Assembly (NCBI GenBank): GCA_964016885.1
Contig: OZ024740.1
Coordinates: 100,378,001 to 100,442,000, forward strand
Direction of reading: 5' to 3'
DNA: 64,000 nt
Source: Eledone cirrhosa
Taxonomy: Eukaryota
Both the position numbers and the translations under genes were made by a program. The notes under the pieces were generated by a model. The model searched no databases. It saw only the letters and a program-made list of their open reading frames with translations, and was not told the origin of the DNA. This document shows positions 1-64,000 of the stretch, piece after piece (positions within the stretch are counted from its first letter, which is position 1; every line of letters starts with the position of its first letter).

Positions 1-1233
1 TAATACAGCAGGGAACATCATAATATTAACGACATGAAAAAGCTACTAAGAGAAACCCTCGAAAATTTATCGCTAATACAGCAGGGAAAATTTAACGCTA
101 ATACAGCAGGGAACATCATAATATTAACGACAATATGTAGGCTAAAATACCTTCGTAGATTAGGTGGATGGCTGGCTGAGAAAATTTGAATCAGCTCAGT
201 GGTACATTTTAGCAGAGAAGAATGGCAAAGTGTCTTATCTCTTCAATATTTTCAGATTGAATGAATTAGGTTAAAGACAGGGTAGTAAGCCTTAAAGAAG
301 TGCATAGAGGGGGGGGGGGGGGGTAGGAACTGAGGGTCGCATGGTAAATAACTGAGAGAGATACAATAGGATTAGAATACCGCATGGTAAATATCCAAGT
401 TAATAAGTTAATACTACATCAGTAAAATTAACAATAATAACGTCATGAAAAAAGCTACTAAGAGAAACCCTCGAAAATTTATCGCTAATACAGCAGGGAA
501 AATTTAACGCTAATACAGCAGGGAACATCATAATATTAACGACATGAAAAAGCTACTAAGAGAAACCCTCGAAAATTTATCGCTAATACAGCAGGGAAAA
601 TTTAACGCTAATACAGCAGGGAACATCATAATATTAACGACATGAAAAAGCTACTAAGAGAAACCCTCGAAAATTTATCGCTAATACAGCAGGGAAAATT
701 TAACGCTAATACAGCAGGGAACATCATAATATTAACGACAATATGTAGGCTAAAATACCTTCGTAGATTAGGTGGATGGCTGGCTGGGAAAATTTGAATC
801 AGCTCAGTGGTACATTTTAGCAGAGAAGAATGGCAAAGTGTCTTATCTCTTCAATATTTTCAGATTGAATGAATTAGGTTAAAGACAGGGTAGTAAGCCT
901 TAAAGAAGTGCATAGAGGGGGGGGGGTAGGAACTGAGGGTCGCATGGTAAATAACTGAGAGAGATACAATAGGATTAGAATACCGCATGGTAAATATCCA
1001 AGTTAATAAGTTAATACTACATCAGTAAAATTAACAATAATAACGTCATGAAAAAAGCTACTAAGAGAAACCCTCGAAAATTTATCGCTAATACAGCAGG
1101 GAAAATTTAACGCTAATACAGCAGGGAACATCATAATATTAACGACATGAAAAAGCTACTAAGAGAAACCCTCGAAAATTTATCGCTAATACAGCAGGGA
1201 AAATTTAACGCTAATACAGCAGGGAACATCATA
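1..1233. repeat. Composite tandem repeat: ~98-bp units nested in a ~608-bp higher-order unit
   Basis: The unit TAATACAGCAGGGAACATCATAATATTAACGACATGAAAAAGCTACTAAGAGAAACCCTCGAAAATTTATCGC... starts at 1 and its start recurs at 99, 511 and 609. A ~310-bp block starting CAATATGTAGG occurs at 131 and 739, near-identical apart from poly-G length. The array runs off the window start. Confidence 0.95.
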
Positions 1234-2259
1234 AGTGCAATACATAAAATATAAAAACCGTCGATGTTAACCAGTTTATGATATTATTGTTGCTAGCAGA
1301 TGTTTAAAATGTAGAATATTTAGGAACTATTCATTTAAATAAAGTTAACTTAAAGTTTTAGTTATCAAGTTTAATCCAGGATAGGCTTCTGCCTGTGTGA
1401 ATCAGATAATGTGCATTTGCAAGAAATTTCATTATATTGGACCTGCAATGAACTAATTATCTAATTTCGTAGAAAGATTTCAATGCTACTCTTAATTATC
1501 TGACGCGTAATTTCTTAATTGGAACTATTTGCCTATACTAATGGTTAGAAAGAATGTATTGTAAATACTTGTCTCAAACATTCCAGTTGATGGACTAAAT
1601 GAAGACATGATTGTTGGCGTAGCTCCTTCCGCTGCAACATTAGATTTACACAAAAGACATTCAATATTTTTGACTCCTAGTCTGTTTAACTAGCCCTATA
1701 ATTGAATAAATTCTAGTCATGCAATTGAGACACAAAATCCAGAGTATATATATTTCTGTTGTCAGGGAAAAGTGTAAACTCACCTATGTCATTGGTGCTC
1801 TCCTATCATTGATCTTGTCCACATGGGATATATCTGTGAGAGCCCTACCTCTGGCCAGAAAACTTAGCAGTTCAAACCACAAACACTTCTGGCAAGTCAC
1901 AATTTCCTTGCATTTTCCAAGCATCTGATCATTAATCACTGGCTCTATAACTTCTAATGGTGTCATAGAGGAGCCTTGATCAACATTCAAACCCTTCCCT
2001 CTCCATGACCTTAGGGCACAGAGAACCAGAATGAATCTGGTAATGCAGTCTATATAATGCAGTATTAAGTCTGCCAATTCACTGCATTACTAAGCATGTA
2101 CTGGAATATAAATGTGTTTAAGTCCAAGTTGTGATTGAACCAATTATTACCAACACATCTCCAAAATGTTGTATGTACTTCCAGTTCTGGAGGCGAAGTT
2201 ATAATTCCTATTATGAAGTTTATTTTCAACCATTTCTTTTTGTGTACTACAGTTTTATA

Positions 2260-2420
2260 AATTGGCAGAGATGATAGAACGTCAGATAGAGTGCATTGTG
2301 GCATTCATTCCAGCCCTCTGCTCTCAGTTCAAATCGTGTCACAGTCACCTTTGCCTGTCATCCATTCGAGATTGATAAAAAAACGTACCAGTCTAGTACT
2401 GGAGTTGATTTGTCCTCTGT
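2260..2420 (+). mobile_element. Degenerate tRNA-derived SINE (MetaSINE-like)
   Basis: TTGGCAGAG...AGTTCAAATC...CTTTGCCTGTCATCCATTCGAGATTGATAAAAAAACGTACCAGT resembles the clearer copies at 43870 and 59265. Confidence 0.6.
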
Positions 2421-3139
2421 ATCTCTTTGTCACTTCCCTTCTCTCACTCTCTTTCCTTCACTGGGAAAAATTGGCTATACTCAGGCCTGGAGAGATGATG
2501 GGCTCTGCCAGGTTTTAAAATGCCCAAGTCATGCTATATGTTGATGTGGCACCCTTATGACTCCCTTAGGAGTTATGGGTCCATACCATAGCATACCATA
2601 CTACAATTTGGTATTGAAAGTGTTGTGTTGTGAGTGGTAAATAGTCAGAATGACAGTAACCTAATATTACTTGACATTATAGTCTTTTATTGGTGTTAAA
2701 TATTCAGAAGCATAGTAGCATAATGCATCTTTGAAAATGTTTGCATTGATTAATCTAAAGTACCAGGCACATTTAACAACAATATATCTGAAGTGTAGTT
2801 TTATTATCTACGAAGTGAAGCAAAGCAGTTCTAATGCCAATCATCTTTAGGTTTGAGTCATCAAATGAAAATAAATGTCTATCAGCAAGATTGATGATTA
2901 ATTATAACTTTGTTAATAGCGAAGTTGGAATGATAGAGCTAAACCAGTATTTAGTTGTATTTTACATGGTTATCCATTCAATATACATTAATGTTGTAAT
3001 AATCTATACACAAATAGAGAGGATTTGACCAGCATAACGTTAATAAACTGCTCAATGTAGAACAATTACAGTAATTCTTCTCATATGCAGAATAGGATTT
3101 AGATAAGATGATTCAGAATTGCTGTAATTTCTAACGTGA

Positions 3140-3500
3140 CTTTGCTCAGTTTTCTAGAGCTTCCTTCATGAGATCAATTGCTATAGGTATATAATATATT
3201 TCTCTTTCGGATCTTGTTAGAACTATTGATCCAAGAGTAAGTGATAATACTGCCTGAAACACCAAAGCTAACCAAGTCTGAAGTGGACATTTTAAGCAAA
3301 GTTCTTTGACAATTGAGAATTTTTGTTTTTGTCTGAGTACAATGAAACCATTAAAAGAAAAAAAAAACAATTTCATACGCTCTTTTTCTGTGTCATCTTT
3401 GATTGCTGTGAACTTACACAAGTAGCATATGCATTGAGCTTTAGCAGCAATTCATTGGTTGATTCTCCTTGGTTTTGTTTTAGCTTAAAACTAATCTGAG
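3140..3500 (-). pseudogene. Possible highly decayed Ty3/gypsy gag remnant
   Basis: Frameshifted translation KQNQGESTNELLLKL...CKF...F.NG...LRQK resembles the gag pattern Q..GES...L..LA..C.F; recognised by eye only. Confidence 0.3.
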
Positions 3501-5698
3501 ATAAGTAGTTATTGTTTCGATAGCATAGTTTAAATTTTCAAATGAACAATCTCGAATTGTAGTATAAATGGCATATTTGCTTATTGCTGTGTTGGGTTTT
3601 TACTTATTTCTATTTTTAAACCCTTTACAATGAATGTGATTTGTAATATAAATAAGATTAAAAAAGGAAAAAAGAGAGGGAATAAGGAAGAAAAAGGGGA
3701 TAATAATAAAGAAAAAACAATAGAAGTTGGGAGAAGAACCACACATTCAATCACACACCATAAGTAGAACTGAAGTCCCCTCTAATAAATTGTAGCGTCT
3801 CAAATGAGACATCTACGTCTTATTCAGGGAGAAAAGGTGTCTTTTGATGATTAAGTTTTGGTCTGTATGGTGAGTGAAGTGTTCTGCATTCATGCAGAAA
3901 AATAATTCATGAAGACCTGTGCAGTCAAGGAGTTTGCCGTGATGAGATTTCAATCCTCCAGACATCAGCCATAGATTTTCTCCATGGGTAGCGGATCAAC
4001 CCAGTACCCTGAATATTTGGCACTCACAGAAAGTAGGTGGCACCTTGAGAATTGATCAGATTGATTAATGAGCGTGTCAAAAATGTCTCCCAACCATGAA
4101 TTGTCTCAGACTCAACTTCAGTCAACTATCCTCTGTATCAGGAACTGAAAAACCTACCTCCTCTCTCTGTTGTACTAGTCCATTTGGGAGACGAGGTCAT
4201 GTTACTCACACGAGAAGAACAAGCATGGATGAAGGAAATAAAGCATGAAAGAGACAGAGATGAACATTTGTGTATATCTAAGACTCTAAATGCAGCCTAA
4301 CATTTGGAATCTGGAGCGAGTGTGACATTAACCAAACATCTTTCAATTTAATGATTACATTGATGCTACATGATGTAAACAATTTTGGCTTAACGAGTTC
4401 AAGCTAAAGTAATCTAAAATGAGTTTTTAGCTAAACTGTATTAGCCAATAGGTACTAAATTTTGTTGGCATGTAGAACCTGAAAAAAAGAGTGCATTATC
4501 TGCTAAACAGACAATGACAGCATCTATTTGTATTTTCTATTAAAACATATTCTATACATAAAACTATTCGGTACTTATATTTATTCTAGAAAATAATATA
4601 TTTACAAAATTTGTTCTCTGAAAAGTAGTTTTAATAAAATGATGGTTCAATGAAAAGTCACCCAATAAAAAAGTTATTTAGTAAAGCATTGTGGTAAACA
4701 GTCGGTTCTATAAAACATCATTCCACCAAACAGTTTGATGAAATACTATTTTGATAAAAGTCATCCAATGAAATGCACCATGACTTTTATCTCTGTCCTC
4801 AACCAATACTGGTATAATGTCATGTCAAATGCTTGTTGCTAGACCATACTAAACATATTTAATCTCTGATCCTTCAAAATGGTGAGATGTCAAAATGTTC
4901 TTGAGAGGTTTGAGCTGACTAATAAGTATCCATAAGTTTCTCTGATTTACAATATCCTTACATATTCATATCTAAATCAATGTTATTTAGTTTATCTTAA
5001 ATGTGAGGTTTTCCTTGCCCTTTAGTGCAAATATATTTGTGTAAGAGATTTTATCAATTTTTTCAACATTGTGCTCTTTTCTTTTTAAAGCTAAAAAACT
5101 GATGTAAATTTTTTTTTTTTTGTACTGCATGATTTGCAAATGCAAAGGATCTTCCTTTAATAAGCTTATATTCACAACCATAAAATTTGCCTTCAGAAAA
5201 TCTATTCATTTTAACAAGGTGATAAGCATCAGCAACTCTTGGCTTTACTTGATACAAAATATTGACTCTGAAAACGTGACATCATCTGTTCTTTGAATTT
5301 CTCACATACCTTGAATGACATATTTTGTAATTGCAGCTGTTGCAACATTCTTGATCTATGGGATGTATGATAAACTCTTTCAATAAATCAATTTTATCAG
5401 TTTCTTTTTAATATTTTGACCACTTTGGCCAAGCTTATTTATTGGGAAATATTAAAATATAGATGAATAGAGAGAATGACTGACAAGCCATGTTGATGTT
5501 TTCTTTCTAGTTTGTCATTTACTTCTTGGAAGAGGTATTCTCAATTTGAATGACTTGGACCACTACATTGGCAACAAGGTAATTCAAAACGTATAATATA
5601 TAAATCGTTGTCAAAAATGGTAGAATGAAAACAAAGTATTTCAAAGGAATACGATTGGCTTACTTCAAATTTTCTTCTCAACTCCATTTTATTTTTAA

Positions 5699-8600
5699 CT
5701 AGCAGTGGTACCCGGCGTTGCACGGGATAAGGTATTTTGGAACCCGGGCCGCCAACAGACCTAATCGTGGAAAAACTGCATGCCTCGACAATATGTAAAG
5801 AAAATAAACACAATACTCTGATGGCTGGATAATCTGTAAGATTTTCCTTGATGGAGTAAGGAGTTTAGGAATTCTGGTAGAAAGTTTACCACTTCATTTG
5901 GATCGGGTATCGTGTCAACAGACTTGTAGTTGCGAAGAGTACCTGGAAGGGAATCCAGTAGCAGGTCGTTGAAATTGTTAACAGTGGCGTTTTTTGGAGC
6001 ATGCACTGCTCTTTCGCACAACAATGCGTGGTCCTGGAAATGGTGTTGCAAATTCGGAAACACTTTGTCTTTGAGCTCTGCTGCAGAATTAACAGAAGTC
6101 GCAAATAGCCACACTTCCAGTTCACCTTCAGCATCAAGAGGCATGTTGCTGTCGCTAAGCTTCAGAATGTCCCGTGCAAAGTCAGCGGACGTTTGGTCAC
6201 CGTGCAATTGAGCCCTCATGTTGGTTGTAAGAATCAGTTTCCTGACATGGCGCCATAGGGAGATGACATCAGACATGCTTGGACCTCGTCAGCTTGTGTA
6301 CCTTGGAAATTACTTGGGAATTACAGGGATGGTCTACCTGAAGTCGCCTGTTGGTCTGCTTGAAGTCACTCCTTTGTGCGCCATGGTGCACTCATCCCAG
6401 ACAATGAGTTGACACCATTTCAAGACTTGGCCCTGGTAGGAATTCCTGCTGATGCTGCAAGTGGGTGTTTCTGACTTCGTTAAATTGAGGGGCAATTTAA
6501 AAGTGGAGTGTGCAGTCCTACCATTGGGCAGCAAAGTTGCAACAATCCCCAAAGAGGCCACAGCAACCGCAATGTCATTGTGCATCCTGACTTTTGCAAG
6601 GAGAAGCCTTGTTAAAAATGTTTTGCCCGTCCCTCTAGGAGCATCCAGAAAGAACATACCTCCTTTTCCTTGGCGCACATGGTCAGCAACAATGGTGTAG
6701 ACACGACGTTGATCCGGAAGTAGTTGTGGTTCAGTTTCATGGATGCACATGGCAAGGTCATCGACGTTGTAGGATGTTTCCCGAAGAAGAGCTGTAGGAA
6801 GTACGTTTGACCCGGTACGGAGCGTTTGGGGCAGACCATATGACGGCAAATAATTTCCACCGAGTGATGTAACTCTGTTCTCAATGTCAATCAAAGCACA
6901 ATTGAAGACCTCATCGCTGGTTCGTTCCATTTGAGGGTATTTCAGTTGCACCCGGCGTTTGTAGTCTTCGGATAAGTCTTCTTTGAACTGCAGCCACAAA
7001 GACATGGGATAGCTTAGTTCGCAAGTTTGCAGCATTACTGAAAATAGAGCTCGTAAACGCATAGGCGATTGAGATGCAATGGCTTCGAATTAAGTCACTT
7101 TCCACTGCGCTCGTCTTCCAGCAGGCCACACTTGAAGCAACCTTTCCTGTAAGTGCTGCACACGCAGCCATCAAAAGTTTGGAGGTTGTGAAAAGATTGG
7201 GGTCCTCTTACCTCATGCAGCAGAAGGCAAATGTAGAAGCACTCCTGTTGGTTCGAGTGCACAGTGTAAACCCTCCCAAGGCAACTGTCAAACTTTATGC
7301 CGGGATGTCCTTCAACAGGTTGTCCTGCCTTTCTGCACACTCATTGTTGCTTATTCCATGTGTAGTAGAACGGCACCTGGGGGTAAAGCAGAGTCTGTGA
7401 AAAAGATTTGGTCCGACATAGTTTAAAAAATCCAGTGAGGGTTGTTTCTCGTGGGTCATCCACCATATTGGGCAGCATTAGCGTCGGTGAAGTAGACCCT
7501 TTGACCATTCTGAAGGTGAACCGCAAGCTGTACAATAGCAGGGTGCCTTTGGTGTATTGGGAAGCCAAACATCCGCCAGAAAGCCTCGTTGCTACTGATG
7601 TTACGGCCAATTCGGTATTGCGAGAACTCATCACGGCTGTGTCCTGCTGTAGACCGAACATAGCAGCGTTTGAACCCTTATTCACGTAGTTGCAGATGTA
7701 CTTGATTGACTTGACAGAGCTACAGAATTCCACATTGATGTGGGCACCGAAGGTCTTCGAAAGAAGTGGGCAGTAGGGCACTATCCATCGGCTGTCGACC
7801 TAGTGTTGTCCAACTGTCGCTGTGAAACCACCGTCGTCTGTATAACGGTTATCCGTTCATGCCAGTCTGGGTTCCTTTAAGGAACTTTCAGGGAAAAATT
7901 TTGCTGCAGACATTGTTGCTCAGGTAAGGTGAGCTCAAATAGAAACCACGCCCACATGGACCACGTACCATGTTTGCCGTCACTATTTCGTAGAGGTCTT
8001 TGTCCACAGATGGATCAGGAAGCTCGGCGGAGATGGCCTTGTCAATGTCGTTTGGAGATATTCTTGCAGACAGGCAGATGAGGATATGGGCATGTGGTAG
8101 GCCCCTCTTCTGCCACTCGACGGTTTACATCTCGCATATAACTGGTCCGAAGACTTGTCCCCTCTTGATGAGCTCCATCAGGTTGATAAGCTTCAGCCGA
8201 AAGACTCTAGCCAGGAGGTCATGCCTGTCTTTGGCCTGTTGCCCTTGGAACAGTTCTGCAGCAATCTCCTTCCACTTAGGATTGCAAATGAAAGTGATGA
8301 ACATGATGCTGAATGTAAGTCATGGCATCTTGCGTCCTCTCGTGCATGTAGCGCGGACTTCCGGTGAAAGTGGATGGAAGGATGCAGAGTTTTCCTACGC
8401 TGGCTGGCGCTGCACCATTGGTGAGGGGATCTCGGAGGTGGATGTAGCTCTCAGACCGCAATTGCCTCTGGTGTGACCGGATGAAGCACAACCTTTCCAA
8501 TGCCATTTTCGCACACATGTCGACGGCAAATTGCTGAAAGAGGTCTTTTGATTAGTGCAAGTGGTTGAATGAGTTGTGGCGTACCATGATGCAGTAAGAG

Positions 8601-11047
8601 TAGAAACTCATGCAGGAAACAGTTTTATTGGTTAACGCCCAGGATGTTCAGGATTATCCTGAGGAATACCAAATCGGTAGCTGTCCTCTCCTTTCACAGA
8701 CAGCCATGGATATTCAAGAGCGTCATAAGACCTGTGTGTTTCGCTTATACATTGGAGGGTCTTGTCTCGTCGCCGTAGAACAATGTCTCGAGGGTTGTGC
8801 TGATAACCATGAAGAAGTACAGCTACTTCGTTGCACGCAGGTAAATTGTAGCAGCCCGAATGTTCGCCAGAATGTCTTTTCAAGGCATCAATTACGACAT
8901 TGAAATTTGATGCAGGAGCTGCTTCCAATCCGTACTTGAAGCTGATGACATAGCTGTTGTATGTGAGCAAAATGTCTTGTAGGCTTCTGATAATGTCAAG
9001 GCGGATGCCAGGTGAAATAGAGTTCCGCATGGCAGCCTGTTCATTGACATTCCTGACCAAGTAAATTTGGAGAAACTGGGGATCTTCGTTGGCAGTAGGT
9101 TGGAGCGGTCCAACTCTATGATATACCTGCTCTCGCACTTTAAATGTGGGCATAAATCAACCCTCTCTGACAACATTAGCCCGAAAGATGTCATCTGGAA
9201 GGCACAATTGTACTTCTGGATATTACTGAGAAAGTGCTTTGAATCGGCAGTTGAACCTGAAAGGAGGATCTTCAGCGGCTGTGGTGGGTCCAATTTGATC
9301 TTCCCATTTGAGCAGCACATACCAGGTGGTTCCCCCGACCAATTTTTGGCATTGCAAAATGAGCAGGGTTTTGACATACTTCCAAGTGTCATGTTTGGGT
9401 GGCTGCCATAATGAAAGATGGGGCTGTATTCGAAAGCTTTGAAGGCCCATTGTGAGCTGCATGGCTTTGAAACACCTTGCTTAAGTGCTCTTCGTTGGAC
9501 ATTATTCTCTAGACGGTTATCGCGGTCTTGCGCTGTTTTGGAAACTAGAGCAGCAACAGTGTTTGCAGCATCCGTTGCCCAACATCTAATGCGCTGTTGT
9601 TCGTTCTCTGCAGCCCAAGAAGCAGAAGTTGACGCAGCATCAGAGGTTCAGTGATGTTTACGCTGTTGGTCTGGCTCCGCAGTTCTTGCAGCAGACGTAT
9701 GCGGTACGGCAGTTTCGACGCTGGTCTTCAGTCTCTGCAGCTCTTGCAGCAGATGTTGATACCGCATTAGCGGCATGGCGGCTTCGACGCTGGTGTTCAG
9801 TCTCTGTAACTCTTGCAGCAGATGTTGACGCCGCGTTAACGGTATGGCAGCTTCGACGCTAATCTTCAGTCTCGGCAGCTCTTGCAGAAGCAGTCAAAAC
9901 AGCAGTAGTTGTTCAGCGAGCGGTTCATTGGTCGTCTGTTTCGAGTGCTCTTCTTACGGCACCACGTTCAGCAGCTTGTGACCGTCAGATAGTAGAATCC
10001 TCTGATGATTCGTTTTCCCGCTTTGCTCTTGACATTGTAGCTTTCGCAGTTTTTCGTCCGATGGAGTATCTCTTCGCTTGAGGCATGACCTAAAATTAGG
10101 GGAAAGGGCAGTGAGACTCACTCCTAGAGCAAGGGCTAATTTGTAAATGAATTGCATTAGGTGTCTATGGATTTGTCTACTGTATGTGGCCTAAAGGCAA
10201 GGCAACTTGCTTAACTACCCTCAGGGTATTGGGATGACAGTAAGCTTAACATTGCAACAACTGAGGACAAAAATGAAGTAAAGGTCAATGATACGATTGT
10301 GGGCAGCACTGTAAAAAGTGTAAGCATTAGCACCTACGTGCATCAGGTGAAAACGAGAGAGAAACTGTGTGCGCTTACCAAATGTCTGTTGAATGAGTGG
10401 TAGATTTGGCCTTCAGGGTGACAGAGCAACTGGTGTCAGAGGGTTGGTGGTTTTTCTGCTAGTCATTTATAATTCTTACAAAGTATAAAATTTACACACA
10501 AAAAAAATACATAATACTCTATTTCTTAAGTAATTTGCATAAAATTGCAACACTGTGAAAACTGAAGCTATTATAGCGATGTTTTTCTTTACCGGCTTTA
10601 ATGTTTAGTGTTGTGTGAAATATATAACCTGCAAACCTGATTTTTGAATCGCAGCAGGATCGACTTTATTTCACTCGTTCCACTAAAAGTTTGATTTTCT
10701 TTGCTCACAGTATGAAGAAGAAACTGACTAATACATAGTTACCGGCTTTCATTGTTAGTGTTCTGTGAAATATATAACCGCCTTAGCTAAGCTTCGTATT
10801 GCCACAACCACGGCTGGCAAAGAAGTAATGGTCTGGTGGTACGTAAGCAAGCAACACTGTGGCTTAAAACGTGAGGAAGAAGTTGTGTAAGATTTGTCTT
10901 GAGATTTGTGTGAGATTTGTCTTGAGCAAGAGTGGCAGAATAACCGGAGGCAGCAGACATCAGACATACAGACAGATATTATAAGGGCGCGTTCTGGACA
11001 TTCACTCAATCAGTACTGAGATGAAAATCGGCTAGAGACTATATAGA
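5699..11047 (-). mobile_element. Helitron (rolling-circle transposon), decayed autonomous-type copy
   Basis: Minus strand begins A|TCTATAT at 11047 and ends CCCGTGCAACGCCGGG (hairpin)-TACCACTG-CTAG|T at 5699. It sits between A and T with no TSD and contains Rep and helicase coding remnants. Confidence 0.92.
5857..10086 (-). pseudogene. Helitron Rep/helicase pseudogene (HUH Rep + PIF1-like SF1 helicase), frameshifted, C-terminus missing
   Basis: Fragments: Zn-finger CSFCNAKNWSGEPPGMCCSNGKI; FQMTSFG; PTFKVREQVYHR; LPSTFTGSPRYM; HUH motif VEWQKRGLPHAHIL (~8075-8122); KYICNYVNKG; Walker A FFLDAPRGTGKT; GRTAHSTFKLP; Walker B IVWDECTM. Likely ATG at 10086, followed by ~69-bp coding repeats (9600-9900). 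The reading breaks after PEFLNSL. Confidence 0.92.
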
Positions 11048-11459
11048 TTATGCATATTGAACATATGGTGCAGATGCTCATTTGCATATTGCAAATAGTA
11101 AAAATCAGCTGGAAATGCTCATTTGCATATAGTGTGAACTTAGCTGGTTATAATTAATTGACAGCAACACTATGATAGAACAAAAACGAAAAATATGTTC
11201 CATAATGAATTTTTTTTTCTTTGATAGCAAGTTTCTTATGTGTTTATTGTACATAAACATATTGTATGTTTTCATATACACCATTATTGTTAACTATATA
11301 TTAATTATATTATATATATCGATGTACATGTAATATGATTTACTCATTACATTAGTTTTGTATTTCTAATATAACACTATATAGAACTACTAATGTCAGT
11401 GTGTCCTAGGGCCTATCTTACACCCACATCTATCATGTTAAACTTATAAAACCATACAT

Positions 11460-12010
11460 CAGGATGATGATAAAAAATATGGTGCTAATGAGAATGGTGA
11501 TGATGATGATTGTAGTGATGGTGAAAAGGGTTATGTTGTTCTCATTTTTGGTGGTAGGAATGGTGGTGGTCGTGGTGGTGGTGGTGGTGATGGTGATGGT
11601 TGTGGTGTTGATGATGGTGGATTGAAGGCAATGATGATTATGATGATTGTAATGATGGTGATGTTGTAATGATGATGATGTTGTAATGATGGTGATGTGA
11701 TGGTGATGGAGATAGTTATAAACATGAGGATGAAGAAGGACAAATTTGACGATGATATTGACGAAATTGCAGATAATGATGACAAAGATGATGAGGATGA
11801 GCAGGGGGAGGTGGAGGAGGAGGTGGATAATGATATTGATGATGATGAAAGTGATGATGATGATGATGATGATGATGGTGATGGTGATTATGTTGATGAT
11901 GATGATGATGATGAAAATAATGATGATGATAATGATGGTGGTGGTGGTGATGATGATGACGAAGATGATGATGATGACAAAGATGATGATGATAATAGTA
12001 ATGATGATGC
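11460..12010. repeat. (GAT)n/(GGT)n low-complexity trinucleotide region
   Basis: Degenerate GAT/GGT repeats that account for the poly-D/H/I/M ORFs in the track. Confidence 0.95.
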
Positions 12011-13498
12011 ACAAGTATCAACATATAAATATAATTATTATAAACAGACAAGATAGAAATACTTGTCTGATCTATCATACTCGACAGCTTGTAAGTAAAA
12101 AACATTGATTTGCATACATAAATATAAATATATATATACAAGCATACATGAGGGCATATATCCATCGTGTGAGTGAGTGTGTGGATGTCTACCTCCACGT
12201 GTGTGTTTATGACTTTCTGTATTGTCTGTAGTAGATGTTTTTTTGTGTTTTATTTGCCTGCATGTATGTGGACATAAGTGTGTGTATGGTTATGTATGGG
12301 TATGTCTGTGTGAGCATATGTGTGGGTGTGTGTGAATATATACGTGTAGTCTGAAAGATGTCCGAGGGAGATGTGGTCAGCACATTAATGTTAGTGAAAT
12401 GGTCGGGGAGGAAGTTGTCAGATGGGAGAGAGAAGGAGAAGTGATGGAACACATAGAATGGAAATGATTTGGGAAGGAGCTGTGTGGCAGCATGTGTGTG
12501 TATTGGTGGTACAGAGGTGAATGTAGTAATAAACGAAGTTGTTAGTGGTTAGCTGTGTGTGGTTATGTCTATATTGGTGGTAGAATAGGGGGATGCAAAT
12601 GTAGATTGTTAGTAGTATTAGTTGGTGAGGTGGTTCAAATGTGTGTGTATGTGTGGTAGAGCACCGGGGTGTAGAGGTAGAGGGAAGAGGGAGTTAGTAG
12701 AGTTTGTGGTGGGTGGTGTCATCCATTAGTTATTTAGTTAATTCTGTGGGTGGGGTTAAAAGGTAATATGAGTTTAACTAGTAAATTGCTTGTGTTGGTG
12801 TGTGTGAGGGCTGATGATCAAGGCTAATGGAAAAGGGGTGGGAAAGTTATACCAATATAAGGGTCATGATTGACCATGGTTTTTGCATCTAGAAAGATCC
12901 CTACATGGCACAAGCCCAGGAAAGTATTTTTTGTAGAAAAACGACAGTCACCCATGCATACCACTCACCCCTCACCATGCAACCAATGTTATCCAAGTCC
13001 AATACACCTAGGCCAATACAGCTTGGCCCCAGAGACATCGCAATTCATTTTTGCTACTGAATGAAATGGAGCAACTTGAAATAAATGTCTGTATCAAAGA
13101 CACAAAAAATCACTTTAACCACTAAGTCACATATATAATAATTTAAGCTATGATCATTTCACATCTATCTCAGTTGTTGGTGAGAATGTCAGAGTCTTGT
13201 ACAGCTAATTAAAAAGTTGTTCGAATTCATTATATGTAAATGAGGATTGAGATGGAGGCACAAACCCTCCATCTCAATACTACTTTTGAAAAGCATAAGA
13301 ACTGCGAAACCGGTAAAGGAACGAAATAAATATTCTTAAAAAGACTCCAGTTACATTTTCGATTTCATCTTTTTTCCTTATACTTTCACTCGTGTAGAAC
13401 ATCTCGTTTTTTTTTCATTTTGGAAAAAAAAACCTCATTTTCAAATATATATATATATATACATATATATATACACATATATATACACATATATATAT

Positions 13499-13529
<31 letters not shown>

Positions 13530-13570
13530 AATAAATATACACGGGTGTGTATGATTGTGTATAGAAGATT

Positions 13571-13878
13571 ATATTAATAAAAGGAATTCCAATTTTGTCT
13601 GGTTTACTCGTTTTATTTACAATCATTTAAAATTATAATATTATCATGAAATAGTATGGTAGAATATTAAATGTTAAGTGTTAATTGAACAAGTTTGCAA
13701 ATTGACTGTCACCACAGAATATGAACCTGAAGATTGCGAAAGCATGAAAGTACTTGTTCAATTAACACTTAACATTTAATGTTCTACCATACTATTTCAT
13801 GATAATATCATTATAATTTTAAAGGATTGTAAATAAAACGATTAATCCAGACAAAATTGGAATTCCTTTTATTAATAT
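13571..13878. mobile_element. Fold-back element with ~125-bp inverted arms and a central hammerhead-like motif (Penelope-type remnant)
   Basis: 13571-13694 is the reverse complement of 13752-13878 with a few mismatches; (TA)n lies nearby. Confidence 0.8.
13722..13760 (+). ncRNA. Minimal type I hammerhead ribozyme-like motif
   Basis: TGAAC-CTGAAGA-T-TGC-GAAA-GCA-T-GAAA-GTAC-TT-GTTCA. Stem I is TGAAC/GTTCA, the CUGANGA and GAAA cores are intact, and stem III is palindromic (AAGTACTT). The base of stem II has a U-U mismatch. Confidence 0.6.
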
Positions 13879-13886
13879 ATATATAC

Positions 13887-14130
13887 ATCATCATCGTCAT
13901 CAACGTTAGCATGGGTTTAGATGGGAATTGTCCCAGTTGAGGCAAGATTGATCGTCTCACTCTTATAGGACTGTCTGGCGGGTTTTCTATGGCTGGAAGC
14001 CCTTCCTAACACAAACCACATTTACAGTGTGGACTGGGAGGTTTTTACCGTGTTACCTACACGGCCACATTACAGCGTGGACTGTGTTATTTTTGTTGTG
14101 ACATCTACAGAACCTCATTTATTTAGTACT
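13887..14130 (-). mobile_element. Short RTE-LINE 3'-tail-related fragment
   Basis: CATCATCAT...TAGCATGGGTTTAGA...TTTCTATGGCTGGAAGCCCTTCCTAACAC...TTTACAGTGTG matches the reverse complement of the RTE 3' end at 57950-58169. Confidence 0.65.
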
Positions 14131-14270
14131 GGATGTTGGGGAACCAACATAGCTTTACATCGAAAGGGGGTGGTGTAGTTGGCGGTGTGGGTAGGGTTAG
14201 TTGGACGGGGTGTATTTTGGTTAAGAGATGCCTACTGACTGTGTTTATGTATATATATATAGAAAGGAAC

Positions 14271-16478
14271 TATAGCGAGGATACTGGGTTGTATGAATGT
14301 AACAAGGAATACATTGTTTGTGTAGATATATTTAATTAACAATGGTAGATAGTATACTTGACATGTCAAAGATAGACGTTAGAATGAAACAAAGTTAGTA
14401 GTTACCGTTTTGATTGCCAGGCAAACGCGGCTGGCAGAGGACGCCTGGCTAAGGCCAGGCGCCTGTTGGCCAAATTAATGGCGGAGCCCAATGAGAGGCT
14501 CTTGACCTGGTGCCGAAAAGGAAAAGAGAGAAAGGAAGCTTAAAGTTGTTAGTTTTATAGGGCTCTGACCGGAAGTTGCAGAAAGGGTTCCACTTCCCGT
14601 CTAGATCCTAATCAAAACAAGGGAGACAACCGCTACATAACCTCCCGCCAGAATTTTAGTGTATAAAAATCGAAATGAAAATATGTAGCAAGTTGGCGAG
14701 AATGTTGTAACAGGCATGAAAATTACGACAAAAGAATGTTTGGAAAAATCAATGATAGATATCAAGGTAGCCAACCGCTCTTGGCCAGAGAACGACTGGA
14801 CATCCATCTATCCATCACCCAAAGATACAATGTAATAAAGTAAAAGTAATAGAAGAGCTCAAAGTTCAAAATATAGTTCACAGGTGTGCAATCACATGAC
14901 AGCAGGAAAGAAAGTGTGTTCCAGAGAATGAATGCAGGTGGTTTCTGTTCTGTGGTATATCGTGAAATTTCCAACCTCCGAATGGATTTTCTCACAGGAA
15001 GAGTGCTGCAAAAATGAATTCTCTGGCTTTGGTGAAGCTGTATTGATGTATTGCTGTTGCTGTTATATTGCTGTTGCTGCTGCTGTTGTCTCGCTGAGTG
15101 AGCGTATTCGGTGTTTAAATTCACAGTAAAAAAAATTTTTTTAGAAAAAATGAGTTGCGCAAAGTGCTAGAAATAGCAGCCGAAGTTGATGGTCGATGTT
15201 GAGAATGCGTTGACCTGGAAGGGTCAAGAGGCCAGCGACCAGAGAAATAAGCATTCTCAATAAATGCGCGGTCATCAACGGTAAATTTACATTGTAAATT
15301 TATAAACCGGCAAATAGAAGAATATAGCTTAAGGCTGAAGAATCCCTGGGGAGAAATGTTATCTCTGGCGTGCGGCTGTCTGTGAGTAGAGACATCTCAG
15401 TGAATCGAGAATTTGTGCTGCCTACACGTGCCAATACAAGGTTGAAAAAAAAAAATATTTCTAACGCGCGAGAAAATGATAGTGCAATTTTGAAAGTGAC
15501 AATGATGAAAAAGAAAGGCTTCACTCAGCATAATTATTGGTGTGAACTTTGGGAAAAAAAAAAAAAAAAAACTTGAACGATGAAGAAAACGATGAACAAA
15601 AAGGCAATGGTTCATCGAAAATAAATGTTCCTGTTGAAATGTTTTTTTAAAGAATATCAAATTTCTTTTTTTTTTTTTTTTGTGTGTGTTTTGAAAGAGT
15701 TCGTTGTAAGAAACGAGAAACATATATATATCGTGAAATGTTTTTTTTTTTGTTTTTTTTTGTTTTGAAAGTGTTCGTTGTAAGAAACGAGAAACATATA
15801 TATATATCGTGAAATGTTTTTTTTTTTTTTTTGTTTTGTTTTGAAAGTGTTCGTTGTAAGAAACGAGAAACATATATATATATTGGTGAAATGCGACAGT
15901 TAATTGATGCGTGAGAGAAAAAGTATGTCTGTGCGAATTCCACATGTGCGTGTGTGCGTGTCCTTGAGTATGTTCATAGTTTGTCGCTAAATTTGCTGTG
16001 TATTCGTAATGTTACTCACAAAACCAGATGTGCTATTTTTTTCTTTTTTGGGGTGACCACTTATAGCGATGAACGGCTGCGTGTTCGTATCACGTCAGGG
16101 TTACCAATATAGCGAGATTACTGAGGTTGTATGAATGTAACAAAACGAGACATGGTTTGTGTGTAGATATATTTAATTAACAATGGTAGATAGTATACTT
16201 GACATGTCAAAGATAGATGTTAGAATGAAACAAAGTTAGTAGTTACCGTTTTGATTGCCAGGCAAATGCGGCTGGCAGAGGACGCCTGGCTAAGGCCAGG
16301 CGCCTGTTGGCCAAATTAATGGCGGAGCCCAATGAGAGGCTCTTGACCTGGTGCCGAAAAGGCAAAGAGAGAAAGGAAGCTTAAAGTTGTTAGTTTTATA
16401 GGGCTCTGACCGGAAGTTGCAGAAAGGGTTCCACTTCCCGTCTAGATCCTAATCAAAACAAGGGAGACAACCGCTACA
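14271..16478 (-). mobile_element. Non-autonomous LTR retrotransposon, copy A (LTRs 14271-14637 and 16108-16478)
   Basis: ~370-bp direct repeats reading TGTAGCG...CGCTATA on the minus strand; 4-bp TSD GAAC (14267-14270 and 16479-16482); PBS TGGTAACCCTGACGTGAT next to the 5' LTR; purine-rich CTGGCGGGAGGTTA before the 3' LTR; TATAAAA inside the LTR; no gag/pol ORF. Confidence 0.92.
16089..16106 (-). promoter_or_regulatory. Primer-binding site resembling the tRNA-Trp 3' end complement
   Basis: TGGTAACCCTGACGTGAT compared with TGGTGACCCCGACGTGAT expected for eukaryotic tRNA-Trp (recalled from memory). The same PBS is at 53471-53488. Confidence 0.8.
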
Positions 16479-16574
16479 GAACGATCGACTTTTCGTCAAA
16501 TCGGACCGAGGGAACAATGTTTCCGTTGGTCTTTCCAATTGCTAATACTATCTATCGGTCGCAACTCCAGGTAG

Positions 16575-16698
16575 AAGGAGCAACGTGAAATAAAGTGTCT
16601 TGCTCAAGGACATAACGCATCGCCTCGTCCAAGAATCGAACTCACAACCTTACGATTGCGAATCCAATTCTCTAACCACTCAGCCACACGCCTTCACA
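16575..16698 (-). mobile_element. tRNA-derived SINE head (second family)
   Basis: Minus strand has A box TGGCTGAGTGG and B box GAGTTCGATTC, followed by GTCCTTGAGCAAGACACTTTATTTCACGTTGCTCC. A decayed relative lies near 13065-13130. Confidence 0.75.
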
Positions 16699-16794
16699 TG
16701 TATATATACATATATAGGTATGTATATATGTGTATATATATATATATGTATATATATATGTGTGTGTATATATATATCTATGTATATATATGTG

Positions 16795-16827
<33 letters not shown>

Positions 16828-17917
16828 GGATGTGTGAATGGATATATACATACGTATATTATGTATGCATATATATATATATATATAGAATCTTCATACT
16901 TCTTCACACTTGTTATCATCCGTGTTAAGATGAATATGCAAATGAAATCAAAATGAAATAATTTAAGTCATCAGGGAATTAATCCTGACATTTTGTTAAT
17001 TAAGCTATTTGAGAATTCAATCGAAATAGTTTGCCTCAATAAGAAGGCAACTGACTTGATTAAGTTATTTTCCTGTTTTCATGCACATATATAATTAATT
17101 AACCATATTTTCAAATAAATGAAATTCAAAATAAGAGGTAAAGTAGTCGATTTGATAATAGCTAAAATTTCTACTTTACTGAAATGAAATGGAATGGAGA
17201 TTGTTTTGACTATGTTTCTGGAAATCTAGCGAGTGTGATGATGAGATTATGATAACATACTGAGGTTTGAAAGAGTAAGAACTTTGATAAATTAAAGAGC
17301 TGTGGTGCTTTGTTACATGAATATTCAAAATAACATTAAATAGACAAAGACATCAGAAAGAATATAAAAAGAAGAAAGAAGTACAAGTGAAGTTGAAGAG
17401 GATGAGTAATAATGTATGAGTAACTAATTCTATATATTTCACTGAAAAGGTGATTTTGGTTCTTTAACCGGACATTAGGCCATTTTCAGCAATTTGTATG
17501 TGCCTATTTTAATTTTCTGATACATATGTATATATGTATTTTATATGGAATGCCACATGGTACTCTTATATATATATATTATATATCAAGCTGCAGCTTC
17601 ATAATATTTGTCTTCCCTGTTTGGTGGCTATTGTAGTCCGGTTCATTCAGTATGCTGGGTACAGGAAGGTAGGTGGTCCGCATTCTGTTTGCCCAATTTG
17701 AAGGGTGGGTCGCAGTTTAGCAGAAGTCATGAATGCAGATTAGCATGTGGAATAGGGTGTTTGCTTAATGATTGTGATCTGACTGGAACAATAATCATCT
17801 TATCATCATCATCATCATCATCATCTTCGTTTAACGTCCATATTCCACGCTCGCATGGGTTTGGACGGGAGTTTTCCCACTTGAGGCAAGAGTGGTTGTC
17901 TTGCTCGCATAGGACTG

Positions 17918-17995
<78 letters not shown>

Positions 17996-18018
17996 GTATA
18001 TATATATATATATATGTG

Positions 18019-18083
<65 letters not shown>

Positions 18084-18086
18084 GTG

Positions 18087-18118
<32 letters not shown>

Positions 18119-18190
18119 TATGTACATATATATATATATGTATATATATATATGCATATATATATATGTATATATATATATACATATATA
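17918..18190. repeat. (TA)n microsatellite with interruptions
   Basis: About 270 bp of TA repeats with sporadic TG/CA. Confidence 0.97.
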
Positions 18191-18231
18191 TTGGAAAATG
18201 TGTGAGATCCTTGGTACAGTTAGGTATATTT

Positions 18232-20325
18232 AAAAAAAAGGAAAAGAATGACTTCACTTGTAGTTCTAAACAATTTGATTTAATTTTATAATATTAATAG
18301 CAGTGGTACCCGGCGTGCACAGGATAAGGTATTTTGGAACGCGGGCCGCCAACAGACCTAATCATGGAAAAACTGCATGCCTCGACAATAAATAAAGAAA
18401 ATAAACCAAATATTCTGATGGCTGGATAATCTGTAAGATTTTCCTCGATGAAGCAGGAAAAATGCAGGTTTTCACCTAATGCGGGCCCGAAGGCATCAAG
18501 AAAATTAATTTTTTCTATGTGCATAATATGCCTTGAAATTTCAGGAAAATCAACTAGACGTAACGCCCTAAAAAGCTGAAAAAATGAAGTTTTTCACCTA
18601 CTTCGAGCCCTAGGCCATAAAAAAGTTGCATTTTCTTTGCTCACGGTATGAAGAGACTGACTAATATATAGGTGCAATTGCAAGGAAATTGGTCTGATGT
18701 AACGCCTCAAAATACCCATAAAAAGCTAAAAAAAACGCAGTTTTTTACCTACTGCGGACCCTAAGGGATCAAAAAGTTGAATTTTTTATGTACATAATAC
18801 TCCCTGAGTAACTTTTTTTCTCGTAAAGGCACGTAAGTAAGCAACACTGAGAAAACTGAAGCTATTATAGCAATGATTTTCTTTACCGGCTTTAATTTTT
18901 TAGTGTTGTGTGAAATATATAACCTGCAAACCTGATTTTTGAATCGCAGCAGGATCGACTTTATTTCACTCGTTCCACTAAAAGTTTGATTTTCTTTGCT
19001 CACAGTATGAAGAAGAAACTGACTAATACATAGTTACCGGCTTTCATTTTTAGTATTGTATGAAACATATAACCGCCTTAGCTAAGCTTAGTATTGCCAC
19101 AACCACGGCTGGCAAAGAAGTAAGGGTCTGGTGGTAGGTAAGTCAGCAACACTGTGGCTTAAACGTGAGGAAGAAGTTGTGTGCACTTACCAACTGTTTG
19201 GGGAATGAGTGTGAGATTTGTCTTGAGCAAGAGTGGCAGAATAACCGGAGGCAGCAAACATCCAGACGTACAGACAGATATTATAAGGGTGCATCCTGGA
19301 CGCAGACGGAATTGTGGGAAGTGACGTAATGCAGACAGCCAGACATACAGACAGATATTATAAGGGCGCGACGTTATATGTATGTATTTATTTTAAAAGA
19401 GAAAGACTAAGAATTATAGAGCGAGATCGCTAAATCGCCTAATGCAGTCCCTAGCGCATTGCAAATTTGAAAATGTTTTTGCTCAGAACACTCCCTAAGA
19501 CATAATTATTACATGTGTAAAGTTTGAAAACAGTTGGTTGGATGCTTCTCGATGTTTAGGGATTCAAACTCACACACACACACACAGACAGACATCCTTA
19601 GTCTTATATATATATATAGATAATATTATGTGTTGGTAGATCTAGTAAGTTGTTTGTTAACTTCGGTGAGAAGATTTTTAAAGATTCCTGATTAACTTCC
19701 CTGGAGAACTTTCTCACATTCGTCAGCGGTGATTGTCAAACTGTGATCAGGTTGTGTTGTGATGTGTGACTCTATATATAAGAGAGATTTGGATGTGTCT
19801 GGGGGTGGGGTGCGGTGTTAATGAGTGTGGGAGTTAAGGTGTATTGATGAAGATTTAAAGGAATTAATGCATACACACACACACACATACACATACATAT
19901 ATACACAGAAAATGGTAAATGTTGACAGCAAGATAATGGGATGAGAGTGTTTAAGAAAGGAGCTATAAAAGTACCCTCCTGCTGGTTCCATTTCAATAAA
20001 TGACTTTTGATGAATATAATGGCAGGATGTTTTTCAAATTCGTTACTTATAGCTGCATCAACTCTTAAATTTATAAAGAATACCTTCAACAATTTTCCAT
20101 ATTAAAGATCTGTGACTCATCATAACACAACCTGATCGCAGTTTGACAATCACCACCGACGAATGCAAGAAATTTCTCCAGGAAAGTTAACCAGGAATCT
20201 TTAAAAAATCTTCCCACCAAAGTTAACAAAATAACTTTCTAGATCTACCAACTCATAATATTATAATATAAAATTAAATCAAATTGTTTAGAACTACAAG
20301 TGAAGTCATTCTTTTCCTTTTTTCC
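18232..20325. mobile_element. Fold-back element whose left arm is interrupted by a Helitron
   Basis: 18232-18296 joined to 19621-19765 is the reverse complement of ~20115-20325; (TA)n tracts lie outside both arms. Confidence 0.8.
18297..19620 (-). mobile_element. Non-autonomous Helitron related to the 5699-11047 element
   Basis: 18297-18445 matches 5699-5850 (3' hairpin; CTAG changed to CTAT). 18840-19370 matches 10548-10990. The 5' end is A|TCTATATATATATATAAGAC at 19620, and the insertion is between A and T. Confidence 0.88.
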
Positions 20326-20347
20326 TTTTTTTCAAATATATATATAC

Positions 20348-20379
<32 letters not shown>

Positions 20380-21724
20380 CGTATATTATGAAGCAACTTT
20401 ATTTTATTAACTGACTAAATACACTTTTTCGAATTACTCTAATCTGTTTTATCATGACTATAGCAAGAAAAACATTTATTTTACCTAATTAAAGCATGAA
20501 CGTGCATGTTGGTCCTCTAATGGATCTAACAATGAGTGCTCCAGTTGTTTGATCAACGCCTGCTCAGGAAATTAGCATGTAAGTATCTGAGAATTGCACA
20601 GACACCTGTACTCAATGTAATTCTCAAAGAGATTCGACATGATTGAATTACAGATACTGTCCATCTTACGTGCTTTGAAACTGGTGGATCTGAATCTATT
20701 ATATATGACACTTTTCCTAGATGTTCTGCAGTGGGATTGATCTTGGGACCTAATGATTACGAAGCAAATCTCTTAACCATTCGCCCATGTTGCATCCATA
20801 TTTCACTGAACACCAACAGATTAGCTTATGCGTATTTTTAGATGTTCAACAATCATGTGTTTGGATTATGATGCATCCAAATGTTGGCTATTATTTGTGA
20901 AGTAAATATTTTGTATATTTTCAGGAATAAATTAATCTAACCTAACCTAAACCATCCTTATATTTAGCTAGTTAAAGTCAGGCAAGAAGATTAGTTTATT
21001 TATAAAAATATTCAAAATTTATGTTTTTGATAATGCCTTTGGTTGGCTATTTTTATATTCAAATTAAGGTTTTTATTTTTATTTGATTATTTGTTTTGTC
21101 TTAATATAGATAGACGACAAGATTATTTTTTGCTAAAGTAAACCAACATATCCACTGCCCATGAACATAAAGATTTTATTTTAAAAAGAAATATTTTCAA
21201 TTATTTTTTATACTTTTACATGGGATTGACGATGTAATCTTTAACTTGCAGCCTAAGTTCAATAAAAAAGTGAAAATAGCTTTTGTGGAATTTACGATGT
21301 GTTTTGCTTTTTTTAGAAAATGTTCCTGCTGATTGGTGTTCTGTGAATTCTGTACCTTAATTAGATAAAGAAAAAAATGTTGTAACTATACTAGTAACAA
21401 CAGACAGTAGTATTACAAAGATTGGGAATGTTAGTCCATGTGTCTTATGTGAAAGAATAACAATACAGTAAAAAGAAAATTGTATATCTATGTACTAACA
21501 AATATTCATAAATCTCTTCTGGTTCTTGAGAAATATTTAAAACAAAGAAAGATAGCTTATAGTTGTCCAAATTCAAATCTATTTTCAAACATATTCACAA
21601 AAGCTCGCATTCAAAATATAGATACGAAAAGAATTAAAATACAATATAGAGCACAAATATCATTTCACAGCAGTATTATATCTGCAGATCACTATAGTGG
21701 TCCAATAATAAATTACAATAAGAG

Positions 21725-21793
21725 GAATGTATGGGAAACATTAAACAAAACAACATACATGAATGTATGGGAAACATTAAACAAAACAACATA
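21725..21793. repeat. ~35-bp tandem duplication
   Basis: GAATGTATGGGAAACATTAAACAAAACAACATA occurs twice. Confidence 0.9.
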
Positions 21794-23672
21794 ATAAAGA
21801 ATATTATTACACTGACTTTGCATAAGAAATTCGTTGATGACTTTAAAATGGTGAAAGTTTGGTTATTAATTGACAAATCAATTGATATACACATCATGAA
21901 TCTAATGGGAATTATATGTGAAATACATTTCCTATAAGCATAGGTACGTAAACATTTTTTCTGCAGATAATTCTTGTTGTATCAACAACTGCTGAAGTTT
22001 GTATAATCCAATTGAAAGTGTTGTTAAACAACGAATATCATTCATATAAATAATTGTATTGAACTTAAAGCAGTTGGCAAACAACATAATTTAATGTTTT
22101 CAAGATTCAGTAATAGAAACCCAAATATTACATTTGTAAAATATATGTGACACCGTTTGAATATATAATGCCAAAAGGCATTTGCATGCCTGCTTTCTAA
22201 TTTTCCTTTACTGATATCAGGAATTAAACATTGGTTTAGCGTTAGGGCTTTTCACCGATATGATTTCAAGAAAATTTATTCAGTAATGAATGGTGCAAAA
22301 TATTTGTCAACCAAAGCACGACTCATTGGTTGGTCAGAAGGAATAGAGATAAACCTGCTGCAAAGGCATAGTTTACTTCAGTTGCTGAAAAAGAAAAGCA
22401 ATACATGGTGCTTACTCTAAATTCTATGCTTTAAGACGAAACCAACAAAATTTATTTTATTTTGCTTACCTTAATATCTTGAATTTTGAGTATGTAAATG
22501 CAGATTTGCAAGCTTCAAATCTCAACTTTTGAAGACGTTGAGGAATTGAAAAACAACTTCTATACAACATGTGTTTAGAAGCTTCAGGCAATGAAAAAAA
22601 TCTAAACCATCTAGCTTGGATTTAACATCTAATAGATCATTACATTAGACAGAGTGATTGAAGTTGCGAAAATGTTTGGGAGATCGAATGGAACTGCTGC
22701 CAAGATGGAATCTTATTTTCTACTACAGGTAGGAAAAGGTAAACACTTCAAAATTATTACTTATCTTGTGAGTTACAGTTTCTTTCAGAATCTTTTAACC
22801 TTGTGAAGCAACATATCTTACTCAAAAAGGGTTCTTGAATAAATTTTGTATTTACTCTGGATACAACTCCAGATTCCATTTACACTGAACAAACAACATT
22901 ACTGTTGAAGTGCTAATTTAAAAGACAGTATGTATGTGCTAGCAATAAACATGAAAAAGAGATTGTTCAGTTAATTATGGATAATTTGGATTGTTAGCAT
23001 ATGAATTGTAAGCATATGACAAAGTTGCTAATGTGGCTGGAAATTAAAATAGTGCTCCAATAAATATACTAGAACTGTTTTGATGCCAGTCTTTTCCTTG
23101 TGTGCAAAATACTGGCGCTAAACTCTAAACTCCATTTTGTTTCACTTATCCTCCAATGCATTAGATGACACATATGTGTTTAAACCTAGAAATCACTAGT
23201 AACGCAGAGTTAAGACAAAGTTAATTGCTCTTTTCTGTTATTTATACCCAAAGTGGCTGAGGTTAGTGCATCAAACTATAGAAAGCTTGTCAAACAAAGT
23301 ATCAGAAGGACTCTTCAGTTATGTTGAGGGCATGAAAACTTCCATAGAGACCTAGTATGGGTGATCTATGAGATAAATGTGCCCTGTAGACTCTGTAAAG
23401 TGTTTAGTGATATGAAGTGCCATAGGAAACCTGCCAAACAAACATCAGGAGGATTATCAAAGAGATGACAACATTCCTGATGCTGTTGCCATGATAAAAA
23501 AACACTCAAGAGAGCACAGAAATACATATAAGTAAGATTTAGGCCTTCAGCTTATCTGAGAGGTTAGTAGATCCACTTGAGAATTGACTTGGTATGTAGT
23601 GACCCTTCCAACCCTTGTTAGCAGTAAAGACATATGTTAGATGATGAAGATGATAATGAGGAGGATCTATAT

Positions 23673-24314
23673 TCATCATCATCATCACCGTTTTACGTCC
23701 GTTCTTCCACACTAGCATGGGTTAGACAGGTTGTCCTGTTGTGGGAAGTGTCTCGTCGGCTGACCTTGTCTTGCTCATACAGGAACTGATTTTGGCTTGA
23801 TTTCTACAGCTTGATGCCCTTCCTAACACCAACCTCATTTACAGTGAGTGCTGGGTGCTTTTTTCCGTGGCAACTACACATCCACTTTACAGTGTGGGCT
23901 GGGTGCTTTTTTGCCGTGGCACCTCCACGACCTCTTTGCAGTGGGAGGGTGTGATGGCATATTGTCTATATGCTTCAGCTTCGGCTTGTACCCATGGGAG
24001 GTTGGGTACTCTGTATTACTGCGTGAGGCCAGAGGTCACGGTCGTGTGTCATTGCCTTTTAGAGGTGTAATTGGGTAAGGTCGGCTTTTATCACCTCATC
24101 CCAGGTCTTCTTGGGTCTCCCCACTCCGCAGTTTCCATTGACTTCTAGTGCTCTGCACCTTTTTATGCAGCTGCCATCCTTCATACGCATCACATGACCA
24201 TACCAACGCAACCGTCTCTCCTGCACACAGCATATGATTCCTCTTATGCTCAGTCTCTCTCTCAATTCAGTTATGCTTTGCCGTTCGTGTATATTACTAT
24301 TACACATCCGTCGG
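23673..24314 (-). mobile_element. 5'-truncated RTE LINE (3' end)
   Basis: ORF fragment ERRLRWYGHVMRMKDG...GRPKKTWDEVIKADL; closely matches 57535-58169; has a (GAT)n tail. Confidence 0.9.
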
Positions 24315-24687
24315 ATGTATATATATCAGATGTATATATATAATTGTTTAAATGATCTGAAACCGCTATACGTGATTTCAGAAAATGAAACAATATCCTG
24401 GTTCTGGCAGATACAACTAAAAATATTTCGTGTAGATTTCCATACATACTATTAATTTATCTATAAAGAAATAAAAAATATAAATAAAAAAAAGACAAAT
24501 AGAAACGGTAGTGACATAAACAATGAAGGGAAAAATATTATAAATAATCTAGATAATGCAGAACCTTACAATCCTTAAACTCTTCGATTCACCTTAAATG
24601 ACCATAAAGTGAACTTTAATGAAGGTCATTTATAGTTATTTGCCCCTCTACTTCTGATATAAAGAAAATTAGCAAGAAAAAAAAAAA

Positions 24688-26950
24688 AATAATAATAATT
24701 TCATTTATTAGCCACAAGGGCCGACATGTAGGGGACAATTCAAAGACAGGGACAGTGGGGGTTTACAATAAGGTCGAGTAAAAGTGCACAATGGCAAGAT
24801 TAATTTAACAATGAAGATATACACATATAAAATAAACTACGCATAAATATAACAAAATAAATTCCCCGATAGGGGGTGGACGACCCTGGGGTGATTCAGG
24901 TACCCCACCAATTCTGAACCACCCTGCGCTTCTAGGGCACCCAGGGACCCCTCTCCTCAAGTTAGCTAGCCTATAGGCGCATGGTCAGAGTAGGCCCATA
25001 CACACGGGCCATTCTCGCCACATTCATCCACCTTTTAGACAATATACTGGGAAGCAGCACTTCTCTCTCCACCCTCACCTTCCATTCCAGATCAAACTTG
25101 AAGAAGTTGATGATGGATTGGCCGAAGAGAAAAGTGTCTGTCTTCAGTCCATTTAATCTGGTCCACCATATAACTGCTTTCGTAACTGCCACCAGACAGA
25201 GGAACATTTCCTGCTCTTCCTGACCTAAGGAAGGCGGCGAGTCGATATTCACTATGGACTCGGCCGATAGCCGGATTCGTTCCACACGCGACAGTAGTTG
25301 TTCGACATAACTCCACAAGTCAGTAATGCACAGACATTGGACAAGTGCGTGCAGAACGGTTTCGTCATTCTGTGCGCATCTTGGGCAGGTCCGTCTGACA
25401 GTAATTCCGTGCCTGTAGAGTTTATCCTGAACCGGCAGTTCCCCCCGGTAGCACTGCCAAGCGAGGTGTTTCTGGAAATAGTCCATCGTACCCGGCCCGA
25501 CATTCCTCCGGTACAGACTGGCCAGTTCGACTTCGTCGAAACCCAAAGCTTCTCCGAGTGCGTGTTCGCACTTTCCCACCCCTAATCCTCTATAGAACTC
25601 GAGAGTGGAAGTTACACTGATCGCATTGCCCGCTTGGTAGAGAGCAGTGAGTGCCTGGCAACATTCCAGGTGCCAGTCACCCAGTCTCAGTCTCTTCCTT
25701 ACCCAGGAATGCAGCTCAGTCAAAGAGACGAGCTGCGGAAAGGCCCGTCTGATAAACGGCGACCACACTTGTTCACCGTTTAGGCAGAATATCTGGAGAT
25801 GTCGCAGCCTCAATGCATGTATGTTTGCGCATCATTAGCCACGGCATGCCCAGCCCCGCAGATGGACCGCCTCACCAACGGAACTTGTCCCCTCCACAAG
25901 AATTAGAAGAGGAGCCGTTCCAACTTGACAAGGCGCGGACGGGGGCAAGGCACGACGGTCAGGCCGTAGTAGATGACGGACGCGATGTACGCATTCGCCA
26001 CCTCCGCGCGACCTTTCAGTGATAGCTTCCTCCCAGCCCATTTTTTGGTGAGACTGGCTACTCTGTTCGTTACCTCGTCCCAATTCTTTTCCACCTGGAG
26101 GTCTGGTCCGAACCAAACCCCGAGCGTCTTTACCAGTCCGTCCGTTCATATTCCTTCAAAGAGGTGCCGATCACCTCTATTTCTCAGGTGTCCGACACCA
26201 TTACGGTGATGTCGCCCGCATAAGCCGACACCTCCTTTCCACGTCCCGGTTCGAGCGGGATGCCCTGACACAGCTCCAGCTTCCGCAGTAAAGGCTCGTG
26301 AGTCAATACGTACAGAAGGGAAGAGAGAGAGAGCACCCTTGACGGACCGATTGGGAGAGCCGAAATAGCTCCGAGAGGTGGCCATTAACCTTGACCACCG
26401 AGCGTGTGCCGCTGTGCATTGCAGCGATCCAGCTTCTGAAGACAGGGCAGAAGCCAGCTGCTTTGAGGACAAACTCCACATACCGATGGTCGACCCTATC
26501 GAATACTTTCGATTGATCTAAATTGATCAGTGCCCCACCGAAGCCAGGTTTACACGCTACCCTCCCTATGATGTATCGCATGAGGTGGAGATTGTCGTGG
26601 CTGGGATTGACCTGGCTGGGATTGCGCAAGTTCGCACAAGTGTGCGCCTCCCCAACCAAATCCTCGACAACAAGCGCCAATCTCTTTGCTAACACCTTGG
26701 CCAAAATCTTAAACTCTGTGTTGAGCAGAGTTATGGGCCTGAACTTGTCTAATGTATCCCTCTTGTTCTCGTCTTTCCTTATCAGCGTCAACACTCCCCT
26801 GCTCACAGAACTGGGAATACTCCCATTCTGCTGCCAGTTGCAGTAGAGTGCTTCGAGGAGATCGGAGAACAAGTCTGGCATATTTACATAAAGCTCGTAG
26901 GGCAGGCCATCCAAACTGGGTGACTTGCGCCTCATGCAGCCGACAAGGGC
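24688..26950 (-). mobile_element. L1/Tx1-like LINE, 5'-truncated (RT, CCHC region, 3' UTR)
   Basis: KSPSLDGLPYELY, FRPITLLNTEFKILAK, DQSKVFDRVDH, SVRQGCSLS, KNWDEVT, CPRCAQNDETVLHALVQC; AATAAA and (ATT)n tail at ~24690. Confidence 0.9.
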
Positions 26951-29260
26951 GACTTGCTAGTCACCTCGTTCCAGTTTTTGTCCAGCTGGAGGTCCGGTCC
27001 GAATCAGACCCCGAGCAATTTAACTGGTCCGTCCGTCCACCGCCCCACGACGCTGTCGGACGGCATGGACTTACCTCTCCAGGTGCCGAGCTGCAAGCCC
27101 ACCGACATTTCCTGGTTTATCTTTGCTCCTGTCTCCTTGAGAGCCATGCGGAGCATCTGGACGTGTCTGCTGCTCGATACGACCACGGCTACGTCGTCGG
27201 CGTAAGCCCGTCGGATTTCCCGCACCCTAGTTCGCGTGGGACGCCCCTCATTGCCCCCAGTTTGTGCAGTAATGGCTCGAGAGCCAATACGTACAATAGG
27301 GGCGAGAGGGGACAACCTTGATGGACTGAGCGCATCATGCTGTACGACTGCCACAGGTTCACTCTCACAACTGAGCAGATGTGGCTGTACATTGCAGCGA
27401 TCAAACCCCTGAAAACGGGCCCGAAACTCCCTGCCCCGAGGAACGTCGCCAGGTACCAATGGACGACCCTATTGAATGCTTTGAATTGATCCAAGTTGAT
27501 CAAGGCCCCACCCGTACCAGGTTCCTTAACCACCCTCTCTATGATGTAGTATCGCATGAGGCGGAGGTTGTCGTGTATGGCTAACACCCTGGCCAAAATC
27601 TTGAACTCTGCGTTTAGCAGGGTTATGGGCCTGAAGTTATCGATAACTTCCCCCATGTTCGGGTCTTTTCTCAGCAGTGCCATAGCTCCCCGGCTCACAG
27701 AACTAAGAGTGCTCCCGTTCTGCTGCCAGTTGCAGTAGACGTCTGCCAAGAGGTCACCGAACAACTCTGGCATAAATGCACAAAGCTCGTAGGGCAGACA
27801 ATCCAAACCTGGCGATTTACCCCTCGTGCAGTTAGCCATCGCTTCCCGTATTTCACCAGCTGTTATTGGCTTTTCGCAACACTGTGCTGCGGTCGTCGAG
27901 AGCCGAGGCAGTCCATCGAGGTATGCACTGAAGTCCATACCCCGATCCAGCCCGCCGCTACTCCCGAACAGTTCAGCAAAGTGTTGCTGAAAAGCTTCAC
28001 ACATCTGCTCGGGTTCAAGCAACACGTGCCCGTTTTTGTCAGACAAAGACCGAATTGTGGCTTCGTTGCCACGTCGCGCCTCAGCCACCCAGGCCCATTA
28101 GACGGCTTTTGTCCCCTCGTGTTTTAGAGCACGCGCTCTAGCTCTGACAACGCAGCCTTCGTGTTATGCGTTGAAGAATTGGTCGAGTGCCAATCTCGCC
28201 GCATGCACGTCGTTTGCGATGCCTGTGCTAAACGCCTCTTCTAGCTTTCTGACTAGCTCTCCCTCTACTCTATTTTTCTCTATCACTAGTCCTTTGGTAA
28301 ACCTAATCGACTCTACTTTAATTGCCCTTTTCAGGGCGAACCACCACCTGTCGTTGACGACCGGTCCCGTCAACGCCCGCTTAATTAATACGCTAATCCG
28401 GTCTCTGTAGGCTTTGCGCACCGTGAAAGACGCGTTCAGCTTCCAGTAACCAGGCCCTTGTCTATGGAGTCTGTCTATGTCGATCTCACAGATCACAAAT
28501 TTGTGGTCTGTGTAGTCGACTATTTTAAATTGTGGACAACTTATACTAGCCTTATCTAGTTCTCTGCAGAATACCCTATCGAGATACGATCTGGATGACA
28601 GGATGCAGTTTGTCCATGTCCATGTCCACATTGGCACATTCGGGTGGTCCAGTCGATACCTGTCAGACAATTCAAAACGTCTGAGCAGGTTGGTGAGGCT
28701 CTTGCACCCTCCTCCCTATCCACTAGCCCCACACAATCCCAGCGTGCATCCAAGATACCGTTCCAGTCGCCCACTAACACTAAAGAGCGGGACGTTCCAA
28801 GAAAGGTCTCTAGACGTCTAAAGAAATCTGGCCGTCCTGTCCCTGTCGGGGCATAGACGGCTACTAGCCTGAAAGCGTTGCCTTCAGTGCCGCTTACATC
28901 CAGCACCACCGACTTACCTTCTGGGTCCAGGAAGATGGTCCGTATGGCGAGACCCAAACCTTTCCGAAAAAACACAGCCACTCCGCCCCACGCTCCCGGA
29001 CGGTTCGGAGATGCATACACCTCGTAACCATCGAAGATCGGTGCGAAGGTTTGCGTTTCAGAGATTCTCGTCTCGCTAATGGCCACCACATCTATGTTTA
29101 GTGACCTGAGGTTGTTAAGCAAGTGACCCTGCTTCCAAACCGAGCTCAAGCCACACACGTTTACACTTCCGATCCTGAATACGGCCATGTTGGGTGAGGA
29201 ACGGGGCAAGTGAGAAAGGATCACTTACCTTGATCGTCTGGTGAAGGGACCGTTGAATCG
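26951..29260 (-). mobile_element. L1/Tx1-like LINE ORF2, 5' part (APE endonuclease + RT), 3'-truncated
   Basis: APE motifs RIGSVNVCGL, ISETR, VYAP, GDWN, SYLDR, TDH, GPGYWKLN; RT motifs KSPGLDCLP, QGCPLSP, AYADDV; frameshifted. Confidence 0.92.
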
Positions 29261-29651
29261 TCCCTTCGGCTGGTCGTCGGCTCTCTGTGAGTATATCCGA
29301 GTATACTCTCCGGTTGAGTGTCCCCCCTAGGTCTCTGAAATCACCAACTGCGTTGGGGAATTTCATTTTAATGTTTGTGTATTGTTTCTGTGATATTCTT
29401 ACCAGTCTTATGTTCGTTGGTGTTTTGATTGGTGCTGATATTATGTAGTCGTGCTGTGAAATGTCTGTGTGTTCAATTATGTAGGGCATTAGTTTCTTGT
29501 TGTGTGTATTTATTGCTGTGCATTTCTTTTTCTGGGGGTGGGGTGTGGTTCTGCTATTTTCTTGTCGTTGCTGGGTGTGTGTGTTTTGTTGTTGTGTTTG
29601 CGATGTTGGTACATGTGATGGTGTTGTTGAAGGTCTTGTTGTTGTAACAAC

Positions 29652-29692
<41 letters not shown>

Positions 29693-29696
<4 letters not shown>

Positions 29697-29915
29697 TGAT
29701 AAGATAATTCCTACTATTAAACAAAAAATAAACTTGAGTCTTTGGGATAACACAAACAAGGTAATAAATTAGCCCACTAAGTTAGATGACAACACATTAA
29801 TTAGCTTCATACAATTTGACATAGGCAATTATTATTCCTCTATCTTACCTAACCTTCCAAATAGAGCTTTAATTATGGCAAAATATCGGAGCAATCTAAC
29901 TAAGCAATCTTCCTA
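29693..29915 (+). pseudogene. Penelope-like reverse transcriptase fragment
   Basis: IDKIIPTIKQKINLSLWDNTNKVIN*...SFIQFDIGNYYSSI...NRALIMAK resembles the PLE RT pattern W.NT..VI.WF...FIQFDI..FYPSI. A possible continuation (EHTDISQHDYII) lies inverted at ~29380-29490. Confidence 0.6.
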
Positions 29916-29935
29916 AGGAAAACAATGATAGAATG

Positions 29936-29968
29936 CGTGTGTATGTGTGTGTGTGCGTGTGTGTGGGT

Positions 29969-30047
<79 letters not shown>
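29936..30047. repeat. (GT)n microsatellite
   Basis: Direct reading. Confidence 0.97.
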
Positions 30048-30048
<1 letters not shown>

Positions 30049-30819
30049 TTTATTCCTTGGATTTTCATGATATTGGTAAGGGTTATGTATCCATTTTGTG
30101 ATTCCAATTCTTCTAGATTTTGTTCAATCACATATCTCTCATGTCTCCCTTGAATAGGTACACTATCAAGCAACAACTTACAGCCATTTCTTAACTGGAT
30201 TGCTTCTGCCATTGTCATCTTAATTGAATGTTGTGCTCCACATACCAATTTCATTCTCAATTTGTCTCTTTTCAGAGTGTCATTTGCATTCATAGCATGA
30301 ATCCAGAGGATGTGCACAATGTTAGGATCTCCCTGGTTAAGTGTAATCCACCTAAAATATTCTGTTTGTAACACCACACCAACTATTTTCTTGTACACAG
30401 AGAATTCATTTATCAATAAAACGTATGAGAACACTCTATTTTTTGTTTTATATAGAAATTACCTTAACATTTTCGTGACTATATTTCAAATGGAATAACC
30501 TGTCTTTGTGCTTCAATTATTTTGAAAGTAATCAAAATACTTGAATAATTTAAGTATTAAATAACCAGTCATTATTAAACTGCTGTTTGGAACATAACTT
30601 ATCACAAAAGTTTCTTACATTAAATTATGATGGGGAATTTTTATTTAAATATGGGTACTTTAAAAACAAGGTTGTTTTAAAATGTTATATAACTTTGCCT
30701 TGTTCTCCCCAAAATATTTTTGTAACTCTACGTCTGGGAGAAAATTTCGACCACATTAATAGTCGACCACATTAATAGTCACCATTGCCCTCAGTAGCTA
30801 AATAACTGACTGCTGTTAT

Positions 30820-30990
30820 TGTCGTCGTCGTCATCCTTCTTCTTTTTCTCCTTTTTCTTATACTTCTTCTTTTCCTCCTTTTTCTTATACTTCTTCTTCT
30901 TCTTCTTCTTCTGATACTTCTTCTTCTGATACTTCTTCTTCTCCTTCCTTTTCTTCTTCTTCTTCTGCCTCTGCTGCTACTCCTCTTGTT
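30820..30990. repeat. (TTC)n-rich low-complexity tract
   Basis: Direct reading; accounts for the poly-Arg ORF. Confidence 0.9.
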
Positions 30991-32189
30991 TGCCATTTGC
31001 AGATGTGTTGCAGAGCTGTATGGGATTCATGGATTAGTAACAAATTTTACTGAATTAATTTTTTAAAAAATCCTTTTTAGGTTGTTTTACAAACAGGGAA
31101 CATTGGAACATTAACTTGTCTTTCTCAGAGGAAGATATAAGGTCAGTTTTAGACATCATTTTATTTCACATTTTCTAAAATGTGTTGCATTTATAATAAT
31201 TTTCGATATTTCCTCTACTACAGCTGTAAGAAAGAATAACAAAAAAAAGGAGTGGAACTGAATATGATCCTTTAAACAAGAACAGACTATTAATATTTAA
31301 TTACTCCACAATGAATTTAAAATACGATAAATAGATTTCAAAAGCAATTAATAGAAAAATATTAATGAAACAAATAATATTGTAGCAAATAGAGACAGTC
31401 GTAATTTGGTGTCCAAAAATGTAAATTTATATACCATAAAGAACAACACATTTACATACACATGTCAAATGAAGAAACTATAGAAAACAGCTGTTTTAGT
31501 TTTGCTAACACTACCAGTAATGAGATATTTCTGAACAAGAACCAATTAACTTACAAGGAACCTGTCTGGGAGTATTTTTCTAAGATAAATACAAGAAAAA
31601 TACAAAAGAAAAGTTAGAAGTAGGTCTGGCCAATGTGTGGGGTTATATGTCCTCTATTGGTCAAAGGAAAATTATAGAAATGTGAGCCTGGCTTTTAGAA
31701 TTGAATGTGGAGCAAAGAGTCATCACCCACCTGCAGATACACTAGCACTGTAAAACAAGTTAATGCATAGCATGGCTCTCAACGAATGATATTGGCAATA
31801 ACATTCACCCTTAACTTGTTAACTTTGTATCAGAATATGGGCAGCTGATCAGTGCTAAGGTGGGCAGGAATAATATGTGGTCAGTTGAGATTATAATGAG
31901 CATGTATGCCCTAACGACCATCAAATATCAGACAAATATACAGATGCAGTGCTCCATTGAAAGGAATGGCCATGAGCCTGGTAAAAAGGTAAGAAATGTA
32001 GAAAGGCAAGACAGAAGGCAGTGGCTCAGCATGGTTGGACTCTAATCAATGAAATCACTAAAAGAATAAAAGAATGTCTCAATATATGTAATGTTACTGA
32101 CCTTCCCTTCTTCTAGATAGAGCATTGTTCTGTTATCCACTACATATTTTGCAGCATAACATAATATGAAGGTAATTGTTGTGAGAATG

Positions 32190-32488
32190 ACTCGTGTGAA
32201 TGGGCCCATTTGGAGCATGTGCCTGTAGGCTGGAAATATAGAGGGAGAGCGGAGTGCCCTCCTAGGTTTCTCTTGGAGATGAGGGTGGGTTTGGATTTGT
32301 GGGGATCTTAACGTCACACCCAGGTGGTATCCACCCCTATTGGGGAATTCTGTTGGTGATAATTTTTTTTTGTTTATTTGTTTTATTAATTTTTTACTCA
32401 AATGCATGTAAATCCCCACTGTTCCCATCTTTGTATTGTCCACTATCTTCGGCCCTTGTGGCCAATAATAAAGAAATCATTATTATTA
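32190..32488 (+). mobile_element. Tx1-like LINE 3' end fragment
   Basis: Ends GGCCCTTGTGGCCAATAATAAAGAAATCATTATT, like the tails at 51690-51725 and 24690-24720. Confidence 0.7.
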
Positions 32489-32489
32489 A

Positions 32490-32890
32490 GTGAATTGGCA
32501 GTACCAGCAGAGGGTCGGATGCCATGCTTTCCGGCTTAGTTACTTCTCTTTATGGTCTGAGTTCAAATCCCGTTGAAGTTAACTTTGCCTTTCATCCTTA
32601 CGGGGTCGATAAAATAAAGTACCAGTAATGTACTGGATATTTGCTGGCCTTGTGCCAAAAGTAGCAATTATTAAGGAGGTGTATTGGCAGTATCAGTTGA
32701 GCTTTGCGGCATAGAGTTACGGTCCTTTACCTTCTGAATTCAAGTCTCGCTAATGTTAGCTTAGCTTTTCACCTTTATAGGGTTGATAAAATAAAACACC
32801 AGTAATGCACTGGGGTCAATTAAATTGAATTTCCCCTCCCCTTCAAATTGCTGGCTTTGTGCCTAAAGTTGAAATTATTATTATTATTAT
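32490..32890 (+). mobile_element. Two tandem tRNA-derived MetaSINE-like elements
   Basis: Each has a TTGGCAGTA A-box-like head, a GAGTTCAAATCCC-like B box, a GCCTTTCATCCTTACGGGGTCGATAAAATAAAGTACCAGT-type core and an (ATT)n tail. Confidence 0.85.
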
Positions 32891-32891
32891 T

Positions 32892-35500
32892 ACAGTTGCA
32901 TTTATCTTGCTTTATGTTCATACGAGTTATCACCAAGTCACAACCAGTGACCTCAAGAGACAACAAGGTCCGACATATTCAAGAAAGAATATACATACAC
33001 ACACATGCATCTTTAGGTGTTTAGACTTGTGATGCACTTATATTGACAGAATCTTCCTTAGTATATGGGCAGTTCCCATTAGTACTATATTTTGTATTTC
33101 TCCTATACGCAGGTTTCCTGGGATTTGCGATAAGTAATCATTAGACCCCTTAGGTGTCATTCCTAGAGCACCTACAACCACTGGTATTGTTTTAGTTCTC
33201 AATTTCCACATTTTTCCAATTTCTATCTCCAGGTCCTTATACTTGCTTAATTTTTCAAATGTTTTTATAGATACATTCTTGTCTATTGGAACAGACATAT
33301 CAATTAGCAGGCATACCCTCTTTTAAAAGTCCTTCAGTATTATAGCAGGTGTATTTGCATCTATTTTTCGGTCTTTCTGGATGCTAAAGTTCCACAAGAT
33401 TGAGATGTGATTTTTTTCAAGTATGGGAGGTGATTGATGCTCCCACCAATTCTTTTGATAGGGCAGGTCAAAATGCTTACACATTATACAATGTATTTAT
33501 TGTGCAGCTCTTTCATGCCTGTTTAGGTATTCAGTTGGAGCTATAGGACTGCTCATTGAAATTATATGATCAATGGTCTCTGGTTGTTTTTTACATACAC
33601 GGCAAAATGGGTTGCATCCATTTTTTATTATGTAGGCTTGGTAATTTTTTGTTGGCAGACACTGATCTTGTGCTGATATCCATGTTTTGTTTCATTGATC
33701 ATTTTACTTAATGGTATAAGTGCGATGCAGAATAAAAGCGGTGATAAAGAGTCACCCTGAAAAATTCCACAATTAATATTAACTTCTCCAGCTTCCAGCG
33801 ATTTTGTTTCACTATTCAAAAGGAGTGTCGTTTTCCATGTCTTCATACTGAATGACAAAAACCTCCTGACAACGGGAGATATTTTGAAAATCTCTAAACA
33901 TTTTTCAATCCAACTGTGTGGAAAACTATCGGATGCTTTTTTATAATCTATCCAAACAATTGATAGATTTTTGTGTCTACTATGACAATCCTCCAGTATC
34001 ATTTTGTTAACCAAAAGCTGATCCTTACAGCCATATGAGCCTCGTTTACACCCTTTCTGCTCAATGGGAAATAGGTCATTTGTTATCAGGTGGTCATATG
34101 TATATTCAGTTAGGACTGATGCTAAAATGTTATACATTGTGGTCAAGCAAGTTATCGGTCTGTGATTTATGGGATTGTTTGTCTCATCATTGTGTAGAAG
34201 TTTCTTTGGTTGTTTTTGAACATATTATTGTACTTATAGAATCTAGATCGTTTTTCAAAGCGCCTTATATGAGCAGCTTTGGCCAACACTTTTTGCTTGA
34301 TTATTTCTATCAGCATGTCTATGTCACTTGTTGATTTTATACTGTACTTTCTTTTCAATTTTCTAAGTTTAGTTTGTTTAACATGTTCACCTACTTTATA
34401 GTTTGTTAACATTTCTATGTCAGATCGGAGAAGGTTTATTTGGCGATTGATGTTCTCTTGCCAAGTAGATTTCTTGTGGGAATTCCTTTGTTTTTTCATT
34501 TTCACTCCACATAAGTGAGTGGTCACTTTAGCCGATGCATAATAGAGATGATTTAAATCAGTAATGTTTAGTTTGTTTGCGATGATAATGTTTTTGAGAA
34601 TTATGTTAGTCTTGTGTATTATCTTTTGGTTCTGTTTGGAGTTCTGGATCTTAGGGAGGGTGTCTTGTTCCCCCATGTCAGATTTTTCATTTTCATCCAT
34701 TCGATCATAATTTCATACTTCAAGTTGGCAAGTTCATTCTCATTCATTTCTTTATCATTTACGATCTCATTGTTTTCATTTTGGGTTTCATCTTGAGCAT
34801 GCACTCCCTCACTTTTTTTATCCTTTCTTTAAATTGTTCTGTTGTCAGTGATTCCGCCCCAACCCTGGGATTCGAAGTGTTACAATTTACCTCGTTTTCA
34901 CTGACACAGGTTTCATTTTCCGTTCGCTGACTTTGTGCTAATAGCTTGATCTGATCAATTTCTATATCAGTTAGTAACTTTTTTTTAACAATATTTCTTC
35001 GTATATTGGCTAGTTTGTTACTGTCAATATAGCCTCTGTTTTCGGGATGTTTCTTTTTCCAGTTGATATATGTCTGTTCTGTATTCGATGTATTTGATGG
35101 GTAGTACATGGCAGTGTAGAAAGCCTCAAGGACTTCTTTATTATCTTCCCTTGACCATTTTTCTCTCTTTTTCTTTGGATTTCTTGGTGGTTAGCATGGA
35201 GGGCCAACAGTAGGATTATTCCGGTTATGGGAGGTCTCCAGCTCCGAAGTGATGGGAAGGTTTGAACCATTAGCTGATTTTTCGACCCCAGTCTGGTTCC
35301 TCTCTGAGGGACGCGGCCCTTTTTGACCCGGGTGACGGCCGATCAGGTATGAGATTTTATCATTTGACATTTACTTTATTTTGTCGCGTTTTATCCTTAC
35401 CCGCCAAGGGGTAAACATTTCGTGTTACCATTTCTAGGACGAGTGTCAACCAAGACTAGAGGGATCGTCCTCCCCTAGAGGATACCGCCACCTTCCTCTT
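32892..35500 (-). mobile_element. R4/Dong-like non-LTR retrotransposon (RLE type), internally deleted and decayed
   Basis: N-terminal YINWKKKHPENRGYIDSNKLANIRR; [40 protein letters not shown]; C-terminal EKLSKYKDL...IPVVVGALG. The 3' end abuts (TAA)n. Confidence 0.88.
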
Positions 35501-36209
35501 TCTTAAGTTAACAGAAGGTAGTGGGGGAATAGTGGTGGTAGCAATGAAGGAGTGGTGGCGGCGTTGATGGGATAGTGGTAGTAATGATGGATGGAGTGGT
35601 GGCGGCGGTGACTATAGTGATGGCGTTTTCGTTACTGAGTTTTGTTGTATAGACTGTAGTTTTGTTTGATCTGTGTATGTATGCGGTTTGTCGCGTATGT
35701 TTAATATATGTGTTGACATATTTACTTAATATTGGAATTAAACATTTTGTGAAAACTTGAGACAATAATAATAGTAATTATTATTATTGTGCTGGGATTG
35801 GTGGTGGTGGTGGTGGTGAAATTGCTGTTATCTGGCTGTTGTATTTAGTGTACACAGAGGGGTGATGGGATAGGTGGTGTATCTAGTTTATGGTGTTGGT
35901 GAAATTGCTGCTATTTGGCTGTTCTATATAGTGTAGACAGAGAGGGTTTTTTCTTCCATTTATAACCATTTTCTTTTTTGAATATAAAATTTATAATACA
36001 AAATTGAATATTTGAGCGATATAACAGGATATTATGGATCCGAATTTTCTGAGAGTTGAGTCTGGTGCTTTATGTATCATTTGTACTAAGAATTGTTATA
36101 TCACAATTGTTTTAAATATGTTAAAAATCAAAAACTTACGGGAGCGATTTCATGACCTTCTATCCAGCACGTGCGTCTTCTTCTTCTTATTATTATTATT
36201 ATTATTATT

Positions 36210-38895
36210 GTTCTTTGAGTCTCAGTCATTGATGTTAGTTAACTGGAAAGTTTGTTGAAATGAATATAAAGCCACTACCTGCAGCCTCAGATATTCAGGA
36301 CATATCGGAGGGTTCTTGCTGTTCCCAGCAAGCATGCCTATTGAAGCGTTTCAAAAAGCGTGAAGGGGCCAATTTTCTTTAACCATCCCTGGAAATCTTT
36401 TTGAGATAGTACCTAGTGCGCCTATGAAAATCGGGACCACTTTGACTTCATGGCAGTTCCAAATCCTTTTTACCTCCCACTTTAAGTCCTGGTATCGGTT
36501 AATTTTCTCCCTCTCCTTCTCTTGCACTCTCGTGTCGAATGGGCAGGCCTCATCCACAATAAGCAGGATCTTTTTTCTTTGTCCAAAACCACCAGGTCAG
36601 GTCTATTGTCTTCCAGTTTCTTTTCCGTCTGTATCCTAAAATCCCACAGAACCTTCACCTGATCGTTTTCTATCACCGACTCTGGCTTATGCTCAAATTG
36701 TTTACTTTGCATAGGTGCCAGTGGATGACCCTGCCCATCACATCATGACTCCAGCCCTTATAGTGAGTCTGGGCTAGGTGTTTACACTCGGATACAATGT
36801 GAGCCACAGTCTCCTCTCTCCCTCTACAGATCCTGCACAGTGGGCTAGCCTCCTCCTTGTAAATATGGTGTTTCAACCACTTCGTTTTGAGGGCCTGCTC
36901 TTGCGCAGCCATTAACATTCCTTCTGTAGCCTTTTTAAGGTCTCCTCTTTTCAACCAGTTCCATGTCTGTGGATCTCTGAATTCAGTTTTCTCAAAGAAG
37001 GTACTATGAAGGGATTTTTCATGAAGGCTGCTCTTTCTCCTTGTTGTTATTTCCTCCTTGGACATCCCCTGGTCTATTGTCCTCTCCTTCAGTACAGTTC
37101 TGAGCATTGGCTCCTTACTATCAGTCACGTATTTGTGTAGGTTGTTTTTCTCCATCTGAACACAGTCCTCTATGCTGACAAGACCTCTTCCACATTCAGA
37201 TCTCCTTAAGTAGAGTCTATCGACATCACTCCTCTTGTGGAACATGTTGTAGATAGTCAATAAATTCCTAGTCTTCCTATCCATTTCTGTTTGTTCAGCA
37301 ACATTCCATCTCAGAATTCCCGCACTGTACCTACTAATAGACACAGCTCAGGAATTTACTGCACTTATGGCATTCCTAGTGTTCAGATGTGACTTTAATA
37401 CGTTCCTTACACTCCGAATGTATTCAGATCTTATCAATTCCTTCATTTTTTTGTTCTTGATATCATCAGCCTCCAGAACACACAAATATTTGTATCCTTC
37501 TTCAGTGTCAATTTCCTTTATCATCTCACCTGTTGGTACCTGGATTCCGTTGCTTCTGCTCAATTTACCTCTCTTCATCACAAGGACTCCACACTTACTA
37601 ATACCAAATTCCATATATATATCATTGCTGAGAATACAGGCAGTGTCAACAAGCACATCCAACTCCTTCTCACTCTTCCCGAAGAGCTTAAGATCGTCCC
37701 TGAAGAGGAGGTGATTGATGGTAAGCTCTCCCTTTCCCAACTTGTATCCTGCTCTCACTTTTCACAGTATAATGGTCAGGGGCATCAGGGCAAGGACAAA
37801 CAACAGAGGGGACAGACTATCTCCCTGGAAGATACCTCTCTTGATCTTCATGCCTCCCAAAGATTCTCCAGCTGATGTTAACTCTGTTTTCCAGGACTTC
37901 ATACTTTTTCCCAACAACTGTCTGATGTTATCTGCCACCTTGAAGATCTCTAGGCTTTTGGTGATCCAAGAATGAGGTACCATGTCGAATGCCTTTTTGT
38001 AGTTTATCCATCCCATGGCAAGACCAGTGTGTCTCCTCTTGCAATTCCTCATTACCATCTTATCAATAAGTAACTGGTCCTTTGTACCATGGGACTTCTT
38101 TCGGCATCCTTTCTGTTCATCCGGTAACAAGTTGTTTGTGTGGAGGTGATGGTAGATTTCCTCAGACATAATGCTTGTCGACAGTTTCCACATTACGGGC
38201 AGACATGTGATAGGTCTATAGTTGGTAACATCATTACCCTTGATTCGGTCTTTCATTACCAGAACTGTGGTACCTTTTGTCAACCACTCTGGTACCTCAT
38301 CTGACATCAAGCAGTCATTGAACATGGTTGTCAGTGGAGGGATGTTATATTTTTAATCCAATACCCCTGCACACCATCTGGGCCTGGTGATTTCCAGTTG
38401 GTTAGTTTTTTGGCCTGCCCCTTAAGGGTTTCAACTGTGATACTCAAATCAGTTTGTTGGTGTGCCTGTTCACTAATCTCCTTTTGTACTGTCTCAATCT
38501 ACACTGCCTGGTCATTATGTTTAACATCCTGCTCCCATATTCCTCTCCAGAATGTCTTAGTTTGTTCCGCCTCAGGGATCAAGTCGTTGCCTCTTTCTTT
38601 CCCTTCAAGCTGTCCAAACAGCATCTACTGGTTGTTGTCAAACATGCGGTTCTGTCTATACTGACTGACTCTGCTCTCGTATCACCTAATTTTTGCACTC
38701 TTTGCTACAATGCATTGCTTCAGTTCCTCTATGATAATATTTAGCTTTTTCCTCCTAGTTTTGTACTTTATTTCCAGTCTATTTTTAGTGTCTATGTTTT
38801 TTAGTGTCCTATTCAGTAGGGACTCAAGCTTTCCAATGTCATTTCTCATTTCCCTGATTTGACCATTCAGTCGTTTCTTCCACCAAGGCTCTGAT
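36210..38895 (-). mobile_element. R4/Dong-like non-LTR retrotransposon, 5'-truncated (family 2, copy 1)
   Basis: [49 protein letters not shown]...HIVSEC zinc knuckle, NRPDLVV...ACPFD RLE. Flanked by (TTA)n on both sides. Confidence 0.92.
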
Positions 38896-38911
38896 TTATT
38901 ATTATTATTAT

Positions 38912-38952
<41 letters not shown>

Positions 38953-38954
38953 TT

Positions 38955-40274
38955 TTCATATTTTGGAATTTTCAGTATTTTGCTAGTTCTACTGATTTTG
39001 CTATTTGAACACCAAGTGAAATCCTCTGTTGTTCAGCACATGTTTCCAACAAACAAGCTTTCTGAAAGATGCTGAATTTCTTTTTACCATGAATACTTTC
39101 CAACCAGCCCACCAAGTTTTGTGCACTCTCATTGAAGCCCCAATTATCATTTCTATATCTGCAAAATCTCATACTTCATGTTATCATATCTTTTTACCTT
39201 TTCAGTATATTTTTCCATGATTCTAAACTCCAATGGGCATGCAACATCAATTATCCAGCATTTTGTTTTCTCTTTATGATTCACAAGTATACTTGGTTTG
39301 TTGTACTTTAATTCTTTATTGGTCTGTATAGAAAATTCCCAGATAATCTTCACTTTCTTAATCTCCATTCTCTTTTCAATCTTATGATCATATTACTTAA
39401 CTGAGGCTTTCATATTGAACCAATGACACATCCTCCAGTGTATTACCTCAGCAACTCTATCATGTCACCATATTTAATAGCATTTCTAAGCTAGGGCATT
39501 GAATTTTGCTACAATATATGACAATGTCTCATCTCTGGCACTATGCATGTGACACTTCTCTGAAACATCTTCTCCATCAAACGTTTTTCTCATATACCTT
39601 ATTTTCAGTGACTGATCCTGAGGAGTCATGATCATTCCTTCCATCTTTCATTTTCTGTACAATCTCAGCTCTAGTGATCTCTGATAAATTCAGTTTTCAT
39701 ATAAAACCTCCCATGTCGAGCTTTCTTAGTGTAATACTGCAGTATTTCCCTTTTGTAATATTTTCCTTGTCTTCTTCCAAAAGTTCTCATTACTTACTCT
39801 TTTATCAAGATTTCACCACTTTCAGTCATATATTTTCATAAGCTTTCAACTTCCCACTAAATCATCATGGTAAATATAGTCCATTAGCACATATGATTAA
39901 CTCGATAAATAGTTAATAGCTTCCTTGTCTTGCTGTTAATTTCGTCCAGTTCATCTTTTTTCCAAAATATTATGCCTTATCACAAACAGAGTCCTTGAAT
40001 TTAATGCAGATACTGTGTATCCTGCACTGAATTTAAATTACAATATAATTCTTATCCTTTGAAGTACACTTTCTAACTATATTTTTTTATGTCTGTAAAG
40101 TCGTTGTGTAGGTGTCACAACAAAAAACACCCAGTACTCACTGTAAATGGGGTTGGCATAAAGAAGGGCTTCCAGCTGTGGAAACCAAGCCCAAATCAGT
40201 TCTGTATGAGCAAGACATTTCTCACAACAGGATAACTTATCTAACTCATGATAGCAAGGAAAAATGGACATTAA

Positions 40275-40312
<38 letters not shown>

Positions 40313-41720
40313 ATCTGCTTCAAAATCTCCAAGATATTTATACACTTTATCCCTATCTATTTGCATCATTTGTTGAACCATTCAATACCTTTATTCCGCT
40401 GCTTTCCAAATCCTTTCCCTGTTTGATAATCACACATTAGATTTTTGAATACCAAATTTCATTCCAATATCTTGATTAAATACGCAGACTGCATTAATCA
40501 AGGGGTCCAGCTATTTTTCATTCTTTTCATAGTTTAAGGTCCTCCACAAACAGCAAGTGATTTATGGTAACATTCCTTTTTACTAAATCATATTCTGTTT
40601 TACTCTTTCTCAAAATCAGTGCCATTGGTATCAATGAAATCACAACTAATACGGGTTAAAGATTGTTTCCCTGAAAAATAACTCTTTTAATTGCCACATC
40701 TCTCAACATTTGGTCACAAACATGAAGCTCTTCTTTCTGCTTTTCTATGCTACTTTTCATTAACTCTGTAACATCTATTGCAATGCCCACCAATCTCATG
40801 CTTTCTAATATCCTTTTCAAGGTCTTCATATATTCCTTCTGAAACTGTCTGTCAAATGTTTCCACATCAATGGAAGGTACGTTATTGGCTGGTAGTTTCA
40901 TACAACATTTCCTTTCTCTTTACTTTTCATAATCAACCTTGTAATATGAAATGTAAGCAACTCTGGTATATTTCTTGACTGCAGACACTCATTCAATAAT
41001 CCTGTCATGGCTGGCCTCACTGATGGAATATTCTTGAGCCAATATCCCTGAAGTATGCCAAGACCAGATGACGTCCAATTTGGTAACATTACAACTTGTT
41101 TTGTTACTGCTTCAGCCATGATTCCCATGTTTCACTGTCTCAACTCCATTTTCATTATGCTTTTCTGGTTTTTCCAAAATTTCTGGTTCTCCTCCACCTT
41201 AGCAACTTCATCCTGTGCCATGTCTTCCCCTTCCAGTTTCTCAAAGTTACCTTGGATTGTTCTGGAACAATTAATTTTGTTTGTCATAAAACCTTTACAA
41301 CTTTACAACTTTTCTCGAGCAGCCACTATTGTTTCATCTCAATTACTACCATGAAGCCTTTTAATTTTCGGATCATATACTTTCCATTCAACAATTACCA
41401 TCATTCCTTGTTTTTTAACTTCTCATCTTTTATGGTCTACTCAAATCCATCCTACTAAAATAAAAGATCATTCACTTCCTTCAAAGTAGTTGGTGAAAAT
41501 TATTTCACCACTTTGTCTACGATTTTGGCAAAAGATATGTTATAACTTGTATAAACCGATCACCAGTTTTCTTGGAGTTCTGCATAATTTATCATGACCA
41601 ACTTTTATGTTGCTTTGGGCGATTTGACAGAGTAGACCATTGCTACTTGGGAGGCTGCTGAATATGACCCCGTTTTCAGAAGCTGAATTGCTACATTCTA
41701 CACTGGCATCCATTTGGTGA
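38955..41720 (-). mobile_element. Older, heavily decayed R4/Dong-like element
   Basis: Fragments WEFSIQTNKELKYNKPSILV...WIIDVACP and LPNWTSSGLG..QGYWLK, with many stops. Interrupted by an RTE-tail fragment at ~40135-40310. Confidence 0.7.
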
Positions 41721-41759
41721 TCAAACAAAATGACCACTCATCGGAATCATTACATATTG

Positions 41760-42350
41760 AATGCTTGGTCTGCCAGAGATATCCCCTCTCTCCCTCCACT
41801 ATGTGTTTGCTTTGGAGCTTCCATTGAAGAGAATAGAAATCTTGAGAGCAATTCTACTGGAACCTAGTTGCAGATGACATCACAATCATGGTGTTGGACT
41901 CCAGCATGTTTCTGGAGATGCATTAACCAAGGAGTAAAGCTCATGCCAATGAGTGGAAATATCTGCCGTTGGACCAACAGCCCAGTTAAATTGCTTGGAA
42001 TCTGGTTTGGCCCATACCTTCAGGTAGACAAGAACTGGGAAGAGGTTATGGACGAGGTAAGCCATCTTACTCAGAAATGAGTTGAGAAAAAGCTATCCCT
42101 CAAATGTTGGGCGGGTGTGGCAAAGATGTACATCACTTTGTACCATTGTACCTTTTCCTCCAAAAGACCTGAGCAAATTGGAATGTATGCTCTTCCACCT
42201 ATTATGGGAGGAGCAAGTCTCACTGGCCAGCAAATCAATCTGCTACCAACATCCAATCCATGATGACCTTGGGATTGCATTACGGTTGATGTGCAGACGC
42301 ATGCTGCAAGCTAACACAGCTATAGAATTACCTCAAGAACAGCGATGTCA
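41760..42350 (+). pseudogene. Decayed Tx1-like RT fragment
   Basis: ADDITIMV and VKLLGIWFGPYLQVDKNWEEV match the other Tx1 copies. Confidence 0.7.
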
Positions 42351-42379
42351 ATGATAATGAAAACCAATGTGGGCACCTT

Positions 42380-43620
42380 TTGTTGAAAGCAAAAAACCTC
42401 CAAACAGAGGACCTCAACTGAATGGAAGGCAAAACCACGACATTGTAGATTCCCAGAATGACTTTCTGACAATAATATTGATCAGTATGGCTCACTATCC
42501 TGGCTCAAAAGTGCTGGTCTGAAAGCAGAGACTGAAGGATTCTTAATTGCTGTACAAAGACGAATCTTGAAACATTCAGGCCTATAGACACAGAATAGTG
42601 AAAGATGGGACTAGCCTTCTATACAAAATATACTACAAATACAAAGAAATGGTTGATCATGTTATCTCCGGGTGCCCAGAGCTAGCAAAAACTGATTTTA
42701 GAGCAAGATACAATCGCATTGCCAAATATTTGCACTGGATGCTCTGCCACTTTCATAACATCCAAACCTCTGACGAATGGTATGAACATCAACCAAAAAC
42801 AGTCATGGTAAATGGCAACATATCCATCTTCTGGGATATGACTGTGATAACTGCCTGAAAAATCACTGCCAAAAACACCAGATATCATCATAAAAAATAA
42901 ACAGATCGGCCATGTAGCCTTATAGATATTTCTGCACCAGCTGACGAGAATACAGCTGTAAAAACAATGGAAAAATTGTCAAAGTACAAAGACCTGGAAA
43001 TAGAGATCAACTGCATGTGGAGGATGACCACAAACACTATACCTGTGGTAACAGAAGCACTAGGATTACTACCCAAATCATCAGACCTGCACCTTGACAT
43101 CCTTCCCTGCAAGATCAATAAACATGAGATACTGAAGATTAGGCTACTAGGATTGTGATACATTCTCAGATGAGTTCTCTCTCTACAATGAAAACCTCTA
43201 TTGCCCTAACTTCAAGGCCTGAACCCGGCAATAGAGAAACACAACAGATCTAAATGAAATAACATAATGAGGATAATGATGAATGAGGAGGAAAGTGAGA
43301 AAGTTGAGAAATACCAGAAGCTGAAGTGGAAAATCAGGTAACTATGGAGAATCAGACACATAGAATTGGTACTGATCATGGTTGGTGCACTAGGCATAGT
43401 TAGTAAAAGGTCAGATGCATGGCTTGAGAAGCTAGGAATTACCACCAGGATCGGATTTGTTGCAGAAAACAGCCTTGCTAGAAACAGCAAGAATTCTAGG
43501 GAGGGTGTTGGAATATTGAAGGAGAAGGAGCTTTGGACATTGGCTATGGCGTGCTTTTTTGGTAAATTGTAAGTATAACATCTGCCAGAGCAAGAGTGTT
43601 ATGAATGATAATAATAAATA
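42380..43620 (+). mobile_element. Two decayed R4/Dong-like 3' fragments in tandem
   Basis: DHVISGCPELA...RYNRIAKYLHW...WYEHQP...FWD and EKLSKYKDLEIEI...IPVV; the second piece has EKVEKYQKLKW...IMVGALG and ends in (TAA)n. Confidence 0.75.
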
Positions 43621-43649
43621 TAATTGTTATTATTTTATTATTATTATTA

Positions 43650-44065
43650 TTATTGGTAGAATCGGTAGAGCATCAGACAACATGCTTAGCAGTATAGATT
43701 TATGCCCCTTTACATTCTAACCACAAATTTCACAGAGGTTAGCTTTGCCTTTCATCCTTACGGGGTTGTTAAAATAAAGTAACAGTTATGCACAAGAGTC
43801 AATTTAATTGACTTTCTTCTCCCCCAAATTTGCTGTCTTGTGCCTAAATCAGAAATTATTATTATTATTAGGGTGGTGGATTGGCAGTATCGGTAGACGG
43901 TCGGACGCCATACTTTGCAGCAAAGTGTTACGGCCCTTTATGGTCTGAGTTCAAATCCCGCCGAGGTTAACTTTGAATTTCATCCTTACGGGGTCGATAA
44001 AATAAAGTACCAGTAATGTACTGGGTAATTGATGGCCTTGTGCCAAAAGTAGAAACAATTATTAT
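43650..44065 (+). mobile_element. Two tandem MetaSINE-like elements
   Basis: The second copy (43870-44065) has A box TGGCAGTATCGG, B box GAGTTCAAATCCC and the CATCCTTACGGGGTCGATAAAATAAAGTACCAGT core. Confidence 0.85.
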
Positions 44066-44819
44066 CATCATCTTTATTATTGACCTTTTCTTCAAAACGA
44101 ACTAGGTATCTGCAGGAAAAAGCATAAAATGTTTCAAGGTTACACAACAGTATAGTGAGAATGCACTCAGTAACAATATTTACAGATACATATATCACTA
44201 TTTTCTGGAACAAACCAACTTTGATTATTGTTATGATCATTATCATTATTATTGCTGATTTAGTTGTTGCTGCTGTTGTTAATATTATTATATTCATTAT
44301 TGTTGCTGTTTTTGCTATTGTTCTGCAGTGAAAGCAAGGCCATATCAGAAACATGCAAGGTTATAGGTTTAGATATCTAACTGTCCTTATGATATTATAT
44401 CTATATCCTTTCTCTTGAAATTACAAGTCTGTATTCTCAATGCACGTATATCATTCCTCATGAGTGAAACATGAAGATAATTCCTCTTCCCCTGATAAGT
44501 GTCCATTTATAATATTATACACATTTCTCTTAAATCTTTCTGAAACAGAAATAAGAATGGATATGTTTCATGTGTCTGTGTGTATCACTCTTTCATTTTA
44601 CATTCATATCCTGCTCACGCAAACATACATATTACAATGCATATACTTTACTCCTTAATTTTTTTCATTACTTTTATTTTTTGCCTTGTTTTATTCTCTG
44701 CTTCACAAAAATATATAAATCTCCTTGTATTTTTTTGGTTATTTTATCTTTGTTACCTTCTCTTCAGATTTTACTAGCAGGGAAAAATGATGAAGATAAT
44801 GATGATAATTTTATAAATA

Positions 44820-45205
44820 TCATCATCAACATCATCACCGTTTAACATCAATCTTCCATGCTAGCATGGGTTGATGAGTTGTACTGTTGAGACAAGTTTG
44901 ATCAGATGACAGTGTCTTGTTCATACAGAGCCATTTCTGGCTTGGTATCTATGGCTGGGTGCCATTCATATTGGCAACCGCATTTATAGTGTGGACTGGA
45001 TGCTTTTTATCATCGCAGCAAAATTACCATATTACAGTGAAGACTGGGAACTTTTGTTGTGAACCCAACATGGCCACTTTACAGTGTGGTCTAGGTGCTT
45101 TTGTTGCATCACTATCATGACCACTTTACAGGGTGGTGGGGATGTTTATTGTCATGTCACTAACACAACCACTCAATTGGCTAGACTAGGAGCCTTTTGT
45201 CATGT
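44820..45205 (-). mobile_element. RTE-tail-related fragment with internal ~45-bp repeats
   Basis: CATCATCACCGTTTAAC...CATGCTAGCATGGGTT plus repeated CCACTTTACAGTGTGG-like units. Confidence 0.6.
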
Positions 45206-46289
45206 CATAAATATATATATTTATATATATTAATGCATATATTTAGGTAGACACACTCACACACACATATATATATGTATGTGTATGGGTTTAAACAGCA
45301 AAATTGCACACAAATGAATAAACTCATCTATTTTCTTCATCAGCCAAACCTTGGCAATGCAATGCAATTCCATGCCTAAGTGTGGTATTGCATATTATTA
45401 AGCCCTTATTACTAATAGGGCTTCTTAGAAAACAACTAGCCAGATCAATTGGAGATGGCTGCTCGTGATATGAACCATTGGAAGAAGTACTTGAGAACTC
45501 TGCCCCTTGAATCTCCCAGGAATAGTGGGCAAAGAAGAACAACAACATAAACAACAGATATTATTACATAATAAAATTCCTAAATAACTCCTATCAAAGA
45601 GAATAGTCCAAGAGATTCAAAGCACATATTAATGATATAAAACAGATTAATACAATCAATTAGATCATTATCTGTCTGACAGGTTATGGAATAAAACATG
45701 TATCTTATTCATTACTATCATTCATAATTAAAAACCTCAATGATACAGCAATTTTATGTCCACTGTATATTTTATCAAACAGTTTCTACATCTGTTATTA
45801 ACCCTCAACACCATCGCTGTCTTTCTCCTCCGCCTCATAATCACCATCATATTGATCATAATTAAAAATGGAATTATCGTTATTATCATAATTCTTATTC
45901 TCATTATGTCTGTTGATGTTCTTATTACACTGTATAACAAACATTTTTTTTTTCTCTGTTCCTGGCTTGTAATCACTTTTTTGTGTTGCTTAGGTCCCAA
46001 ATAAATAAAAAAGTGCTATTAAACAGTTAAAGTTTGGTTTTGTAAAAATTCTAAGCTATTCACTAGAATTATTTGTATGCTGGATTTTACGTTGTAAGTT
46101 TAATTTGCTTATGTTAAATGATTTTTTTTATATATGTTTCAGGTTAAATTAAAATGATAAAATAAAGAGTAATACCTAAAGAAAATTATAAAAGTGCAAT
46201 AAAGTATAAAATTGTTAAAAAGTGGATTAAAGAGATTTATTGATACTGGATTTTCGTACCCTGAATAAAGGTAAGTTGTGTTTTAAGCA

Positions 46290-47372
46290 TTCGACTCCAG
46301 GATGAAGCAGTGGAACTTGGTCAAGGAGGAAGTGCAGGTGACAAGTCAGAGAAGTCGACACAAACCTTTCTCAGGCTTTTACACTCTTAGGGATGGCCTC
46401 TGCTTCTGCCATGACGTGCCTGGATTGTTTGACGTTATTGGGGTGCAGTTTGTGCCCAAAGAGTGGCGGCTATTTATAGACAGCTCCACCACAAGTTTGA
46501 AGGCTGTCCTCCTCCACAATGGAAACAAGTTCCTGACACTGCCCCTAACTCATTCAGTCTGCCTGAAGGAAGATTACTACAGTGTGAAAGTCCTCTTGAA
46601 AGCTCTGCAATACAACCAGTACAATTGGGAAATCATTGGAGACTTCAAGATGGTGGCTTTCCTGTTTGGACTCCAAGGAGGCTTTATCAAATTCCAATGC
46701 TTCCTCTGCCTTTGGGACAGCAGAGCCACCTCTGACCACTACAAAAGAAAGAACTGGGAGCAGCGAACAGAATTTGTAGTTGGGACCCAGAACATCATGT
46801 GGGAACCACTGGTTGATCCTAGGATTGTGCACATACCGCCACTGCACATTAAGTTGGGGTTGATGAAGCAGTTTGTGAAGGTTCTCAACCAAGAATCAGC
46901 CGCTTTTAAGTACCTTCTTGAGTTCTTCCCCAAGTTATCTGAGACTAAAATCAAAGGTGGAATTTTTGTTGGACCGCAGATAAAAAAGGTGTTTGAGTCT
47001 ACCGAGTTCTCGAATAAGCACAATAAAATTGAGAGAACAGCATGGAATTGTTTCAAGGCAGTTGTTAAGGGCTTCCTGGGCAACTATAGAGCTGAAAACT
47101 ACCAGCAACTGGTGCAGGATCTGATAAAGGCTTTTGGCACCATGGGATGCAGGATGTCGCTTAAACTCCATATGCTGGACGCTCACCTGGAAAAATTTCA
47201 AGGACAATATGGGCGCCTACTCAGAAGAACAAGGCGAACGATTCCACCTAGAAGTAAAAAAGATAGAGTGGAAGTACCAGGGCCATTACAATGAAAGAAT
47301 GATGGGCGATTATATCTGGGGGCTAGTGCGGGAATGCGATCTGGACTACAACCGCAAAACCAAGAAATCCAG
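46290..47372 (+). pseudogene. Chapaev3-like (CMC superfamily) transposase, N-terminally truncated, one frameshift
   Basis: WRLFIDSS..SLKAVLLHNGN, IGDFKMV, CFLCLWDSRA, PPLHIKLGLMKQFVK, GIFVGPQI, MSLKLH.L.AHL, then in another frame GAYSEEQGERFH...YQG...MMGDYIW. No TIRs recognised. Confidence 0.85.
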
Positions 47373-49825
47373 TCTCAGTCATTGATGTTATTTAAGTAGA
47401 AAGTTTGTTGAAATGAATATCAAGTCGCTACCTGCAGCCTCAGATATTCAGGACATATCGGAGGGTTCTTGCTGTTCCCAGCAAGCATGCCTTTTGAAGT
47501 GTTCCAAAAAGTGGGGCTGGACTAATCTTCTTTAACCATCCTTGGAAAACTCTTTGAGATAGTACCTAGTGCGCCTATGATAATCGGGATGACCTTGACT
47601 TCATGGCTGTTCCAAATCCTTTTTACCTCCCACTTTAAGTCCTGGTATTGGTTAATTTTCTCCCTCTCCTTTTCTTGCACTCTCGTGTCAAATGGGCAGG
47701 CTACATCTACAATCAGGCACGATCTTTTTTCCTTGTCCAAAACCAACAGGTCATGTCTATTGTGTTCTAATTTCTTGTCCGTCTGTATCCTAAAATCCCA
47801 TAGGAGCTTCACCTGATCGTTTTCTATCACCGACTCTGGCTTATGCTCATACCACTTCTCAGAATGTGGTAAATTGTTTACTTTGCTTAGATGCCAGTGG
47901 ATCACCCGGCCTAACACATCATGTCTCCAGCCGTTATAGTGAGTCTGGGCTAGGTGTTTACACTTGGATACAATGTGAGCCACAGTCTTCTCTCTCTCTC
48001 CACAGATCCTACACAGAGGGCTAGCCTCCTCCTTGTAAATATGGTGTTTCACCCACTTCATTCTGAGGGCCTGCTCTTGCGCAGCCATTAGCATTCCTTC
48101 TGTAGCCTTTTTAAGGTCTCCACTTTTTACCCAGTTCCATGTCTGTGGATCTGTAAATTCAGTTTTCTTAAAGAAGGTACTATGAAGGGATTTTTCATGA
48201 AGGTTGCTCTTCCTCCTTGTTGTTATTTCCTCCTTGGACATCCCCTGGTCTATTGTCTTCTCCTTCAGTACAATTTTGAGCATTGGCTCCCTACTGTCAG
48301 TCACGTATTTGTGCAGGTTCTTTTTCTCCATCTGAACACAGTCCTCTATGCTGATAAGACCTCTTCCACCTTCAGATCTCCTTAAGTAGAGTCTATCGAC
48401 ATCACTCCTCTTGTGGTACATGTTGTAGATAGTCAATAGCTTCCTAGTCTTCCTATCCATTTCTTTTTGTTCAGCAACATTCCATTTCAGAATTCCCGCA
48501 CTGTACCTAATAATAGACGCAGCTTGAGAATTCACTGCACTTATGACATTCCTATTATTTAGATGTGATTTTAATACGCTCCTTACTCTCCTAATGTACT
48601 CAGATCTTATCAATTCCTTTATTTTTTTGCTCTTGATGTCATCTGCCTCCAGAACACCTAAATATTTGTATCCTTCTTCAGTGTCAATTTCCTTTATCAT
48701 CTCACCTGTTGGTACCTGGATTCCATTGCTTCTGCTCAATTTACCCCTCTTCATCACTAGGACTCCACACTTATTAATACCAAATTCCATACATATATCA
48801 TTGCTGAAAATACGGACAGTGTCAACAAGTACATCCAACTCCTGTCACTCTTCCCAAAGAGTTTAAGATCGTCCATGAAGAAGTGGTGGTTGATGGTAAG
48901 CTCTCCTTTTACCAACTTGTATCCTGCTCTCATTTTTGCAATATAACGGTCAGGTCAAGGACAAACAGCAGAGGGGACAAACTATCTCCCTGGAAGATAC
49001 CTCTCTAGATCGTCATGCCTCCCAAGGATTCTCCACCCAATGTTAACTCTGTTTTCCAGGACTTCATACTTTTGCTCAACAACAGTCTGATATTATCTGC
49101 CACCCTGAAGATCTCTAGGCTTTTGGTTATCCAAGAATGAGGTACCATGTCGAATGCCTTTTTGTAATCTATCCATCCCATGGCAAGACCAGTATCTCTC
49201 CTCTTGCAATTCCTCATTACCATCTTATCAATATGTAACTGGTCTTTTGTACCACGGGACTTCTTTCGGCATCCTTTCTGTTCATCTGGTAACAAGTTGT
49301 TTATGTGGATGTGATGGTAGATTTCCTCAGACACAATGCTTGTTAACAGTTTCCACATTATGGACAGACATGTGATAGGTCTATAGTTGGTAACATCATT
49401 ACCCTTGATTCGGTCTTTCATTACCAGAACTGTGGTACCTTTTGTCAACCACTCTGGTACCTCACCCGACATCAAGCAGTCATTGAACATGGTTGTCAGT
49501 TTCGGGTGGAGGGATGTTATATTTTAATCCAATACTGCTGTACACCATCTGAGCCTGGTGATTCCCAGTTTGTTAGTTTTTTGGCCTGCTCTTTAAGAGT
49601 TTCAACTGTGATACTCAAATCAGTTTGTTGGTGTACTTGTTCACTAATCTCCTTTTGTACTGTCTCAATCCACACAGCCTGATTATTATGTTCAACATCC
49701 TGCTCCAATATTCCTTTCCAGAATGTCTTAATCTGTTCCGCCACAGGGATCAAGTCGTTCCCTCTTTCTTTCCCTTCAAGCTGTCCAAACAACACCTTCT
49801 GGTTGTTACCAAACGTGCATATTCT
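47371..49825 (-). mobile_element. R4/Dong-like non-LTR retrotransposon (family 2, copy 2)
   Basis: Highly similar to 36215-38650; a 438-aa ORF carries YKYLG, CRIC..HIVSKC, RHD, WYEH, DVACPFD and IIIGALG. Confidence 0.92.
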
Positions 49826-49864
49826 TCCCTTATATATTTTTTATTATTATATATATTATTATTA

Positions 49865-51725
49865 TGGAGGCCTCTTGGCGGACGTCTACTGCAACTGGCA
49901 ACAGAACGGAAGAATTCCCAGCTCTGTGAGCCAAGGAGTGGTGGCGCTGCTGAGAAAGGACCCGAACAAGGGGGATAACATAGATAATTTCAGGCCCATA
50001 ACTCTGCTAAACACAGAGTTTAACATTTTGGCCAAGGTGCTAGCAAAGAGGTTGGCGCTTGTCGTTGGTGGTCTGTTGGGAGAGGCGCAGACATGCACCA
50101 TTCCAAACAGATCGATCCACGACAACCTCCACCTCATGCGATACATCGTGGAGAGGGTAGCTAGGGTACCTGGCACGCGTGGGTCCTTGATAAATTTAGA
50201 TCAGTCGAAAGCTTTTCATAGGGTCGACCATCGTTATCTGGCGGCAGTCCTGTGGGCAGTTGGCTTTGGGCCCGTCTTCAGAGGCTGGATCGCTGCCATG
50301 CACAGTGACATCTGCTCTGTAGTGAGAGTGAATGGTCACCTTTCAGAACTGTTCAACATCATGCGCTCGGTCTGCCAAGGATGTCCCCTCTCGTCCCTCT
50401 TGTACGTATTGACTCTCGAGCCATTACTACACAAACTGGAGACGTTAAGGGGGGGTGGGGCATGTCAACATATGCGGACGATGTCACCATAGTGGTGTCG
50501 AACGCCAAACACATTGAGGCGATCGGCATTACACTAAGAGAATACAAAGTGGTGACAGGAGCAATGATCAACCATCAAATGTTGGTGGGCCTGCTGCTTG
50601 GCACCTGGAGAGGCAGGTCCATGCCATCCAACAGCTTCGTCGGGTGCTGGACGGACGGACCGGTTAAATTGCTAGGGGTCTGGTTCGGTCCGGACCTCCA
50701 GACGGACAAAAACTGGGACGAGGTGACGAGTAGGGTGGTTTCCCTCACCCAGAAATGGGCGGGGAGGAAGCTATCCCTGAAAGGTCGAGTGGAGGTGGCT
50801 AACGCATACATTGCGTCCGTCATCTACTACCGCCTGACCGTCATGCATTGTCCTAAGCCTGGCTTGACATTGCTGGAGTGTTTGCTCTTTCAGTTCTTGT
50901 GGCTGATGATGCGCAGACACGCGCTCAGGCTACGACATCTCCACCTCTTCCTCGACGGTGATCAGGTGTGGTCCCCGTTTGCTAGACGCGTCTTTACCCA
51001 GCTTGTCTCCTGGAGGTGCCGTCAGCTGGGCATGTCCAAGATGCACGCAGGGCGACGAAACCGTCCTGCACGCACTCATACAGTGTCCGAGCATTGCTAA
51101 CTTGTGGGTTTATGTCGATCACCTGCTGTCGCATGTAGGACGGATCCGGCTATCAGCTGAGTCCATCGTGAGGATTGCCCTGCCCTCTTCCTTTAGCCTC
51201 GAAGAGCAGGCAATTTTTATCTGTCTGGTGGCCATGGCGAAAGAGATAGTATGGTGGATGTGTCTGAAAGGGCTGAAGACGAGCACTTACCTCTTCGGTG
51301 ATGCCCTGATTAACTTTTTCCAATTTCATTTGAAAAGGAAAATCAGGGTAGAGAGGGAAGTGCTCTCTTCCCAGCATTTTGTTGAAAGATGGGTGATAGA
51401 AGCAAGAATGGCCTGGGTCAATGGGCCTACTCTGAGTTTGTGCCTGTAAATTGAAGGTGGAAAACTGGGAGAGGGAACTTGCCCTGGCGGTGAGGGTCAC
51501 CGTGGCTTTTTTAATGGGCTTTCTCCGCGATGGCCCTCGGAAGTCTCCCCGCTATTGGGGATTTTTCATTGTTTCTTCTTTTGTTACATCCTCTGTTTTT
51601 GATTTTTTTTACACGCAGAAATGCCCATTTGTACCGTCCTGTATTGTCCTGTATTGTCCTGTACTGTCCTTAATGTTTTACTTTGTGTAAACCCTTGTGG
51701 TTAATAAAGAAATCATTATTATTAT
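49865..51725 (+). mobile_element. L1/Tx1-like LINE, 5'-truncated with internal deletions
   Basis: NFRPITLLNTE, DQSKAFHRVDH, QGCPLS, TYADDV, CPRC...ETVLHALIQC; AATAAAGAAATCATTATT tail; (TTA)n on both sides. Confidence 0.92.
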
Positions 51726-51740
51726 TAATATTATTATTAT

Positions 51741-53858
51741 TATAGCGGGGATACTGGGTTGCATGAATGTAACAAAACGAGACAATGTTTGTGTATATAA
51801 TATTTAATTAACGGTAGATAGAATACTTGACATGTCAAAGATATATGTTAGAATGAAACAAAGTTAGTAGTTACCGTTTTGATTGCCAGGCAAACGCGGC
51901 TGGCAGAGGGCGCCTGGCTAAGGCCAGGCGCCTGTTGGCCAAATTAATGGCAGAGCCAAATGAGAAGACTCTTGACCTGGTGCCGAAAAGGCAAAGAGAG
52001 AGGAAGGAAGCTTAACGTTGTTAGTTTTATAGGGCTCTGACCGGAAGTTGCAGAAAGGGTTCCACTTCCCGTCTAGATCCCAATCAAAACAAGGGAGACA
52101 ACCGCCACATAACCTCCCGCCAGAATTTTAGTGTATAAAAATCGAAATGAAAATATGTAGCAAGTTGGCGAGAATGTTGTAACAGGCCTGAAAATTACGA
52201 AAGAATGTTTGGAAAAATCAATGATAGATATCAAGGTAGCCAACCGCTCTTGGCCAGAGAACGACTGGACATCCATCTATCCATCACCCAAAGACACAAT
52301 GTAATAAAGTAAAAGTAATAGAAGAGCTCAAAGCTCAAAATATAGTTCACAGGTGTGCAATCACATGACAGCAGGAAAGAAAGTGTGTTCCAGAGAATGA
52401 ATGCAGGTGGTTTCTGTTCTGTGGTATATCGTGAAATTTCCAACCTCCGAATGGATTTTCTCACAGGAAGAGTGCTGCAAAAATGAATTCTCTGGCTTTG
52501 GTGAAGCTGTATTGATGTATTGCTGTTGCTGTTATATTGCTGTTGCTGCTGCTGTTGTCTCGCTGAGTGAGCGTATTCGGTGTCTAAATTCACAGTAAAA
52601 AAATTTTTTTTTTAGAAAAAAAAATGAGTTGCGCAAAGTGCCAGAAATAGCAGCCGAAGTTGATGGTCGATGTTGAGAATGCGTTGACCTGGAAGGGTCA
52701 AGAGGCCAGCGACCAGAGAAATAAGCATTCTTAATAAATGCGCGGTTATCAACGGTTAATTTACATTGTAAATTTATAAACCGGCAAATAGAAGAATATA
52801 GCTTAAGGCTGAAGAATCCTTGGGGGAGAAATGCTATCTCTGGCGTGCGGCTGTCTGTGAGGAGAGACATCTCAGTGAATCGAGAATTTATGCTGCCTAC
52901 ACGTGCCAATACAAGGTTGAAAAAAAATAATATTTCTAACGCGCGAGAAAATGATAGTGCAATTTTGAAAGTGACAATGATGAAAAAGAAAGGCTTCAAT
53001 CAGCATAATTATTGGTGTGAACTTAGGAAAAAAACAAAAAACTTGAACGATGAAGAAAACGAAGAACAAAAGGCAATGGTTCATCGAAAATAAATGTTCC
53101 TGTTGAAATGTTTTTTAAAGAATATCAAATTTCTTTTTTTTTTTTTTTGTGTTTTGAAAGAGTTCGTTGTAAGAAACGAGAAACATATATATATATATCG
53201 TGAAATGTTTTTTTTGTTTTGAAAGTGTTCGTTGTAAGAAACGAGAAACATATATATATATATTGGTGAAATGCGACAGTTAATTGATGCGTGAGAGAAA
53301 AAGTATGTCTGTGCGAATTCCACATGTGCGTGTGTGCGTGTCCTTGAGTATTTTCATAGTTTGTCGCTAAATTTGCTGTGTATTCGTAATGTTACTCACA
53401 AAACCAGATGTGCTATTTTTTTCTTTTTTTTGGGGTGACCACTTATAGCGATGAACGGCTGCGTGTTCGTATCACGTCAGGGTTACCAATATAGCGGGGA
53501 TACTGGGTTGCATGAATGTAACAAAACGAGACAATGTTTGTGTATATAATATTTAATTAACGGTAGATAGAATACTTGACATGTCAAAGATATATGTTAG
53601 AATGAAACAAAGTTAGTAGTTACCGTTTTGATTGCCAGGCAAACGCGGCTGGCAGAGGGCGCCTGGCTAAGGCCAGGCGCCTGTTGGCCAAATTAATGGC
53701 AGAGCCAAATGAGAAGACTCTTGACCTGGTGCCGAAAAGGCAAAGAGAGAGGAAGGAAGCTTAACGTTGTTAGTTTTATAGGGCTCTGACCGGAAGTTGC
53801 AGAAAGGGTTCCACTTCCCGTCTAGATCCCAATCAAAACAAGGGAGACAACCGCCACA
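51741..53858 (-). mobile_element. Non-autonomous LTR retrotransposon, copy B (LTRs 51741-52109 and 53490-53858)
   Basis: Same family as 14271-16478. The 369-bp LTRs look identical by eye. TSD TTAT; same PBS and PPT; inserted in the (ATT)n tail of the Tx1 element. Confidence 0.93.
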
Positions 53859-53876
53859 TTATTATTATTATTATAC

Positions 53877-53918
<42 letters not shown>

Positions 53919-54374
53919 ATAGTAGTAGTAGTGTGCAAACAATTGCCAAATTAACCACTTCACCAATTTTGACAGTATTCATTTTCCCTAATTATTTTAC
54001 AGGTTCTACTTCAGAAAATGTTTTATTAAATTAGAGAAATTAAAACATATATTATACATATGAGTGCATAAAATAAATATATATATATATATCTAAATAC
54101 CTTCAGCACCCAGTTTATCCGTAAATATTATTCTCCTTTCTCGTAGATATCTGCCTTCCTTCTATCTCAATAACAAAATGTCCTGTTCACTCTAGTCATT
54201 TTTACTGTTATCAATTTTTCGGACTACACCACGTTGGCTATTAGACCTCTCCCGTAACCCATCACATCATTTCGTTCTCTCTCTCTCATTCATTCCGGTT
54301 TATTTTATTGCTGCTTATTCCTAAATCTCCTAAGATGATGATATACGTGAGCTGGCTGCCTATCTCTCTCACAT

Positions 54375-54462
54375 GCTGGAAAGCATGGCGTCCGACCCTC
54401 TACCGATACTGCCAATCCACCGCCCATCCTACCGATACTGCCAATCCACCGCCCATCCTACT
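54375..54462 (-). mobile_element. MetaSINE-like head fragment with a 29-bp tandem duplication
   Basis: CTACCGATACTGCCAATCCACCGCCCATC occurs twice and is the reverse complement of the SINE head GGTGGATTGGCAGTATCGGTAG. Confidence 0.75.
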
Positions 54463-54467
54463 GATAG

Positions 54468-54690
54468 TAAATAATGATTTCTTTATTGGCCACAAGGGCT
54501 AACATCAAGAAAAACATTACAGACGGTACAGGACGGTACGATGTGGATTTGTGCGTATAAAGTTTTTTTATTATTTATATAAGAAACGAAAAAGAAAAAA
54601 GACATAGAAACATATAAATATATAAACAATAAAAATGAAAATTCAAACAATGAAAAATTCCCAATCTATGGATGAGCTGGGGATAAATGG
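54468..54690 (-). mobile_element. Tx1-like 3' UTR fragment
   Basis: AATAATGATTTCTTTATTGGCCACAAGGG is the reverse complement of the Tx1 tail. Confidence 0.65.
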
Positions 54691-54719
54691 AACAACCCCG
54701 AATTAATAAATGAATATGA

Positions 54720-57700
54720 ATCCGCAAGCTACCAAACATCCATGCAAAGCTTCAATACAGAGACAGGTTGCATACACACGGCCCCGCAAAAATTCACACC
54801 ATTGTACGAGTGATGACAAATGCCCCAAACTCCGAGTTGGAAACATCAATGTAAACTAAAAAAAGGAAGAGCAGGAGATATTGTAGAGATGCTAGAGCGA
54901 AAGGAAATTGATGTATGCTGTGTGCAAGAGAGACTAGATGGAGAGGAGAGTCCGCTAGAGTCCTCGTAGGCAAGAGTCAATGATACAAATTTTTCTGGGT
55001 GGGAAATGACAACGGGATGGGAGGGGTAGGTATACTATTAGCTGACAAATGGGTAGATAAGGTAATCTCAGTGAACAGGGTGAATGCAAGAATCATTAAA
55101 CTCAGACTAGCCCTAAATAAAACAATTAACACAATAATATCAGCTTACAAACCCCAATCGGGGTTGCCAGACGAACTTAAGGATAGATTTTATGAGTCCC
55201 TAATGCACACTACTGACCTAAAAAGCGGCAATGACTTCCTAATCATTGCAGGAGATTTCAACAGATACGTTGGTAAACACCGTGGCGGCTTCTATAGAGT
55301 CCATGAAGGCCATGTGTTTGGCAAAAGAAATGAAGAAGGCCACAGGCTTCTGGAATTCTGCGACGCCAATGACATGTCGATATGTAACACAAACTTCAAA
55401 AAACCCGAAAACCATCTGATCACCTAAAGATAAGGGGAGCATTCTAGTCAGAGAGATTTTATCCTCATCAGAGGACGTGATAGATGGACGGTTGTAAACA
55501 CAAAATCCTTCCCTGGTGAGGAATGTACCTCCCGAGATAACTTAGTTGTCAGCGACCTCGCTGTCAAAACTAGACCAACTTGGAAACAGAAGCCAACCTG
55601 GAGAAGAAAGATCCGGAAGCTAAAAAACCCCTCAGTCAGTAACAGGTTTAAAGATATTCTACTCAACGCCTATGGCAGTAAATAAGAGCAGATAGAGACA
55701 TTCAATGTAATGGAGTACTGGAAGTTCCTAAAAAATAACTTACTAAAGACGACGGACGAGAAATGTGGTAGGAGCAAGTCCACAGGGAGGAGGAGAGGGA
55801 CTTGGTGGTGGAACAATAAGGTAGATGAGGCAGTTAAGGCTAAGAGACAGGCATGGAAAGAATGGAAGAACAGGGGTAGCAGGGTACATTACATAGAGAC
55901 CAGGAGGGAAGCTAGGTGACAAGTATACTTAGCTAGAAGGGAAGCAGAGGATAGAAAATTCAAGCATATTTTGCAACGGAGGACCAGAAACAGGAGGTGT
56001 TCAAGATTTCAAGGCAGTATGTCAGAGAGAATTGTGATATCATTGGAGAGAAGTGTATTCGGAATGATAATGGTGAGCTTCCCCTCAAAAGTGCCAAGAA
56101 GAAAGCTACGTGGAAGAGCCATTATGAAAGATTACTAAACGAGGAGAATGCATGGGGAAAAAAGACCCTACACCAAGTGGACCTATAGAGGGGCCAGCAG
56201 TACAAATCAGCAGCAACGTAATAAGTAAGGCAATCAAAGATATGAAGACAGGGAAGGCAACCGGTCCATCGAGTATAGCTGCAGAGATGCTGAAGGCATC
56301 TGAGTCGATATATCACACCATAAGTACACGTAGTGTTAACCAGGTAATACTAGAAGGTGTCATACCAAAGGATTGGTGCAGTAGCATCATTGTCAACTGC
56401 TACAAAGTTAAATGTGATGCACTAGATAGAGGAAACTATAGAGGTATAAAGCTGATGGACCAGGTCATGAAAGTAACAGAAAGAGTTATAGCACAGTTGA
56501 TTAGGGATAGGGTGAAACTAGATGAGATGCAATTTGGGTTTGTACCAGGAAAAGGCACCACTGACGCCCTCTTCCTTGTGAGGCAGTTACAGGAAAAGTA
56601 CCTAGCTAAAAGTAAGCTCCTCTACCTGGCATTCGTCGATCTAGAAAAAGCCTTCGACGGAGTCCCCTGTACTATAATCTGGTGGGCTCTTAGAAAATTA
56701 GGAGTAGACGAATGGCTTGTGAAAGCTTTACAAGCCATGTATAGAGGAGCAGTCAGAAAATTTAGGGTTAGAAATGACTATAGCGAGGAATTTAGCATAC
56801 AGGTCGGCGTCCACCAGGGCTCTGTTCTTAGCCCTCTCCTGTTCATTATAGTTTTGCAGGCAATAATGGAGGAGTTTAAAACCGGATGCCCATGGGAACT
56901 CCTGTATGCGGATGATCTCGCACTTATAGCTGAATCCATGATGGAACTAGAGAAGAAATTCCAAACATAGAAGCAGGGACCTGAAAGAAGGGGTCTCAAA
57001 GTCAACCTGACAAAGACTAAGGTCCTTGTAAGTAGACGAAAAAACAGAACACAAATCCCCTCAGAGAAATGGCCTTGCTCAGTATGTAGGATAGGTGTAG
57101 GTAGGAACTCCATCCTCTGCCCCAAATGCAAACAATGGGTACACAAGATATGTAGTGGGATCTCAGGAAGTTTAACTAAGAATGTAGGCTTCACATGTAG
57201 CATTTGCGCTTGGACAGCAAGCAGCAAACGACCACAGGAAACAAGCACCACCAAACTCTGGGAGGGCTCTGTAGAAACACTAGACAGCTTCTGATTCCTA
57301 GGTGACCGAATTAGCAGCAGAGGTGGGTGTTCGGAATGTACAACAACTAGGGTAAGAACGGAATAGAAGTTCAGGGAGCTACTTCCACTGCTAGCTGCAA
57401 AAGGCTTTTCCCTCAAAATGAAAGGCAGACTGTATGATGTGTGTATACGAATAGCTATGTTATATGGAAGTGAAACCTGGGCGCTGTCTGTAGAAGCCAT
57501 GCGCAGATTAGAAAGAAACGAAGCCTGCATGCTCCGATGGATGTGTAATAGTAATATATGCGAACAGCAAAGTATAAACGAATTGAGAGAGAGACGAGCA
57601 TAAGAGGAATCAAATGCTGTGTGCATGAGAGGAGGTTACGTTGGTATGGACATGTGATGTGTATGAAGGATGACAGTTGCATAAAAAGGTGCAGAGCACT

Positions 57701-58169
57701 AGAAGTCGATGGAAGCCACGGAGTGTGGAGACCCAAGAAGACCTGGGATGAGGTGATAAAGGCTAACCTTACCCAATTGCACCTCTCAAGAACAAGGACA
57801 CACGACCGTGACATCTGGCGTCACGCAGTAATACAGAAGTCCCGACCCCCCACAGGAACAAGCCGAAGCTGAAGCATATAGACAATATTCCCCCACACTC
57901 TCCCACTAAAAAGTGGTCGTGGAGGTGCCATAGCAAAAAAGCACCCAGCCCACACTGTAAAGTGGACGTGTAGGCGCCATGGAAAACAGCACCCAGCACT
58001 CACTGTAAATGAGGTTGGTGTTAGGAAGGCCATCCAGCTGTAGAAATCAAGCCACAATCAGTTCCTGTATGAGGAAGACAAGATTAGCCAACCGGACACT
58101 GCCCACAACATGACAAGCTGTCTAACCCATGCTAGTGTTGAAGAACAGACGTAAAACGATGATGATGAT
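54720..58169 (+). mobile_element. Near full-length RTE-clade LINE, decayed (APE + RT + PHD-like finger)
   Basis: APE: LRVGNINV, DVCCVQE, GVGILLA, AGDFN, RNEEG..LLEFC. RT: GKATGPS, NYRGIKL, QFGFVPG, FVDLEKAFD, GVHQGSVLSP, LLYADD. Then MLYGSETW and RRLRWYGHV; (GAT)n tail; multiple stops and frameshifts. Confidence 0.93.
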
Positions 58170-58837
58170 ATATATATATATATATATTACACAAAAATCA
58201 AATTATGTTAAAATTATTTTATTGCTGACAATCGTTTCTTCCAAACTTTCGTTTGATATCATCGAAGCACTAGCAATGTTTGTACATATAATTAACCTCC
58301 TATTCAACTGAACAATGATGTAGATACATGGATATTAATGTTGTCAACAACAGTTTCGTATTTACTGTGTGCAATCGATGCGACATATATTACAAGAAAT
58401 TGTACAATAATTAAAATCAAAAAGCATAGAGTGGAATACATGCGACAGATATCACAAAGGGAAAAGTATAATAATTATAGAGGCATTAAGGAGAACAGTT
58501 ACTCGTAAAACGAGGACACCAGCAGTACATATGCAAGCGTGTGGAGAGTGCAACTGCGTTAGTCATATATAGGAAGGAGACATATAGGCATATATAATTA
58601 CTGTATGGTAAAGGTATCACAAAAAGATAACATAGGTTTACAAGCATATCAAGCAGAGGTGTTTGTGTATTAATATTACGATTTTATGGTGGATGTAATA
58701 CGATGATTGTTTCTGTTATGATCAAATGTGTACGTGTCGTGAGTATCACTGTTATTTCTATCTTTTCCATTACGTTGGTTAAGTTCTATTTTAGTGAATG
58801 TTTTTAGTCAGTTACAGCTATGGATTGTATATTGGTC

Positions 58838-58945
58838 TTCCCGCCGAGGTTTACTTTACCTTTCATCCTTACGGGGTCGATAAAATAAAGTACCAGTAAT
58901 GCACTGGGTATTTGCTGGCCTTGTGCCTAAAGTAGAAACAATTAT
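58838..58945 (+). mobile_element. 5'-truncated MetaSINE-like copy
   Basis: CCTTTCATCCTTACGGGGTCGATAAAATAAAGTACCAGTAATGCACTGG core. Confidence 0.85.
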
Positions 58946-59261
58946 GTTGTTATCCTTGGTTCGGGTTGTTCTATCGCGGTTCTTCCAACGGTATAATTTC
59001 CGGAAGTGAGTTTGAGATTCATATTAAGGGGAGCTAATGTGAAAGGGGAGGTAACTAGCGATTAAATTGTATATGCAAGTAACAAGAAGGAAACATGGAA
59101 GAAGAAGTATAGCTGTGTACAGTTTCAATTAGTTAAATACTTTGTGCTAATATACATTATCTTGTGTTACAAATGAATCACTTTTATATAGTGTTATTTA
59201 TTTATATTTAATTTTAGATACAGTCTATACTCCTATAATACATTAAAGGTCTCATTATATT

Positions 59262-59398
59262 GTTACGTCCCTTTACGGTCTGAGTTCAAATCCCGCCGAG
59301 GTTTACTTTGCCTTTCATCCTTACTATGTCGATAAAATAAAGTACCAGTAATGCACTGAGTAATTGCTGGCCTTGTGCCTAAAGTAGAAACAATTATA
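59262..59398 (+). mobile_element. 5'-truncated MetaSINE-like copy
   Basis: B box GAGTTCAAATCCC plus core. Confidence 0.85.
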
Positions 59399-60147
59399 TT
59401 GTTATCTATCTATTAATGAGTAAAATATAATATAAACTATAAGTAATCTATAGTAAAAATGTATAGTTGTTTACAGGTCCAATTAGTTAAATCCCTTGTG
59501 TTATTAATATACATTACATTATGTTATATGTAAATCCCTTATATATAATGCTATTAGTTTATATATTTTTAATTATAAATATAATTTATTTTTCTATAAT
59601 ACATTAAATGCCTCATCTTATTATTATCTATCCATTACTGCATATAATATATCGAAGTTATAGTAATTATATTAAATGGTGGTAATTTTATGTTTATTTC
59701 TAATAGTTATTGAAAAGTATAATGTTTGAGATAAATAGGAGATAGGTAGAGGAATGAGCTGATTCTAGAGTGTGATGATATGAGGGTAATTATATGCGGA
59801 TGAGACCTAGAGGTGAAGTGTTAATGGTGGTGAGGAATTCAGATTTGACATTGTTATATACTATTAGCTAGGTTTAAAGCTATGGAAAGAGTGTCGGTGG
59901 TAGTGCTGGCACATTGAAAAAAACCTCTGGTTTTCTATTTAGGAGGTGTAGTTTCGAATAGATTATTAGAAGACAGAGGTTACACAATTTATATTCCTGC
60001 TCTGTAAAATATCTGATGTATTTACATTGAGCTATTTTTCTTACTGGTAATAAGGTAGTAATATATTACTGACCTTTCCTGTTTATAGTTGTATATAGTG
60101 TATGCATAACTATAAATAGTATCATTATTATATATATATATATATAT

Positions 60148-60263
60148 AGTTCAAATCCCGCCAAGGTTAACTTTGCCTTTCATCCTTACGGGGTCGATAA
60201 AATAAAGTACCAGTAATACACTGGGTAGTTGGTGGCCTTGTGCCAAAAGTAGAAACAATTATT
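60148..60263 (+). mobile_element. 5'-truncated MetaSINE-like copy
   Basis: AGTTCAAATCCCGCC plus core, between (TA)n tracts. Confidence 0.85.
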
Positions 60264-60420
60264 ATATATATATAAAGGTTAAAATACTGGAGCGTGTTGG
60301 AGTTAAACACCCTCTTCGTATTATAGAAATGACAGTAAAAGGTATAGCTCAATGTAGTTAAACAGAGCCGAAAAATTAAGAGAGTAAAACAAAGAAGCCT
60401 TCAATACATCAAAAGTCTTT

Positions 60421-60466
60421 ATTAGCCGACAATATTTCGTCCTATTAAGGACTCATCAGGGCAATT
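60421..60466 (-). ncRNA. Type I hammerhead ribozyme motif (minus strand)
   Basis: AATTGCC-CTGATGA-GTCC-TTAATA-GGAC-GAAA-TATTGTC-GGCTAAT; predicted GUC cleavage triplet at 60430-60428. Confidence 0.8.
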
Positions 60467-60635
60467 CAAACAACAAGAAGTAATATGGTTCCTAATGTCA
60501 CATACATCCTTAGTAATTTTCATTATATATTTTTATTATTTTTATTATATATTTTTGCAATACTTTAGTATATGTACACTCCATATTCTTCGGAGCTTCT
60601 GGTTTGTATCTGCCGTTATTACTTCTTGTTGTTTG

Positions 60636-60681
60636 AATTGCCCTGATGAGTCCTTAATAGGACGAAACATTGTCGGCTAAT
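60636..60681 (+). ncRNA. Type I hammerhead ribozyme motif (plus strand)
   Basis: AATTGCC-CTGATGA-GTCC-TTAATA-GGAC-GAAA-CATTGTC-GGCTAAT. Canonical CUGAUGA/GAAA core, G-C-based 4-bp stem II, short stem III, GUC cleavage after 60674, stem I GCC/GGC; AATAAA follows. Confidence 0.85.
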
Positions 60682-60722
60682 AAAGACTTTTGATGTATTG
60701 AAGGCTTCTTTGTTTTACTCTC

Positions 60723-60766
<44 letters not shown>

Positions 60767-60767
<1 letters not shown>

Positions 60768-61237
60768 CATACGTCAAAACGGCCGGTCTCAAAAGTGAAA
60801 CTAAGTTTTGACAGTTACGTACACGTTATAAGAGTTATTTAAATTTATATATATAAAATAAAGGAGCAAATAAGAGCATGATATGAAGTCAGTCATGTGT
60901 GTGTGTATATATGTGTGTGTGTGTGTGTAAAACGAATGTAAAAGTGCACACACATATACACTTATATATGCACACATACACACTATAATTTATACACGTG
61001 TGTGTGTATATATGTGTGTGTGTGTAAAATTCTAGGAAACCTTATCTATGCCCTACATATATTCTTTTACATTCGTTTACACACACACACACATATATAC
61101 ACACACACATGACTGACTTCATATCATGCTCTTATGTGCTCCTTTATTTTATATATATAAATTTAAATAACTCTTATAACGTGTACGTAACTGTCAAAAA
61201 TTAGTTTCACTTTTGGGACCGGCCGTTTTGACGTATG

Positions 61238-61238
<1 letters not shown>
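60767..61238. mobile_element. Fold-back (MITE-like or Penelope-derived) element with ~175-bp inverted arms in (TA)n
   Basis: 60767-60944 is the near-perfect reverse complement of 61064-61238; long (TA)n on both sides. Confidence 0.88.
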
Positions 61239-61292
<54 letters not shown>

Positions 61293-61407
61293 AAGATTCA
61301 GAACACGTCATTCTTTATATTAACATACACATACACTCATCATTATCATCATCATGATAGTTTTTACATCTCCCTACGTTTGCATGGGTTGAATATATAT
61401 ATATTTA

Positions 61408-61605
61408 TATTGACCTCCTGGAAACTGTTCAGAGACGTTCAACTAAGCGCATACCCTCCATCAGACACCTACCATACTCTGAACGCCTTGCTTCCCTGGG
61501 CATGGATTCATTTTCCTAACATTTGTACATTATTCTATGTACTATACATACACCTTTGATGATTTGTAGTGCACTTGAGCACTTTACACAATAATTTCAT
61601 TATTA
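61408..61605 (+). mobile_element. CR1/L2-type LINE 3' fragment
   Basis: Translates IDLLETVQRRSTKRIPSIRHLPYSERLASLGMDS, the typical LE.VQRRATK...Y.ERL..L motif. Confidence 0.75.
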
Positions 61606-61671
61606 AAATTATGTATATAAATGTATATATCGATACAAACACACACTCACACACATACATATATATATATA

Positions 61672-62858
61672 CAGGTGTTGGACAAAATAATGGAAAGACC
61701 TTAAAATTTCAAACAAATTTATTTTAATATTGGGTAGGATCGCCGTTGGCAGTAATTACAGCTTGAATTCTACGAGGTATGGACTCGTACAAAGTTTGAA
61801 TAGTTTCCAAAGAAATTTGTGTCCATTCTTCAGGTAACAGTCTCCAGTTCTTGTAGTGATGATGGTGGAGGATATCGACTCCTTACTTGTTTTTCTAAAA
61901 TGCCCCATAAATGTTCAATAATATTGAGATCTGGGGACTGTGGTGGCCAGATAAGATGTTCAACTTCACTAGAATGTTCTTCGTGCCATTCAATAACAGC
62001 TTTAACTGTGTGAATTGGTGCATTATCATCCTGAAAGATTGCGTTTCCCTCGGGAAACAGTTCCGCAACCATAGGATGAATTTGATCAAATAAAATGCTT
62101 AAATAGTCTTGACTATTAATTCTGCCATGAAGCGAAACCATTGGGCCGGCGGATTTCCAAGATATATCCCCCCAGATCATTACAGATCCTACTCCATGAT
62201 TAACAGTTGGAAGAAGGCAGTCTGGGTCAAATGCTTCTTTTGGTTGTCTCCACACGTATACTCGGCCGGTGGTCAGAAATAAGGTAAAGGATGACTCGTC
62301 CGAGAAAATAACATTCTTCCACTGCTTTAGGGACCAATTCTGTAGGTTTTTACTCGACTCTAAACGCTTTGCAACATTTTTCTTTTTGAAAGTAGTGGCT
62401 TTGTGGAAACTGGGTTCTCGAGATGGTCATGAAGCTCTGCAGTAATTTTGGGAGCTGTACTTTTGTGATCCTTTCTAACAATTCACGTAAGAATTCGATG
62501 GTCCCTATCTGAAAGTTTTGGTTTTCTTCCAGAGTTTTGTTTCGACGAGGAGGTTTTTTCCTCTTTCTCAAAGGCTGACATTACATTCGAGACAGTACTT
62601 CTTGATACACCAAACATTTCAGCTGTTTTCGTTACACTAGCGCCTACCATACGAGCACCGACAATTTGACCTCTTTGAAAGTCCGATAGATCTGTCATTT
62701 TAATGAATTTTAATTACCTTTTTCTGATGATATCTGAAAAGAAACAGCAATGTTAACAAAACATATTAAGCAACACTAATAATAAATCAAAAACATAAAA
62801 ATAAACAAACTTTTGATGCTATGATGCTAGGTGTTTCCATTATTTTGTCCAATCCCTG
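61672..62858 (-). mobile_element. Tc1/mariner DNA transposon
   Basis: ~30-bp TIRs CAGGTGTTGGACAAAATAATGGAAAGACCT and AGGTGTTTCCATTATTTTGTCCAATCCCTG, with TA on both flanks. Confidence 0.93.
61724..62698 (-). pseudogene. Tc1 transposase (DD34E-type), frameshifted
   Basis: HTH MTDLSDFQRGQIVGARM...FGVSRSTVS, GRKPKLS, VIFSDES, SVMIWG, FQDDNAPIH, WPPQSPDLNIIEHLW. Confidence 0.9.
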
Positions 62859-62959
62859 TATATATATATATATGTATGTAAAAGGTAAACAAAAATAATA
62901 ACACAATTGGTACAGTATATGGAAGGGATATATTAGGTTAACGCTTGATATAAAAGGAA

Positions 62960-63002
62960 GAAGGTTTTAACGTTTCGGACGTTAGTCCTTCATCAGAAGA
63001 AA
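62960..63002 (-). ncRNA. Hammerhead-like motif (Penelope-type variant with an extra A)
   Basis: TT-CTGATGA-A-GGAC-TAAC-GTCC-GAAA-CGTTA-AA; palindromic AACGTT stem III; weak stem I. Confidence 0.55.
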
Positions 63003-63337
63003 GAAGGAGAAATATGATAGATTGAGGGGAGGGGCGGGATGGAATTGGAAAAAATGTCTTTAGATAAAAATAACAGGTCCATTCATGTTGACATGTATAT
63101 ATACATATTTTTATTCATATAAATATATATTTGTATTCAACCCCAAATAACTTACCCAGTTATTGAACGCTCTGGGGGAAGATATATTGTCTTTAAAGTA
63201 TTGAAATATCGGAAACCCCCGGTAGACAACTGATGAGGAAAACTCCCCCCACCCTCCGTTCTTGCTTTCTTCCTATTCTCATTCCATTTTTAAGCCTAAC
63301 TTAACTAGAAGCTACACAACCATCCTATTCTCCATAT

Positions 63338-63387
<50 letters not shown>

Positions 63388-63479
63388 TTAAAAAAAAAAT
63401 CAGTGAGGCATCTGGACTCAGTTTATTGCGTGTTACAATTGTTTCGCCGGCAGGTAGCTCGAGACATGATACCCCCATG

Positions 63480-64000
63480 CACTTATATACACACACACAC
63501 TCTCCCTCTCTTACACATACCCAAGCACACCCACACCCATATACATACTACCATATGACTATTGGCGCCTGCCTAAACAGCCCCTTACATCCGGTCTCAC
63601 ACGCATGCATACGCGCAGACACTCACTTACATGCATACAAAGACACATATCGGCATTCGGGCACAACTGCACATATATACACAAACACTCTCAGACACAT
63701 ACATAGATACACACACGCACATACACGCATATCCTTATGGATAGGCATCAAGGACAGACACACTTCCAAAGACATAAACCCACATACACACATCTGTACA
63801 TATATCTACACACAAGTACATGTACCCGCATATAAACACATAGACAAACCCTGTCCTATGTGAGTGTACTTACGCACACACACACTGACAGATACACACA
63901 CCATGTATACATGTGTGTGTACATATACACACACAAATCCACACGCATGCAGACACACACACATACACATATACATATATGTACAAGCACACACATATAC
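63480..64000. repeat. Degenerate (CA)n/(CATA)n low-complexity region
   Basis: Direct reading. Confidence 0.85.

Follow-up and report, generated by a model that had tools for sequence, protein, structure and literature searches.

Inverted, 5'-truncated copies of Penelope-like elements (PLEs) were described by Craig et al. (2021; PMC8557442), together with a tail of 30-40 bp that is often present at one end only. In the supplement of that paper, Penelope-13_HM of the Hydra clade appears with a 5'-truncated inverted copy (File S1) and with hammerheads on both strands (File S2). A tail on one of two inverted pLTRs was also reported for bdelloid Penelope elements (PMC3846280). Pairs of hammerheads on opposite strands, about 100-700 bp apart and tied to truncated PLEs, were described by Cervera and De la Pena (2014; PMC4209133), according to whom the minimal hammerheads are of low activity and need a dimer; the evidence for dimers is summarised in PMC6765202. 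The available portion of PMC4209133 contained no rule for the pairing of ends. Retrozymes are head-to-tail arrays with at least two hammerheads on the same strand (bioRxiv 10.64898/2026.07.22.740005). For the Anolis Poseidon element PAc (Frangieh et al. 2024; PMC11167929), both strands are cut and the RT starts at two internal sites with the tail between them; the template is mainly uncleaved RNA, and the ribozyme cleaves only with protein. Inverted products were not found to be addressed in the available portion of PMC11167929.

Inverted PLE copies with hammerheads on opposite strands have already been published. In L1 twin priming, a 5' inversion is produced by priming from both target strands and joining at microhomology; its two parts are free of overlap, and the position of the second start varies. 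In the family described below, in contrast, both starts are fixed and the arms often overlap. No statement of fixed-site twin priming in PLEs, or of a strict pairing of a long with a short end, was found in the literature covered, although subscription papers, early PLE reviews among them, and supplements could hold one.

Layout of the locus and its ribozyme motifs

The locus lies in a window of 64,000 nt of Eledone cirrhosa DNA (contig OZ024740.1, forward strand, positions 100,378,001 to 100,442,000), to which all five-digit positions refer. The whole unit, about 60274-60727, consists of two 5'-truncated PLE 3' ends placed back to back and joined in a (TA)n tract. Its features and flanks are as follows.

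60260-60273, no strand: left (TA)n target, where a dispersed SINE-like repeat (60156-60271, family D8) has its 3' end
60274-60485, minus strand: long-end arm, the 5'-truncated 3' end of a PLE assigned to the Hydra clade, spanning -57 to about +154 as counted from the cleavage site; 98.6% to copy L032 in a comparison that spans 60268-60485, the final bases of which are TA target
60274-60374, minus strand: tail of about 100 nt, which in tandem copies bridges the short end and the 5' UTR of the next unit
60421-60465, minus strand: left type I hammerhead, predicted cleavage after 60428, C15.2U at 60434; Rfam RF00163, 28.3 bits
60480-60485, no strand: inversion junction, a 6-nt microhomology common to both arms
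60480-60727, plus strand: short-end arm, 248 nt of 3' UTR from -194 to +53, "spacer" included; 98-99% colinear with many copies
60637-60681, plus strand: right type I hammerhead, predicted cleavage after 60674, palindromic helix III (3 bp, 1-nt loop); RF00163, 31.7 bits
60728-60766, no strand: right (TA)n target

The inverted arms, 60375-60485 and 60617-60727, are 111 nt long each, 99% complementary and separated by 131 nt, and their sole mismatch is at position 60434. This agreed with a preliminary description made from the sequence alone, which had reported 111-bp arms with one differing base. The limits of 60375 and 60727 given there had to be widened, as in the family sequence the left arm extends some 100 nt beyond 60375, as far as about 60274; this end was positioned using the tandem read-through copies L100 and L132. 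The 131-nt "spacer" is the uninterrupted upstream part of the right arm. Because 60480-60727 forms one continuous stretch in other copies, it is sequence upstream of the ribozyme, i.e. ordinary 3' UTR, and the arm terminates at the fixed short end of the family. Each arm has private sequence that its partner lacks, so neither was copied from the other. The full inversion junction was matched nowhere else among the 40 scored of 693 candidates. Within the right (TA)n target no target-site duplication could be distinguished, and none of the contigs from four sequencing runs (type unrecorded) was listed as crossing the locus. Taken alone, the locus is unremarkable transposon debris, arranged in a way that has been described before.

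The right motif comprises CUGAUGA (60643-60649), GAAA (60664-60667), the GUC triplet (60672-60674) and AATAAA (60679-60684) on the plus strand, with a stem II of GUCC/GGAC and a 6-nt loop; the left motif is its mirror on the minus strand. Both have the CUGANGA, GAAA and NUH core and the stems I-III of a PLE-type type I hammerhead. The earlier view that each arm holds a complete, minimal hammerhead of the Penelope type with a short stem III was thereby confirmed, helix III being palindromic. When the suggested model search was run, Rfam Hammerhead_1 (RF00163) matched both motifs over the whole model, with E values of 8.6e-5 (right) and 0.0012 (left) and scores below the gathering score of 34. 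Stem II has 4 bp here, in contrast to 7-8 bp in the Schistosoma motifs of PMC4209133. A PDB sequence search gave no match. The generic core pattern alone was not enriched in the window (10 found versus 5.2 expected, a count reached by 7 of 100 shuffles). On the minus strand at 62973-62996, CUGAUGA and GAAA occur again in a compact match that may enclose a short stem.

The mismatch at 60434 corresponds to position 15.2 in helix III and changes the C-G pair of the right motif to U-G in the left, as had been stated in the preliminary description. It is not evidence of selection: the change is one-sided and present in 3 of the first 100 exact matches, and the arms of other inverted loci differ at 1.5%. 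A compensatory change was ruled out on the same one-sidedness and frequency, and because the substitution weakens the dimer duplex; the 7-nt near-palindrome of helix III gives a self-duplex of -2.3 kcal/mol in the right and +1.4 kcal/mol in the left variant.

A transcript had been expected either to self-cleave or to fold. The hairpin was supported by a folding energy of -200.2 kcal/mol (z -26.9), which was equalled in none of 100 shuffles. An even choice between the two was not: the active fold in the whole unit was predicted to lie 64-67 kcal/mol above the hairpin, with a stem II probability of about 0 in either full transcript. Both motifs face outward, so in a read-through transcript, whichever its strand, the antisense arm is made ahead of the ribozyme. 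In the monomer, the active fold was predicted to lie 7-8 kcal/mol above the minimum. Both ribozyme copies at this locus are thus predicted to be inactive, paired to each other in the hairpin.

The parent family and selection on its ribozyme

The genome (3.0 Gb in 1,796 contigs) was searched with 60560-60727, which gave 966 candidates, of which 40 were scored, at 98-100%. For a 34-nt ribozyme pattern there were 1,080 exact matches, against none for the reversed control; an 18-nt tail motif had 1,728 exact matches. A cognate autonomous Penelope element, a search for which had been suggested, exists: copy L271 contains an open frame of 896 aa (1036-3726) and copy L273 one of 968 aa (817-3723), each with a YRDD RT motif and, at the C terminus, GIY-YIG. 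These motifs were identified by eye; the match to Pfam PF01541 (GIY-YIG) was weak (E 0.003-0.004, short of the cut-off), and the family frames had no match to Pfam RVT_1. In the genome 119 RT matches were scored. Copy L132, taken at first as intact, was ruled out because its frame has no proper N-terminus. From this tandem copy the unit length was determined as 4,867 bp, with a 3' UTR of about 1.8 kb. In both tandem copies, L100 and L132, the short end is followed by the tail, which leads to the 5' UTR of the next unit.

The family has the traits of EN+ Penelope-like elements, namely partial-tandem pLTRs, inverted 5'-truncated copies, a tail at one end and a sense-strand pLTR hammerhead. A comparison by eye with the definition and the supplement alignments of PMC8557442 showed the Hydra-clade motifs DKT (ADKTK), a CxCX5C linker (CNCRVSANC) and CxxC/CxH around E and N (CNLC...E...N...CPH), and no CCHH. 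The RT with C-terminal GIY-YIG and these motifs are shared with Penelope-13_HM and Hydra-1_Obim, as are the (TA)n targets, seen here in the 3' flanks of copies, and the 3' hammerhead with a short palindromic helix III. The family differs from the Hydra clade of PMC8557442 in its unit of 4.87 kb (versus mostly <3 kb) with the long 3' UTR, in its tail of about 100 nt, in an Asn-rich stretch of about 150 aa after the RT thumb, and in the RWK motif, in which RW is present and the third residue is C or R, not K. Its hammerhead sequence is unlike that of Hydra-1_Obim, so it is a different family. Judged from these motifs, not from an RT tree, the family is assigned to the Hydra clade, and the locus is almost certainly a 3'-end fragment of such a PLE. 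It represents a new family within a known clade, in a known layout.

In both L271 and L273 the Asn/Ser-rich stretch lies between the RT thumb and the linker; bdelloid Penelope elements have N-rich inserts that it resembles (PMC3846280). In L273, the tail is adjoined at 817-1030 by an inverted arm, and there the antisense ribozyme and the tail are in frame with the ORF and give 72 extra codons from an upstream ATG. The SINE-like repeat that also borders the locus was observed at one place in the PLE 3' UTR, about 300 nt upstream of the ribozyme, in L101, L119 and L031, and it also adjoins an arm in L109. Template switching, considered for the SINE next to the arms in these four copies, was dropped, as the first three share one fixed site; it is likely that a PLE subfamily carries and spreads the repeat.

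Selection was assessed on arms picked by their tail, a choice that took no account of the ribozyme; of 100 such arms, the 65 that span the motif were used, and the 35 arms too short for this were left out. Common (subfamily) variants, defined as present in at least 8 arms and counted by site rather than as independent events, occurred at 1 of 44 ribozyme sites and at 25 of 148 flank sites (Fisher p=0.007). The lone variable ribozyme site was N17 (46 U, 16 C, 3 A, 0 G), for which most of the depth in contigs from the four sequencing runs, of unrecorded type, shows U. Rare variants were found at 1.5% in the core and 1.3% in the flanks, as expected of dead copies, and the core was intact in 57 of the 65 arms. 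As the ribozyme is avoided by common variants and not by rare ones, the parent-element ribozyme is likely under selection, with active lineages preserving it while inserted copies decay. The preferential conservation of the core that had been anticipated among genomic copies therefore applies to the family but not to this locus. The pattern provides sequence evidence for selection on a Hydra-clade hammerhead although insertions do not start at the cleavage site.

Insertion ends and their pairing

A first sample comprised the 81 loci holding the first 100 exact ribozyme matches on one contig (C1), and the arm ends were classified by anchors; this sample and the next come mostly from one contig and are biased to young copies. 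Every classified end was followed by TA repeats and lay at one of two distances from the cleavage site, +53 (short) or about +154 (long). Thirty-seven of the 81 loci were inverted with the 3' ends outward and spanned 186-6,052 bp, and all 37 had one short and one long end. The remainder consisted of 27 single short ends, 13 single long ends and 4 unclassified loci; a convergent arrangement occurred in none of the 81. A partner end was undetected in 44 of the 81 loci, some partners being very short or beyond the fetched stretch.

The second sample was chosen on the tail and consisted of 81 tail matches in 78 loci, a few of which also belong to the first sample. Short partners were present in 19 cases, no partner was seen in 56, and 6 were read-through; not one tail-bearing arm among these 81 matches had a long partner. 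A ribozyme anchor on both arms was found in 52 pairs among 133 loci, of which 48 were scored as long plus short and one more was so classified on inspection, while in 3 one arm reads on into the next unit and the outer end lies outside the view. Two rows scored as short plus short (L126 and L133) were actually tail-bearing arms with small deletions. The paired arms differed at 13 of 729 subfamily-diagnostic cells (1.8%), compared with 39% between loci, and overall at 89 of 5,854 sites (1.5%). Both arms of the locus under study belong to one subfamily.

The longer arm of an inverted locus could be either one, and arm lengths differed from locus to locus. Among 35 short tail-bearing arms, 7 started at +47 to +52, adjoining the short-end site, where 1.6 were expected (Poisson p=0.0012). 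No pile-up of 5' ends was present at the ribozyme cleavage site, with none of the 35 arms at +1 and two at +4 (p=0.47); L037, which is outside this sample, starts at -1. The strict long-end/short-end rule is the new part of these results, and it favours twin priming at two RT start sites.

In L082, L090 and L153, scored as single insertions, the 5' junction carried a very short inverted piece of the long end, from a few nt up to 15 nt, so that the count of 37 in 81 may understate how common two-arm insertions are. Four further loci (L253, L231, L209 and L256) held scarcely more than the tail between TA repeats, without a ribozyme.

Origin of the insertion

The locus is very probably a back-to-back insertion into (TA)n of two 5'-truncated copies of a Hydra-clade PLE's 3' end, likely made in one event, with ribozymes that are predicted to be inactive. 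The observed basis for this is the family identity, the RT/GIY-YIG frames, the two fixed ends with one of each per inverted insertion, the same-subfamily arms, the microhomology junction and the TA targets. Twin priming is the probable step by which the two arms were made, held with less assurance than the insertion as such. The endonuclease would cut both strands of TA-rich DNA, and each of the two 3'-OH ends would prime at a site of its own, long-end or short-end, on uncleaved element RNA, which would be tandem or circular. Both cDNAs would end early, and microhomology joining would give the back-to-back product. Two priming sites account directly for the pile-up of tail-only arms at the short-end site. 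At this locus 111 nt were copied twice, and arms that overlap would require strand displacement or else another RNA of the same origin. The ribozyme may act in the tandem transcript of the parent, likely as a dimer or with the help of protein, and would be a passenger here. If the locus were read through, its RNA would fold into a dsRNA stem of 111 bp, from which small RNAs against the family might be made.

PAc offers a parallel for two start sites, with two fixed ends downstream of the hammerhead, the tail between them and AT-rich targets (PMC11167929). Because the ends lie past the cleavage site both in PAc and in this family, the template should be uncleaved. PAc, from which the two-start-site data derive, nevertheless belongs to another PLE clade, and its tail is 30-40 nt long and inside the ORF, whereas the family described here has an untranslated lead-in of about 100 nt.

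Self-priming on antisense RNA with uneven endonuclease resolution, or fold-back of the first cDNA, would also account for the same-subfamily arms and the junction microhomology. Antisense self-priming was proposed for bdelloid Penelope elements from palindromic junctions (PMC3846280), and the tail was ascribed to EN-mediated resolution in PMC8557442. A simple cDNA fold-back is impossible at this locus, however, as the loop-holding arm ends at +53 and the other reaches about +154. The clustering of tail-only arms at the short-end site and the finding that either arm can be the longer argue against both variants, which are unlikely, though by some way the most serious competitors of twin priming. 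An assembly artefact of a repeat is scarcely credible. Inverted PLE structures do hamper assemblies (PMC8557442), and no contig of the four runs was listed across the locus, but the arms differ at one base, each has its private sequence, and 37 of 81 loci obey the same layout rule while their junctions differ.

The preliminary description had taken the locus for a small non-coding retroelement. Movement as a stand-alone non-autonomous retrozyme or fold-back element of about 350-450 bp would suit the young, near-perfect arms and the other small inverted loci, which span 186-572 bp, and non-LTR retrozymes have been argued to derive from PLE pLTRs (bioRxiv 10.64898/2026.07.22.740005). The junction was nevertheless found only here among the 40 scored candidates, inverted copies range from 186 to 6,052 bp with arm lengths individual to each locus, and monomers arrayed head to tail are absent; how a mobile unit of fixed size looks can be seen in the neighbouring repeat at 60767-61238. 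Such a unit is highly improbable. The non-LTR (animal) retrozymes are likewise non-coding and PLE-derived and have a type I hammerhead, but they form head-to-tail arrays, in contrast to the inverted one-off junction here. Membership of that class was ruled out, since the motifs are on opposite strands without an array, and so was the MITE or fold-back transposon class, given the junction unique among those scored, the range of spans and the unequal termini. Retention by the host as a regulatory hairpin, i.e. a small-RNA source or ribozyme switch, is very unlikely too. A 111-bp stem can form from either strand, and about half of the sampled insertions are inverted and could supply much hairpin RNA; against this, the cores gather rare variants like the flanks, and the arm divergence of 1/111 resembles that of other inverted copies; the locus does not stand out in any respect.

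Twin priming at fixed sites may extend beyond this locus. Whether Penelope-type elements routinely integrate in this way, with two RT starts about 100 nt apart on uncleaved RNA, is evenly balanced on the present evidence. If they do, inverted pLTRs and the one-sided tail would be explained together, and genomic copies of the family would record the insertion mechanism of PLEs, the two arms of an insertion being derived from a single source transcript; hundreds of self-silenced ribozyme hairpins could then feed small-RNA control of the family. The family offers roughly a thousand young copies, frames that are intact and a tail of unusual length, so that the way in which PLE inverted repeats and one-sided tails form can be addressed by counts in a genome and is testable in vitro.

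The window abounds in transposon remains. In the same TA tract as the locus lies the fold-back repeat at 60767-61238, with 160-nt arms that are 98% complementary. It is a separate, high-copy MITE-like repeat of fixed size (about 435-505 bp), often present as paired ends; a genome search gave 619 candidates, of which 40 were scored, at 98-100%. A Tc1/mariner-like element at 61651-62879 has inverted ends of about 51 nt in TA and a DDE_3 fragment at 61833-62423. The SINE-like repeat is present in three copies (58839-58954, 59291-59406 and 60156-60271), the last of which had very high sequencing-run depth. Fragments of PIF1-like helicase (Helitron-like) and LINE-type RT were located at 6337-7086, 24974-25828, 27192-28094, 49686-50489 and 56131-56967.
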